Origin: a virus
Reading direction: 5' to 3' (one strand)
Length of the DNA: 38,569 bases
IMG/VR virus record: IMGVR_UViG_3300032017_000003
Coordinates: 1-38,569 of that record
The translations under genes and the position numbers were made by a program. A model generated the notes under the pieces. The model saw nothing but the letters and a program-made list of their open reading frames with translations, ran no database searches and had not been told where the DNA came from. Shown one piece after another: positions 1-38,569 of the stretch (positions within the stretch are counted from its first letter, which is position 1; each line of letters starts with the position of its first letter).

Positions 1-210
1 CGCTCAGGTTGGCGCCGCTCAGGTTGGCGTCGCTCAGGTTGGCGCCGCTCAGGTTGGCGTCGCTCAGGTTGGCGCCGCTCAGGTTGGCGCCGCTCAGGTT
101 GGCGTCGCGCAGATAGGCGTCGCGCAGGTTGGCGTCGCGCAGGTTGGCGCCGCTCAGGTTGGCGTCGCTCAGGTTGGCGCCGCTCAGGTTGGCGCCGCTC
201 AGGTTGGCCT
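1..210. repeat. tandem 15-nt repeat array, 14 units (plus-strand consensus CGCTCAGGTTGGCGY)
   Basis: Units start at 1, 16, 31 ... 196. The only variants are CGCGCAGGTTGGCGY and CGCGCAGATAGGCGT. The array is contiguous, has no spacers and is in frame with the minus-strand CDS. Confidence 0.97.
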
Positions 211-328
211 TGACGGAAACGGCTTGCTCCAGCGCATGGCGCATCGCCAGCCCGCTTTCGAGTCCGTCCGGCACCTCGCATTCGAACAGTACGGCCAAGG
301 TGTAGCGATTCAGGATCTGTTGCTTCAT
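1..328 (-). CDS. pentapeptide-repeat protein, 5' part (ATG at 328, open through position 1, continues at 38569)
   Basis: Minus strand from 328 reads [40 protein letters not shown], then 14 consecutive A(N/Y)L(S/R)(G/D) units. There is no stop before the window edge. 328 nt equals 109 codons plus 1 nt. Confidence 0.85.
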
Positions 329-375
329 GGCGTTCTCTTTCAGTTGATGGGGTGAGGTCAGGAGGTGGCGCGGGC

Positions 376-567
376 TCAGGCGTTCCCGGTAGCCTTGGCA
401 ATTGCCACGCGAACGTCTGAAAGGAGCGTGCGGAGGATGCTGTCGGCATGATCAGGGTTCGATGCGATGAACCAGTCCAGTCGGCGCTCAACCGTAACTA
501 GCTGCTTGAATATGGCCGAGCTTTCCGGGCGCCACGCTTCCGGGGTATTTGCAGTGCTATTGCTCAT
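376..567 (-). CDS. hypothetical early protein (63 aa)
   Basis: ATG at 567 is preceded by GGAG (minus strand ACGGAGATTGAAATG). It lies on the same strand and in the same operon as its neighbours. Confidence 0.6.
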
Positions 568-619
568 TTCAATCTCCGTACAGGTATGGGTGGTTAGGAG
601 GGGCCGGAGCCCCGGGGGT

Positions 620-991
620 TCAGAAGTTGAAGCGCACTTCGCTCATGGTGCGCGCGAAGATTCCGTCATACAGCGGGCGGTCAGCAATTGCCCACACGCC
701 GGTTTCGCGGTTGTACGGGAGGTACGTGCCGCCTTGCTTCTTGTACTCGGTGCGCGCGATGTGATGAGCGCATGCAACCTTGGATTCGAAGCGGCTGATT
801 GCTGCCTTCACTTCCTTGTCGACTGCGAAGCCCTTCGCCGGCTTCGTTGCGCACACGGTGCCGAAGTGGTTCACCTCATCGGTTTCGGTGTCACGGATGA
901 ACACGACGCGCTTCAGGCCAGTCTTGCCACAGCAGCCGCAGAAATCCAGGCTTTCGCTGACTTCGACGACTTGGTAGCGGTTGGTGTTCAC
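620..991 (-). CDS. hypothetical Cys-rich early protein (123 aa), first gene of the leftward arm
   Basis: GTG start at 991 has GGAG about 7 nt upstream. The protein has a CGCCGK...C...C cysteine cluster. No family recognised. Confidence 0.65.
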   Translation of the reverse strand: MNTNRYQVVEVSESLDFCGCCGKTGLKRVVFIRDTETDEVNHFGTVCATKPAKGFAVDKEVKAAISRFESKVACAHHIARTEYKKQGGTYLPYNRETGVWAIADRPLYDGIFARTMSEVRFNF

Positions 992-1027
992 GGTGTGCTC
1001 CGTTGCGTTGCTTGATTCGATGGAGTA

Positions 1028-1056
1028 ATCATAGACTTCCTTTTGCAGTTGTGCAA
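1028..1056 (-). promoter_or_regulatory. candidate sigma70 leftward early promoter
   Basis: The minus strand reads TTGCAC, a 17-nt spacer, then TATGAT (-35 at 1056..1051, -10 at 1033..1028). This is about 30 nt upstream of the GTG at 991. Confidence 0.55.
1043..1056. promoter_or_regulatory. operator-like palindrome O1 (TTGCAGTTGTGCAA)
   Basis: Perfect TTGCA/TGCAA arms around a 4-nt core. It overlaps the -35 of the leftward promoter. Confidence 0.5.
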
Positions 1057-1065
1057 GAATCTTTT

Positions 1066-1079
1066 TTGTAACAGTGCAA
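1066..1079. promoter_or_regulatory. operator-like palindrome O2 (TTGTAACAGTGCAA)
   Basis: Same 14-bp architecture as O1 with one arm mismatch. The centres are 23 bp apart. Confidence 0.45.
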
Positions 1080-1089
1080 AAATCTCGCC

Positions 1090-1118
1090 TTGTGTTCTAT
1101 TCGCTGTTCAGCTAAAGT
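1090..1118 (+). promoter_or_regulatory. candidate rightward early promoter (TTGTGT, 17 nt, TAAAGT)
   Basis: The -10 ends 7 nt before ATG 1126, and there is no Shine-Dalgarno upstream of that ATG. This fits a leaderless transcript. The hexamers are weak. Confidence 0.35.
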
Positions 1119-1125
1119 CTAGCGC

Positions 1126-1305
1126 ATGAACACAGACAAGGCAATCAAGCTCTCTGGTGGCGGGACTCCTGGTCGCAAGGCGCTTGCCGCGCTGCTGGGG
1201 GTCACATCGCTTGCAACCTACAGATGGAAACCGGACATCCCCGATCGCCATGTGTGGCGCCTGCAGGTGCTGAAGCCCGAGTGGTTCAAGGAGAAGCGCT
1301 CATGA
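1126..1305 (+). CDS. Cro/YdaS-like small HTH DNA-binding protein (59 aa, below the ORF-track cutoff)
   Basis: My own translation is MNTDKAIKLSGGGTPGRKALAALLGVTSLATYRWKPDIPDRHVWRLQVLKPEWFKEKRS. The pattern is a G..ALA..LGV....Y.W helix-turn-helix. It is the first gene of the rightward arm, and its stop overlaps the next ATG. Confidence 0.65.
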   Translation: MNTDKAIKLSGGGTPGRKALAALLGVTSLATYRWKPDIPDRHVWRLQVLKPEWFKEKRS

Positions 1306-1658
1306 GTTCGCCGCGTATCTCGCTGGTGGCATTCGCTGACCGGAGCAACAACTTCGTCTTCGTGGCGGTTCCGAATGACCGTGGCCGCTACCTGCGCACT
1401 GACCGCTCAGTACTGACGTGCGAGTGCTCATTGTGCAAGGCAGCCATCGGTGAGCCTTGCAAGCGCCACTACGACGCCGGGACGCACTACCACTCGACGA
1501 CGCATGCGAGCCGGCGCTCGGCTCATCAGCGCCTCGGCCATCGCAGCGTCTTCACTCCCGCGCCTGAATTCGACGACCTGCACGAAATGCCGAAAGCAAT
1601 CGAGCTGATCGATCCGATTCACCTCATCAACCCGAAGCCGATTGGAGTCGCATCATGA
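1302..1658 (+). CDS. hypothetical protein with a zinc-finger-like C.C..C......C...H motif (118 aa)
   Basis: ATG 1302 overlaps the previous stop (ATGA). Contains TCECSLCKAAIGEPCKRH. The upstream part of the 1224 ORF overlaps the cro-like gene. Confidence 0.6.
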   Translation: MSSPRISLVAFADRSNNFVFVAVPNDRGRYLRTDRSVLTCECSLCKAAIGEPCKRHYDAGTHYHSTTHASRRSAHQRLGHRSVFTPAPEFDDLHEMPKAIELIDPIHLINPKPIGVAS

Positions 1659-1825
1659 TCACCCTCCACTCCGTAGCCGCGGATCTGCGCCGCAAGTCCG
1701 AATCTCAACCTGTCGCCGCTGTCGTGGCGCCGCAGACGTATGAGCCGGCATGCGTCTGCTCTTGGAAAACCGCAGTCGCAGCCATGGATGAGACGATCGA
1801 CTACCAGCCGAAGGAGGAGCAATGA
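1655..1825 (+). CDS. hypothetical small protein (56 aa, below the ORF-track cutoff)
   Basis: It has an ATGA overlap at both ends (1655 and 1822) and fills the gap between coupled genes. Confidence 0.5.
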   Translation: MITLHSVAADLRRKSESQPVAAVVAPQTYEPACVCSWKTAVAAMDETIDYQPKEEQ

Positions 1826-2100
1826 GCGAGATCAAGGCAGGCGAACTCGGGATCATTGTTCGAAGCATGGCAGGCAATGAAGGGGTGATCTTCACATGCC
1901 TTCGTGTGATCGATTCATTTGAGTTCGAAGAATTCGGTTTTCTTCGAACAGTTGAGATCGATAGGGTTCTGAAAAGCAAGCAAGGTCGCCCAGTGAGTCA
2001 CCTTCCAATCGCATGGGTTCGCCCCATCCGCGACACAGACGGCGCCGACGAAGTCAACGCCATCGCTCAGCGCAAGAGCGGGCGGGAGGTTCAGGCATGA
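1822..2100 (+). CDS. hypothetical protein (92 aa)
   Basis: ATGA coupling at both ends. GC is noticeably lower than in neighbouring genes. Confidence 0.6.
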   Translation: MSEIKAGELGIIVRSMAGNEGVIFTCLRVIDSFEFEEFGFLRTVEIDRVLKSKQGRPVSHLPIAWVRPIRDTDGADEVNAIAQRKSGREVQA

Positions 2101-2501
2101 GCGTCACCTACGTCAACCGCAAGGGCGAGACGGTCTATCCCGATCAGATCGCGCAGAAGCACAAGCCGAAGCCCAAGGCGTCGACTGCGCTGAAGACGCT
2201 CGACACGAAGGACGGCGCGACCGTCAGCATGGGCTTCGAGGTCGCCGGCTTCAGCCTCGAGCACCTCGCCGAGGCCAAACGCAAGCACGAGATCCAACTC
2301 GAAGGCCAGAAGGATCGCGCACTCATCAAAGGCGAGAAGAAGCTGAGCGCATGGGACGAGGAGGCCTACATGCGCGAGAGCAAGCCAAAGCGTGTGGCTC
2401 CGAAGCCGTATACGCTCGCCAGTTCGGCCGATCAGTGTGCCGAGATGGCTCGCAAGGCAGGCTGGAAGAACGTCACTGTGCGCGAGATCCTGAAAGGCTG
2501 A
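2097..2501 (+). CDS. hypothetical Lys-rich protein (134 aa)
   Basis: The internal ATG at 2097 overlaps the preceding stop. The N-terminal extension of the 2013 ORF is Arg-rich shadow sequence. Confidence 0.6.
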   Translation: MSVTYVNRKGETVYPDQIAQKHKPKPKASTALKTLDTKDGATVSMGFEVAGFSLEHLAEAKRKHEIQLEGQKDRALIKGEKKLSAWDEEAYMRESKPKRVAPKPYTLASSADQCAEMARKAGWKNVTVREILKG

Positions 2502-2503
2502 CG

Positions 2504-2884
2504 ATGGACGCCCGCGCCCGCCGCGCCAAGGTCCGCCAGCTCTGGCCGCAGTGCGGTAACGCGGTCTGCTGCTACTGCGACGTGCCGCTCAAGCGCTACG
2601 GGGACACCAGCTGGCTCGGCGCGACGCTGGACCACTGGATGCCCGTCGCGCTCGGGGGCAGCAGCGAGCTCGAGAACCTGCGCCTGTGCTGCCGCCGCTG
2701 CAACAACCTCAAGGCCGACATGCACCCGCTGGTCTGGCTCGAGCTGCCCAGGCCCAAGTACGTCCACCAGCCGACGCGGTATGAGCGGAAGGTGGCGGCG
2801 TTGCAGAGGTGTGTGGCCGTGAAATCCGGCGCGCCGGTTGCAAGCAGCGCCGAGGAATTGCCGCAATATCTGCATCTGACGTAA
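2504..2884 (+). CDS. HNH endonuclease (126 aa)
   Basis: Contains CCYCDVPL...LDHWMPVALGGSSELENLRLCCRRCNNLKAD, which is an HNH core flanked by two Cys pairs. Confidence 0.85.
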   Translation: MDARARRAKVRQLWPQCGNAVCCYCDVPLKRYGDTSWLGATLDHWMPVALGGSSELENLRLCCRRCNNLKADMHPLVWLELPRPKYVHQPTRYERKVAALQRCVAVKSGAPVASSAEELPQYLHLT

Positions 2885-2891
2885 ATGTGAC

Positions 2892-2921
2892 TTGCCAAAA
2901 TGGGCGGTACCGGAAAATAAT
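2892..2921 (+). promoter_or_regulatory. candidate sigma70 promoter (TTGCCA, 18 nt, AATAAT)
   Basis: It sits in the 67-nt gap between the HNH gene and the Fis-type gene. Confidence 0.4.
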
Positions 2922-2951
2922 GGCGCCGCATCCCACAACAAACACCGGATC

Positions 2952-3209
2952 ATGTCGGAAGCCCATCACCAAGCCCCGAGCATCGACGAGCAGCTGCAGC
3001 AGTTGCTCCCGCCGCCACCTCCTCCTCCGCCGCCGCCTCCCGACATCCGCATCCGCGCCGGAATGAGCGTCGACGACGTCAACCGCGCGCTGGTGATCCT
3101 GACCCTCAAACACACCGCCGGCCGCCGGCGCCAGGCTGCGAAGATGCTCGGCATCAGCATGAAGACGCTCTACAACTGGACCCAGCGGTTCGGGATTGAG
3201 GGGTCCTGA
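2952..3209 (+). CDS. Fis/NtrC-type HTH DNA-binding protein with an 11-residue polyproline run (85 aa)
   Basis: The C-terminus reads VDDVNRALVILTLKHTAGRRRQAAKMLGISMKTLYNWTQRFGI, the Fis-family HTH_8 pattern. I chose ATG 2952 over the TTG at 2892. Confidence 0.75.
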   Translation: MSEAHHQAPSIDEQLQQLLPPPPPPPPPPPDIRIRAGMSVDDVNRALVILTLKHTAGRRRQAAKMLGISMKTLYNWTQRFGIEGS

Positions 3210-3955
3210 TGGGTCGCGCACGCAACATCAAGCCGGGTTTCTTCAAGAACGAGGACCTGGGCGAATGCTCACCGTGGGCGCGCCTGTGCTTCGCCGGCCT
3301 GTGGACCCTGGCCGATCGGGAAGGGCGCCTCGAGGACCGGCCGAAGCGGATCAAGGGCGAGCTGTTCCCCTTCGACTCCATCGAGGTCGACCCGCTTCTC
3401 CAGGAATTGGAGCGCTTCAAGTTCATCGTCCGGTACGAATCCGACGGCATGAAGGCCATCCAGATCTTGGAGTTCGCCAAGCACCAGACCCCCCACTACT
3501 CCGAGAAAGACAGCGTCATCAAGCCGCCTGAACTCCTGGAATCTGGTGGTCATGAAGAACACGAGATTCCAGAGATCTCCGGAGAACTCCCGAATCAGGT
3601 GGTCATAAAGGGGGGGGCGCAACCCCCTGAATCTCTGAATCCTGATTCTCTGATTCCTGATTGCAGGATTCCCGCATCATCGAACCCAGATTCCGAGCCT
3701 CCCAAGGCTTCGCCTCGGGCCACCCGCAAGTGCCCTCCGGGCTTCAAGCTCACCGAGGAACTGAAGCAGTGGGCGAAGAGAAGGGTGCCAGGAGTGAACA
3801 TCGAGACCGAGACTGAGACCTTTCGTGATCACACGTTCGCGACAGCCAGAAGCGACTGGGATGGAACGTGGAGGAACTGGATGCGCAAGGCAGCGAACCA
3901 GTCAAGACCGAATCATCAGCAAGCCTCGGCCGACATCTTCGGGGGGGCACTGTGA
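3209..3955 (+). CDS. putative replication initiator / replisome organiser (248 aa)
   Basis: It lies immediately upstream of the helicase block. The N-terminus RNIKPGFFKNEDL...ADREGRLEDRPKRIKGELFP resembles phage replication-organiser proteins, from memory. The gene contains an internal short-repeat cluster. Confidence 0.5.
   Translation: MGRARNIKPGFFKNEDLGECSPWARLCFAGLWTLADREGRLEDRPKRIKGELFPFDSIEVDPLLQELERFKFIVRYESDGMKAIQILEFAKHQTPHYSEKDSVIKPPELLESGGHEEHEIPEISGELPNQVVIKGGAQPPESLNPDSLIPDCRIPASSNPDSEPPKASPRATRKCPPGFKLTEELKQWAKRRVPGVNIETETETFRDHTFATARSDWDGTWRNWMRKAANQSRPNHQQASADIFGGAL
3627..3693. repeat. cluster of seven CTGAWTC-type heptamers (iteron-like) inside the replication gene
   Basis: CTGAATC at 3627 and 3635. 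CTGATTC at 3642 and 3650. CTGATTG at 3657. GGATTC ending at 3672. CAGATTC at 3687. GAATC and GATTC are reverse complements of each other. Confidence 0.6.
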
Positions 3956-4323
3956 TGCACAACGCCCGCCTGTTGCGCGACCTCCGCTTGCGTGGACTGG
4001 TGCCGCTGATGGTCTACATCGATCTCGACTTCCCGGTGCAGTACGGGCACGGTGTTCCGTTCAGCGTCCAGTTCCCGCACCTGTACATCGGGCCGGAAGA
4101 GAACGTGCGGACGCTCGACCTTCGAGTCCTCAAGGGCCTCACCGTGCAGGTCAACGGGTTCGATGTCGGACGCATGGCGGCGCTTGAGGCCGTCATCGCA
4201 ATGGCCGACGCGAAACGCATCATCACCGTCCTACACCGCGTGTTCGGCGAAGGCGAGTTCCAGTCCTTCCCGATCGTCAGCGTCACCGACACCGAAGGGG
4301 TGCTCACATGGCAAGACAGCTGA
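3955..4323 (+). CDS. hypothetical protein (122 aa)
   Basis: ATG 3955 overlaps the preceding TGA. The gene sits between the organiser and the helicase. Confidence 0.6.
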   Translation: MHNARLLRDLRLRGLVPLMVYIDLDFPVQYGHGVPFSVQFPHLYIGPEENVRTLDLRVLKGLTVQVNGFDVGRMAALEAVIAMADAKRIITVLHRVFGEGEFQSFPIVSVTDTEGVLTWQDS

Positions 4324-5249
4324 CCGCCGATTCGATCGACTTCGCCGCGTACGAAGCCGAGACCGAGCACGCGCAGAAGGTGCGCCCAGCTCGCGACTTC
4401 TTCGACGATGTGGTCCGGTCGTTCCAGCGCAAGGAAGCCGGCACCAGGCACGCGCACATGACCTCGACCAAGGTCGGCAGCTACCTTGAGTTTCCGCCGG
4501 GCAACGTGACCGTGTGGGCGGGCTTCAATGGGCACCGCAAGTCGATGTTCACGGGTCAGGTGGCACTCGACCTCTGCAACACCGGAGAGCGTGTCCTGAT
4601 TGCGTCCATGGAGATGGAGCCGGCCGACACGATGGTGCGCATGTCGCGCCAGGCGTCGGGCACCAACCGCCCCAGCGAAGCATGGCTCGCAGCCTTCCAC
4701 GACTGGACCGACAAACGGCTGTGGCTCTTCGACCACGTCGGCCGCATCAGTCCCGCCCAGGCGCTGGGCCTGTGCCGCTACTTCGCCGAGGAGCTCAAGG
4801 GCAAGCACGTGTTCCTCGACAGCCTGATGAAGTGCGTCACCTCCGAGGAGTCGATGGACGACACGAAGTCCTTCATCACGGACCTGACCCAGCTCGCGAA
4901 GGACACCGGCTTGCACATCCACCTCGTCGCCCACTGCCGCAAGCCCAACACCAGCGGCGAGACGCTGCCGCCGTCGAAGTACGACATCAAGGGCTCGAGC
5001 TCGATCTCCGACCAGGCCAGCAATGTCGTGCTCATCTGGTGGAACAAGGCCAAGCACGAGGCGCTGAACCGCAATCCGAACGACGAAGAGGCGCTAGTCA
5101 AGCCCGACGCGATGGCGATCGTCGACAAGCAGCGTCACGGTCCGTGGGAGGGCAAACTCTCGCTGTGGTTCGATGAGGTCAGCATGCGATTCGTCGACAA
5201 CCGACACAGTGAAGTCAGGCCCTACAAACTGCAAGGAGTGACCGAATGA
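4308..5249 (+). CDS. DnaB/T7-gp4-type replicative helicase domain protein (313 aa, no primase domain)
   Basis: Walker A-like GFNGHRKS, Walker B VFLDSLMK, HIHLVAHCRK, IKGSSSISDQASNVVLI and VDKQRHGPWEG. These match the RecA-fold hexameric helicase motif order. Confidence 0.8.
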   Translation: MARQLTADSIDFAAYEAETEHAQKVRPARDFFDDVVRSFQRKEAGTRHAHMTSTKVGSYLEFPPGNVTVWAGFNGHRKSMFTGQVALDLCNTGERVLIASMEMEPADTMVRMSRQASGTNRPSEAWLAAFHDWTDKRLWLFDHVGRISPAQALGLCRYFAEELKGKHVFLDSLMKCVTSEESMDDTKSFITDLTQLAKDTGLHIHLVAHCRKPNTSGETLPPSKYDIKGSSSISDQASNVVLIWWNKAKHEALNRNPNDEEALVKPDAMAIVDKQRHGPWEGKLSLWFDEVSMRFVDNRHSEVRPYKLQGVTE

Positions 5250-5440
5250 AGACCATCAGCGAGAAGCTGCGGAGCTTGGCGAGGAAGCCAGCAGTTTCCG
5301 ATTGGAGCCGGGACGACTTCGAGGTATGGGAGGTGGCCGACGACTGGCGCACATCACCTGTCGAAATGTTTGCACACATGAGCGACGATGAGTGGGGGAT
5401 GTTCCTCTGCTTCGTTGCTGAAGCGTTGGAGGAGTCATGA
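5246..5440 (+). CDS. hypothetical acidic protein (64 aa)
   Basis: ATGA coupling at both ends. Confidence 0.55.
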   Translation: MKTISEKLRSLARKPAVSDWSRDDFEVWEVADDWRTSPVEMFAHMSDDEWGMFLCFVAEALEES

Positions 5441-5658
5441 GCGAGTGGCAACCGATTGAGACTGCGCCGGCCGAGGGCGAATTCCTCGTCTACATGCCTG
5501 AGGAGCGCAACACTTTTCAAGTAATGCGCAAGCACCCGAACGTCAGCATCATTGGCAACGTGTTCGCTTTCGACCTCACGAAGCCTACGCACTGGATGCC
5601 GCTTCCCCCTGCACCCATCCCGCGCGCGCCCGCGCATTTGACCGAGGAGAAAGCATGA
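5437..5658 (+). CDS. DUF551-like phage protein (73 aa)
   Basis: The W.PIETAP...vLVy....W.PLP pattern is typical of DUF551. The family name is from memory. Confidence 0.5.
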   Translation: MSEWQPIETAPAEGEFLVYMPEERNTFQVMRKHPNVSIIGNVFAFDLTKPTHWMPLPPAPIPRAPAHLTEEKA

Positions 5659-6005
5659 AGCCGCAGATCCCGATGGCCGAGGGCGACGACTTCCCTGAGC
5701 CGCATATGAGGCCGGTGGAGCTGACGCAGCAGAAGGTCGACTTCAAGAACTGCCAGTTCGTCGATTGGAGCGGGTTTCAATTGACCCACATCAACGAGAT
5801 CCCCGTCGCAGACATTGACTGGCGCACTGGCCTCGCCAAGGATGAGCGCCAAGAGCCCCTGCCGCCGCCATTCACCGCCGAGGAGCACCTGCAGACCGTG
5901 CAGTCGGCGTGGAACGGGCTCACGGTGTCGCTGGCGATCGTCTGCGCGATCTTCGCTGGCGTGCTGGTGGTTCACGCTGCTGCTCGGGCGGGGTGGCTGC
6001 CGTGA
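5655..6005 (+). CDS. hypothetical protein with a C-terminal transmembrane helix (116 aa)
   Basis: ATGA coupled. The C-terminus LTVSLAIVCAIFAGVLVVHAAA is hydrophobic. Confidence 0.55.
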   Translation: MKPQIPMAEGDDFPEPHMRPVELTQQKVDFKNCQFVDWSGFQLTHINEIPVADIDWRTGLAKDERQEPLPPPFTAEEHLQTVQSAWNGLTVSLAIVCAIFAGVLVVHAAARAGWLP

Positions 6006-6313
6006 GCAACGACCGCGAACTGCTGGAGATGGCTGCGAAGGCGGCAGGATTTGATATTCAATGGCAGTATGAAAGGCCGTACGTCGGGGATTGGTTGGCG
6101 CGGAGGTGGTGGAACCCACTCACTGACGACGGAGACGCGCTGCGGCTGGCTGTGACCAGCGGTTTCTCGATCATCACAGAGCCTTTCTACGTGCGAATCC
6201 ACAGCATCAAGGACGTTTTTCTGGTGCGGGAGGAGGTGCTCTGCGATGGATTCGCAGCGACTCGCCGCGCCATCGTCCGCGCTGCTGCGGAGATCGGAAA
6301 GGCAATGCCATGA
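6002..6313 (+). CDS. hypothetical phage protein (103 aa)
   Basis: GTG 6002 overlaps the previous stop; an alternative ATG lies at 6029. DRELLEMAAKAAG...WNPLTDDGDALRLAV is a recurrent prophage motif, and I do not assert a family name. Confidence 0.55.
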   Translation: MSNDRELLEMAAKAAGFDIQWQYERPYVGDWLARRWWNPLTDDGDALRLAVTSGFSIITEPFYVRIHSIKDVFLVREEVLCDGFAATRRAIVRAAAEIGKAMP

Positions 6314-6636
6314 CCCGCCGAGCCGCCAGAGTAGACGCCAACCACGCCGAGATCGTCGGCTGCTTCCGTGCATGCGGATGCGACGTGCAGGATCTGTCTG
6401 GCGTCGGCGGTGGCGTCATGGACCTGCTGGTGCACCATAGGGCCACAAAGCGCCTGTTCCTTGTCGAGGTGAAGGACGGGAGGAAGCCACCGAGCAAGCG
6501 TGCTCTCACGGTGGCTCAAGTCGAATTCCACGCAATCTGGCCCGTGCACGTGGTCATGCGGGTGGAGGATGTGCCTGTGTTGCTGGCTGGACGGCCGGTT
6601 GCGGCACAATCCGATGCCATGAGCAGGAGCAACTGA
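6310..6636 (+). CDS. PD-(D/E)XK (VRR-NUC / resolvase-like) nuclease (108 aa)
   Basis: Reads RVDANHAEIV...GVMDLLV...LFLVEVKDG...LTVAQVEFH, which is a D...(D/E)xK arrangement. Confidence 0.55.
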   Translation: MTRRAARVDANHAEIVGCFRACGCDVQDLSGVGGGVMDLLVHHRATKRLFLVEVKDGRKPPSKRALTVAQVEFHAIWPVHVVMRVEDVPVLLAGRPVAAQSDAMSRSN

Positions 6637-6839
6637 TGACACCTGAGCTTTTCGAAACGATTCGTCAACTGCACGTCGACATCGAAAACAAGGAGCGCCG
6701 TCTTCGTGACGTGCAAACCTGTTTTGATCTACCTGGTTTCGAGCGCAATGCGCCTTTCACGCGGAGCATCAAAGCCGCCGTGATTAAGCAGCTTGAAATC
6801 GAGATCGACGAGATGAAGGCGCGATACGCAACCCTTTGA
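6636..6839 (+). CDS. hypothetical protein (67 aa)
   Basis: TGATG coupling at 6636. Confidence 0.5.
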   Translation: MTPELFETIRQLHVDIENKERRLRDVQTCFDLPGFERNAPFTRSIKAAVIKQLEIEIDEMKARYATL

Positions 6840-6850
6840 TCGGAGCAACC

Positions 6851-7063
6851 ATGAACGCCATGCAGCAGATCGCAGCGACACTGGAGGCTCACGCGGAATC
6901 CCGCACCTCGCAGGGTCTGCGCAAAGCCCGCAACCGCCGATACTGGGAGCGGCTGCGCGACAAGCTGCTGCAGCAGCGCAAGCTGTGCCGCAAGATCCGG
7001 CGGCTCGAGGTGCTGGCCCAGGTCTTCACCAACGCAACAGGAGCGCCGCATGCGAATCACTGA
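6851..7063 (+). CDS. hypothetical basic protein (70 aa)
   Basis: ATG 6851 has GGAG 6 nt upstream. The TTG at 6836 in the track is less likely. Confidence 0.5.
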   Translation: MNAMQQIAATLEAHAESRTSQGLRKARNRRYWERLRDKLLQQRKLCRKIRRLEVLAQVFTNATGAPHANH

Positions 7064-7301
7064 CGTGTCCATCAGCCGCAGCCTGGCCCAGGTCAACGCA
7101 TGGGTCTTCACCATCGAGATCGGCGGCAACAAGTTCACCGGCTACTTCGACGACTTCGGCGGCTTCATCACCATGGTGACCGAGTGCGCGAAGTACTTCG
7201 CCATTCGCAACAACCTGCTGCGCGTCAAGGACGCCGGCATGACGCGGCCTGTGATGCCTGGCAACGGGCAGACGGTGCTGCCGGGGGACAAGGCGCAATG
7301 A
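7050..7301 (+). CDS. hypothetical protein (83 aa)
   Basis: ATG 7050 is preceded by AGGAG. Confidence 0.55.
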   Translation: MRITDVSISRSLAQVNAWVFTIEIGGNKFTGYFDDFGGFITMVTECAKYFAIRNNLLRVKDAGMTRPVMPGNGQTVLPGDKAQ

Positions 7302-7735
7302 CTTGCATCGCATGGGATGGGAAGACGCTGGCGGCCGACAAGCGCGCCTGCTACGGCTGCATGATCTCGACCGTGACCAAGATCCATCGGGTGCGCGGGC
7401 TGCTGTGTGGCGGCTCGGGCGACCTGGACCTGATCGGGCAGATGAAGGATTGGCTCGCCGCCGGCCGTGAGCCGTCGCAGTTCCCCGCCGCGCAGCGCGA
7501 CAAGGACAGCTACGTGCCATTCCTGGTAATCGAGCGAGACGGTACCGCATCGCTGTACGAGCGTACGCCGCACCCGATCCGCTACGAGCAAGCGCAGATC
7601 GCCATCGGCTCGGGCCGCGAGTTCGCTCGGGCCGCGATGCTGCTCGGCAAGGATTCGCGCGGCGCCGTTGAGGTCGCGTGCCAGCTCGATAGCGGATGCG
7701 GCAACGGCATCGACACGCTGACGATCGAGGAATGA
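7298..7735 (+). CDS. HslV/proteasome-beta-like Ntn-hydrolase-fold protein (145 aa)
   Basis: Starts MTCIAWDGKTLAADKR, with Thr directly after the initiator Met. Also has VTKIHRV, LCGGSGDLD and IAIGSGREFARAAML. These align by eye with HslV TTIV..., KKVRRL, GFAGGTADA and IAIGSGG.YA.AAA. Confidence 0.6.
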   Translation: MTCIAWDGKTLAADKRACYGCMISTVTKIHRVRGLLCGGSGDLDLIGQMKDWLAAGREPSQFPAAQRDKDSYVPFLVIERDGTASLYERTPHPIRYEQAQIAIGSGREFARAAMLLGKDSRGAVEVACQLDSGCGNGIDTLTIEE

Positions 7736-8193
7736 CCATGGCCTTCGACCAAGCCATCGCCGACCGAATCTGCGAGTTGATCTGCGAGGGCAAGCCGCTC
7801 AAGCCGATCTGTCGCATGGAAGGCATGCCGAGCTGGCGCACCGTGTACACCTGGATCAACGACGTGCCGGAGTTCGCGAAGGCGATGGAAGAGGCCCGGC
7901 GGCTCGGTGCGCGTGCGATCGCGGAAGAGGCGCTCGAGATCGCCGACAAACCGATGGAGGGCGTCGAGATCACCACCGACGAGAAGGGGGTCAGCGAGAA
8001 GCGCGGCGACATGCTCGGGCACCGAAAGCTGCAGATCGAGACGCGGCTGAAGCTGCTGGCCAAGTGGCACCCGCGCGAGTACGGCGACAAGGTGCAGATC
8101 GGTGGAGATCCTGACGGCGTCCCGGTCAAGACGGAAAGCACCGTCGTGCTCACTGCCGAGGAAGCCTACAAACGCATGCTCGGCGGCGCATGA
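7732..8193 (+). CDS. terminase small subunit (153 aa)
   Basis: Reads ICELICEGKPLKPICRMEGMPSWRTVYTWI...HRKLQIETRLKLLAKWHPREYG, a common small-terminase pattern. It lies directly upstream of the large terminase. Confidence 0.7.
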   Translation: MTMAFDQAIADRICELICEGKPLKPICRMEGMPSWRTVYTWINDVPEFAKAMEEARRLGARAIAEEALEIADKPMEGVEITTDEKGVSEKRGDMLGHRKLQIETRLKLLAKWHPREYGDKVQIGGDPDGVPVKTESTVVLTAEEAYKRMLGGA

Positions 8194-9707
8194 TGGGGGT
8201 GCCATCATGGCCTCCTGATTACGAGGCCGTGTATCGAGAGCGCGCCGAGCGCTTGGCACGAATTCGCAGTGACTCGGCAATCCTGCCGGGTTTGAAGGCG
8301 CACTACCGCGACGACCCGGCCGCCTTTGTGACCGATTGGGGCATGACCTTCGATCCCCGCAATGCGGAGGTTGGGCTGCCCACAACCATGCCGTTCCTTC
8401 TGTTTCCAAAGCAAGCTGAATACCTCCAGTGGCTGCGTGAGCACTGGCTCGCTAGAAAGGACGGGCTTGCCGAGAAGTCTCGCGACATGGGGGTCTCGTG
8501 GCTATGCGTTGCCTTTGCCGTTTGGATGTGGAGCTTTCATCCTGGAACTGTTGTCGGCTTTGGTAGCCGCAAGGAAGAGTACGTCGACGACCTGAATGAT
8601 CCAAAGTCGCTTTTCTGGAAGGCTCGCCAGTTCATCAACTTGCTACCCATCGAGTTCCGCCCGGCCGGTTGGGATCCGAAGAAGCATGCCCCATTCATGA
8701 CCATCACGAATCCGCAGAACGGCGCGGCAATTGTTGGCGAGTCGGGCGACAACATCGGGCGTGGCAACCGCACCAGCATTTACTTCAAGGACGAATCAGC
8801 TTTCTATGAGCGCGCCGAGAGCATCGATGCAGCGCTAAGCCAAACGTCGAACTGCAAGATCGACGTGTCAACACCCAACGGCAACGGCAATCCCTTCTAC
8901 CGCAAGCGCCACGGCGGCAAGGTTGACGTGTTCACGTTCCATTGGCGCGACGATCCGCGCAAAGGCCTAGAGTGGTACGCCAAGCAGCAGAACGACCTTG
9001 ACCCTGTGGTATTGGCTCAGGAAGTGGACATCGACTACAACGCCAGCACGAACGACGCCTGGATTCCCGGCACACTCGTGGAGCAGGGGCAGCAACTCGG
9101 CCCAGCTGATGTGGAAGTGAATGGTCCCTGGATGATTGGTGTCGACGCAGCGCACATGGGCGACGACGAGAGCGTCATCACCTGCCGGCGCGGCCTGTTG
9201 ACGTTGCCGCCCATTCCTCATAAGTCACTGGATGGGCCTGCCCTTGCTGCAGCGGTTGAAGAGCGGTGCCGGCAGTTCGAGGACGCGGGGCAGATCATCG
9301 GCATGATCGCCATCGAGTTGGATGGGCCAGGCGTCAGCGCCTATGACACGCTCAAGCGTGGCAAGTGGGCTGCGGTCACGGTCGGCGTGCACACCGGAGC
9401 CAAGCTGTCGGATGACCGGAACTACAACGTCAAGGCGCGCATGTGGCGGGCGGCACTGGACTACCTCAAGACAGGTGGCTGCTCGATCGGGCGTGATCCC
9501 GAGCTTAAGTCGCAGCTGAGTTCGTACCGATACGGCTATCGGGACGGTCTGCTGCTGATGGAAGCAAAGAAGGATTACAAGAAGCGCGTGGGCAAATCGC
9601 CCGACCGTGCCGACTCGTGGGTTCTGACGTTCTCGGTGCCGCCGAAGCGGGAGAAGCCCAAGCCCGAACTGCCCATACCCATGGTCAGCCCCTTCGCCCG
9701 GCGCTAA
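8190..9707 (+). CDS. terminase large subunit (505 aa)
   Basis: ATPase-like segment SIYFKDESAF and nuclease-type IGVDAAHMGDDESV. Size and position, between the small terminase and the portal, also fit. Confidence 0.88.
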   Translation: MMGVPSWPPDYEAVYRERAERLARIRSDSAILPGLKAHYRDDPAAFVTDWGMTFDPRNAEVGLPTTMPFLLFPKQAEYLQWLREHWLARKDGLAEKSRDMGVSWLCVAFAVWMWSFHPGTVVGFGSRKEEYVDDLNDPKSLFWKARQFINLLPIEFRPAGWDPKKHAPFMTITNPQNGAAIVGESGDNIGRGNRTSIYFKDESAFYERAESIDAALSQTSNCKIDVSTPNGNGNPFYRKRHGGKVDVFTFHWRDDPRKGLEWYAKQQNDLDPVVLAQEVDIDYNASTNDAWIPGTLVEQGQQLGPADVEVNGPWMIGVDAAHMGDDESVITCRRGLLTLPPIPHKSLDGPALAAAVEERCRQFEDAGQIIGMIAIELDGPGVSAYDTLKRGKWAAVTVGVHTGAKLSDDRNYNVKARMWRAALDYLKTGGCSIGRDPELKSQLSSYRYGYRDGLLLMEAKKDYKKRVGKSPDRADSWVLTFSVPPKREKPKPELPIPMVSPFARR

Positions 9708-9778
9708 ACTCGCGCCACCGCTGAGCATTCGAGCGTCCAGCAGCTCCCGTTCCACGTGAAACCCGTGGGGAGTTGAGC

Positions 9779-11854
9779 ATGACGATCAGCAACAGCGAGC
9801 GACTGAACAAGGTTCACGAAGACGCGATCCGCGAATTCGACCAGATCCAGGTGTCGATGCGCGCCGAGCGACTGCAGTGCTTGCAGGATCGCCGGTTCTA
9901 CTCCATCACGGGGGCGCAGTGGGAGGGGCCGCTGTCCGAGCAGTTCGAGAACAAGCCGCGGTTCGAGTTCAACCGCGTGCACCTGGCCGTCATCCGGATC
10001 ATCAACGAGTACCGGAACAACCGCATCACCGTCGACTTCCAGCCGAAGGACGGCGCGAAGGACGACGAGCTCGCCGACACGTGCGACGGCCTGTACCGCG
10101 CTGACGAGCAGTCCTGCACCGCGAACGAGGCCTACGACAACGCATTCGAGGAAGGGGTCGGCGGCGGCTTCGGCGCATGCCGCCTGCGCGCAGTCTATGA
10201 AGACGAGTACGACGACGAGAACGAGTGCCAGCGCATCCGCATGGAGCCGATCTTCGACGCAGACAGCTGCGTGTTCTTCAACCTCGATGCCCAGCGCCAG
10301 GACAAGGCCGACGCCAAGCGCGCCTACGTGCTGACGCCGTACACGCTGGCCGCATACAAGGAAGAGTGGGAGGACGATCCCAGCAGCTGGCCGAAGATGA
10401 TCACGCAGTCCGAATTCGACTGGTGTACACCGGACATCGTGTGGGTCTGCGAGCTGTACAAGATCGAGGAGAAGTCCGAGGTCGTGCGCTACTTCCGCGG
10501 CCTGGACGAAGACGCCGAGGACATGCGCGTCACGCAAGCGCAGGTCGACAACGACGAGAAGCTGCTGGAGCAGCTGGCCGCCACCGGCTTCCGCCTGGTG
10601 CGCGAGAAACGCGTCAAGCGCCGCAAGGTGCACAAGTACATCCTGAGCGGCGGCAAGGTGCTCGAGGATTGCGGCTACGTGCCGGGCACCGAGATCCCGG
10701 TGATCCCGTTCTACGCCAAGCGTTGGGTCGTCGACGGCGTGGAGCGCTGCATGGGTCACGTGCGCCTGGCCAAGGACGCGCAGCGCCTGAGCAACATGCT
10801 CATGTCGTGGCTGGCCGAGATCGCCTCGCGGTTCGATATCGAGAAACCGATCGTCACGCCCGAGCAGATGCAGGGCTGGGCGACGATGTGGGCGCAGGAC
10901 AACGTGAAGAAGTTCCCGTATCTGTTCCTGAACGCGCAGACCGATGCCGAGGGCAACGTCATTCCGGGCAGCGCAACGCCGCAGGCCTACACGAAGTCGC
11001 CGCAGATCCCGCCGGCGATGGCAGCACTGATGCAGATGGCCGAGCAGGCGCTGCAGGATCTCCTCGGCAACCAGCAGGCCGGCGAACAGTTGCAGCCGAA
11101 CCTGTCTGGCAAGGCGGTGGAACTCATCCAGAACCGCCTGGACATGCAGGTCTTCATCTACATGTCCAACTTCGCGAAGTTCATGAAGCGCTGCGGCGAG
11201 GTGTGGCTTTCGATGATGAAGGACATCGTCGTCGAGAAGTCTCGCCCGATGAAGACGATCGACAAGCAGGGTGACTCCGCGCAGGTCATCATGAACCAGC
11301 CGGAGTACAACAAGGACGAGGCCAAGGAGATCATGGCCAACGACCTGACGAAGGCCAACATGGAGGTCACGACCGATGTCGGTCCGTCCTCGAGCAGCCG
11401 CCGCGCCGCCACCGTGCGCGCGCTGACCGGCATGCTGCAGCTGACGCAGGATCCGGAGATCCAGCAGGTCCTGAGCGCCATGGCGATGCTGAACATGGAA
11501 GGCGAGGGCATCAGCGAGGTTCGCGACTACTTCCGGGCCAAGCTGGTGCGCATGGGCGCCGTCAAGCCGACCGAGGAAGAGATCGCGGAGATGGAGACCG
11601 AGAAGCAGCAGAGCGCCCAGCAGCCGCCTGACGCGCAAACGCAGTTCCTGCTGTCTTCGGCCGAGGAGGCATCCGCTGCCGCCGCAGAGAAGCGGGCGCA
11701 GACCGTCGAGACCCTGGCGTCCGCGAACCTCAAGAACGCCCAGGCAGACAAGACAGTGGCCGAGACGGTCGGCACGCACCAGAACACGCAGATCGCCGGC
11801 GTCGAGGCTTTGCGTGGGATCGTGCAGCCCGATCTCGGTCAGGCGCCCACTTGA
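9779..11854 (+). CDS. portal protein, P22 gp1-like (691 aa)
   Basis: ATG 9779 has GGGGAG upstream. Long stretches are collinear with P22 gp1 as I recall it: DFQPKDG, GVGGGFGACRL, KRRKVHKYILSG, IPVIPFY, VRLAKDAQRLSNMLMS. Confidence 0.88.
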   Translation: MTISNSERLNKVHEDAIREFDQIQVSMRAERLQCLQDRRFYSITGAQWEGPLSEQFENKPRFEFNRVHLAVIRIINEYRNNRITVDFQPKDGAKDDELADTCDGLYRADEQSCTANEAYDNAFEEGVGGGFGACRLRAVYEDEYDDENECQRIRMEPIFDADSCVFFNLDAQRQDKADAKRAYVLTPYTLAAYKEEWEDDPSSWPKMITQSEFDWCTPDIVWVCELYKIEEKSEVVRYFRGLDEDAEDMRVTQAQVDNDEKLLEQLAATGFRLVREKRVKRRKVHKYILSGGKVLEDCGYVPGTEIPVIPFYAKRWVVDGVERCMGHVRLAKDAQRLSNMLMSWLAEIASRFDIEKPIVTPEQMQGWATMWAQDNVKKFPYLFLNAQTDAEGNVIPGSATPQAYTKSPQIPPAMAALMQMAEQALQDLLGNQQAGEQLQPNLSGKAVELIQNRLDMQVFIYMSNFAKFMKRCGEVWLSMMKDIVVEKSRPMKTIDKQGDSAQVIMNQPEYNKDEAKEIMANDLTKANMEVTTDVGPSSSSRRAATVRALTGMLQLTQDPEIQQVLSAMAMLNMEGEGISEVRDYFRAKLVRMGAVKPTEEEIAEMETEKQQSAQQPPDAQTQFLLSSAEEASAAAAEKRAQTVETLASANLKNAQADKTVAETVGTHQNTQIAGVEALRGIVQPDLGQAPT

Positions 11855-11949
11855 TCCCGCAATGCGGTACAGTTGATTCCACGATACGGAAGGCGTACAG
11901 TCCGCGCCACGGCTACCCCGGAGCCTTTCCGGGAGATGAAGGGGACTGA

Positions 11950-12825
11950 ATGGATCCGGAAGACGACAACCTGGTGATCGAGACCGAAATCGAAGGCAGC
12001 GAGACGCTGAACGACGACAAGGAAACCACACCGGGCGACACCGAAGCCGAGACGGCCGAGGAGTTGGTGGTCAGCATCGGTGATGAGCCGGTCTCCAAAG
12101 AAGGTGAAGAGTTCAACGGTCAGCCGGCACCGGACTGGGTCAAGGACCTTCGTCGGGAACGCAAGGAAGACAAGCGGCTCATCCGCGAGCTGCAGGAAAA
12201 GCTGAAGACGAACATCGCGCCGCCGGCGCCGATCGAGGTAGGCAAGCGCCCGACCCTCGCGGACTGCGAGTACGACGAGGAGCTGCACGAGAAGAAGGTC
12301 GACGAGTGGCTCAAGCGCAAGTCCGAGGCCGAGGAGCAGGAACGCAAGAAGGTGGCGGCGGCGCAAGAGGCCGAGTCCGCGTTCAAGAAGACGCAGGAGA
12401 ACTACGCCAAGGCAGCGGCCGACCTGAAGAAGAAGGTTCCGACCTTCGACGAGGCCGAAGCCGCGATCAAGGACACGTTCAGCGTCGCGCAGCAGGGCAT
12501 GCTGCTCGACCTGGCCAAGACGCCCGAAGAGGCGGCGCTGCTGACGGCGGCGATCGGCTCGAATGCCAAGCTGCTCAAGGATCTCTCATCGATCGGAAAC
12601 CCCGTGAAGTTCGTCTCGGAAGTCGCGCGCATCGCCGCGCAGGTGAAGACAGCGCCGCGCAAAGCTCCCATCCCGGAGCGCCAGGTTCGGGGCAATGCCT
12701 CGGTGCCCGGCGCCGTGGATTCGCAGCTGAAGCGGCTCGAAGAAGAAGCTGACCGCACCGGTGACCGCACGAAAGTGGCACACTACCGTCGTCAGCTGCT
12801 GCTGAAGCAGCGCGAAAAGCGCTGA
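11950..12825 (+). CDS. scaffolding protein (291 aa)
   Basis: It lies between portal and coat. It has an acidic N-terminus and a Lys/Glu/Ala-rich composition that looks coiled-coil. Confidence 0.7.
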   Translation: MDPEDDNLVIETEIEGSETLNDDKETTPGDTEAETAEELVVSIGDEPVSKEGEEFNGQPAPDWVKDLRRERKEDKRLIRELQEKLKTNIAPPAPIEVGKRPTLADCEYDEELHEKKVDEWLKRKSEAEEQERKKVAAAQEAESAFKKTQENYAKAAADLKKKVPTFDEAEAAIKDTFSVAQQGMLLDLAKTPEEAALLTAAIGSNAKLLKDLSSIGNPVKFVSEVARIAAQVKTAPRKAPIPERQVRGNASVPGAVDSQLKRLEEEADRTGDRTKVAHYRRQLLLKQREKR

Positions 12826-12947
12826 TCGCAGCCAAGGATTCGCCCACCTACGGGCAGTGAAACGGCCACCATCCGGCCTTGAGCGGGTGAGTAGAGAGCA
12901 ACGCGGCACGCCGCATCTTTCAACTCATCATCCTCAGGAGCGCCATC

Positions 12948-14225
12948 ATGGCCAACGGTTTCACGAAGCAAGAAACGGTGATGTTCGACGAGCTGCTCGC
13001 CGGCTTCAACGACGCACTCGTCCTCTCCAGTCTGGTCAACATCTACGAGACCGACCAGACGATCATGGAGCGCTCGAACGACCAGATCTGGCGTCCGCAG
13101 CCCTACATCAACCAGTCGTTCTCTGGCCTGGACCAGACCGCCAACTTCGGCGATATCGTCCAGCTGTCGGTGCCGGCGTACATCAACACGATCCGCTCGT
13201 CTCCGTGGGTGCTGACCGCGAACGAACTGCGTGACGCGATGCAGGAAGGCCGCATCCGCGACGGCGCGAAGCAGAAGCTGGGCTCGGACATCAACGTCGA
13301 CGTGAACAACGCGATCTGCAACCTGGGCTCGCTGGTGGTCAAGCGCACGGCGGCGGCCTCGGGCTTCGACGACGTGGCGCTGTGCGACTCGATCATGAAC
13401 GAGCAGGGCGTGGTCAACGACGGGCAGCGGTACATCGCGTACAGCTCGCGCGACTACAACAGCATGGCCAGCAACCTGGCCGGCCGCGGCACCGTCGCCG
13501 GCATCGTGCAGACCGCCTACGAGCGCGCCTACGTGAACCGGGTCTCCGGCTTCGACGTGTTCAAGATGGACTACGCGCCCCGCCTGGCAGCTGCCACCGC
13601 GACCGGCGTCGTGATGAACGGCGCCAACCAGCGCTACGTGCCGACTGCGTTCTCGCTGACGGCCGGCACGCTGACCCCGGTCAACACCGACAACCGCTTC
13701 CAGACCATCGCCATCACGGTCGGCGGCTCGACGATCAAGGTGGGCGACTGCTTCACGATCGCCGGCGTCAACGCGGTGCACCACATCACCAAGGTGGACA
13801 CGGGCCAGCTGAAGACGTTCCGCGTGGTGGCGATCGTCACCGGCGCGGGCGGCACGGGCACGATCCAGATCACGCCGCCGATCATCGCTGCCGACGCGGC
13901 GCCGACCGCGGCCGAGCTGCAGTACAAGAACGTGACCGCAACGCCGGCCAACGGCGCCGCCTTCGTGTTCCTGAACACCGCGGCTGCAGCAATGAACCCG
14001 TTCTGGATCAAGGGCGCTGTCGACCTGCTGCCGGGCCGCCTGGTCTGGCCGGCGGACGGCGGCCTGGCCGTGATGAGCGGCACGACCGACCAGGGCATGC
14101 AGCTGACGATGACCAAGCAGGCCGAAATCAAGACCGGCAAGGTCAACTTCCGGGTCGACACGAAGTACGGCGTCGCGGTGACGAACACCGAGATGTGCGG
14201 GATTGAGCTTTTCTCACAACCATGA
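12948..14225 (+). CDS. major capsid (coat) protein, P22 gp5-like (425 aa)
   Basis: AGGAG ribosome-binding site. MERSNDQIWRP and DNRFQTIAITVGG.TIKVGDCFTIAGV parallel P22 gp5 segments MQRSSNTIWMP and DNRFATVTL...GDKISFAGV, from memory. Confidence 0.85.
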   Translation: MANGFTKQETVMFDELLAGFNDALVLSSLVNIYETDQTIMERSNDQIWRPQPYINQSFSGLDQTANFGDIVQLSVPAYINTIRSSPWVLTANELRDAMQEGRIRDGAKQKLGSDINVDVNNAICNLGSLVVKRTAAASGFDDVALCDSIMNEQGVVNDGQRYIAYSSRDYNSMASNLAGRGTVAGIVQTAYERAYVNRVSGFDVFKMDYAPRLAAATATGVVMNGANQRYVPTAFSLTAGTLTPVNTDNRFQTIAITVGGSTIKVGDCFTIAGVNAVHHITKVDTGQLKTFRVVAIVTGAGGTGTIQITPPIIAADAAPTAAELQYKNVTATPANGAAFVFLNTAAAAMNPFWIKGAVDLLPGRLVWPADGGLAVMSGTTDQGMQLTMTKQAEIKTGKVNFRVDTKYGVAVTNTEMCGIELFSQP

Positions 14226-14297
14226 TTGGCTGAAGCGCCATTCCGCACATTTCCTGACGCGCAGAGTCTCCTCTCGGGCGCAGTTACCACGAGTTCA

Positions 14298-14322
14298 GGG
14301 CCGCCGCCGCGCGGCCCTTTTT
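14298..14322 (+). terminator. rho-independent terminator/attenuator after the coat gene
   Basis: GGGCCGC stem, 6-nt loop, GCGGCCC, then TTTTT. Confidence 0.75.
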
Positions 14323-14338
14323 CCAAAGGACGCCAGAC

Positions 14339-14698
14339 ATGGACATGTTCCCCAAGATGCTCTACCGGTTCCCTGCGCAACTCCGCGATGCGGTCGCGCT
14401 GCAGGACGGATCCTACGATTCGCTCACGGTCGCCGACGAGGCGGAGCACACCGACGCGCTCGCCGGCGGCTGGTTCGAAGTCCCCTCGGACGCCAAGGCG
14501 ACGTTCATGGAACAGCTCGCAGCGACCGAAGCTGCTGCCAGGGCTGCCGCTGAAGCCGCCGCGACGGCCGACAGCGACAAGCAGCCGACGCGCGAGGAGC
14601 TCGAGGCCAAGGCGACCGAGTTGGGCCTGAAGTTCGACGGCCGGACCACCGATCGCAAGCTCAGCGAGGCCATCCTCGAGAAGCTGAAGGCGGCCTGA
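14339..14698 (+). CDS. hypothetical protein with a C-terminal HeH/SAP-like motif (119 aa)
   Basis: N-terminus MFPKMLYR. C-terminus PTREELEAKATELGLKFDGRTTDRKLSEAILEKLK. Confidence 0.6.
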   Translation: MDMFPKMLYRFPAQLRDAVALQDGSYDSLTVADEAEHTDALAGGWFEVPSDAKATFMEQLAATEAAARAAAEAAATADSDKQPTREELEAKATELGLKFDGRTTDRKLSEAILEKLKAA

Positions 14699-14699
14699 C

Positions 14700-15179
14700 A
14701 TGACCACGAAGCTCCAACTGGTCGAGAACGCCTACGAGGAGCTGGCGCTTGCCGGCTACGTGTTCGATCTCGAGCCGGAGGAGCTGGATTTCGGGCTGCG
14801 CAAGCTCGAAACGCAGATGGCATCGATGGCGGCGCAGGACTTCAACGTCGGCTACGCGTTCGGCAGCGACATCAACAGCGAGTCGGGCCTGCCGCTGATC
14901 GCCGAGGAGGCCGTATACCTGGGGCTCGCCATCAATCTGGCGGCCAGCAAGGGCAAGGATGTCCGCCCGACCACCAAGACCAATGCGCGGCGCGCCATGG
15001 CCTCGCTGTCCGCATTCGTGGCGCGCAGCCAGGTCCAGCAGCAGCAATACCCCGGCACGATGCCGCGCGGCGCAGGCAACAAGCCGTGGCGCTCGCTCAG
15101 CTCGCCCTTCTTCACCGTTCCGGACACCGCGCCGCTGCAGAACAGCGCCGATGGTGGCCTCGAATTCCTCGGGGAGTGA
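14700..15179 (+). CDS. head-to-tail adaptor, P22 gp4-like (159 aa)
   Basis: YPGTMPRGAGNKPW parallels P22 gp4 YPSRMPTGSGNS. Size and position after the coat gene also fit. Confidence 0.65.
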   Translation: MTTKLQLVENAYEELALAGYVFDLEPEELDFGLRKLETQMASMAAQDFNVGYAFGSDINSESGLPLIAEEAVYLGLAINLAASKGKDVRPTTKTNARRAMASLSAFVARSQVQQQQYPGTMPRGAGNKPWRSLSSPFFTVPDTAPLQNSADGGLEFLGE

Positions 15180-15182
15180 TCC

Positions 15183-15641
15183 ATGGCCATCCAGAACCTG
15201 CCGAGCACCGATGACTTGTCGTCGAGCGACTCGGTCGCCCTCTTCTCCGCGCTGCTCGGCAACGACGCGCGCGCCACGCTGGGTGTCCTGCTGGCGTGGC
15301 TGCAGGCGCAGATCACCGACGCCGGCGGCTTCCTCACGCAGTACGCAGCCCCGCTGACGGGCGGCAACGTGCTCATCGCGCCGGCCACCGCAGGCAGCAG
15401 CACCTACCTCATCCTGACGCCGGCCGGCACGCTGGCGACGCTCACGGTGACACTGCCCGCCAAGGCCACGTGCGTGGACGGCCAGGAGGTGCTGGTGTCG
15501 TGCACACAGATCCTGACCGCGCTGACTGTGGCTCCAAACGGTGCCGCGGCGGCCAACGGAGCGCCGACCTCTCTCGCAGCGAACGGCTTCTTCCGGATGC
15601 GCTACGACGGCGTGATCGGCACCTGGTATCGCATCGGCTGA
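15183..15641 (+). CDS. hypothetical virion-module protein (152 aa), paralogous domain A
   Basis: GGGGAG ribosome-binding site. The C-terminal 75 aa align with the 15968..16288 product (PAGT, TLP, GQ, Q.ITA.T, W.RI). Confidence 0.6.
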   Translation: MAIQNLPSTDDLSSSDSVALFSALLGNDARATLGVLLAWLQAQITDAGGFLTQYAAPLTGGNVLIAPATAGSSTYLILTPAGTLATLTVTLPAKATCVDGQEVLVSCTQILTALTVAPNGAAAANGAPTSLAANGFFRMRYDGVIGTWYRIG

Positions 15642-15659
15642 CCCACGAAAGGCAACACC

Positions 15660-15965
15660 ATGTTCTTCCGCGTCTTCAATCCTGCCTTCGGGACAAACCA
15701 AGTGCTCACTGCGGGCGCCGCGAGCCTGATCGCCGTCGTCAACAAGGACGACGATCAGGTGCGCATTGTCAATAGCGGCGCGAGCAAGGCCTACGTGCGG
15801 TTCTACTCGAGCCTGACCGTGCCGGCGCCCGCCGCGACTACCGCTGATGCCTGCGTGGCGGCTGGTCAGACATCCACCTTCACCAAGGGACAGGTCAATG
15901 ACCGCGTGGCCTACATCAGCGCCGGCGGCACGACGCTGGACCTCATGACCGGAAACGGAGTCTGA
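15660..15965 (+). CDS. hypothetical virion-module protein (101 aa)
   Basis: Has a ribosome-binding site (GAAAGG). The composition looks beta-rich. Confidence 0.55.
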   Translation: MFFRVFNPAFGTNQVLTAGAASLIAVVNKDDDQVRIVNSGASKAYVRFYSSLTVPAPAATTADACVAAGQTSTFTKGQVNDRVAYISAGGTTLDLMTGNGV

Positions 15966-15967
15966 AC

Positions 15968-16288
15968 ATGGATACGAGTCAAGGCGCCCCGACGAATACC
16001 GTCACCCCAAGCGCGCCAACCACCGGCCAGACGCAGGCCTTCGCGGCTTCTCCGGTCGACCAGACGCTGTATATGGTCCCGGCAGGCACGATCGCAGCAC
16101 AGACCATCACGCTTCCGCCGGATGCATCCAGCCGGATCGGCCAGATCTGCCGTTTCATGACGCGCCAGACCATCACGGCGGTGACCATGAACGGTGCTGC
16201 GAACATCGTCAACCCGGTGACGACCATGAACGGAGGCGACAGCTTCGCGTTCCAGAAGGTTGCCGCCGATACCTGGCAGCGTATCTGA
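15968..16288 (+). CDS. hypothetical virion-module protein (106 aa), paralogous domain B
   Basis: See the 15183..15641 entry. GGAG ribosome-binding site. Confidence 0.6.
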   Translation: MDTSQGAPTNTVTPSAPTTGQTQAFAASPVDQTLYMVPAGTIAAQTITLPPDASSRIGQICRFMTRQTITAVTMNGAANIVNPVTTMNGGDSFAFQKVAADTWQRI

Positions 16289-16917
16289 TGAAAACCCCCA
16301 TCAAATACATCGGCGCGCTGGTCGCGCTTGGATTGGTTGCGTTGCTGGCCGTCGCGGGCCCATACGACATCCGCGGCAAGCAGCGGAATGACACTGACAG
16401 CGGCGACTGGGATTTCCTGTTCCCAACGCCAGCAGCGAACGCTGATGGCATCCTATTCCTGCCAGGAGGCACCAAGGTTCCAGGCTATCTGCTGATCGGC
16501 AGCGGCTTGTCAGTGAGCAGTGGAGCGCTCAACGCCACCGGGGTGACGCGCGGCTTCAGCTACCCGACGCGCACGCTCGACACGTGCTACCAAGCGAGCG
16601 CGACGCGCGACACGCAGGTTAGCTACAACGTGACGATCAACACCACCAGCACGCTCACGGCTGGCGGCGTTGGCACGGTGTATCTGGAGGCCTTCACGAA
16701 CAGCGGCTGCACAACCGGCACGCAGGAGATCGGCCGTTTCGTCAACGGCAACACGCAGACGCTCGGGCTCACCGTGACCATGGTGCAGAACGTGACCGGC
16801 AACCTGAACGGCATTGTGCCGGCCGGCATGTGGGTGAAGCAGCGCACGCAGATCAACACCGGCACCGGCGCCAATGTGACGTTCACCGCGTTGCCGGGCC
16901 AGGAAACGCTGCTCTGA
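16288..16917 (+). CDS. hypothetical protein with an N-terminal signal/anchor helix (209 aa)
   Basis: Begins MKTPIKYIGALVALGLVALLAVAGP, followed by a Thr/Asn/Gly-rich, beta-type region. Confidence 0.6.
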   Translation: MKTPIKYIGALVALGLVALLAVAGPYDIRGKQRNDTDSGDWDFLFPTPAANADGILFLPGGTKVPGYLLIGSGLSVSSGALNATGVTRGFSYPTRTLDTCYQASATRDTQVSYNVTINTTSTLTAGGVGTVYLEAFTNSGCTTGTQEIGRFVNGNTQTLGLTVTMVQNVTGNLNGIVPAGMWVKQRTQINTGTGANVTFTALPGQETLL

Positions 16918-16923
16918 GGCACC

Positions 16924-18342
16924 ATGCAAGTCCCGCTGCTGAACGGGATCTACGTCGATTCGACGCCTGATTTCCGCACCTCCTACCCGGTGAACATGAT
17001 GCCGGTGCCGAAGTCGACCGGCATTGCGGAGGGCTATCTGCGGCCGGCGGAGGGCCTGAGCGCCGTGGCCAGCGGCGCCGGCGTGGATCGCGGGGCAATC
17101 AACTGGAACGGTCTACATTACCGGGTGTCTGGCTCGAAGCTGATCCGCATCAATGCGAATCAGACGACCACTGTTCTCGGCGATATTGGGGTCGGAAGCC
17201 AGGTCACGATGGATTACTCATTCGACGTGCTGGCCATCGCATCAGCTGGCCTGCTGTGGTACTGGGACGGCACCTCGCTTACCTATGTGACCGATCCGGA
17301 TATCGGCAACGTCGTCGATATGAAGTGGATCTCGGGGTACTTCATGACGACGGACGGTACGAACCTGATCGTGACCGAGTTGAATGACCGGTACTCCGTG
17401 AATCCTCTGAAGTATGGCTCTTCGGAGGCGGATCCGGATCCGGTGCTGGCCGTCAACGAACTGCGCAACGAAGCCTACGCCTTCAACCGGTACACGATCG
17501 AGGCATTCCAGAACGTGGGCGGCGACAACTTCCCATTCCAGCGCGTCGAGGGCGCCCAGGTGCCGCGCGGCATCATTGGCACGCATGCCTACACCAAGTT
17601 CCTGAACACGTTCGCTTTCGTCGGGAGCGGTCGCAACGAGGCGCCTGCCGTTTACCTGATGACTGCGGCCGATACCGAAAAGCTCTCGACGCGAGAGATC
17701 GACGTGATCCTGGAGCAGTTCACCGAGGCGCAGCTTTCAACGGCGGTAGTCGAATCGCGCATCTTCAAGAACCACGAGTTGTTGTACATCCATCTTCCTG
17801 ACCGCACACTTGTCTTCGATGCGATGTCAACGAAGGCGATTGGGCAGCCTGTCTGGTTCGTGCTGAGCAGCGCCCTCATAGGCATGAGCACCTACCGCGC
17901 CCGCAATTTCGTGTGGGTGTATGACCAGTGGTTTGCCGGCGACCCAACCACTGTGAATGGCGTCGTGTGCGAGCTCCGAACGGACTTCAGCTACCACTAC
18001 AACACCGAGATCGGCTGGGAGTTCGGCACGATGGTGCTCTACAACGGCGGCAACGATGCAATCGTGCTTAGCATGGAGCTCGTTTGCCTCCCGGGCCGTA
18101 TCCTGCCGCAAGACCCCACGGTGTGGACCTCCTACTCGCTCGATGGCGAGACGTGGAGCCAAGAGCGCCCGAAGCAGCTCGGCAAGCAGGGGCAGCGCAA
18201 CAAGCGCGTGGCCTGGCGAAACCAGGGGACGATCCGCAACTACCGCATGCAGAAGTTCCGCGGCACCAGCCAGGGTCATGTTCCGATGGTGCGGCTGGAG
18301 ATGATTCTCGAGCCCCTGATGACCGAGGCGACTAGTGGCTAG
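16924..18342 (+). CDS. tail hub / packaged-DNA stabilisation protein, P22 gp10-like (472 aa)
   Basis: Same length as P22 gp10 as I recall it. YPVNMMPVPKSTG..GYLRP parallels YLPVNMLATPKE...GYLRSFPG, and HELLYIHLPDRTLVFDA parallels HELLIIHLPRHVLVYDA. Confidence 0.75.
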   Translation: MQVPLLNGIYVDSTPDFRTSYPVNMMPVPKSTGIAEGYLRPAEGLSAVASGAGVDRGAINWNGLHYRVSGSKLIRINANQTTTVLGDIGVGSQVTMDYSFDVLAIASAGLLWYWDGTSLTYVTDPDIGNVVDMKWISGYFMTTDGTNLIVTELNDRYSVNPLKYGSSEADPDPVLAVNELRNEAYAFNRYTIEAFQNVGGDNFPFQRVEGAQVPRGIIGTHAYTKFLNTFAFVGSGRNEAPAVYLMTAADTEKLSTREIDVILEQFTEAQLSTAVVESRIFKNHELLYIHLPDRTLVFDAMSTKAIGQPVWFVLSSALIGMSTYRARNFVWVYDQWFAGDPTTVNGVVCELRTDFSYHYNTEIGWEFGTMVLYNGGNDAIVLSMELVCLPGRILPQDPTVWTSYSLDGETWSQERPKQLGKQGQRNKRVAWRNQGTIRNYRMQKFRGTSQGHVPMVRLEMILEPLMTEATSG

Positions 18343-19141
18343 CTCTCCGGTTCCGCGCCTGATCACGCGCGACAAGCTGCAGCGCATCCTGAAGGATCAC
18401 GAGCTTGTCGTCGCCTTCGAGAATTTGCTCAGCCAGGCGGGCACGGTCACGCCTGATGCAGTTGCCGCCGCGCAGGCTTCAGCCGATGCGGCGCAGGCCT
18501 CCGCAAATGCGGCTCAAGCGACCGCCACCGCAGCCGCTTCAAGCGCATCCGCTGCCCAGTCAGACGCGAACGCCCTGAAGATTCCTTCGTACGTTTCTCT
18601 CGCGGCATCGCCGACGCTCTCAAATGAGCGCGTGCTCGCGGTGGGTCCAGGCCTATCGCTCGTTGACGGTGGCGCCGGCGCCGCGGTGACTCTGGATCGC
18701 TCCGACTTGATCAGCGTACTCGGCGGCGATGTCTCTGATTCGACTGGCGCCTTCGTCAACGCCGCGGGGCTGTCGCTGACGCTCGCCGCCAACGCCACCT
18801 ACCTCGTCGACGGGCTGCTGGCGTTTCAGTCGGCGGCCACCACCACCGGCTTGGCGCTGACCTTCACGCTGCCGGCCGGCGCATCGATCGTTGGCAGCTA
18901 CAACCACAACACCACCGCTACCGCGATCGAGGGCAGCTACAACAACGCGGCAGGCGCTGTCGGGGGCAACACCAGCGCAGCCGCAGCTGCCGCCGCAAAT
19001 CTGCCGATCAATGGACGCTGGATCATTGCGACTGGCGCGACCGCTGGCGCAGCGCAACTGCAGTTCAGGACTGAGGTGGCAGCCTCCGCAGTGACGCTCA
19101 AGGCAGCGCTTTCGGCGCTGATCGCCACCCGGCTGGTCTGA
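18335..19141 (+). CDS. tail needle / fibre-like protein at the gp26 position (268 aa)
   Basis: GTG start with GAGG upstream. An Ala/Gln-rich coiled-coil segment is followed by a beta-rich C-terminal domain. Confidence 0.5.
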   Translation: MASSPVPRLITRDKLQRILKDHELVVAFENLLSQAGTVTPDAVAAAQASADAAQASANAAQATATAAASSASAAQSDANALKIPSYVSLAASPTLSNERVLAVGPGLSLVDGGAGAAVTLDRSDLISVLGGDVSDSTGAFVNAAGLSLTLAANATYLVDGLLAFQSAATTTGLALTFTLPAGASIVGSYNHNTTATAIEGSYNNAAGAVGGNTSAAAAAAANLPINGRWIIATGATAGAAQLQFRTEVAASAVTLKAALSALIATRLV

Positions 19142-19142
19142 C

Positions 19143-19172
19143 TTGTCGCCCGGCGCTCGCGGCGCCTACAAT
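19143..19172 (+). promoter_or_regulatory. candidate internal promoter (TTGTCG, 18 nt, TACAAT)
   Basis: It lies in the 86-nt gap upstream of the ejection-protein block. Confidence 0.35.
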
Positions 19173-19227
19173 CCGCGAAGCTGAGCAGATCGAGCCGCCA
19201 GCAGCTCATCACCCTGAAAGGGCGTGC

Positions 19228-19734
19228 ATGATGCTCGCTGAAGTCGCTACCAAGGCGCGCCCCAACTCAGGGGCGGTTCGGATTGAACCGATCCACGATG
19301 AGGCGTTGATCGGCGCCACGCTGCGGCATCCGCGCATCTTCCCCCACATCCGAGACGACGGCTGCCCGACCGCGGCGTCACTGCAGATCGTCCTCTCCGA
19401 CTCTCTGCGCTACCTCGGCGTGTTCGACGGAGACAGATTCCTGGGCCTCTTCCTGGCGCACCCGCACAACTTGGCGCTCTTCGAGGTGCACACGTGCCTG
19501 TTGCCCGAGGCGTGGGGGCCGACAGCCGTAGAGGCGGCAAAGGCGTGTGCCGCGTGGCTTTACGAGAACACGCCGTGCCGCCGCATCGTGACCTGCGTGC
19601 CAGAGGGCAACGTGCTGGCGCTGCGGCTCGCGCGCCAGGCCGGCATGACCGAATACGGCCGCAATCCGCGCAGCCTGCTCCGCGATGGAGTGCTGCTCGA
19701 TCAAATCCTCCTCGGCATGAACAAGGAAGAGTGA
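19228..19734 (+). CDS. GNAT-fold-like protein at the P22 gp14 position (168 aa)
   Basis: FEVHTCLLPEAWGPTAVEAAKACAAWLYENTPCRRIVTCVPEGNVLALRLARQAGMTEYG resembles an acetyltransferase-fold core. It is syntenic with gene 14. Confidence 0.5.
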   Translation: MMLAEVATKARPNSGAVRIEPIHDEALIGATLRHPRIFPHIRDDGCPTAASLQIVLSDSLRYLGVFDGDRFLGLFLAHPHNLALFEVHTCLLPEAWGPTAVEAAKACAAWLYENTPCRRIVTCVPEGNVLALRLARQAGMTEYGRNPRSLLRDGVLLDQILLGMNKEE

Positions 19735-20423
19735 TGCCAGCAGCTGCAGTGGCCGGAGCGGCCGTCATCGGTGGAATCTACTCGGCGCGCAAGTCGGCGA
19801 ACGCGGCCCAAGATGCGTCGAATGCACAAGTTGCGGCCAGCGACAGGGGCATTGCCGAGCAACAGCGCCAGTTCGATGCGGTGCGTGAACTGCTGCAACC
19901 CTACGTCAACACCGGAACCACGGCGCTTGGTCAGCAGGGTGACCTGACAGGGCTGAATGGAACTGGCGCCCAGCAAGCGGCCATTGCCGCGCTGCAGAAC
20001 TCGCCGCAGTTCGCTGCGCTGCAGCAACAAGGCACCAACGCCATCCTCCAGAACGCCTCGGCCACCGGAGGACTGCGCGGCGGCAACACACAGGCCGCGC
20101 TCGCACAGTTCAGCCCGGCACTCTTGAGCCAGCTGATAACCGATCAGTATTCGCGCCTGGGTGGCCTGTCGGCGATGGGTCAAAACGCAGCAGCAGGGGT
20201 TGGGAATGCCGGCATGCAGACCGGTTCCGGCATCTCGAACCTGCTTCAGCAGCAGGGTGCCGCGCAGGCTGGCGGCGCGCTCGCGCAAGGACGCGCACAG
20301 GCCGGCTATGTGAACGCCTTCGGCAATGCAATCGGCGCCTATGGCGCTCTCGGCGGCTTCGGTGGTGGCGGCGGCAGCAGCAGTCCCTCGAACGCTGAAC
20401 TCGCAGCCAAATACGGGTTCTGA
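19734..20423 (+). CDS. ejection / internal virion protein, gp7 position (229 aa)
   Basis: ATG 19734 overlaps the previous stop. It has an N-terminal hydrophobic segment and is Gly/Gln/Ala-rich. Its length matches P22 gp7 as I recall it. Confidence 0.5.
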   Translation: MPAAAVAGAAVIGGIYSARKSANAAQDASNAQVAASDRGIAEQQRQFDAVRELLQPYVNTGTTALGQQGDLTGLNGTGAQQAAIAALQNSPQFAALQQQGTNAILQNASATGGLRGGNTQAALAQFSPALLSQLITDQYSRLGGLSAMGQNAAAGVGNAGMQTGSGISNLLQQQGAAQAGGALAQGRAQAGYVNAFGNAIGAYGALGGFGGGGGSSSPSNAELAAKYGF

Positions 20424-20425
20424 CC

Positions 20426-21835
20426 ATGGTTTCACCAATCGACTACACCCAAGACGTTCAAACGCCGTTCCAGTCGGTGCTGCAGGGCTACGCCGGCGGT
20501 GCGCAGATCCGCAACGACCAGCAGCAGCAAGCAGCGATCGCGGGGCAACAGGCCGCCGCACAGCAACAGCAGCAATTGCTGTCCCGCTTGGCCAGCAACC
20601 CGAGGGCAACCGCGAACGACTATGCGGCCGTGATGACGCAGATCCCTTCTGCGGCAGAAAATCTCGCGCGCGCATGGACGACGAAGAACACGGCCCAGCA
20701 ACAGGCGCAGGCATCCGATCTGCTGCAGTGGGGGTCCGCGATCAAATCAGGTCGGCCAGACATCGCGGCTGAGCTGCTGAACAAGCGCGCCGATGCCATG
20801 GAGGCGAGTGGCGGCCAGACTCCTGAATCACAGGTTCTGCGCACGCATGCGCAGACCATCGAGGCGCATCCAGAGTTCGCGCTCGGCCTGATTCAGGCGC
20901 TTCTGTCGGCCAACCCGAACGGCAAGGAAGCCGCGACGACGCTCGCATCGTTCGGCGCCGAGAAGCGCGCCGAGGACGCTGCCCCGGTTGACCTCGAGAC
21001 GAAGAAGGCCGAGGCCAAGATCAAGGGTGCTGATGCAACAACCGCGCTCGAGAAGAACGTATGGGACATCGCGAACGTCAAGAGCCAAGTTGCGGACCGC
21101 TCGGCGCGCCTCGGCCTGGACCGCGACAAGCTCACCTCCGAAACGCAGCTCAGACTCACCGAACTGCAGCAGAAGTGGGGCGAACTGCCGGAGTTCGTGG
21201 CCAAGCAGGTCAACGAAGCGACGACCGACGCCATGGCCGCCGATCAGTCGGCGAAGAAGATGCTGGATCTGGCTGCGCAGCTGGAGAAGGAAGGCGGCGG
21301 CTATGGCGCGTTCTCGACCGCCGGCGAGTGGATCAAGCGCGTGACCGGCAACCAGAACGAAATGAGCCGGCTCCGCGCCGAGTACAACCGCATGGTGACG
21401 CCGTCCGCCATGGCTGCCTACAAGCAGGTCGCGTCCGGCTCAACCTCCGACAAGGACATCGAGACGGCGATGACTGGCGTCCCGAAGGACACGGCCGACG
21501 CGGCAACCATGGGCGCCTATCTGCGCGGTGTCGCGAAGCTGCAGGCCTACGACTCCATCCTCCAGAACGCCAAGAGTGAATGGCTCGGCGCGGTGCGAAG
21601 CCTCGGCAAGGCGAAGGGCGATGTGGAAATCGACGGCGTGAAGGTTCCTGCTGGCACGACCTTCAAGAACTTCAGCGACGAGTACATGAAGCGCAAGACC
21701 GCTGAGCGCACCTCGGCCGACACGATCGCGAAGAGTCCGTATGCCCAGTTCGCGAACCCGGTGCAGCCGGCGCAACCCGCCGCGCCGCCCGCCAATCCGC
21801 TGCAGAGCGTCCTGCCGGTCACCGGGGGCATGTGA
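20426..21835 (+). CDS. ejection / internal virion protein, gp20 position (469 aa)
   Basis: Size and order fit. The composition is Gln/Ala/Lys-rich and looks helical. Confidence 0.5.
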   Translation: MVSPIDYTQDVQTPFQSVLQGYAGGAQIRNDQQQQAAIAGQQAAAQQQQQLLSRLASNPRATANDYAAVMTQIPSAAENLARAWTTKNTAQQQAQASDLLQWGSAIKSGRPDIAAELLNKRADAMEASGGQTPESQVLRTHAQTIEAHPEFALGLIQALLSANPNGKEAATTLASFGAEKRAEDAAPVDLETKKAEAKIKGADATTALEKNVWDIANVKSQVADRSARLGLDRDKLTSETQLRLTELQQKWGELPEFVAKQVNEATTDAMAADQSAKKMLDLAAQLEKEGGGYGAFSTAGEWIKRVTGNQNEMSRLRAEYNRMVTPSAMAAYKQVASGSTSDKDIETAMTGVPKDTADAATMGAYLRGVAKLQAYDSILQNAKSEWLGAVRSLGKAKGDVEIDGVKVPAGTTFKNFSDEYMKRKTAERTSADTIAKSPYAQFANPVQPAQPAAPPANPLQSVLPVTGGM

Positions 21836-24471
21836 TGGCCGCCGAGACGCCGAACAGCTACAAGGATCCATTCTGGTCGGACCTCGCCGGCCGAGTGGAG
21901 GCCAAGCTCGAGCTGCCGAAGGGGCTGCTCGTCGGCATCGTCACGCGCGGCGAGCGCAGCAACGCCGACCAGGTGAGCGAGGCCGGTGCCCGCACGCCGT
22001 TCCAGATCATTCCGGCCACGCGCAAGGCCGCGGTGGAGAAGTGGGGTATTGATCCGATGCTCAGCCCGGAGAACGCTGCCGAGGTGGCCGGACTGCTCCT
22101 CAAGGACTCGCTGCAGCGCAACCAGGGCGATCCAGCCTTGGCCGTGGCCGAGTACCACGGTGGCACCGATCGGTCGAACTGGGGTCCGCGCACGAAGGCC
22201 TACGTGCAGCGCGTCGTCGGCGCGCAGCCGCAGCCGGTTTCCGATCAGTCCCCCAACACCGCTGTCGACCTGCCGCCTGCCGACCCGACGCAGGGCGGCC
22301 AGAGCACGTTCGATCGCGTGTCGGCCGCCATGAAGCCCGCCGGCTCGGCCATCGCGAACGTGTACGCCGCGTACAAGGGCGGCCAGATGTCGCCGGAGCA
22401 GGCGCATGCCTTCGAGGCGGACGTGAACGCCGGCAAGGTGATGCTGCCGCGCGGCGCGACGCTGAACCAGGCTGCGGCAAGCGCCTCGCCACCGTCCGGC
22501 GCGGAGGCGAACATCGTCAACGCGTTCAACAACCGGCTGATGAACTCGGAGCAGCAGGCCGCACTGCTGAAGGATGTTCAGGCTGGCTCGTTCAAAGTGC
22601 CGCAGGGCATGTCACTGAACATCCCTGGCACGAGCGCCGGCAGCGGCATCCCGGACTCCGGTGTCGGGTTGACCGGCCCGGTCGCCGACGCGCCTGCGCC
22701 GACCCTGGCGCAACGTGCTGTTGGGACTGGTGAAGCGGCGCTCACCGCGCTCACGGGTGTGGCGGGCGGCACAGTCGGCACCGCGGCAGGCACAGTGCGC
22801 GGCATGGCGCGGCAAATCCTGAGCGGAGAATTCGGCACGCCGCAAGCTGCGGATGCCGTCGAGAAGGAGGCCGCCGACATGGCCGCCTCGTTGACCTATC
22901 ACCCGCGCACGGAGCAGGGCCAGAACCAGGCCGAGGCGCTCGGAAACGTGATGCAGCAGGTTCTGCCGGTCATGCCGCTGACGGGTGAGCTCGGGATGGC
23001 CGCGCGCGCCGCCGCGCCGGTGCGGGCCGCTGTCGGCGACGCCTCCCAGGCTGCACGTGCGGTGGCCAGCGAGCGTGTTGCGGCCCCGGTGTCGGAAGCC
23101 TCGCGCGCTGCCGTCGATCGCATCAAGCAGTTGACCGGCTTTAGCCGCGAGGAAGCGCGTCCGACTGCTGGCACGCAAGGCAGCGCAGGCGCCGCCGGAA
23201 CCGATGTTGCGGCGCAGCGTGCTGCAACCGCAGAGCAGTTGCCAGTTCCCATCCGACTCACCGAAGGCCAGGCGACGCGGGAGTTTGGACAGCAACGCTT
23301 CGAAGGTGAGACCGCCAAGGATTCGAACATCGGAGCACCGTTGCGCGACCGATTCGCCGAGCAGAACGCCCAGCTGTCGCAGAACTTCGAACGGATGATC
23401 GATGAGACGGGTGCAGTCACGCCATCCAACATCGAGACCGGGCGTGCCGTGAATGATGCGCTCACGAAGGCGGCGGCGGCCAAGAAAGCCGAATACCGCG
23501 CGAAGTACCGCGTGGCTGACAAGTCGGGCGAGCTTGAGGAGCCGGTGTCGCTCGCGCCGCTGGCCGAGTACCTCAACGCCAACCGGGCCGGCCGATCGTC
23601 CGCGCCGATCCTGGGCACGATCGCCGATGAGCTGAAGGTGCAAGGCATTGGAGACGGAGCAATCGCAGATGGCTCGCTCGTCGCGCGCGATGCGACGCTG
23701 GCGCAAGCGGAGGCCATCCGCAAGGCTGTGAACAAATTCGTCAAGGACACGGACCCGAACGACGTGCGCGTGGGCTCCGAGATCAAGAGCGTGATCGATC
23801 AGATCACTGAAGGGAAGGGCGGCGAGCTCTACAAGGAGGCGCGCAAGGCTCGCCAGCGCTACTCCCAACTCTTCGAGGACAACGCGATCGTGTCGCAGCT
23901 GCTGAAGACGCGCCGCGGCACAGCGGATCGCCAGGTCGCGCTTGAGGATGTCTTCAACAAGACGATCCTGAACGGCGATCGCGAGGGCCTTGGGATGCTG
24001 CGCCGAACGCTGCAGGTGGCCGGCGGCGAAGAGGGTGCGCAGGCCTGGCGCGAATTGCAGGGCGCGACGTTGCGCCACCTGGTCGACGAGGCAAACAAGG
24101 GCGTCGGCACCGATGTCGCTGGCCGCACGATCTTCTCTGCATCCGGCCTGGACAAGGCGATCAAAGCTCTCGAGCAGGGCGGCAAGCTCGATTTCATCCT
24201 CGGGAAGAAGGGTGCACAGACCGTCCGCGATGTGAATGAGATTGCGAAGGTGGTGAAGACCCTTCCGCCAGGCGCCGTGAACACCAGCAACACGGCCAGC
24301 GTGCTTCTATTGGCACTGAGTGAGGCCGGGGCTACGGGTGCCCTTACGGGCCTCCCGGTGCCGGCGATGAGCCTGATGCGGGCGGCGTCCTCCTACATCA
24401 AAGACTCAAAAACTCGCGCTCGAGTGCAGGCCGCCCTGCGCGAGCCATCCGCAACGAACAAGCGCTTCTGA
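21835..24471 (+). CDS. ejection protein with an N-terminal lytic transglycosylase (SLT) domain, gp16 position (878 aa)
   Basis: RGERSNADQVSEAGARTPFQIIPATRKAA...AVAEYHGG matches the SLT pattern E-S...S.aGA.G.mQ..p.T...y..G. The rest of the protein is long and Ala-rich. Confidence 0.7.
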   Translation: MAAETPNSYKDPFWSDLAGRVEAKLELPKGLLVGIVTRGERSNADQVSEAGARTPFQIIPATRKAAVEKWGIDPMLSPENAAEVAGLLLKDSLQRNQGDPALAVAEYHGGTDRSNWGPRTKAYVQRVVGAQPQPVSDQSPNTAVDLPPADPTQGGQSTFDRVSAAMKPAGSAIANVYAAYKGGQMSPEQAHAFEADVNAGKVMLPRGATLNQAAASASPPSGAEANIVNAFNNRLMNSEQQAALLKDVQAGSFKVPQGMSLNIPGTSAGSGIPDSGVGLTGPVADAPAPTLAQRAVGTGEAALTALTGVAGGTVGTAAGTVRGMARQILSGEFGTPQAADAVEKEAADMAASLTYHPRTEQGQNQAEALGNVMQQVLPVMPLTGELGMAARAAAPVRAAVGDASQAARAVASERVAAPVSEASRAAVDRIKQLTGFSREEARPTAGTQGSAGAAGTDVAAQRAATAEQLPVPIRLTEGQATREFGQQRFEGETAKDSNIGAPLRDRFAEQNAQLSQNFERMIDETGAVTPSNIETGRAVNDALTKAAAAKKAEYRAKYRVADKSGELEEPVSLAPLAEYLNANRAGRSSAPILGTIADELKVQGIGDGAIADGSLVARDATLAQAEAIRKAVNKFVKDTDPNDVRVGSEIKSVIDQITEGKGGELYKEARKARQRYSQLFEDNAIVSQLLKTRRGTADRQVALEDVFNKTILNGDREGLGMLRRTLQVAGGEEGAQAWRELQGATLRHLVDEANKGVGTDVAGRTIFSASGLDKAIKALEQGGKLDFILGKKGAQTVRDVNEIAKVVKTLPPGAVNTSNTASVLLLALSEAGATGALTGLPVPAMSLMRAASSYIKDSKTRARVQAALREPSATNKRF

Positions 24472-24480
24472 GAGAACAAG

Positions 24481-26190
24481 ATGCTCGCCACCACCTCTCC
24501 ATTCCCGCAGTTCTTCGACGCTGACGGCTCGCCACTCGATGATGGCGAGTTGTTCTATGGCTCGGCCAACCTGAACCCGGAGAACAATCCGCTGATCGTG
24601 TACTGGGACGCCGCCGGCACGCAGCCGGCTGCGCAGCCTGTGAAGGTCATGAACGGCTACCCGGTGCGAGGCGGAACGCCGGCAAACATCTTCTCGGCCC
24701 TTGATTATTCGCTGACGGTGCGTGATCGCAAGGGCCGCATCGTCTACTACTCTCCGAGCTCAGTCTCATACAGCAACGACCTGGCGCTGCAGCAGCAGAT
24801 TGCGCAGGCTGTGTCGGACCTGAAGACGCTCTATGCAGACCCGGCGTCGGCATTGAATGGCGCCGGCGCGGTCGGATATGGATCCGATATTGCCTATATG
24901 GCCGGGACGATCGGGGCGAAGGCGCGCGAGACCAAGAGCATCTTCGACTTCATGTCGAACGCCCAGCTGCAGGACGTGATGACGAATACGTGCGCGCTCG
25001 ATCTGGCCAGCGTATTCACGGCCGCACGTGCGTGGGCGGCAGGCCTCGGCCGACCGGCGGCGGTCATCTTCCCTGGCTTCCGCTACAAGGCGAGCGCGTT
25101 CCCGAACTGGGACATCAAGGATCTCGCACTGGTGTCGATCGGAACGCCGGAGTGGATCTGTACCGGCGCCGGACCGATCATGCGCCGCGACGGTTCGGCT
25201 GGCTTCATCTACGGCCAGTTCATCGGCGACTTCATCCTGACCGGCAATCCCGGTTGTTCGGTGGGCTACCTGGCGACGAAGACGACCCACAGTGTTGTCG
25301 GGCAGATCCGAGTGCGTGAGGTCAGCGGCACCTCGCATCAGATCCAGCTCGGCGTGCTCGAATACTACCGGCAGGTAGAGTGCTCGATCAACTCCGACCC
25401 GGGCATGGTCACCATTCCGGCGCGCGGACTGCAACTCGGCGCGTTCGGCGGCTTGTCGACCACCGCGTGTATCTTCGCGAATGCAATCATGGAAGGGCCG
25501 GTGCAGGGCTTTGACCTGGTCGCGGCGGACAACATCTTGTTCCTCGCCGGAACGGGCGAGGCATGCACGGTACGCGGAGGCAACACGGCGGCCGTGTGCA
25601 AGGGGATCACGCTGCAGAACATGAGCTGCGAAGCCAACGGTACCGAGGACTGGCTGAACTTCGGCCGCATGACCGGCTTCATCGGCGGCTACTACGGCAA
25701 ACTGATCAACCACATCGGCGCTCGTCTATTCGTGATCGACCGAGCACTCCTGCAGTCGGTCACCTCCGACGCGGCAAGCTCAGGCGAAATCCGGGACTGT
25801 GAATACAGCAACTTCAGTGCAGGCGGCTCGATCACCCCGGCAGCCGGCGCGCGCGTCACGCTGCGGAGCAACTGGAATGTCAATCTCGCCACTCTGTCAA
25901 ACTTCAGCTGTCGCGAGTGGACGAATCCAGTGCAGACCTTCGCGGCCATCACGCCCCCGGCCTCCGGAACCGCCTATCAGAACACCAGCGCCTATGCAGA
26001 GCGGATTTCTTTCATCCAGACAGGCGGTACAGTCACCGCGATCGAGATCGCCGACACGGCCAATGCCTTTACAACCGTTGGCGGCGGAGCGACCGGAGGC
26101 CCGGTGGGCGGCGTATTCTGGCTGTTCCCTGGCGAGAAATTCCGGCCGACCTATAGCGGGTCGGTGCAAATGACGAGGCTTCCGGCATGA
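24481..26190 (+). CDS. tailspike / tail fibre (569 aa)
   Basis: The N-terminus FPQFFDADGSPLDDGELFYGSANLNPENNPLIVYWDAAGT is a common phage fibre/spike head-binding motif. This is the last structural gene before the lysis genes. Confidence 0.6.
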   Translation: MLATTSPFPQFFDADGSPLDDGELFYGSANLNPENNPLIVYWDAAGTQPAAQPVKVMNGYPVRGGTPANIFSALDYSLTVRDRKGRIVYYSPSSVSYSNDLALQQQIAQAVSDLKTLYADPASALNGAGAVGYGSDIAYMAGTIGAKARETKSIFDFMSNAQLQDVMTNTCALDLASVFTAARAWAAGLGRPAAVIFPGFRYKASAFPNWDIKDLALVSIGTPEWICTGAGPIMRRDGSAGFIYGQFIGDFILTGNPGCSVGYLATKTTHSVVGQIRVREVSGTSHQIQLGVLEYYRQVECSINSDPGMVTIPARGLQLGAFGGLSTTACIFANAIMEGPVQGFDLVAADNILFLAGTGEACTVRGGNTAAVCKGITLQNMSCEANGTEDWLNFGRMTGFIGGYYGKLINHIGARLFVIDRALLQSVTSDAASSGEIRDCEYSNFSAGGSITPAAGARVTLRSNWNVNLATLSNFSCREWTNPVQTFAAITPPASGTAYQNTSAYAERISFIQTGGTVTAIEIADTANAFTTVGGGATGGPVGGVFWLFPGEKFRPTYSGSVQMTRLPA

Positions 26191-26480
26191 AAACCTTCTC
26201 CATCGTGGTTCCCCCGCAGCGCATCGTGATCCCGCGCCTCGGCAAGGACTACACCGTCCCCGAGCGACACCTGACGCTGACGGTCAACGAGGACGGCAGC
26301 GGCTCCTGCGTTGCGCCGCCGGACAACGAGCCGATCTCGCTCGACGCTGAAGACGTGCTCGAGCTGTGCCAGAAGTGCGCGAACTGGGAAGACCTGCGCG
26401 CCGAGCATTTCCCACACATCGGTGCTGGCGGTGTGACGACGCAGGGCGGCGGCGGAAGCGGTGAAGAGAAACCAAAGTGA
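26187..26480 (+). CDS. hypothetical protein (97 aa)
   Basis: ATGA coupled to the tailspike gene. Confidence 0.5.
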   Translation: MKTFSIVVPPQRIVIPRLGKDYTVPERHLTLTVNEDGSGSCVAPPDNEPISLDAEDVLELCQKCANWEDLRAEHFPHIGAGGVTTQGGGGSGEEKPK

Positions 26481-26860
26481 GGCTAGCTGTCGTCCTGCTG
26501 CTGATGGTCTACGGAGTTCACTACCTGAACGATCCGATTGCAAGCCACTATGCGCCGGACGAACGAATCGCAGCAGCCAAGGCGTGGGAGTACATCCTCA
26601 CCAACGCTGGCTACTGTGCTGTTCTGGCTGTTTGCGGGCTGCTTGCTCGAAAGCCTTTGGCATGGCCTGTCATCGGCTGGGGCATGGTTGAGTTCGGCGA
26701 GCGATCGATGTGCAGACTGGCTCGACCGATAGGCGGCGACCCGCCAGAGGTGCCGCTGTTCAGTGGGCTGTGCGGCGTCGAGCTCTACTGGCTGGGGATC
26801 ATTGCGGCGGCTGTCATCGCCATTGCCATGCTGGACAAGTTCACAGGGGGAAAAACATGA
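26477..26860 (+). CDS. membrane protein, about 4 TM segments (127 aa); possible lysis-cassette component
   Basis: Four hydrophobic stretches by eye. It lies immediately upstream of the holin-like genes. Confidence 0.5.
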   Translation: MRLAVVLLLMVYGVHYLNDPIASHYAPDERIAAAKAWEYILTNAGYCAVLAVCGLLARKPLAWPVIGWGMVEFGERSMCRLARPIGGDPPEVPLFSGLCGVELYWLGIIAAAVIAIAMLDKFTGGKT

Positions 26861-27177
26861 GCGACTTCGGACAGTGGGCGGCGGATCTTGCGAAGGAGCC
26901 AGGCGTCGTCGGCGCGATCGGCGCCATCGTCTCCCTTCAATGGATGCCTGGCACCACCTATAAGCAGAAGGCTTTTGCGATCCTGACGGGCGCAGCCGTG
27001 GCCTACTACCTCATGCCGTATGTGCTTGAGGTGATGCTGATCAACACGACAGCCGGGATTCTGATGATGGGGTTCATGTCCGGGGTGCTCGGCCCGAACC
27101 TGCTCGGCAAGGCCTACAGTTACGTTGCAGAGACGACGTTCGGGGAGCTTCTCTCGCGGTTCTGGAGCAAGCGATGA
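26857..27177 (+). CDS. holin-like membrane protein, about 3 TM segments (106 aa)
   Basis: ATG 26857 overlaps the previous stop. Three hydrophobic segments and a charged C-terminus (SRFWSKR). Confidence 0.5.
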   Translation: MSDFGQWAADLAKEPGVVGAIGAIVSLQWMPGTTYKQKAFAILTGAAVAYYLMPYVLEVMLINTTAGILMMGFMSGVLGPNLLGKAYSYVAETTFGELLSRFWSKR

Positions 27178-27467
27178 TCACCTATGTACTCGCGGCCGTC
27201 CTGCTGGCCGTTGCCGCCCTGCTGGCCTGGCTTGTCGTCACTAAGCGGCTCGTGTTCCCGTTGATGTTCGAAGCTGGCATGACGTTGCTGGCGTTTGGTA
27301 TCGCGGCGAACGGCCTGCGCGTGCTGGCTGACGACGCGCCAAATCTGCGCGCCTGGGCGCTGGCTGGCGTCGGCGCAGCCCTGATGCTGATCTCCTACTT
27401 CCGCGAGTCGCGCCGCAAGCCGGAGATCGGGGGGATCGGACGACGCATCATGAGGGGTCCGCGATGA
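27174..27467 (+). CDS. second holin/antiholin-like membrane protein, about 3 TM segments (97 aa)
   Basis: ATGA coupled. Basic C-terminal tail RESRRKPEIGGIGRRIMRGPR. Confidence 0.5.
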   Translation: MITYVLAAVLLAVAALLAWLVVTKRLVFPLMFEAGMTLLAFGIAANGLRVLADDAPNLRAWALAGVGAALMLISYFRESRRKPEIGGIGRRIMRGPR

Positions 27468-27925
27468 ATGACGAGCTCGTCACCTCGAATTTCTGGCTGT
27501 CCGAATTCCTCGCCAGCGACACGGCGACACGGCTCGGGCTCGACAACACGCCTGATGCGGCTGCGCTCGATGCCCTACGCGTCGTCACGATCCCTGGTCT
27601 GCAGTCCCTGCGGAACTGCCTGAGCATGCCGGTGTTCGTCAGCAGCGGATACCGCTCGCAGGCCGTCAATCGGGCGGTGGGAGGCTCGTTCAGCAGTCAG
27701 CACTGCCTTGGCCTGGCCGCCGACCTCAAGTGCCCGCAGATGGGCTCGCCGCTCACCGTCGCGCGCTACCTGCTGCAGCACTGGTCGCACCCGTTCGAGC
27801 AGATGATTCAAGAGGGGTCGTGGCTTCACATCGGATTCCCCGCAGCCGGCGGCAAGGGTAAGCGCGAGGTGCTGACTGCGCACTTCGCTGACGGACGGGT
27901 CACCTACACACCTGGCCTGTCGTGA
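27464..27925 (+). CDS. endolysin, peptidase M15 family (153 aa)
   Basis: SGYRS...NRAVGGSFSSQHCLGLAADL...WLHIG gives the zinc-ligand pattern H..D...H typical of M15 cell-wall peptidases. Confidence 0.85.
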   Translation: MNDELVTSNFWLSEFLASDTATRLGLDNTPDAAALDALRVVTIPGLQSLRNCLSMPVFVSSGYRSQAVNRAVGGSFSSQHCLGLAADLKCPQMGSPLTVARYLLQHWSHPFEQMIQEGSWLHIGFPAAGGKGKREVLTAHFADGRVTYTPGLS

Positions 27926-28344
27926 GCCCGTGGGCCATCCTTGCCGCCGTGCTAGCCCTCAGCGGGGCGCTGGGCGCGTCGTACGTGCAGGGCCGCAGGG
28001 ATGGCAGCTCCGCGGTGATCGCGAGCCAGGAGAAGGCCAGGATAGCAATTGAGTCAGCAGCCTCCGCCGAGCGCGCCAAGAACGCTGCCAACACCTTCCG
28101 CATTCAGGAGAACCGCGATGCAGAGAACATCCGTACTGGCGACCAGCTTGCTGATGCTTTGCGCCGGCTGCGCGTCAGTTCCTCAGTGCGCCCCGCAGCA
28201 GTTCCAGCGTCCGGTGCTGGGGCCTGTCCCGACCGAGAGCTACCTGTCGAGAATCGAGAAGCTCTGCTGCGAATCGGTGCTGAAGCCGACAGACTCCGCT
28301 CCGATTACAGAGCGTGCCGCGAGTTCGTCGACTCGCTGAATTGA
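27922..28344 (+). CDS. i-spanin (Rz-like, 140 aa)
   Basis: GTG overlaps the endolysin stop. It has an N-terminal TM segment (WAILAAVLALSGALGASYV) and a charged helical periplasmic part. Confidence 0.75.
   Translation: MSPWAILAAVLALSGALGASYVQGRRDGSSAVIASQEKARIAIESAASAERAKNAANTFRIQENRDAENIRTGDQLADALRRLRVSSSVRPAAVPASGAGACPDRELPVENREALLRIGAEADRLRSDYRACREFVDSLN
28118..28339 (+). CDS. o-spanin (Rz1-like lipoprotein, 73 aa), fully embedded in the +1 frame of the i-spanin gene
   Basis: MQRTSVLATSLLMLCAGC is a lipobox-like signal. The mature part is Pro-rich. Confidence 0.7.
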   Translation: MQRTSVLATSLLMLCAGCASVPQCAPQQFQRPVLGPVPTESYLSRIEKLCCESVLKPTDSAPITERAASSSTR

Positions 28345-28352
28345 AGATGGTG

Positions 28353-28372
28353 GGCGGAGATGATCCCGCCTT
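28353..28372 (+). terminator. weak candidate terminator after the lysis cassette
   Basis: GGCGG, 8-nt loop, CCGCC, then TT only. Confidence 0.25.
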
Positions 28373-28801
28373 CGACCTTCACCGGTTACTACCCGGCTAG
28401 TCATGTCTTGGTTGATGGGGGCATGACTCCCTCGTTCCATGTGGCCTAGTCGGCAGCCACTCACCGCGCATCATCACTGCGCACGCCTCACCACGCTAGG
28501 TGGATTGACTTGGCGCCACACCAGTCTTTCGGTAGTGCGGAACCTATCACCATCACGACTGCTCCCTTGTGCCTAAGCCTAGAGGCTGTGCAGTGTTCCA
28601 AGAAGCATGCGTGATGGCCCAAGCCTTTCAGCTTGGATGCCCCTCTACGCTCGGGGTGGCAATGGCGACAAGGAATTCGAAGGGTCGTTACTTTACAAAA
28701 TGTAGACCCGACAAGCATTCGCCAAGACACGATGATAGCTGTTGATCACTTCACACATCGCGTTTCGCCGGAATTTCACCGGCTCATCAGTTGGCTTGCA
28801 T

Positions 28802-28820
28802 GCCGCAGGTCCGCTGCGGC
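28802..28820 (-). terminator. candidate terminator hairpin of the leftward arm
   Basis: GCCGCAG, 5-nt loop, CTGCGGC, starting 7 nt after the stop at 28827. There is no U tract. Confidence 0.3.
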
Positions 28821-28826
28821 GCCGGT

Positions 28827-29114
28827 TCAGTCGAACTGATACGGCCCCTGCCGGCCCAGCGCAGTCTTGTCCAGGAACCACGGGTGAGCCAGCGCGATGC
28901 GCAGCGCTTCCCGCTGGTTCGGCATGTCGTTCAGCCGGTTGACGAGTTCCTGGCATTCGCGGAGCGGCTCCCGCGGTGCAAGGTTGCCGACGTTCCAACC
29001 GCACTTCGGGCCGCAGGCCTGGAAGCCGCCAAGCTCGTGCCGCACGAACTGAGGCATGTACCAATCGGTGTCGCGCTGCATGCGTGCGAGATCGCTGGCG
29101 TCAGAGGCTCCCAT
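28827..29114 (-). CDS. hypothetical protein (95 aa), last gene of the leftward arm
   Basis: ATG 29114 overlaps the upstream stop (TGATG), with GAGGGG upstream. Confidence 0.55.
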   Translation of the reverse strand: MGASDASDLARMQRDTDWYMPQFVRHELGGFQACGPKCGWNVGNLAPREPLRECQELVNRLNDMPNQREALRIALAHPWFLDKTALGRQGPYQFD

Positions 29115-29374
29115 CACCACCCCTCGAATTCAGGAAGCCGCTCGAACTGGCGGCGGGTCATGCGCACCTCGGTGACGATGTAGGTGGCGTCATCTTCGGC
29201 GCCATCGCGCATGTCGGGCACATCGTGCAACTCGCAGATGCACCAGGAGCCGTCCAAATCAATGCGCACGAACGTCTCGCGGCGGCCGAACAGCGCGTCC
29301 CACCAGTCGGCCCAGGTGCAACGGGCCTCTTCGAGCACGTGGCCCGGCTTCCACCATTGAATGCTGTTGCTCAC
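29114..29374 (-). CDS. hypothetical Trp-rich acidic protein (86 aa)
   Basis: GTGA coupling at 29374. Confidence 0.55.
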   Translation of the reverse strand: MSNSIQWWKPGHVLEEARCTWADWWDALFGRRETFVRIDLDGSWCICELHDVPDMRDGAEDDATYIVTEVRMTRRQFERLPEFEGW

Positions 29375-29916
29375 GGCTTCTCCTTGGTCATGGCTGCGGC
29401 CAAGTGGTACATCTCGTTCAATGCGCCCCGCACGCGACGAAGCGACTGCATGCCATCGCCGGTTCGGCGACAGATTTCATTGAGAACGCGCATATCTACG
29501 TCAGCCTGAGAAATCAGCTCGCCTCCGATACTGGAAAGTACGACGTATTTGACCGCCTCGGGGTGCATCGATCTAGCACGCCCCGCATCCTTCCTCGCCT
29601 CCTCCAGCTCAGCAGCGAGTCGTGCCACTTCCGTCTCCAGCCGGTCTACGGTGTTCTCGCGCTCGGCAAGGGAGGTGGTGAGGCAGGAGATTTCGGCGGC
29701 CCCGTTCTCGGCGAAAGCTTTCATCGCTGCGAAGTCGTCGCCAGCTTGCTTGAACTGCTCGACGAGGTAGGTGAACAGCGCCGTGTGTGCCGCGACGCTT
29801 TCCTGCCCTCGGTCGCTCTCTTCTTCGAGGCCCTGCAGCGTCTTGTGCACGTGGTGCGCACGTGTCGCCAGCTTGTGTAGCCTCATCGCTTCCACGACTC
29901 TCGGATCAGTGCTCAT
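29371..29916 (-). CDS. hypothetical coiled-coil protein (181 aa)
   Basis: ATG 29916 overlaps the upstream stop (ATGA). Confidence 0.6.
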   Translation of the reverse strand: MSTDPRVVEAMRLHKLATRAHHVHKTLQGLEEESDRGQESVAAHTALFTYLVEQFKQAGDDFAAMKAFAENGAAEISCLTTSLAERENTVDRLETEVARLAAELEEARKDAGRARSMHPEAVKYVVLSSIGGELISQADVDMRVLNEICRRTGDGMQSLRRVRGALNEMYHLAAAMTKEKP

Positions 29917-30239
29917 GAGCGTGGCTCCTTCCACGCTCTGTCGAAGTCCGCCATGGCGAGCGCCGGGGACTTGCCGAAGCCTGCGACACCATCCTGCAGG
30001 TTTTCTCCGTACAGAGCACACCACTGATCGCCGTCAATGCTTAGCGCAGGGCGGTAGATTGTGCTCGGCGCCGTCATGGCGTTGCCGATGTCCCATGCCG
30101 CTTGCTGAGCCGCGCTCTTGACCTGTTCGCATGCGTTGCCGATGGCGTCTCGCGCAACGTCTGCCACGGCAGAACCGATGTCTCCATTGCTGATGCGGCT
30201 GCGAACAGCGTCGTAGGTGGCTTGATACGAATCACTCAT
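29913..30239 (-). CDS. hypothetical protein (108 aa)
   Basis: ATGA coupling at 30239. Confidence 0.6.
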   Translation of the reverse strand: MSDSYQATYDAVRSRISNGDIGSAVADVARDAIGNACEQVKSAAQQAAWDIGNAMTAPSTIYRPALSIDGDQWCALYGENLQDGVAGFGKSPALAMADFDRAWKEPRS

Positions 30240-30442
30240 GATTGGGGCTCCTGCTTGGTGGTGGCAATGGCTGCGGGCGGGATCAGCCGGCCGTCCCAAT
30301 CGCCGCCGGGTGACGGGAACGTGCTGCCGGTGCACCATTTCCAGCCGCCCTCGACGCGCTCCCAGTGACCTCCGCCGAAGGCTGGGGCTCGCGTGCCGAG
30401 CGGCGCGTTCGCGAGCGTCAGCGGCGTGTGCTGCTCAGCCAT
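30236..30442 (-). CDS. hypothetical Gly/Trp-rich protein (68 aa)
   Basis: ATG 30442 overlaps the end of the upstream gene by 8 nt. Confidence 0.5.
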   Translation of the reverse strand: MAEQHTPLTLANAPLGTRAPAFGGGHWERVEGGWKWCTGSTFPSPGGDWDGRLIPPAAIATTKQEPQS

Positions 30443-32285
30443 TGAGTTTCTCCTGAGCTGCGGCCAGGATGGCGCCGCGAGCGGCATGCGCCTTGGCGTA
30501 AGCCTCGCTGGCAAGCCGGCGCACAACCTCTACGGCAATCAAGCCGTCGTCTTGCTCATCGCATTCCTGCAGCAACCTGTGCAGCGGGTATGCGGCCACG
30601 TCCATGTTTCCTGCCAGTGCCTTCCATTCCGAGACTTCGGACTGGAGCCCCTCGATGAATTCGGCCTGCCGCTTAATTTGTGCATCCTTCTCATCGCTCA
30701 GCTCCGCATCCCGGGCGGGAGTGGTGGCGAGACTGAACTCTGCTCGCATGTCGTTCGCGAGCACGGGGTGGGTGGCTTCGACAGCGTCGGCGTAAGCGGT
30801 CAGCGCCACCGCGGCGTGCCTGTCGTGACCCACGTCGAGAACGAAGTATCGGCAGTCGTGGTGCTTGCCGCCCGGCTCCGAGCTGCCGTCCGTGCGTCGC
30901 ACGTCGAACTTCCGATACAGGCCCTGCTGTTCATCCGGCTTCGAGGCATCGTGTTCTGGCGGTTCGGCGCTCGGCTCGGCCGGCACCTCAACCTGCTTAC
31001 GTTCGTCAGCGACCTCGTTCAGCTTCTCGGCGAGAAACCCGAACTCCGAGTCGGTGTATTCGGGCTGGTCGTCATCAGTCGCAACCGATGCCGTCTGGGC
31101 CGTCTCCGATGCGGCACGGAGCGCAAGCAGGTCAGCAGTCTCAACCGGATGCCTGAAGCCGCTGTGCGGCCCTTCGGAGGGGCACCCAAGTTCGTCATGC
31201 TGGCCTCTGCACGCCTCGGAGCAGAAAGCCTCTTCGTCCGGGTAGTCGCCACCGATCCATCCCTCGCCATTGACGTGCAGCTTTCCGCAGTTTGCGCACC
31301 GCAACTCGAATGCGCTCTCCGTCTCGGCTGCAGTCAAGGTGGCGACCTTCTGGCACTCCTGCAGGCACCGCGCCCAGCCTTCGGCATAGCCGTCCTCGAA
31401 TAGAATCGGCGACTGGCCTTTGTTGGGCGGCATCTCCGGCCACCCATCCGTCTCCGATGCGGTCAGGCCGTTGAGCATCGGGGCGGCGGGTGCTGCGGCA
31501 AGCATGGCGCGCCAGTCACGGACACATGCAATCCGCGCATGCGCCGCTTCTCCGGCGTATCCGCAGGCTGCCATCATTTCCAGTGTCGGCTCCGCCGGCA
31601 CCAGCCTCCAGCCCTGCGGGATCGCCACCGGCTGCGCAGCGGGTGCGGGGTGGGCGCCGGGAGCGGCGAGTTCCGTCACAACGAACCCGAGTTCGCTCAG
31701 CATTTCGCGAGGCCACACCTCTGGGTCTTTTGCGACGATCGAACGAGCCAGCTCGCGCAGTTCCTTGGATCGCACAGCATCCCCAGCGGTCTCGGCCCCC
31801 ATCGCATCGCTCTGGTCCTGCATCACATCGTGATGATCGGCAAGCGCGAGGAGACATGCCGGGTTTTCCATCAGCGCACGCTGCTCGAAGATTCCAAGCG
31901 GGCCTGCTGCCGGGCTGGGTGCTGCGGCTGCCCTGAAAAGTTCGTCGTACTTGGCATACAGCTTCGCCACATCACGCAGCGCAAGGGTGTCGTAGTCGGG
32001 GTGGATGCTGTCACCCTCTTTCCAGTAGCCGCTTGCCGCCGTGCTGATGCTGGCCATCTGCATGCGGTACTGCTCGATGCTGTCCAGCGTTGGGGGTGCT
32101 GCGGCTGCAAGAGCAGCGCGGAGGAGTTCGTCAGCCGCCTGGCGGATTGTCAGCACCTTCTGCATCACGGGATCGCGCGGCAGAACGTCGTCGTCGCACT
32201 GCCTGTCGGTCTGCTGCAGCATCACCAGATCGGACAGTGCCACGATGATAGTGCTGTACTGCGCGCGGGCTTCGGTTGTGCTCAT
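30435..32285 (-). CDS. large mosaic early protein (616 aa) with a C-x2-C-x21-C-x3-C zinc ribbon
   Basis: AAGGA lies 9 nt upstream of ATG 32285; the track start at 32294 abuts the ribosome-binding site. Several globular segments are separated by Ala/Pro linkers. Contains CANCGK...AFCSEAC. Confidence 0.7.
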   Translation of the reverse strand: MSTTEARAQYSTIIVALSDLVMLQQTDRQCDDDVLPRDPVMQKVLTIRQAADELLRAALAAAAPPTLDSIEQYRMQMASISTAASGYWKEGDSIHPDYDTLALRDVAKLYAKYDELFRAAAAPSPAAGPLGIFEQRALMENPACLLALADHHDVMQDQSDAMGAETAGDAVRSKELRELARSIVAKDPEVWPREMLSELGFVVTELAAPGAHPAPAAQPVAIPQGWRLVPAEPTLEMMAACGYAGEAAHARIACVRDWRAMLAAAPAAPMLNGLTASETDGWPEMPPNKGQSPILFEDGYAEGWARCLQECQKVATLTAAETESAFELRCANCGKLHVNGEGWIGGDYPDEEAFCSEACRGQHDELGCPSEGPHSGFRHPVETADLLALRAASETAQTASVATDDDQPEYTDSEFGFLAEKLNEVADERKQVEVPAEPSAEPPEHDASKPDEQQGLYRKFDVRRTDGSSEPGGKHHDCRYFVLDVGHDRHAAVALTAYADAVEATHPVLANDMRAEFSLATTPARDAELSDEKDAQIKRQAEFIEGLQSEVSEWKALAGNMDVAAYPLHRLLQECDEQDDGLIAVEVVRRLASEAYAKAHAARGAILAAAQEKLNG

Positions 32286-32304
32286 GGTGGTCATTCCTTG
32301 GTGG

Positions 32305-32601
32305 TCAGGAGAACATGCACAGGCAGTCGAACTCGGCGCTGTACCGGATGCCGCATCGCACGAGGTCGCGCAGCTGATCGTCTGTCACGACCTCATTCAA
32401 CTTGTCGCAGTCGACGCCGAGGTAGAACTCGTCATGCTCCGACGCGGTGATGATGTCTCCCGAGAGGTCGGGCAGCAGATCGGCCAGCATGAGGAATGCG
32501 CACAGGTCGGCGCAGCGGTGGCGAGGCGATTCGATGCCGTCGAAGTCGAGGTAGTCTTCATCGAATGCGTCGATGCGTTCTTCAAGAGTGCGGGTGCTCA
32601 T
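32305..32601 (-). CDS. hypothetical strongly acidic protein (98 aa)
   Basis: ATG 32601 has GAGG upstream. By my count it has 16 Asp plus 8 Glu against 8 Arg/Lys. Confidence 0.6.
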   Translation of the reverse strand: MSTRTLEERIDAFDEDYLDFDGIESPRHRCADLCAFLMLADLLPDLSGDIITASEHDEFYLGVDCDKLNEVVTDDQLRDLVRCGIRYSAEFDCLCMFS

Positions 32602-32730
32602 GGTGGTGGTCCTCAGGTAGTAGGTCGCCGTCCCCCGCGCAACCGGGGCTATTGCGCTCCGTCCCCTCACCCCGATTCCCCGGGAAGATGGAGCGCTCAC
32701 GTGGCTTCACGGACAGCGGGTGATCTTGGG

Positions 32731-33465
32731 TCAGCGGTTGTCGTCAAGACTCCCGTCGTCGTATTCCTGCGCGAAGCTCTCGACCAGCCGAGCATTGAAT
32801 GCGTCATCGCTCTTGTCGTACAGGATCTGCTCAAAGAACACATCCGGCTTCGATTCGAGCAGGAAGTGCGTCGCGCAGGTCCATGCCTTCGCTTCGTCCT
32901 TCGCCTCGGGTGTCATGCGTTCGCTGCGGTCGATCGCCGCGAGGTGCGGGCACTTGCGGCATTCCTGTCCGAGCGCACACCTCAGATGATTGTCGACAAG
33001 TTTCGTCGCCGGCCGCGGATCATGTCCGCACATCTTGTAAGAATCCGGCATGCCGCGCTCGCGCTCGTACTGGAACAGCAGCACCATGCGCGGAACCTCG
33101 TCGCTGATCTTCATGGCCGCATACATCATTCGCGGCCATTCAGGCTGTTCGCCCGGTGGCGTCGCGGTGCGCAGTCGATCTCCTTCTGCATTGCAGGCTG
33201 AATGCCATGCGTTGTCGCCACAGCCTCGCTGATCGGTGCCTCGGTTGGCGCGCTCCAGTCGCATGCCGCGCATATACATCGCGCCTTCCTTCAGCTGCTC
33301 AAGCATGTTGCCGCGGTCGTGTGCGTAGCGACGCAGATGAATGCCAGCCCATAGGCGATCCTTCTGCTCCGGCGTCATCTTGTCTTGGTCCATGCCGGCC
33401 CAGCGCCACAGCTCCTCGTGGTCGATGCGGTTTGCCAGTGCTTCAAGCTCTTCGGGCTTCGCCAT
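32731..33465 (-). CDS. hypothetical protein (244 aa)
   Basis: ATG 33465 is preceded by GGAGAG. The N-terminal extension in the track has low third-position GC. Confidence 0.65.
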   Translation of the reverse strand: MAKPEELEALANRIDHEELWRWAGMDQDKMTPEQKDRLWAGIHLRRYAHDRGNMLEQLKEGAMYMRGMRLERANRGTDQRGCGDNAWHSACNAEGDRLRTATPPGEQPEWPRMMYAAMKISDEVPRMVLLFQYERERGMPDSYKMCGHDPRPATKLVDNHLRCALGQECRKCPHLAAIDRSERMTPEAKDEAKAWTCATHFLLESKPDVFFEQILYDKSDDAFNARLVESFAQEYDDGSLDDNR

Positions 33466-33479
33466 GTTCTCTCCGTTGC

Positions 33480-33614
33480 TTAGGCCTTCGGGCCATGTTG
33501 ATGTTCTCTCGCTCGCCGAATCTGGCGAATGAGCCATTGCATGCCAAGCCGCTTCAGCTTCTCCCACTCGGGTGTGGGGATGCGGATTGATCTCGGGTTG
33601 TCGCGTTTTTCCAT
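33480..33614 (-). CDS. small basic protein, ribbon-helix-helix-like (44 aa, not in the ORF track)
   Basis: My own translation is MEKRDNPRSIRIPTPEWEKLKRLGMQWLIRQIRRAREHQHGPKA. Third-position GC is about 66%, against about 47% for the overlapping tracked frame. The start lies 6 nt after the candidate -10. Confidence 0.45.
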   Translation of the reverse strand: MEKRDNPRSIRIPTPEWEKLKRLGMQWLIRQIRRAREHQHGPKA

Positions 33615-33620
33615 TCGAGT

Positions 33621-33649
33621 ATGGTAGTACAGAACGTACTACACAGCAA
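33621..33649 (-). promoter_or_regulatory. candidate internal leftward promoter (TTGCTG, 17 nt, TACCAT)
   Basis: -35 at 33649..33644 and -10 at 33626..33621 on the minus strand, in the 92-nt gap after recT. Confidence 0.45.
33624..33642. promoter_or_regulatory. operator-like perfect palindrome GTAGTAC-N5-GTACTAC
   Basis: It has 7-bp arms, fills the promoter spacer and overlaps the -10. Confidence 0.55.
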
Positions 33650-33706
33650 GGACTTTTTACTCAGGCTCCGACCACTCGACGCCACGCTCTGCGCCGAATG
33701 CGGAGA

Positions 33707-34636
33707 TCAGGCATTGGGCCAGCGCTTGTCGAAGACCTTCAGCAGGTCTTTGTACTGATCGGGAGGCAGCACTTCCTGCGCTTCGTCCAGCACGAAGGCG
33801 GCCGGCTCTTGCGCGGTGGCGTTGTTGATCTCGTCGGCGAACTGGGCGTAGGTCTTGCCGCCGCCTTCGGTGATCTCGCCCGTCTCCTCGTCGACAACGC
33901 GCACCATGTCGCCTTCGATGATCGCGCCCTTGCCGGACTCGGCCGCGTGCGAAACGTCGATCGCGTTCGCGAGCTCGATGCTGGCCGGCATGTACTTGAG
34001 CACCTGCAGCAGCGCTACCTTGCGGGCGTACATCTCGAAGTTGTTCTCGCTCTCGTTGGCGTAGTGCCGGCCGCCGACCTTGTTGTACTGCTTCAGGTGC
34101 TTCGCGACCTTGGCGCGCGTCCAGACCTCGATGACGGCCATGCTCGCATCGCGCACCCGGCCGATGGCATACACGTGCGTGAACTGGTCGCCGCCCTCGC
34201 CGTCGCCCGGAACGTGCCGGCAGAACGGCGAATCGCCCAGCTGGTACTCGAACTTGTCGCCCGGGTACACGACGCCCGTCCAGACCGTGGCCCGGCCGCT
34301 GCGCGCGACCAGGTCGACAAGGCCCTTCCAGCCCGGCACGAAGGTGCAAGTCTGCTTGTACGGGATCAGGTAGCCCTGGCCGTTGATGCCGGGCTCCAGG
34401 CCCAGCTGCGCGGCCGTCATGATGGAGCCGGCGATGCTCTGCGGTGAGCACTGCTGCAGCGCCGGCGTGGTGCTGAAGGCGGTCAGCGCGAGCCGCGCCA
34501 TGCGGTCGGCGTTCATGTGCTTCGGTAGCGCCAGCGCGAGCTGCGGCTTCAGCTTGTCCATGAAGCCGGAGAACTTCGCCAGGGGGGTTTCTTCTTTGCG
34601 GCCGGTCACGGCGGCCTTGAGTGCGTTGGAGGACAT
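33707..34636 (-). CDS. recT: RecT-family single-strand annealing recombinase (309 aa)
   Basis: AAQLGLEPGINGQGYLIPY...GWKGLVDLVARSG...VYPGDKF is the RecT family pattern. It is paired with an upstream exonuclease. Confidence 0.85.
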   Translation of the reverse strand: MSSNALKAAVTGRKEETPLAKFSGFMDKLKPQLALALPKHMNADRMARLALTAFSTTPALQQCSPQSIAGSIMTAAQLGLEPGINGQGYLIPYKQTCTFVPGWKGLVDLVARSGRATVWTGVVYPGDKFEYQLGDSPFCRHVPGDGEGGDQFTHVYAIGRVRDASMAVIEVWTRAKVAKHLKQYNKVGGRHYANESENNFEMYARKVALLQVLKYMPASIELANAIDVSHAAESGKGAIIEGDMVRVVDEETGEITEGGGKTYAQFADEINNATAQEPAAFVLDEAQEVLPPDQYKDLLKVFDKRWPNA

Positions 34637-34640
34637 GGGG

Positions 34641-35624
34641 TCAGGGGCCTTTCTTCTTCAAGCGCATGACGCGCGTGGTTGTGTAAACGGTGAACTTGGC
34701 GGCGATTTCGGGTTCTGCCTCGGCAAGGGCTTTCCCATCCAGGCGGCTCGCGCTCTGCTTCTTCCACGTGGCAATTTCCTTGCCGCCGCTGGTCAGGATG
34801 GAATGCGGGCTGATGAACTCGCCGATGGTGAACTGCAGGTCTTCGGCCTTCTCGACGAGGGTCTTGATCTCGGATTTCAGCGCGGCCAGCGCGTCGACCT
34901 TTCCCGCAATCTCGGGCGTGGCTTCGACCGCCGTGCCATCGTCAGTCGGGAAAAGTGCCTTGATGTCATCGAACACCATCGGGTCCGGCGGCACGTCGGC
35001 CACGACGTGATTGATCCAGAAGTCGACCAGCCGAGGCCGCATGCCGGCGATCGTCTCGTCGTCGCGCACCGTCCAGTAGATGTCGACATCGTCGAAGCTG
35101 CGCAGCGCCGCGACCAGGCAGTAGCGCCGGCCGGTGACCATCAGCCCGTGCATGAACTGGGCCGCGTACTCGATCGGCACGTCCTCGGTGTTCTCGGTGC
35201 CCCACTTCTTGCGCGCGAAGCCGGTGACGCTCTTGGCGTCTGCGTTCACGTGCTCGCCGGCGAACTCGACCATGTTGAAGCCGATCATCAGCTTGCCGGT
35301 AAGCCGCAGCTCGAAGTCGATCTCGCAGGACAGGAAGCCGTGCTCGCTGTCGATGTAGCGCGCGTTGCAGTCCAGCAGTTCGACCTCCATGCCATCGGCG
35401 CGGAGCTTGTCGATCACCATGTCGCGAATGAACGGCTCCAGACGGTGGCCGCGGTCGAAGCGCTTCAGCTGCGCAGCGTCTGGCAGCGGCTTGGACTTGC
35501 GGCCGGTCTTCTCGAGCCACAATTCGACGGGCGTTGCCCAAGGACTCAGCCCCATCACGGCAGCGGCATCGCTGCCGCCGAGGAACTTCGAGCGGTCGTG
35601 TTGAATCGTTGCGATGTCGGTCAT
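34641..35624 (-). CDS. YqaJ-type (lambda-Exo-like) recombination exonuclease (327 aa)
   Basis: ATG 35624 has GGAAGGA upstream. FLGGSDAAAVMGLSPWATPVELWLEKTG is the YqaJ N-terminal signature. Confidence 0.8.
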   Translation of the reverse strand: MTDIATIQHDRSKFLGGSDAAAVMGLSPWATPVELWLEKTGRKSKPLPDAAQLKRFDRGHRLEPFIRDMVIDKLRADGMEVELLDCNARYIDSEHGFLSCEIDFELRLTGKLMIGFNMVEFAGEHVNADAKSVTGFARKKWGTENTEDVPIEYAAQFMHGLMVTGRRYCLVAALRSFDDVDIYWTVRDDETIAGMRPRLVDFWINHVVADVPPDPMVFDDIKALFPTDDGTAVEATPEIAGKVDALAALKSEIKTLVEKAEDLQFTIGEFISPHSILTSGGKEIATWKKQSASRLDGKALAEAEPEIAAKFTVYTTTRVMRLKKKGP

Positions 35625-35737
35625 GGGTTCCTTCCGGATTTCTGTGAGAGGTCCGCTGCAGAGCTGAAGCGCCGTGAAGGCTTTTGCGCCTGCGAAGCAA
35701 GAGCAAACAGCCGATTTAGAGAGTGTCAGGGGCGTTT

Positions 35738-35962
35738 TCAGTTGGGCGAATGTTGGTGAGCACTCGCGTTCGATACGAGGCGCAGATTCGCTCGCAATCG
35801 GCCTGTGGAATTTTGTGCTGCACCCACTTGACAAGGAGAATCTGGGTTCTCCGAGTAAGTGAGCGGACGCTTGCGTTCCATTCCGCGCCATTCATAGGGC
35901 CACATTCCCGACACGTCGTGTACGGTATTGGCGACCCAGATGCGGAAATGCAGGTTGTCCAT
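35738..35962 (-). CDS. doubtful small ORF (74 aa); only the first 40 or so codons look coding
   Basis: ATG directly follows the upstream TGA. Third-position GC falls from about 16/20 to about 6/20 after position 35850, where the +1 frame becomes the GC3-rich frame. Confidence 0.3.
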   Translation of the reverse strand: MDNLHFRIWVANTVHDVSGMWPYEWRGMERKRPLTYSENPDSPCQVGAAQNSTGRLRANLRLVSNASAHQHSPN

Positions 35963-36091
35963 TCAATCCTCCCAAGGTGTTGGCGCACACAGCCAATCCC
36001 ACAGCGCCCGCCAGAAGCCAGGCTTCGTGCCGTTCACCTCGTCCCGGTGGCGCGCGTGGCGGGCTTCGTCGGCTGCGGGGGCGGGGGTCAT
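35963..36091 (-). CDS. hypothetical small protein (42 aa, not in the ORF track)
   Basis: ATGA overlap with the upstream gene at 36091. My own translation is MTPAPAADEARHARHRDEVNGTKPGFWRALWDWLCAPTPWED. Confidence 0.4.
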   Translation of the reverse strand: MTPAPAADEARHARHRDEVNGTKPGFWRALWDWLCAPTPWED

Positions 36092-36363
36092 GCTTCAGCC
36101 TTCACGAGTTCGGCGCGGCGCTTCTGCATCACGGCCAGTTGCTTGTCGAGCCGCACCTTTTGCAGGTTGAGTTGGTTGTGGCCTGCGGTGATGGCGTCGC
36201 TTCGGGTCGCGTGGATTGCGCTGAGCATGTAGTACTTGCCGGCGTCCGTGATGTCGCCATGATCACCAGACCATGAGCCGTAGTTCTTCACGAAGGTGAC
36301 CTTCTTCAGCTTGAAGGACGGCAGCAGAACCCAGCCGTCGTAGGGGTACGTGCGTTCGCTCAT
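36088..36363 (-). CDS. hypothetical protein (91 aa)
   Basis: ATGA coupling at 36363. The longer tracked ORF is an Arg/Pro-rich shadow. Confidence 0.6.
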   Translation of the reverse strand: MSERTYPYDGWVLLPSFKLKKVTFVKNYGSWSGDHGDITDAGKYYMLSAIHATRSDAITAGHNQLNLQKVRLDKQLAVMQKRRAELVKAEA

Positions 36364-36713
36364 TGCTCCTCCATGGTTGCGATGTCCTCCGCCCGTTCCG
36401 CGTACTGCGACGCGGCCAGCAGGCGCCACGATGCGACCTCGCTGCATTCGGAGTGCTGGAGGACGTTGACCAGCGCCCGCCACAGCGCACCGTCCGGCGC
36501 GTCCAGCAGGTCGTGCAGGCTGTCGATCAGCGACAGCTCGACCAAGTCTGCGCGGCCATCGGGATGCGGCAGGCTGAACGCGCGCAGCTTGCCCTCGCCG
36601 TTCGCCATCGCCGCCAGTAGCTCGATCTTCAGAGCATCCCGAAGCACCTCGATTCGCTCGCGCTGCAGGCGGTTGCGCTCGGTGTCGGCGTCGGCGCGAT
36701 CCAGCGGATTCAT
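36360..36713 (-). CDS. hypothetical protein (117 aa)
   Basis: ATG 36713 is preceded by GGAGG. An alternative ATG at 36755 would be ATGA-coupled to the HNH gene and would read through a C9 tract. Confidence 0.6.
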   Translation of the reverse strand: MNPLDRADADTERNRLQRERIEVLRDALKIELLAAMANGEGKLRAFSLPHPDGRADLVELSLIDSLHDLLDAPDGALWRALVNVLQHSECSEVASWRLLAASQYAERAEDIATMEEQ

Positions 36714-36751
36714 GCGGCCTCCTGGGGGGGGGAGGCGGTAATCGAAATGGT

Positions 36752-37270
36752 TCATATCGTGCATCCTTCGTGAAGCAGCCGCTTGGCTGCGATGTATGCG
36801 GCGTGCGCCGCATCTGCGGTAGCGAAATAGCCGAGGCACTTTTTCTTGCCGGCTGTTGTGATCTGCGCCATGTAGCGAGCCCGAACCCTTCCGGGAATCA
36901 GCGTCACGCCGAGGAATCCAGAGGCGTTGTTGGCTTGCGCTGAGCGCCTGTTCTGGAGGTTCACACTCTGGTTCACGCCCCTCAGGTTCAACCATGCGTT
37001 GTTCGACGGATTGGTGTCGATGTGATCAACCTGATCCGATGGCCATTCGCCGTTGACCCACAGGAAAGCGAGCCGATGCGCCCAGTAGTCGCGTGCATCC
37101 ACCGAGATCTGCACGTAACCACTTTTCTTGATGGATCCTGCTAAGTCGCCCGGGTGGCAGTGCCCGGCCCTGACCAACCGCGTGAATTGGCCGGTTTCCT
37201 TGTTGTACGACAGAAGCTCCCGCAGGCGAGTCGCCGTCAGCTCCGGAGCCATATCAGTCGGTCGACCCAT
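36752..37270 (-). CDS. HNH (HNH_3-type) endonuclease with an AP2 DNA-binding domain, homing-endonuclease-like (172 aa)
   Basis: VDHIDTNPSNNAWLNLR plus GFLGVT...RYMAQITTAGKKKCLGYFATADAAHAAYIAAK. Confidence 0.8.
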   Translation of the reverse strand: MGRPTDMAPELTATRLRELLSYNKETGQFTRLVRAGHCHPGDLAGSIKKSGYVQISVDARDYWAHRLAFLWVNGEWPSDQVDHIDTNPSNNAWLNLRGVNQSVNLQNRRSAQANNASGFLGVTLIPGRVRARYMAQITTAGKKKCLGYFATADAAHAAYIAAKRLLHEGCTI

Positions 37271-37728
37271 CAGAACCTCGCCTCCATACTCAGGTGCAGT
37301 ACGGTCCGCGATTTCACCAAGTGACCCGGCACCAGCGTGAGCCGAGGCGTGACGCCCATCACTTGCACAGGCGACGCGATGGACAGGGCGGACAGCGGGC
37401 CGAAGTAGCCCCGCGACCAGCCCTCACCGTTCTTGCGCTGATACGAGCCGATGACCCCGAGCGTCAAGTTGACAGGCCCGTAGAGGCTGAATGTCTGCCC
37501 GATGTACGGCGCATTCCTGCGGATCGTGCTGCGGTACATGCCGATCGTCAGGCCCGTCTCGGTGCGCACATACAGACCCCAGTTCTGATTCGAGTCGCTC
37601 TCCTTCGCCGGCACGTGCACCGAGTGGACATGCAGCCCGACGGTCAGCGGCTCGGCGTGCGCGCACATGCCAAGCCCGATGCCGACCAGCACGAGGCACA
37701 GGACGGCGAGAATGCGGTGCGGATTCAT
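37270..37728 (-). CDS. secreted small outer-membrane beta-barrel-like protein (152 aa)
   Basis: Signal peptide MNPHRILAVLCLVLVGIGLGMCAHA|EP. The pattern alternates between hydrophobic and polar residues, and the C-terminal residue is Phe (..MEARF). Confidence 0.6.
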   Translation of the reverse strand: MNPHRILAVLCLVLVGIGLGMCAHAEPLTVGLHVHSVHVPAKESDSNQNWGLYVRTETGLTIGMYRSTIRRNAPYIGQTFSLYGPVNLTLGVIGSYQRKNGEGWSRGYFGPLSALSIASPVQVMGVTPRLTLVPGHLVKSRTVLHLSMEARF

Positions 37729-37967
37729 GATTGCCCCTCCAGTTGATCAAACCCCGTGATCGCCTCGCCGCTGAACCGCCGATCCTTCGCCTTGTGCGCG
37801 CGCAGGATCAGCATGTTCTTCGTGGCGTCGTCTGCGCTCACGATGGCGGCACGGATGTCGGCTGCGGCACGCGCATGCCAGTCGCGATCCTTGATGTTGC
37901 AGATCTCCGATTCGGTCTCGTGTCGTTGCGCAAGCATGCTCAGCCTCATTGCGAGTTCGGGGCTCAT
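37725..37967 (-). CDS. hypothetical protein (80 aa)
   Basis: GAAGGAAA ribosome-binding site upstream of ATG 37967. ATGA-coupled to the next gene. Confidence 0.6.
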   Translation of the reverse strand: MSPELAMRLSMLAQRHETESEICNIKDRDWHARAAADIRAAIVSADDATKNMLILRAHKAKDRRFSGEAITGFDQLEGQS

Positions 37968-37985
37968 GGCGTTTCCTTCGGTAGA

Positions 37986-38569
37986 TCAGTAGGCTTCAGC
38001 CTCGGCCTTGGTGATGAAGAAGTGGATGCCTGGTGCGCATTCCTCTTGCCAGTCCTCGCTGAACGAATTCGGCTTGACGCGCTGGCCGACACGGTATTCC
38101 GTCTTGTCGTCGTGACGGCTGATAGCGACTTCTGCGCCGATGATCTCCAGCACGTCGGCGAACTCTGCTCGGCACTTGCGGCCGAAGGCATGCGAGCGTT
38201 TCGCTTCTTCAGGAATGCGCAGCTTCACGATCACGTTGTTATTGCATTTCTTCCAGCCGATCAGCGAACCCTCCGGGAGGATGCGGGTCGCTGCAATGGC
38301 CAAATCAGCATCCTTGGCGCCGCTCAGGTTGGCGCCGCTCAGGTTGGCGCCGCTCAGGTTGGCGTCGCTCAGGTTGGCGCCGCTCAGGTTGGCGTCGCTC
38401 AGGTTGGCGCCGCTCAGGTTGGCGCCGCTCAGGTTGGCGTCGCGCAGATAGGCGTCGCGCAGATAGGCGTCGCTCAGGTAGGCGTCGCGCAGGTTGGCGT
38501 CGCGCAGGTTGGCGTCGCGCAGGTTGGCGCCGCTCAGGTTGGCGTCGCTCAGGTTGGCGCCGCTCAGGT
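37986..38569 (-). CDS. pentapeptide-repeat protein, 3' part: repeats plus a 105-aa globular C-terminal domain (stop at 37986..37988)
   Basis: The frame is open from 38569 down. It reads 17 A(N/Y)L(S/R)(G/D) units, then [60 protein letters not shown]...[14 protein letters not shown]. Confidence 0.85.
38316..38569. repeat. tandem 15-nt repeat array, 16 full units plus 9 nt, same family as 1..210
   Basis: Units start at 38321, 38336 ... 38546, with a partial unit at 38561..38569. Variants include CGCGCAGATAGGCGT (twice) and CGCTCAGGTAGGCGT. Confidence 0.97.

Follow-up and report, generated by a model that had tools for sequence, protein, structure and literature searches.

What does a short proteasome-like hydrolase do directly in front of the terminase genes of a P22-like phage? 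The P22-type head module, with its scaffold and coat, is the type that matures without a protease. The stretch analysed, hereafter the window, is the whole of IMG/VR virus record IMGVR_UViG_3300032017_000003, positions 1 to 38,569. A sequence-only reading had assigned the frame at 7298..7735 on the plus strand to a short HslV/proteasome-beta-like N-terminal-nucleophile (Ntn) hydrolase of 145 aa, and had considered its presence unexpected. The frame exists and translates as claimed (MTCIAWDGKTLAADKR...TLTIEE), with Met-Thr as its first residues. The novelty was overstated, as the family was named PPH already in 2021 (PMC8665760) and goes by the label 'peptidase HslV family' in RefSeq phage records, which makes the identification as such an ordinary one. 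The family was described by computer analysis (Fuchs et al. 2021, PMC8665760); it is very large and is considered the sole truly viral lineage among the proteasome-like proteins. Our search for enzymatic, structural or genetic work on any PPH member found annotation-level mentions only, and the paper on phage PhiGT1 does not mention the peptidase.

The membership of the 145-aa protein was judged from profile searches and from a predicted structure. It matched PHROG 1040, 'peptidase HslV family', at E = 8.5e-30. The AlphaFold2 model had a pLDDT of 95.4 and a pTM of 0.89, and Foldseek matched it to 598 PDB chains at E <= 1e-3. The 50 matches listed were all HslV, 20S subunits or BPH (beta-proteobacterial proteasome homolog), with probability 1.00, E values from 3e-8 to 2e-6 and query TM-scores of 0.61-0.78; BPH structures 5ovs and 5ovt were matched at E = 7e-7. 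A profile built from 42 relatives retrieved dozens of 20S beta, HslV and BPH chains from the PDB at E = 1e-3 to 1e-2. The top seven PDB matches of that search were designed tandem-repeat proteins aligned over one helix, and were treated as artefacts. The single sequence gave chance matches only in the PDB (E >= 0.5). Pfam PF00227 (Proteasome subunit) scored 21.6 bits on the protein against a cutoff of 22.4 (E = 1.9e-4), and a precomputed match to it is present in many close relatives. Among NCBIfam models none for HslV matched, the sole match being TIGR03634 (archaeal proteasome beta) with 16 bits against a cutoff of 224. Given the PHROG and Foldseek values, the resemblance to HslV and the proteasome is far beyond chance. 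The profile searches that the sequence-only reading had proposed as a check thus returned significant Ntn-fold matches, and on family match and predicted fold the protein is a PPH member.

We place the start codon at ATG 7298 on the basis of gene overlap, GC3 frame analysis and homolog N-termini. Immediately upstream lies an 83-aa frame without assigned function (7050..7301, plus strand; ORF call and GC3), whose stop overlaps the PPH start in the ATGA at 7298-7301. GC3 in the PPH frame is 0.41 upstream of 7298 and 0.86 within the gene, while the 83-aa frame has 0.92-0.94 in its own frame. Conservation was assessed in 150 diverse relatives, representatives of clusters at 50% identity with a median length of 148 aa; 129 of them begin with MT and 12 with MS, so that 141 of 150 share the type of N-terminus seen here, and no propeptide is present. 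The in-frame ATG at 7100, a start of the kind that buries the threonine and that had been named as a possible flaw of the proposal, was ruled out by the GC3 analysis and the homolog N-termini. The 83-aa frame had no PHROG or PADLOC match and was not conserved beside PPH in other loci.

Profile alignment to E. coli HslV by hhalign placed PPH Thr2 on HslV Thr1 and paired D14 with D17, K28 with K33, G38/G41 with G45/G48 and S105 with S124, which reproduced all four motif correspondences proposed from the letters. Of the 150 relatives, 135 have Thr and 12 have Ser at residue 2, with no other residue found there, and both D14 and K28 are kept in all 148 relatives aligned at the position. Further conserved positions in the same set are G41 (147), G104 (150), S105 (127) and G106 (148). 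Thr2, Asp14, Lys28, Gly38/Gly41, Ser105, Asp131 and Cys134 are listed here as candidate catalytic residues. The profile alignment supports Ser105 as the candidate counterpart of proteasome Ser129. Asp131 and Cys134 we take to be candidate counterparts of proteasome Asp166 and Ser169, by motif matching to the proteasome sequence. The Thr/Lys/Asp geometry is what we infer from the alignment alone. The core of the sequence-only reading is borne out, and none of the outcomes that it had named as refuting turned up.

Along these lines a mechanism can be sketched. Host deformylase and methionine aminopeptidase would act on the fMet-Thr product so that Thr becomes residue 1, as suggested by what methionine aminopeptidase is known to accept and by the parallel with E. 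coli HslV; a propeptide and self-cleavage would then be unneeded. The Thr1 hydroxyl would attack peptide bonds with the aid of Lys28 and Asp14 (Lys33 and Asp17 of the proteasome), and Gly38/Gly41, aligned with HslV Gly45/Gly48, would form the oxyanion-hole region. The enzyme would act in the cytoplasm on host or phage proteins or peptides. In isolation, subunits of proteasome type normally show no activity until the complex is assembled (PMC8665760), which brings the question to assembly.

The protein is, as had been noticed, about 30 aa shorter than HslV (145 against 176 aa in E. coli), and helix H2 of HslV and the proteasome is replaced by a loop of codons 53-74 (7454..7519, plus strand), as judged from DSSP on the model, gaps in the hhalign alignment and conservation. 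DSSP assigned H1 to residues 43-54, a 4-residue helix to 64-67, a strand to 75-78, H3 to 107-115 and H4 to 120-130, and hhalign put the gaps relative to E. coli HslV in the H1-H2 region. The loop comes after Trp52, which is at the H1 end, and its family-specific residues are Phe62, Pro63, Gln66 and Asp70; W52 is kept in 150 of 150 relatives and P63 in 148 of 150. The absence of H2 from PPH was described earlier (Fuchs et al. 2021, PMC8665760). In HslV and the 20S core the two rings are joined through H3 and H4; as PPH retains both helices, a ring or double ring is plausible. The loss of H2 could, for its part, change or abolish ring formation. The C-terminal extensions of some longer relatives (P0126, P0151 and others) looked like low-complexity or read-through sequence and were not treated as domains. 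Its modelled fold, its family, the conserved catalytic residues and the gene context are shown here; that PPH is active as an enzyme, its oligomeric state, when it is expressed and what it targets are things that we infer.

The gene does adjoin the terminase genes in a P22-like head module, as PHROG matches bore out. All on the plus strand, the small terminase subunit (7738..8193; phrog_1482, E = 2.3e-33) is followed by the large subunit (8190..9707; phrog_2, E = 2.2e-26), a P22-type portal (9773..11854; phrog_156, E = 1.8e-126), a 291-aa scaffolding protein (11950-12825; phrog_648, E = 1.5e-41) and a 425-aa P22-type coat protein (12948-14225; phrog_283, E = 3.4e-71). The sequence-only reading had coupled PPH to the small terminase through an ATGA at 7732. 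The ATGA at 7732-7735 is real and the coupling tight, but the start is more likely at 7738. A GAGGA Shine-Dalgarno sequence inside the PPH 3' end (7726..7730, plus strand, read from the sequence) stands 7 nt upstream of ATG 7738 and just 1 nt upstream of ATG 7732; with the start at 7738, PPH and the small terminase lie 2 nt apart without overlap. Being co-oriented with and tightly coupled to the small terminase, PPH is probably expressed along with the packaging and head proteins. A scan for sigma-70 promoters and terminators over 3-12 kb recognised none and was uninformative.

Relatives were numerous. At E <= 1e-3 the family matched 9202 clusters (50% identity), and relatives were found on 346 IMG/VR contigs and in the genomes of 71 bacterial species. 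Matches were present in 32 cultured-phage records, none of them obviously P22-like by name, and the identity of the window copy to those of cultured phages does not exceed 38%. There were two main observations from the survey of neighbourhoods, which were sketched with a crude GC3-based gene caller that over-extends starts. Firstly, the genes are as a rule part of late morphogenesis operons, where they occupy five or more different slots. Some stand before the small terminase; some, close relatives included, between large terminase and portal; others after the portal, between portal and scaffold/capsid, the classical prohead-protease slot, or between adaptor Ad1 and head-closure Hc1. One slot is beside DNA polymerase, some relatives are in divergent cassettes among tail genes, and the copy of phage Xp10 lies in an early operon, with the RNA polymerase inhibitor p7 five genes away. 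The head types around them vary as well, with P22, SU10 and T7-like portals. A large terminase or portal was found within 1.5 kb in at least 15, and within 3 kb in at least 21, of 42 non-redundant scorable loci, without exception on the same strand as PPH; the counts are minimum values, since phmmer iterated from several seeds is limited by those seeds. A tblastn search of a first set of loci with the terminase and portal proteins of the window found almost nothing, the genetic backgrounds being too diverse. The second observation was that no conserved partner gene emerged when one was sought, the largest neighbour cluster comprising no more than 18 of about 150 loci, which all belong to a single prophage lineage.

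PPH thus behaves as an accessory gene that is patchily distributed, is inserted in many slots and has no constant companion. This adds to the description of 2021 that PPH usually sits in late morphogenesis operons, at many positions and without a constant partner, and it narrows the plausible roles. Because of the varied slots and the lack of a conserved neighbour, we favour as the probable reading that PPH is an accessory, catalytically active threonine peptidase without a dedicated phage ATPase, and not an obligatory maturation protease of P22-type heads.

A rival reading is that PPH would cleave a specific host protein, for instance an immune sensor or effector that responds to terminase, portal or capsid proteins, while these triggers are being made. 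The accessory behaviour of the gene, its likely co-expression with structural proteins, the strong constraint on the catalytic residues and the place of the Xp10 copy in an early host-takeover operon, five genes from p7, would all fit such a counter-defence or takeover protease. Nevertheless, PADLOC gave no match for PPH or its five upstream neighbours, PPH matched no anti-defence family, no co-variation of PPH with a defence system was found, and enzymes of proteasome type are usually broad and not sequence-specific. We consider this role possible, though on the whole unlikely.

A broader and more speculative picture is that of a late-operon 'mini-proteasome' in virion production that has no dedicated ATPase and a new quaternary arrangement owing to the loss of H2. 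It would remove or process scaffold or intermediates of assembly in heads supposed to be protease-free, or break down immune proteins by which the host senses terminase, portal or capsid, just when these appear. We put it forward as a tentative and rather improbable idea.

In a strictly morphogenetic role PPH would be a prohead or virion maturation protease, produced along with the head proteins, that trims or destroys scaffold, coat, portal or ejection proteins in the course of assembly, making the phage a protease-dependent variant of the P22 type. Its neighbours in the window speak for this, as it adjoins and is co-oriented with terminases, portal, scaffold and coat, and so do the relatives between large terminase and portal, in the portal-scaffold/capsid slot and between Ad1 and Hc1, and the co-oriented large terminase or portal within 3 kb in half of the scorable loci. 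Prohead proteases have moreover been recruited from host-type self-compartmentalising proteases before, namely in the ClpP-like S14 and the S49 families. Against it, the slot is variable and the head types differ, some relatives neighbour a DNA polymerase or, in Xp10, belong to the early operon, and the known prohead proteases have folds with no relation to that of PPH. The scaffold and coat of the window belong to P22-type families, their lengths are close to those of P22 gp8 (about 303 aa) and gp5 (about 430 aa), and a cursory look saw no feature of proteolytic processing in them. In the phiM5 record, portal, scaffold and capsid bear the remark 'detected in phage particle proteome', but the peptidase does not. 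We therefore give the role of a maturation protease a low probability. The enrichment of PPH near packaging genes keeps a morphogenetic role alive.

The host could supply what the phage does not encode. No HslU-like ATPase had been seen in the window, and tblastn with E. coli HslU agreed (best E = 7); with no ATPase partner from the phage, any unfolding would have to come from the host. PPH might then form a hybrid with host HslU that redirects ATP-dependent degradation, or titrate HslU and so blunt HslVU. In addition to the missing phage ATPase, the place of PPH in the HslV/BPH group argues for such a partnership. A further point is a chromosomal PPH-like gene in three syntenic Roseomonas-type genomes, convergent to the hslVU operon and one gene away. 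These three chromosomal loci are the only ones of about 165 with hslU in the 6-7 kb flanks, and their synteny makes the proximity a single event. In PPH a family-specific loop with the invariant Trp52 and Pro63 has taken the place of H2, a helix on the side where HslU or the alpha ring docks, which makes classical HslU docking doubtful, and a pure decoy would need no invariant Thr/Ser1, Asp and Lys. BPH, too, shows that proteasome homologs can apparently do without an unfoldase (PMC8665760). A partnership with HslU hence seems quite improbable to us. That PPH is no protease but a ligase or transpeptidase like connectase, a highly specific monomeric proteasome-like ligase with the same N-terminal nucleophile (PMC8665760), or an amidase on a non-protein substrate, is very improbable, for although the loss of H2 may preclude a degradation chamber, PPH groups with the peptidases HslV and BPH, its model secondary structure lacks the signature connectase insertion between strands S3 and S4, and no candidate substrate gene is conserved beside it.

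The gene is a clean PPH example in a P22-like phage, and as that head type needs no maturation protease, the purpose of a phage proteasome homolog can easily be posed as a genetic question.

Among known systems, the prohead proteases (HK97/T4 gp21 assemblin-like, ClpP-like S14 and lambda gpC S49) share with some PPH genes the slot from portal to scaffold. They differ in their unrelated fold, in Ser/His catalysis as opposed to the N-terminal Thr of PPH, and in their fixed position between portal and capsid, whereas the position of PPH relative to the capsid gene is variable. HslV (ClpQ, MEROPS T1B) is a dodecamer of two stacked hexameric rings. It shares with PPH the Ntn fold, a Thr1 exposed, in PPH presumably, by Met removal, a compact form without a C-terminal H5, and the residues Asp17, Lys33, Gly45/Gly48 and Ser124, which have counterparts in PPH. 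Compared with E. coli HslV, which has H1-H4, PPH is 31 residues shorter, lacks H2 and is about 17-20% identical in structural alignments; HslV has the AAA+ ATPase HslU as its co-encoded partner and activator, while PPH has no hslU partner gene in the window. A further PPH-related lineage is also without H2, and BFVD holds phage proteins of 275-279 aa that share that N-terminal fold, whereas the window protein stops directly behind the core, with no C-terminal domain. BPH takes a central position in the cluster map, with PPH radiating from it (PMC8665760). With about 200 aa it is the larger protein; it still has H2, carries a long acidic pore loop and assembles into a tetradecamer, and its gene is chromosomal, not phage-borne. 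PPH itself was described as a protein of about 140 residues without H2 or propeptide, placed in group I with HslV and BPH and found in Caudovirales and prophages (PMC8665760). The window protein shares its size, its proteasome-like beta-sandwich, the presence of H1, H3 and H4, and the Thr1/Asp17/Lys33/Gly47 set. The family occurs in tailed phages and prophages, mostly of Proteobacteria, and no defining feature sets the window copy apart from it; this copy has its place in the head module of a P22-like podovirus, directly before the small terminase.

The window represents a P22-like phage. On the plus strand, a replication initiator (3209-3955) and a helicase/primase (4308-5249) were followed by a chain of small overlapping ORFs (5437-7301), the gene of the phage proteasome homolog family (PPH; 7298-7735, PHROG 1040), the small (7738-8193) and large (8190-9707) terminase, a P22-type portal (9773-11854), scaffold (11950-12825), a P22-type coat (12948-14225), adaptor Ad3 (14700-15179), head closure Hc3 (16924-18342), a DNA-ejection protein (19494-20423), an internal or tail protein with a transglycosylase domain (21832-24471), endolysin (27464-27925) and spanin (27922-28344). 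The minus strand carried an HNH endonuclease (36752-37270) and a recombination module (33707-35891) that pairs a RecT-like annealing protein with a RecE-like exonuclease; no integrase was present among the window ORFs scanned. A scan of the window from 3 to 12 kb revealed no recognisable promoter or terminator consensus. The seven small ORFs between helicase gene and PPH (67-134 aa) have overlapping or abutting start and stop codons, and most of them gave no family match, the matches being phrog_924, phrog_5086 and, weakly, phrog_31600, all families of unknown function. Since 97 nt are shared by two of them (5655..6005 and 5909..6313), the start of one or the other is probably misassigned. The 879-aa transglycosylase-domain product (domain N-terminal and lytic; phrog_2013, phrog_13449, phrog_342) probably serves as an internal or tail protein that is ejected and digests peptidoglycan at entry. 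A 618-aa protein encoded at 30435-32294 (-) has a domain like sulfatase-modifying factor enzyme (FGE; phrog_9572, E = 2e-20) and no match in PADLOC, and is odd cargo for a P22-like phage.

The PPH ORF comprised 145 codons at 7298..7735 (+), MTCIAWDGKTLAADKR...GIDTLTIEE, exactly as the sequence-only reading had placed it, with a TGA stop at 7733-7735. In the mechanical ORF list the same frame was prolonged upstream to ATG 7100. This start was rejected, since by GC3 (GC content at third codon positions) the stretch 7100-7298 is non-coding in the PPH frame: GC3 upstream of 7298 was 0.41 in that frame versus 0.94 in the frame of an 83-aa ORF (7050..7301), while it reached 0.86 within the PPH gene. 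The ATG at 7298 shares an ATGA with the stop of the 83-aa ORF, and diverse relatives start with MT (129/150) or MS (12/150). From the GC3 frames, this overlap and the N-termini of the relatives it follows that the protein begins with Met-Thr. The ATGA at 7732, earlier taken for the start of the small terminase, is indeed present, but GAGGA at 7726-7730 lies just 1 nt upstream of it and 7 nt upstream of ATG 7738, and therefore 7738, 2 nt past the PPH stop, is most likely the start. Coupling of the two genes is still tight despite the moved start.

Along its entire length, the PPH protein matched PHROG 1040, "peptidase HslV family" (E = 8.5e-30), and it scored slightly under the cutoff of the Pfam Proteasome model (21.6 versus 22.4 bits). 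In a word-indexed protein search, 752 relatives came up, about 145 aa in length; for several of them the JGI name is "20S proteasome alpha/beta subunit" or "HslVU peptidase subunit". The profile of A1, an alignment of 42 relatives, matched dozens of PDB chains at E = 1e-3 to 1e-2, namely HslV, BPH (beta-proteobacterial proteasome homolog) and beta subunits from archaea and eukaryotes; its seven top-scoring matches were designed repeat proteins aligned on one helix and were treated as artefacts. AlphaFold2 produced a confident model from A1 (pLDDT 95.4, pTM 0.89), for which Foldseek found 598 PDB matches at E <= 1e-3, the 50 listed being HslV, 20S subunits or BPH throughout (query TM-score 0.61-0.78). 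Many phage proteins of the same fold were found in BFVD, labelled "Proteasome subunit beta" and, in Caulobacter phages, "putative Ntn hydrolase domain". These results support the HslV/proteasome-beta-like fold suggested previously, and its motif correspondences were reproduced exactly when A1 was aligned by hhalign to E. coli HslV (D14-Asp17, K28-Lys33, G38/G41-Gly45/Gly48, S105-Ser124). The C-terminal D131-S-G-C134-G-N-G resembles what we take to be the proteasome motif Asp166-x-x-Ser169-Gly.

When 1.84 billion cluster representatives were searched exhaustively with HMMER, 9202 proteins passed E <= 1e-3, of which 4444 also passed E <= 1e-10; conservation was counted in the top 150. Residue 2 was Thr in 135 and Ser in 12, with no other residue; D14 and K28 were each kept in 148 of 148 aligned, G104 and G135 in 150/150, G106 in 148/150, G41 in 147/150 and S105 in 127/150. 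A residue restricted to Thr or Ser behind the initiator Met is what a selected nucleophile would be expected to look like. Methionine aminopeptidase accepts Thr as second residue, and E. coli HslV is matured likewise, by Met removal before Thr. The window PPH has a proteasome-type Ntn fold with a complete, well-conserved catalytic set and no propeptide.

Published work places PPH in group I together with HslV and BPH and assigns to it a Thr1/Asp17/Lys33/Gly47 core (Fuchs et al., 2021; PMC8665760); each descriptive feature was checked against the window protein and found there, the match being one by description. Phage relatives in RefSeq, among them PEi21, Jedunavirus, Xp10 gene 50L and CcrSC, are already labelled "peptidase HslV family". 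The protein is a further member of a known, computationally described and annotated family and not new in kind. No experimental study of phage HslV/PPH was found in the literature, where papers mention only "HslV without HslU" in phage genomes.

Our survey of gene context across relatives adds to what has been published. Packaging and head modules house the close relatives (57-64% identity), though at varying positions. In some, with P22 or SU10 portals, PPH precedes the small terminase, which belongs to three different families; in others it separates the large terminase from the portal (loci L081, L152, L136 and phage phiM5), or a T7-type portal from the genes for scaffold and capsid (L082). 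Further loci have it directly before the large terminase (L137, L163, L132). In one lineage, which comprises about 18 loci and consists for the most part of prophages of Burkholderiales, PPH sits between head-tail adaptor Ad1 and head-closure Hc1, overlaps both at the start and stop codons, and is followed by neck (Neck1), tail terminator and tail genes (L053:5435-8874 and about 17 alike, including L014, L018, L026, L032, L035, L037, L046, L064 and L108); this gap is a very unusual site for a non-structural gene. Outside structural modules, PPH adjoins a DNA polymerase (L144, L165), occupies small divergent cassettes amid tail genes (PEi21, Jedunavirus), or belongs to the leftward early operon of Xp10, where p7, the inhibitor of RNA polymerase, is five genes away. 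A non-redundant set of 42 loci had 3 kb or more to either side of PPH; in 15 of them a large terminase or portal was recognised within 1.5 kb, in 21 within 3 kb and in 29 within 7 kb, always on the PPH strand; these counts are lower bounds, recognition being seed-limited. No neighbour gene is conserved beside PPH family-wide. Two tandem paralogues of about 310 aa (L086:7399-9303, L089:7435-9311) come after PPH, in place of a terminase, in its closest IMG/VR relatives (59-69% identity); they belong to phrog_12985, a family of unknown function, and resemble "virion structural protein" weakly.

A PPH-like gene of 37-47% identity is present in about 20 genomes of Acetobacteraceae (Roseomonas, Falsiroseomonas, Muricoccus), where its context is housekeeping and not prophage; L051:4985-11329 is one such locus. 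One subgroup has the order pyrB-[PPH]-(TctC)-amidohydrolase-plsY-dprA; in another, dnaX-recR-GH108 lysozyme-[PPH] is convergent to EcsC-hslU-hslV (L042: PPH-like 6001-6471, hslU 7315-8619 (-), hslV 8644-9156 (-); also L059, L066). The exceptions with bacterial context named by Fuchs et al. are Pseudoalteromonas and Mesorhizobium only (PMC8665760).

We propose that Met removal would uncover Thr1 as the nucleophile, acting with Lys28 and Asp14, and that PPH, presumably made along with the late proteins, would probably oligomerise via its retained H3/H4 face and act on proteins or peptides of the host or the phage as an accessory peptidase. The window encodes no ATPase for it; tblastn for HslU-like sequence gave a best E = 7, which bears out the sequence-only reading. 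Action through host HslU is an option, hinted at only by three syntenic Roseomonas genomes in which a chromosomal PPH-like gene converges on hslVU, a proximity which amounts to one single syntenic event. A counter-defence protease and a connectase-like ligase are further options. An obligatory head-maturation protease is improbable, as the PPH slot varies between relatives, their head types are diverse, scaffold and coat of the window are ordinary P22-type, and the virion-proteome flag that portal, scaffold and capsid carry in the phiM5 record is missing from the peptidase. The remaining interest of PPH lies in its biology, for which this P22-like phage would be a convenient genetic system.

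Compared with E. coli HslV (176 aa), the window PPH is 31 residues shorter. In the AlphaFold2 model, H1 (43-54) is separated from the following strand by no helix longer than a turn of four residues (64-67), while H3 (107-115) and H4 (120-130) are present. The hhalign gaps fall in the H1-H2 region, so that H2 is missing as judged from model and alignment. The loop replacing it carries family-specific W52 (150/150), P63 (148/150) and F/Y62 among the top 150. Trp52 and Pro63 (window 7451-7486), both invariant and family-specific, lie within this loop, which may be a surface for binding a partner or a substrate. The side turned towards HslU in HslV, or towards the alpha ring in the 20S core, is that of H1 and H2; with H2 lost, classical HslU docking is doubtful. 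H3 and H4 join the two catalytic rings there (see also PMC8665760), and since both are kept in the model a double ring would be possible. Among proteasome homologs, H2 is absent in PPH and the related RPC only (PMC8665760).

What the first reader, a model, noticed from the sequence alone, without database searches (positions are those of the whole stretch)
37986..38569. About 30 near-identical pentapeptide units encoded by a DNA-level tandem array, fused to a globular C-terminal domain: candidate DNA-mimic effector
Together with 1..328, this gene encodes roughly 300 aa. It has a 40-aa N-terminal cap, about 30 consecutive A(N/Y)L(S/R)(G/D) units, and a 105-aa C-terminal domain (GWKKC...KCRAEFA...GIHFF). 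Pentapeptide-repeat proteins such as Qnr and MfpA form right-handed beta-helices that mimic B-DNA and act on gyrase; that is established knowledge. What is unusual here is the near-perfect 15-nt periodicity at the nucleotide level, with only 5 unit variants. There is also a higher-order duplication: the block [15 protein letters not shown] occurs in both halves. This points to recent expansion by slippage or recombination, and probably to variable copy number. The gene is the third gene in the leftward arm, so it is likely made immediately after infection. That is where anti-restriction and host-takeover functions usually sit. From memory, the C-terminal module resembles the DUF5758-type domain found attached to pentapeptide repeats in phages and giant viruses. 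Its function is unknown. I infer a DNA-mimic anti-defence or topoisomerase-targeting effector whose length is tunable.
Basis: partly seen in the sequence, partly recalled or inferred. Interest (0 to 1): 0.75.

Follow-up and report, generated by a model that had tools for sequence, protein, structure and literature searches.

The report
Phage pentapeptide-repeat protein with DUF5758 tail
This is an ordinary member of a widespread but uncharacterised phage early-gene family: a pentapeptide beta-helix rod fused to a DUF5758 domain. The "about 30 repeats" is probably a double count caused by overlapping contig ends, and nothing tested here supports a DNA-mimic role.

Summary
The gene is real. An independent circular MEGAHIT contig of the same phage carries it intact, as a 225-aa protein.

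"About 30 units" is doubtful. Window 1-189 and 38336-38569 are redundant copies that differ by one 45-nt indel. The array is therefore more likely 15 or 18 units than 29-30.

The homogeneous 15-nt periodicity is typical of the family, not unusual. Copy number ranges from 1 to 34 among relatives.

The gene is third in the leftward early arm of a P22-like phage, upstream of RecE/RecT. Relatives occupy early regions in lambdoid and T7-like phages.

The repeat region is predicted to be a quadrilateral beta-helix. It fails the Qnr and MfpA family cut-offs. Its surface charge is weak and not conserved across the family.

The DUF5758 model has no PDB match. In other viruses the domain sits on other repeat scaffolds (MORN, HEAT, LRR).

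Verdict: a new member of a known family of unknown function. The DNA-mimic reading is not supported.

The parts
37986..38569 (-). 3' part of the PRP-DUF5758 gene as it lies in the window (stop codon 37986-37988)
   Evidence: Translation. The same gene is intact and internal in L005/P0121.
37998..38273 (-). DUF5758 domain (PF19062), aa 206-297 of the 300-aa reading
   Evidence: Pfam E=8.6e-24, 84 bits vs cut-off 26.9. AF2 model pLDDT 81.7, pTM 0.75. No PDB match. BFVD matches to DUF5758-type domains in phages and giant viruses.
37989..38318 (-). C-terminal non-repeat part ([11 protein letters not shown] capping helix plus DUF5758), 110 aa
   Evidence: helix 119-124 of P0121 followed by a beta-rich domain.
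38319..38569 (-). Array copy attached to the C-terminal domain: 16 full units plus 11 nt (…LSG, SD, SG, RDx3, YSD, YRDx2, SG SG SD SG SD SG SG SG)
1..208 (-). Array copy attached to the N-cap: 13 full units plus 13 nt (SG SG SD SG RD RD YRD SG SG SD SG SD SG ANLS)
209..328 (-). N-terminal cap, 40 aa ([40 protein letters not shown]). Predicted as a beta-hairpin plus helix. ATG at 326-328.
   Evidence: Conserved in homologues.
1..127 (.). Exact duplicate of 38336-38462. This is terminal redundancy of the contig, and this closure gives the 15-unit, 38,335-nt circle.
38336..38462 (.). Second copy of window 1-127
38463..38569 (.). 107-nt branch beyond the 127-nt duplicate. Its last 74 nt (38496-38569) equal 116-189. 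It implies a 3-unit insertion allele ([15 protein letters not shown]) or a longer array.
1028..1055 (-). Only sigma-70-like promoter match in 1-1400, upstream of the first leftward gene
   Evidence: a consensus match only.
620..991 (-). First leftward gene, 123 aa, Cys-rich, no family match
376..567 (-). Second leftward gene, 63 aa, no family match
1126..1305 (+). Cro-like first rightward gene (59 aa), divergent from the leftward arm
   Evidence: Precomputed Pfam P22_Cro (faint) on the identical gene in L005. Translation.
33707..35891 (-). RecT (33707-34636) and RecE/YqaJ-like exonuclease (34641-35891), downstream in the same leftward arm
   Evidence: PHROG 148 at 1e-56 and PHROG 434 at 4e-68. 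Pfam RecT and YqaJ.

Best explanation
The feature is one gene of a complete, circularly closed P22-like phage genome. The linear contig happens to be cut inside it.

Anatomy. The gene encodes a three-part protein:
- a 40-aa cap;
- a right-handed quadrilateral beta-helix built from near-identical pentapeptides;
- a conserved about 95-aa C-terminal DUF5758 domain.

Its coding array is a true 15-nt DNA tandem repeat. Such arrays are kept homogeneous and change length by replication slippage or unequal recombination (inferred from the sequence pattern). That explains three things: assemblies break or overlap there, array length differs between assemblies of this same phage, and length ranges from 1 to 34 units among relatives. 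In this phage the array is most likely 15 or 18 units, not about 30.

Function (inferred, not shown). I take it to be a non-essential early protein expressed from the leftward early operon that acts on the host, in take-over or counter-defence. The strongly conserved DUF5758 head carries the activity. It has invariant basic residues and a conserved Cys/His set. The beta-helix serves as a rigid scaffold or binding surface that tolerates changes in length.
For: Identity and architecture:
- Pfam Pentapeptide at 4.8e-56 plus DUF5758 at 8.6e-24.
- AF2 pLDDT 88.4, with PDB matches at 0.4-0.8 A rmsd to Np275 and to synthetic pentapeptide solenoids.

Gene continuity and circle:
- L005/P0121 and the 141-nt overlap.

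Terminal redundancy and alternative closures:
-. Only the 225-aa form is on record.
- A third assembly (Logan SRR9032267) stops 28 nt into the array.

DNA-level concerted evolution:
- All units that encode the same peptide are identical in DNA, here and in nearly all of 76 relatives. The family median of mean pairwise unit identity is 0.90, against 0.91 here.
- Codon choices differ between lineages.

Length variation:
-, including long-read MAGs with 13-26 units.
- About 17 of 80 IMG/VR contigs end inside the array.
- Published precedent: P22-like phages L and ST64T differ by one 15-bp unit in the early-left-operon gene orf232 (PMC8022706).

Early position:
- Third leftward gene, upstream of HNH, RecE and RecT.
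- Upstream of ERF and integrase in L001 and L002.
- After the repressor in Rhizobium phage RHph_TM3_3_14B.
- Upstream of the RNA polymerase in the Autographiviridae phage BOESR1.

DUF5758 as the constant part:
- 70-85% identity among relatives whose caps and arrays differ.
- 19 invariant residues, including K, R, S, R, K, R, Y, E, C, H.
- The same fold sits on MORN, HEAT, RING or LRR modules, or stands alone.
Against: - No experiment or characterised homologue exists. No paper in the library mentions DUF5758.
- The DUF5758 model has no PDB neighbour (best E 1.7), so 'activity' is only an inference from conservation.
- Expression timing is inferred from gene order and one consensus promoter match.
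- The 15/18-unit reading rests on overlap logic and on one MEGAHIT contig. That contig could itself be a collapse across the 127-nt repeat.
- PADLOC and NCBIfam gave nothing for the neighbours, so there is no guilt-by-association with a named anti-defence gene in this phage.
Confidence: 0.5

Rival explanations
1. First reader's reading. The beta-helix is a B-DNA mimic. The protein is an anti-restriction, anti-RecBCD or gyrase/topoisomerase-targeting effector, and its length is tuned by copy number.
For: - The predicted fold matches MfpA, Qnr, AlbG and EfsQnr.
- MfpA acts as a T-segment mimic (review PMC10886550).
- The window's array is acidic: pI 4.1, net -7.
- The gene sits where Ocr sits in T7-like phages (BOESR1). 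An analogous PRP sits next to ral in ST64T.
- The phage has RecE/RecT but no recognised Gam/Abc2-type RecBCD inhibitor.
Against: - It fails the Qnr and MfpA model cut-offs by a wide margin.
- The array is uninterrupted, so there are no Qnr-type loops (0% indels).
- The C-terminus carries DUF5758 instead of the dimerisation helix that review PMC10886550 describes for this class.
- Charge density is about -0.23 per unit. Across 228 homologues the median is -0.07, and 29% are net positive.
- Copy number is not held to whole coils, so geometry is not conserved.
- DUF5758 also rides on MORN, HEAT and LRR scaffolds, which are not DNA mimics.
Confidence: 0.2
2. The window is right as a single molecule. 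The gene really has one array of 29-30 units or more, made of two higher-order copies of about 14-15 units. The 15-unit MEGAHIT version is then an assembly collapse, or a deletion allele, across the 127/142-nt internal repeat.
For: - All closures are in frame.
- The window's C-side carries units (AYLSD, three ANLRD in a row) that are absent from the 15-unit contig.
- Arrays of 29-34 units exist in complete genes of relatives.
- Internal higher-order duplications occur in homologues such as P0132.
- MEGAHIT reuses contigs from lower k, where a 127-nt repeat would collapse (established behaviour of iterative de Bruijn assemblers).
Against: - The end-to-start overlap is only 9 or 24 nt, against 127 and 74 nt for the redundant-ends reading.
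- Each end nearly spans a whole array and stops 17-19 nt short of the opposite unique flank (my count from the unit layout).
- The 127-nt closure reproduces the independently closed 38,335-nt circle exactly.
- The 295-aa and 300-aa products are not on record.
- Arrays of 29 units or more are rare in the family, about 5-8%.
Confidence: 0.3
3. The protein serves the lysogen or the resident phage. It would be a superinfection-exclusion or defence protein in which the pentapeptide domain senses an invader. Precedents are the pentapeptide-containing Hailong HalA and other accessory genes of the early-left region, such as sieB.
For: - Many homologues lie in bacterial chromosomes, presumably in prophages.
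- Relatives sit just downstream of repressor genes.
- HalA appears among weak structural matches (rank 49).
- PMC13586616 describes a pentapeptide-bearing defence protein.
Against: - No PADLOC hit.
- This phage shows no recognisable repressor or integrase next to the gene.
- A member lies in the early region of a T7-like phage.
- No membrane or effector domain was detected.
Confidence: 0.1

Closest known systems
Pfam architecture Pentapeptide (PF00805) + DUF5758 (PF19062) in phages and prophages. Examples: Rhizobium phage RHph_TM3_3_14B EVB67_031, Ralstonia phage BOESR1 HIBIKMCM_00009, and the 'pentapeptide repeat protein' of about 150 Mycobacterium phages.
   Same: - The same three-part architecture, with a C-terminal DUF5758 domain 50-78% identical.
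- A DNA-level 15-nt array: 27.9 copies at 85% and 19.3 copies at 86%.
- Location in an early or accessory region.
   Different: Only the cap variant, the unit sequence and the copy number differ. None of these proteins has a known function, so membership explains nothing about mechanism.
Orf-232 of P22-like phages ST64T and L (early left operon)
   Same: - The host phage is P22-like.
- It is the third gene of the early left operon (24, ral, orf-232).
- It has a cap, about 15 near-identical pentapeptides encoded by an 89%-identical 15-nt array, and a globular C-terminal domain.
- A one-unit copy-number difference between near-identical phages is published (PMC8022706).
   Different: The C-terminal domain is unrelated. 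Pfam finds no DUF5758 and hhalign gives probability 0.3%. This is an analogue in architecture and position, not a homologue of the whole protein.
Qnr / MfpA / AlbG / McbG topoisomerase-protecting pentapeptide proteins
   Same: Right-handed quadrilateral beta-helix. With 29-30 units it would have about 7 coils, close to the coil count I recall for an MfpA monomer (not checked here). With 15-18 units it has about 4. Structural matches.
   Different: - Far below the family score cut-offs.
- No loops, and no C-terminal dimerisation helix (replaced by DUF5758).
- Perfect DNA-level repeats. From memory (not tested here), qnr and mfpA genes have degenerate repeats without DNA-level periodicity.
- Weak charge that is not conserved.
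DNA-mimic early anti-restriction proteins (T7 Ocr, ArdA)
   Same: Early-region position in the T7-like relative. Mildly acidic array in this phage.
   Different: No sequence or fold relation. Charge density is far lower than that of Ocr-type mimics, and it is not conserved in the family.
DUF5758-type domains of giant viruses (Mimivirus, Klosneuvirinae) fused to MORN, RING or pentapeptide modules, or standing alone
   Same: The same predicted fold: BFVD TM 0.64-0.78, E down to 2e-8. The domain is C-terminal.
   Different: The partner domains differ and the hosts are eukaryotic. Sequence identity is only 16-34%.

Membership tests
Pentapeptide repeat proteins (PF00805, Rfr fold) | Tandem A(D/N)LXX units scoring above the Pfam gathering threshold | tested here: met
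   186.3 bits vs cut-off 20.2.
Pentapeptide repeat proteins (PF00805, Rfr fold) | Right-handed quadrilateral beta-helix with four units per coil | tested here: met
   In prediction only. AF2 pLDDT 88.4. Foldseek rmsd 0.4-0.8 A over 72-77 residues to Np275 and to synthetic pentapeptide solenoids.
DUF5758 (PF19062) | Score above the gathering threshold, with the domain at the C-terminus | tested here: met
   84-87.6 bits vs 26.9, aa 206-297 of 300. All 147 best representatives match the same model.
Qnr family | NCBIfam NF033086 score at or above the curated cut-off | tested here: not met
   36.4 bits vs 240.
Qnr family | Loops A/B interrupting the beta-helix | tested here: not met
   The array is uninterrupted, with 0% indels.
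MfpA family | NCBIfam NF000349 score at or above the curated cut-off | tested here: not met
   40 bits vs 360.
Qnr/MfpA/AlbG class | C-terminal helix mediating a tail-to-tail dimer | tested here: inconclusive
   A short helix (aa 119-124 of P0121) follows the array, but DUF5758 comes after it. No multimer prediction was available.
Qnr/MfpA/AlbG class | Binding to gyrase or topoisomerase IV | not testable with these tools
   Needs biochemistry or complex modelling.
DNA-mimic proteins (Ocr, ArdA, MfpA-like surface) | Dense, conserved negative surface charge imitating the phosphate backbone | tested here: not met
   Net -7 over 150 aa here. The family median is -0.07 per unit and 29% of arrays are net positive.
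P22-like early-left-operon pentapeptide gene (ST64T/L orf232) | Pentapeptide array encoded by 15-bp DNA repeats in an early-left-operon gene of a P22-like phage | tested here: met
P22-like early-left-operon pentapeptide gene (ST64T/L orf232) | Homologous C-terminal domain | tested here: not met
   Pfam finds no DUF5758 in Orf-232. BLASTP E 0.005 over 65 aa at 26% identity, and hhalign probability 0.3%.
Known anti-phage defence proteins (PADLOC-DB) | Match to any PADLOC model | tested here: not met
   No hit at E<=0.1 for the protein, its C-terminal domain or five neighbours.

The most novel reading that the evidence does not exclude
DUF5758 is the constant working head of a new class of early viral host-manipulation proteins. 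It is delivered on interchangeable solenoid scaffolds: pentapeptide, LRR, HEAT and MORN, in phages and in giant viruses. In phages the pentapeptide scaffold would be encoded by a contingency-type tandem repeat. Populations would then carry rods of different length (15, 18 or more units in this one phage) that adapt reach or avidity to variable host targets or defences.
Probability: 0.15. Interest if true: 0.7.

Novelty: new member of a known kind. Interest (0 to 1): 0.3.

Why it matters
For this window, the main value is a correction. The contig ends are redundant, so the '30-unit, 300-aa' protein is probably a 225-240-aa protein. Its features are normal for its family.

At the family level there is a modest lead:
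- The domain is large and completely uncharacterised, with about 4,900 clusters at 50% identity.
- It sits in the early, host-interaction regions of unrelated phage types.
- Its repeat module evolves by unit gain and loss without synonymous drift.
- Its repeats regularly break metagenome assemblies, and they can produce misleading terminal overlaps.

If the function were found, it would annotate thousands of phage and prophage genes.

Tried and rejected
- Direct concatenation of the window ends gives an out-of-register 'DLS' unit, so the ends do not simply abut.
- Megablast of 25 kb against cultured phages found only a 171-nt portal match. There is no close cultured relative.
- A literature search for DUF5758 found 0 papers. 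Searches on phage pentapeptide proteins gave no functional study, only the L/ST64T note.
- PDB sequence searches with the domain and with its profile gave nothing significant. Foldseek of the DUF5758 model against the PDB gave best E 1.7. It returned several Sm/SH3-like small barrels at probability <0.1, which I do not count as evidence.
- PADLOC gave nothing for the protein or its neighbours. NCBIfam gave only sub-threshold pentapeptide-family matches for the protein and nothing for its C-terminal domain or the neighbours.
- Exact-pattern scans found no hit for the variant block [15 protein letters not shown], for the cap-array junction, or for the array-linker junction in IMG/VR and JGI metagenomes. 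No further independent assembly of this array could be obtained.
- Exact look-up of the 240-, 295- and 300-aa closure products found them absent.
- I considered a tail-fibre or structural role because of PHROG 'tail fiber' hits. I rejected it because those hits cover only the repeats and the gene lies in the early arm.
- I considered a CI-like repressor upstream, which would make this an immunity-region gene. I did not support it: the first leftward gene has no HTH or family match.

Full report
**1. What is in the sequence**

Both ends of the window lie inside a 15-nt tandem array. TRF reports 1-208 (13.9 copies, 92% matches) and 38314-38569 (17.1 copies, 93%), with no indels.

On the minus strand the left end reads ATG (326-328), then a 40-aa cap, then 13 full pentapeptide units plus 13 nt. 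The right end reads 11 nt plus 16 units, then a 110-aa non-repeat tail ending at the stop codon 37986-37988.

There are five unit types:

| Peptide | DNA |
|---|---|
| ANLSG | GCCAACCTGAGCGGC |
| ANLSD | GCCAACCTGAGCGAC |
| ANLRD | GCCAACCTGCGCGAC |
| AYLRD | GCCTATCTGCGCGAC |
| AYLSD | GCCTACCTGAGCGAC |

Every peptide type has exactly one DNA form. Only the outward-facing positions vary.

**2. Is it one gene?**

Yes. A MEGAHIT contig from ENA sample ERZ27256939 (k141_1560672, 38,476 nt) is the same phage.
- It is 100% identical over window 1-10328. It has 9 mismatches over window 27986-38543, which I assign to the array.
- In it the gene is internal and intact. The product P0121 is 225 aa, with the same cap and the same C-terminal domain but 15 units.
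- Its two ends overlap by exactly 141 nt inside the coat-protein gene. It is therefore a closed circle of 38,335 nt.
- A third assembly of the phage (Logan, run SRR9032267, 38,163 nt) stops 28 nt into the array.

**3. How many units?**

But window 1-127 is identical to 38336-38462, and 116-189 is identical to 38496-38569. So 1-189 and 38336-38569 are two copies of the same stretch that differ by a single 45-nt (3-unit) indel.

Four in-frame closures are possible:

| Closure | Overlap | Units | Protein | Note |
|---|---|---|---|---|
| A | 127 nt | 15 | 225 aa | Circle of 38,335 nt, exactly the MEGAHIT circle |
| B | 74 nt | 18 | 240 aa | A plus [15 protein letters not shown] after unit 6 |
| C | 24 nt | 29 | 295 aa | |
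| D | 9 nt | 30 | 300 aa | |

- A 127-nt terminal duplicate followed by a 107-nt branch looks like a k=127 de Bruijn loop edge plus an unresolved alternative edge. This is my inference.
- Only the 225-aa product is on record among 15 billion proteins.
- I put about 0.65 on 15 or 18 units and about 0.3 on 29 units or more.
- Either way, the 107-nt branch shows a second array arrangement in the source data. It is either a 3-unit indel allele or a longer array.
- The MEGAHIT version could in principle be a collapse across the 127-nt repeat. Only reads can settle this.

**4. Protein families**

- Pfam gives Pentapeptide (4.8e-56) and DUF5758 (PF19062, 8.6e-24; 87.6 bits for the domain alone against a cut-off of 26.9).
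- The PHROG hits are all of unknown function.
- The AF2 model of P0121 (pLDDT 88.4) shows a beta-hairpin plus helix cap, a regular solenoid, a short capping helix and a beta-rich C-terminal domain.
- Foldseek against the PDB returns pentapeptide beta-helices first: Np275 and synthetic solenoids at 0.4-0.8 A rmsd, then MfpA, AlbG and Qnr.
- The DUF5758 model (pLDDT 81.7, pTM 0.75) has no PDB neighbour (best E 1.7) and no sequence match.
- In BFVD the same fold recurs in phage and giant-virus proteins. There it stands alone or follows HEAT, MORN, RING or pentapeptide modules.
- A full HMMER scan finds 4,902 cluster representatives at E<=1e-3. Of the best 147, 116 carry pentapeptide repeats and one carries LRRs.

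**5. Is the DNA-level periodicity unusual?**

Not within this family. I compared 76 relatives with DNA in hand.
- The median of mean pairwise unit identity is 0.90, against 0.91 for the window. In 32% of relatives the array is at least as homogeneous.
- In nearly all of them, units that encode the same peptide are identical in DNA. Codon choice still differs between lineages. That is the signature of concerted evolution by slippage or unequal exchange.
- Cultured relatives show the same pattern: BOESR1 has 27.9 copies at 85%, and the Rhizobium phage has 19.3 copies at 86%.
- Copy number ranges from 1 to 34 in complete genes. This includes long-read MAGs with 13-26 units, and two Xanthobacter MAGs of one study with 20 and 13 units.
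- About 17 of 80 IMG/VR contigs end inside the array itself. The array is a systematic assembly breakpoint.
- A published precedent exists. P22-like phages L and ST64T are more than 99.9% identical, yet they differ by one 15-bp unit in the early-left-operon gene orf232 (PMC8022706).
- ST64T Orf-232 has the same layout and is also the third early-left gene, after 24 and ral. Its C-terminal domain is unrelated.

**6. Context**

The window is a complete P22-like podovirus genome.
- It has a large terminase, P22-type portal, scaffold, P22 coat, head-closure and tail genes, a Cro-like gene, a replication initiator and a DnaB-type helicase.
- GC is about 63% and there are no tRNAs.
- The leftward arm starts at a promoter-like site (1055-1028, minus strand). 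It runs through a 123-aa gene, a 63-aa gene, the PRP gene, 80-aa and 152-aa genes, an HNH endonuclease, small ORFs, a RecE/YqaJ-like exonuclease and RecT. 'Third gene in the leftward arm' is correct.
- Relatives sit upstream of ERF and integrase in lambdoid contigs. They follow the repressors in Rhizobium phage RHph_TM3_3_14B. They sit upstream of the RNA polymerase in the T7-like BOESR1.
- Early expression is therefore a reasonable inference, not a result.

**7. Mechanism**

The DNA-mimic or gyrase idea does not pass the tests I could run.
- The scores are far below the curated Qnr (36 vs 240) and MfpA (40 vs 360) cut-offs.
- There are no Qnr-type loops, and DUF5758 replaces the dimerisation helix.
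- The array has only -7 net charge over 150 aa.
- In 228 homologues, array charge centres on zero: median -0.07 per unit, 29% positive.
- Unit number is not constrained to whole coils.
- DUF5758 also rides on scaffolds that are not DNA mimics.

The part under strong purifying selection is DUF5758. It is 70-85% identical among relatives with different caps and arrays. It has 19 invariant residues, including a basic cluster and a Cys/His set.

My best reading is an accessory early host-interaction protein. DUF5758 is its working head and the beta-helix is a length-tolerant rigid scaffold or binding surface. The target is unknown. A DNA-mimic role for this particular acidic array remains possible (about 0.2). 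A defence or exclusion role is less likely (about 0.1; no PADLOC hit).

**8. Verdict**

- The architecture and the early position are confirmed.
- The 'unusual' periodicity and variable copy number are family traits that are already visible in public annotations, and once in the literature.
- The functional inference is not supported.
- This is a new member of a known family of unknown function.

Noticed in passing
window 1-189 and 38336-38569: The contig has imperfect terminal redundancy: a 127-nt exact match plus a 74-nt exact match, separated by a 45-nt indel. It lacks a clean direct terminal repeat. Tools that call circularity from exact end overlaps would see only 24 nt here.
   Followed up: yes
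L013-L092 (IMG/VR loci): About 17 of 80 viral contigs that carry this gene family end inside the pentapeptide array. Several are about 40-kb contigs that may be complete genomes. The array is a recurrent assembly breakpoint in metagenomes.
   Followed up: partly
window 620-991 (-) and the leftward arm to about 28000: No CI-type repressor, integrase or excisionase was recognised in the leftward arm of this otherwise P22-like genome. The first leftward gene is a Cys-rich 123-aa protein with no family match. Whether the phage is temperate is open.
   Followed up: partly
window 30435-32294 (-): A 619-aa ORF at the far end of the leftward arm has only a partial PHROG match, to a 'sulfatase-modifying factor enzyme' family (aa 447-520, 2e-20). 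It has no Pfam hit.
   Followed up: no
window 36752-37270 (-) and about 2504-2884 (+): There are two HNH endonuclease genes, one in each early arm. One matches HNH_3 / PHROG 99. The other matches PF01844 on the identical L005 gene.
   Followed up: no
DUF5758 domain, window 37998-38273 (-); alignments A1 and A3: Conserved residues include Cys in GWKKC, Cys in GRKCRA, and Cys and His in ECxxGIHFF. The Burkholderia multivorans homologue P0183 has lost the first two together but keeps the last two. A metal site or a catalytic Cys/His pair is possible.
   Followed up: no
L119 and L120 (Xanthobacter MAGs, nanopore-based, same study): The related genes carry 20 and 13 units respectively. This is a copy-number difference between closely related sources, seen in long-read assemblies.
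   Followed up: partly
L133, L134, L137 (JGI 3300034670, Logan SRR10849743, SRR24391774): The scaffold protein (L133, L134) and the P22_Tail-4 family protein (L137) of this phage occur with identical sequence in other samples. The phage or very close relatives are therefore not confined to one data set.
   Followed up: no
window 18470-18525: A 21-nt tandem repeat (about 2 copies, 78-82% matches) lies inside ORF 18335-19141 (+).
   Followed up: no
Acidovorax phage ACP17 (BFVD hits): At least four separate proteins of this one phage carry a DUF5758-like fold. This suggests paralogue expansion of the domain.
   Followed up: no
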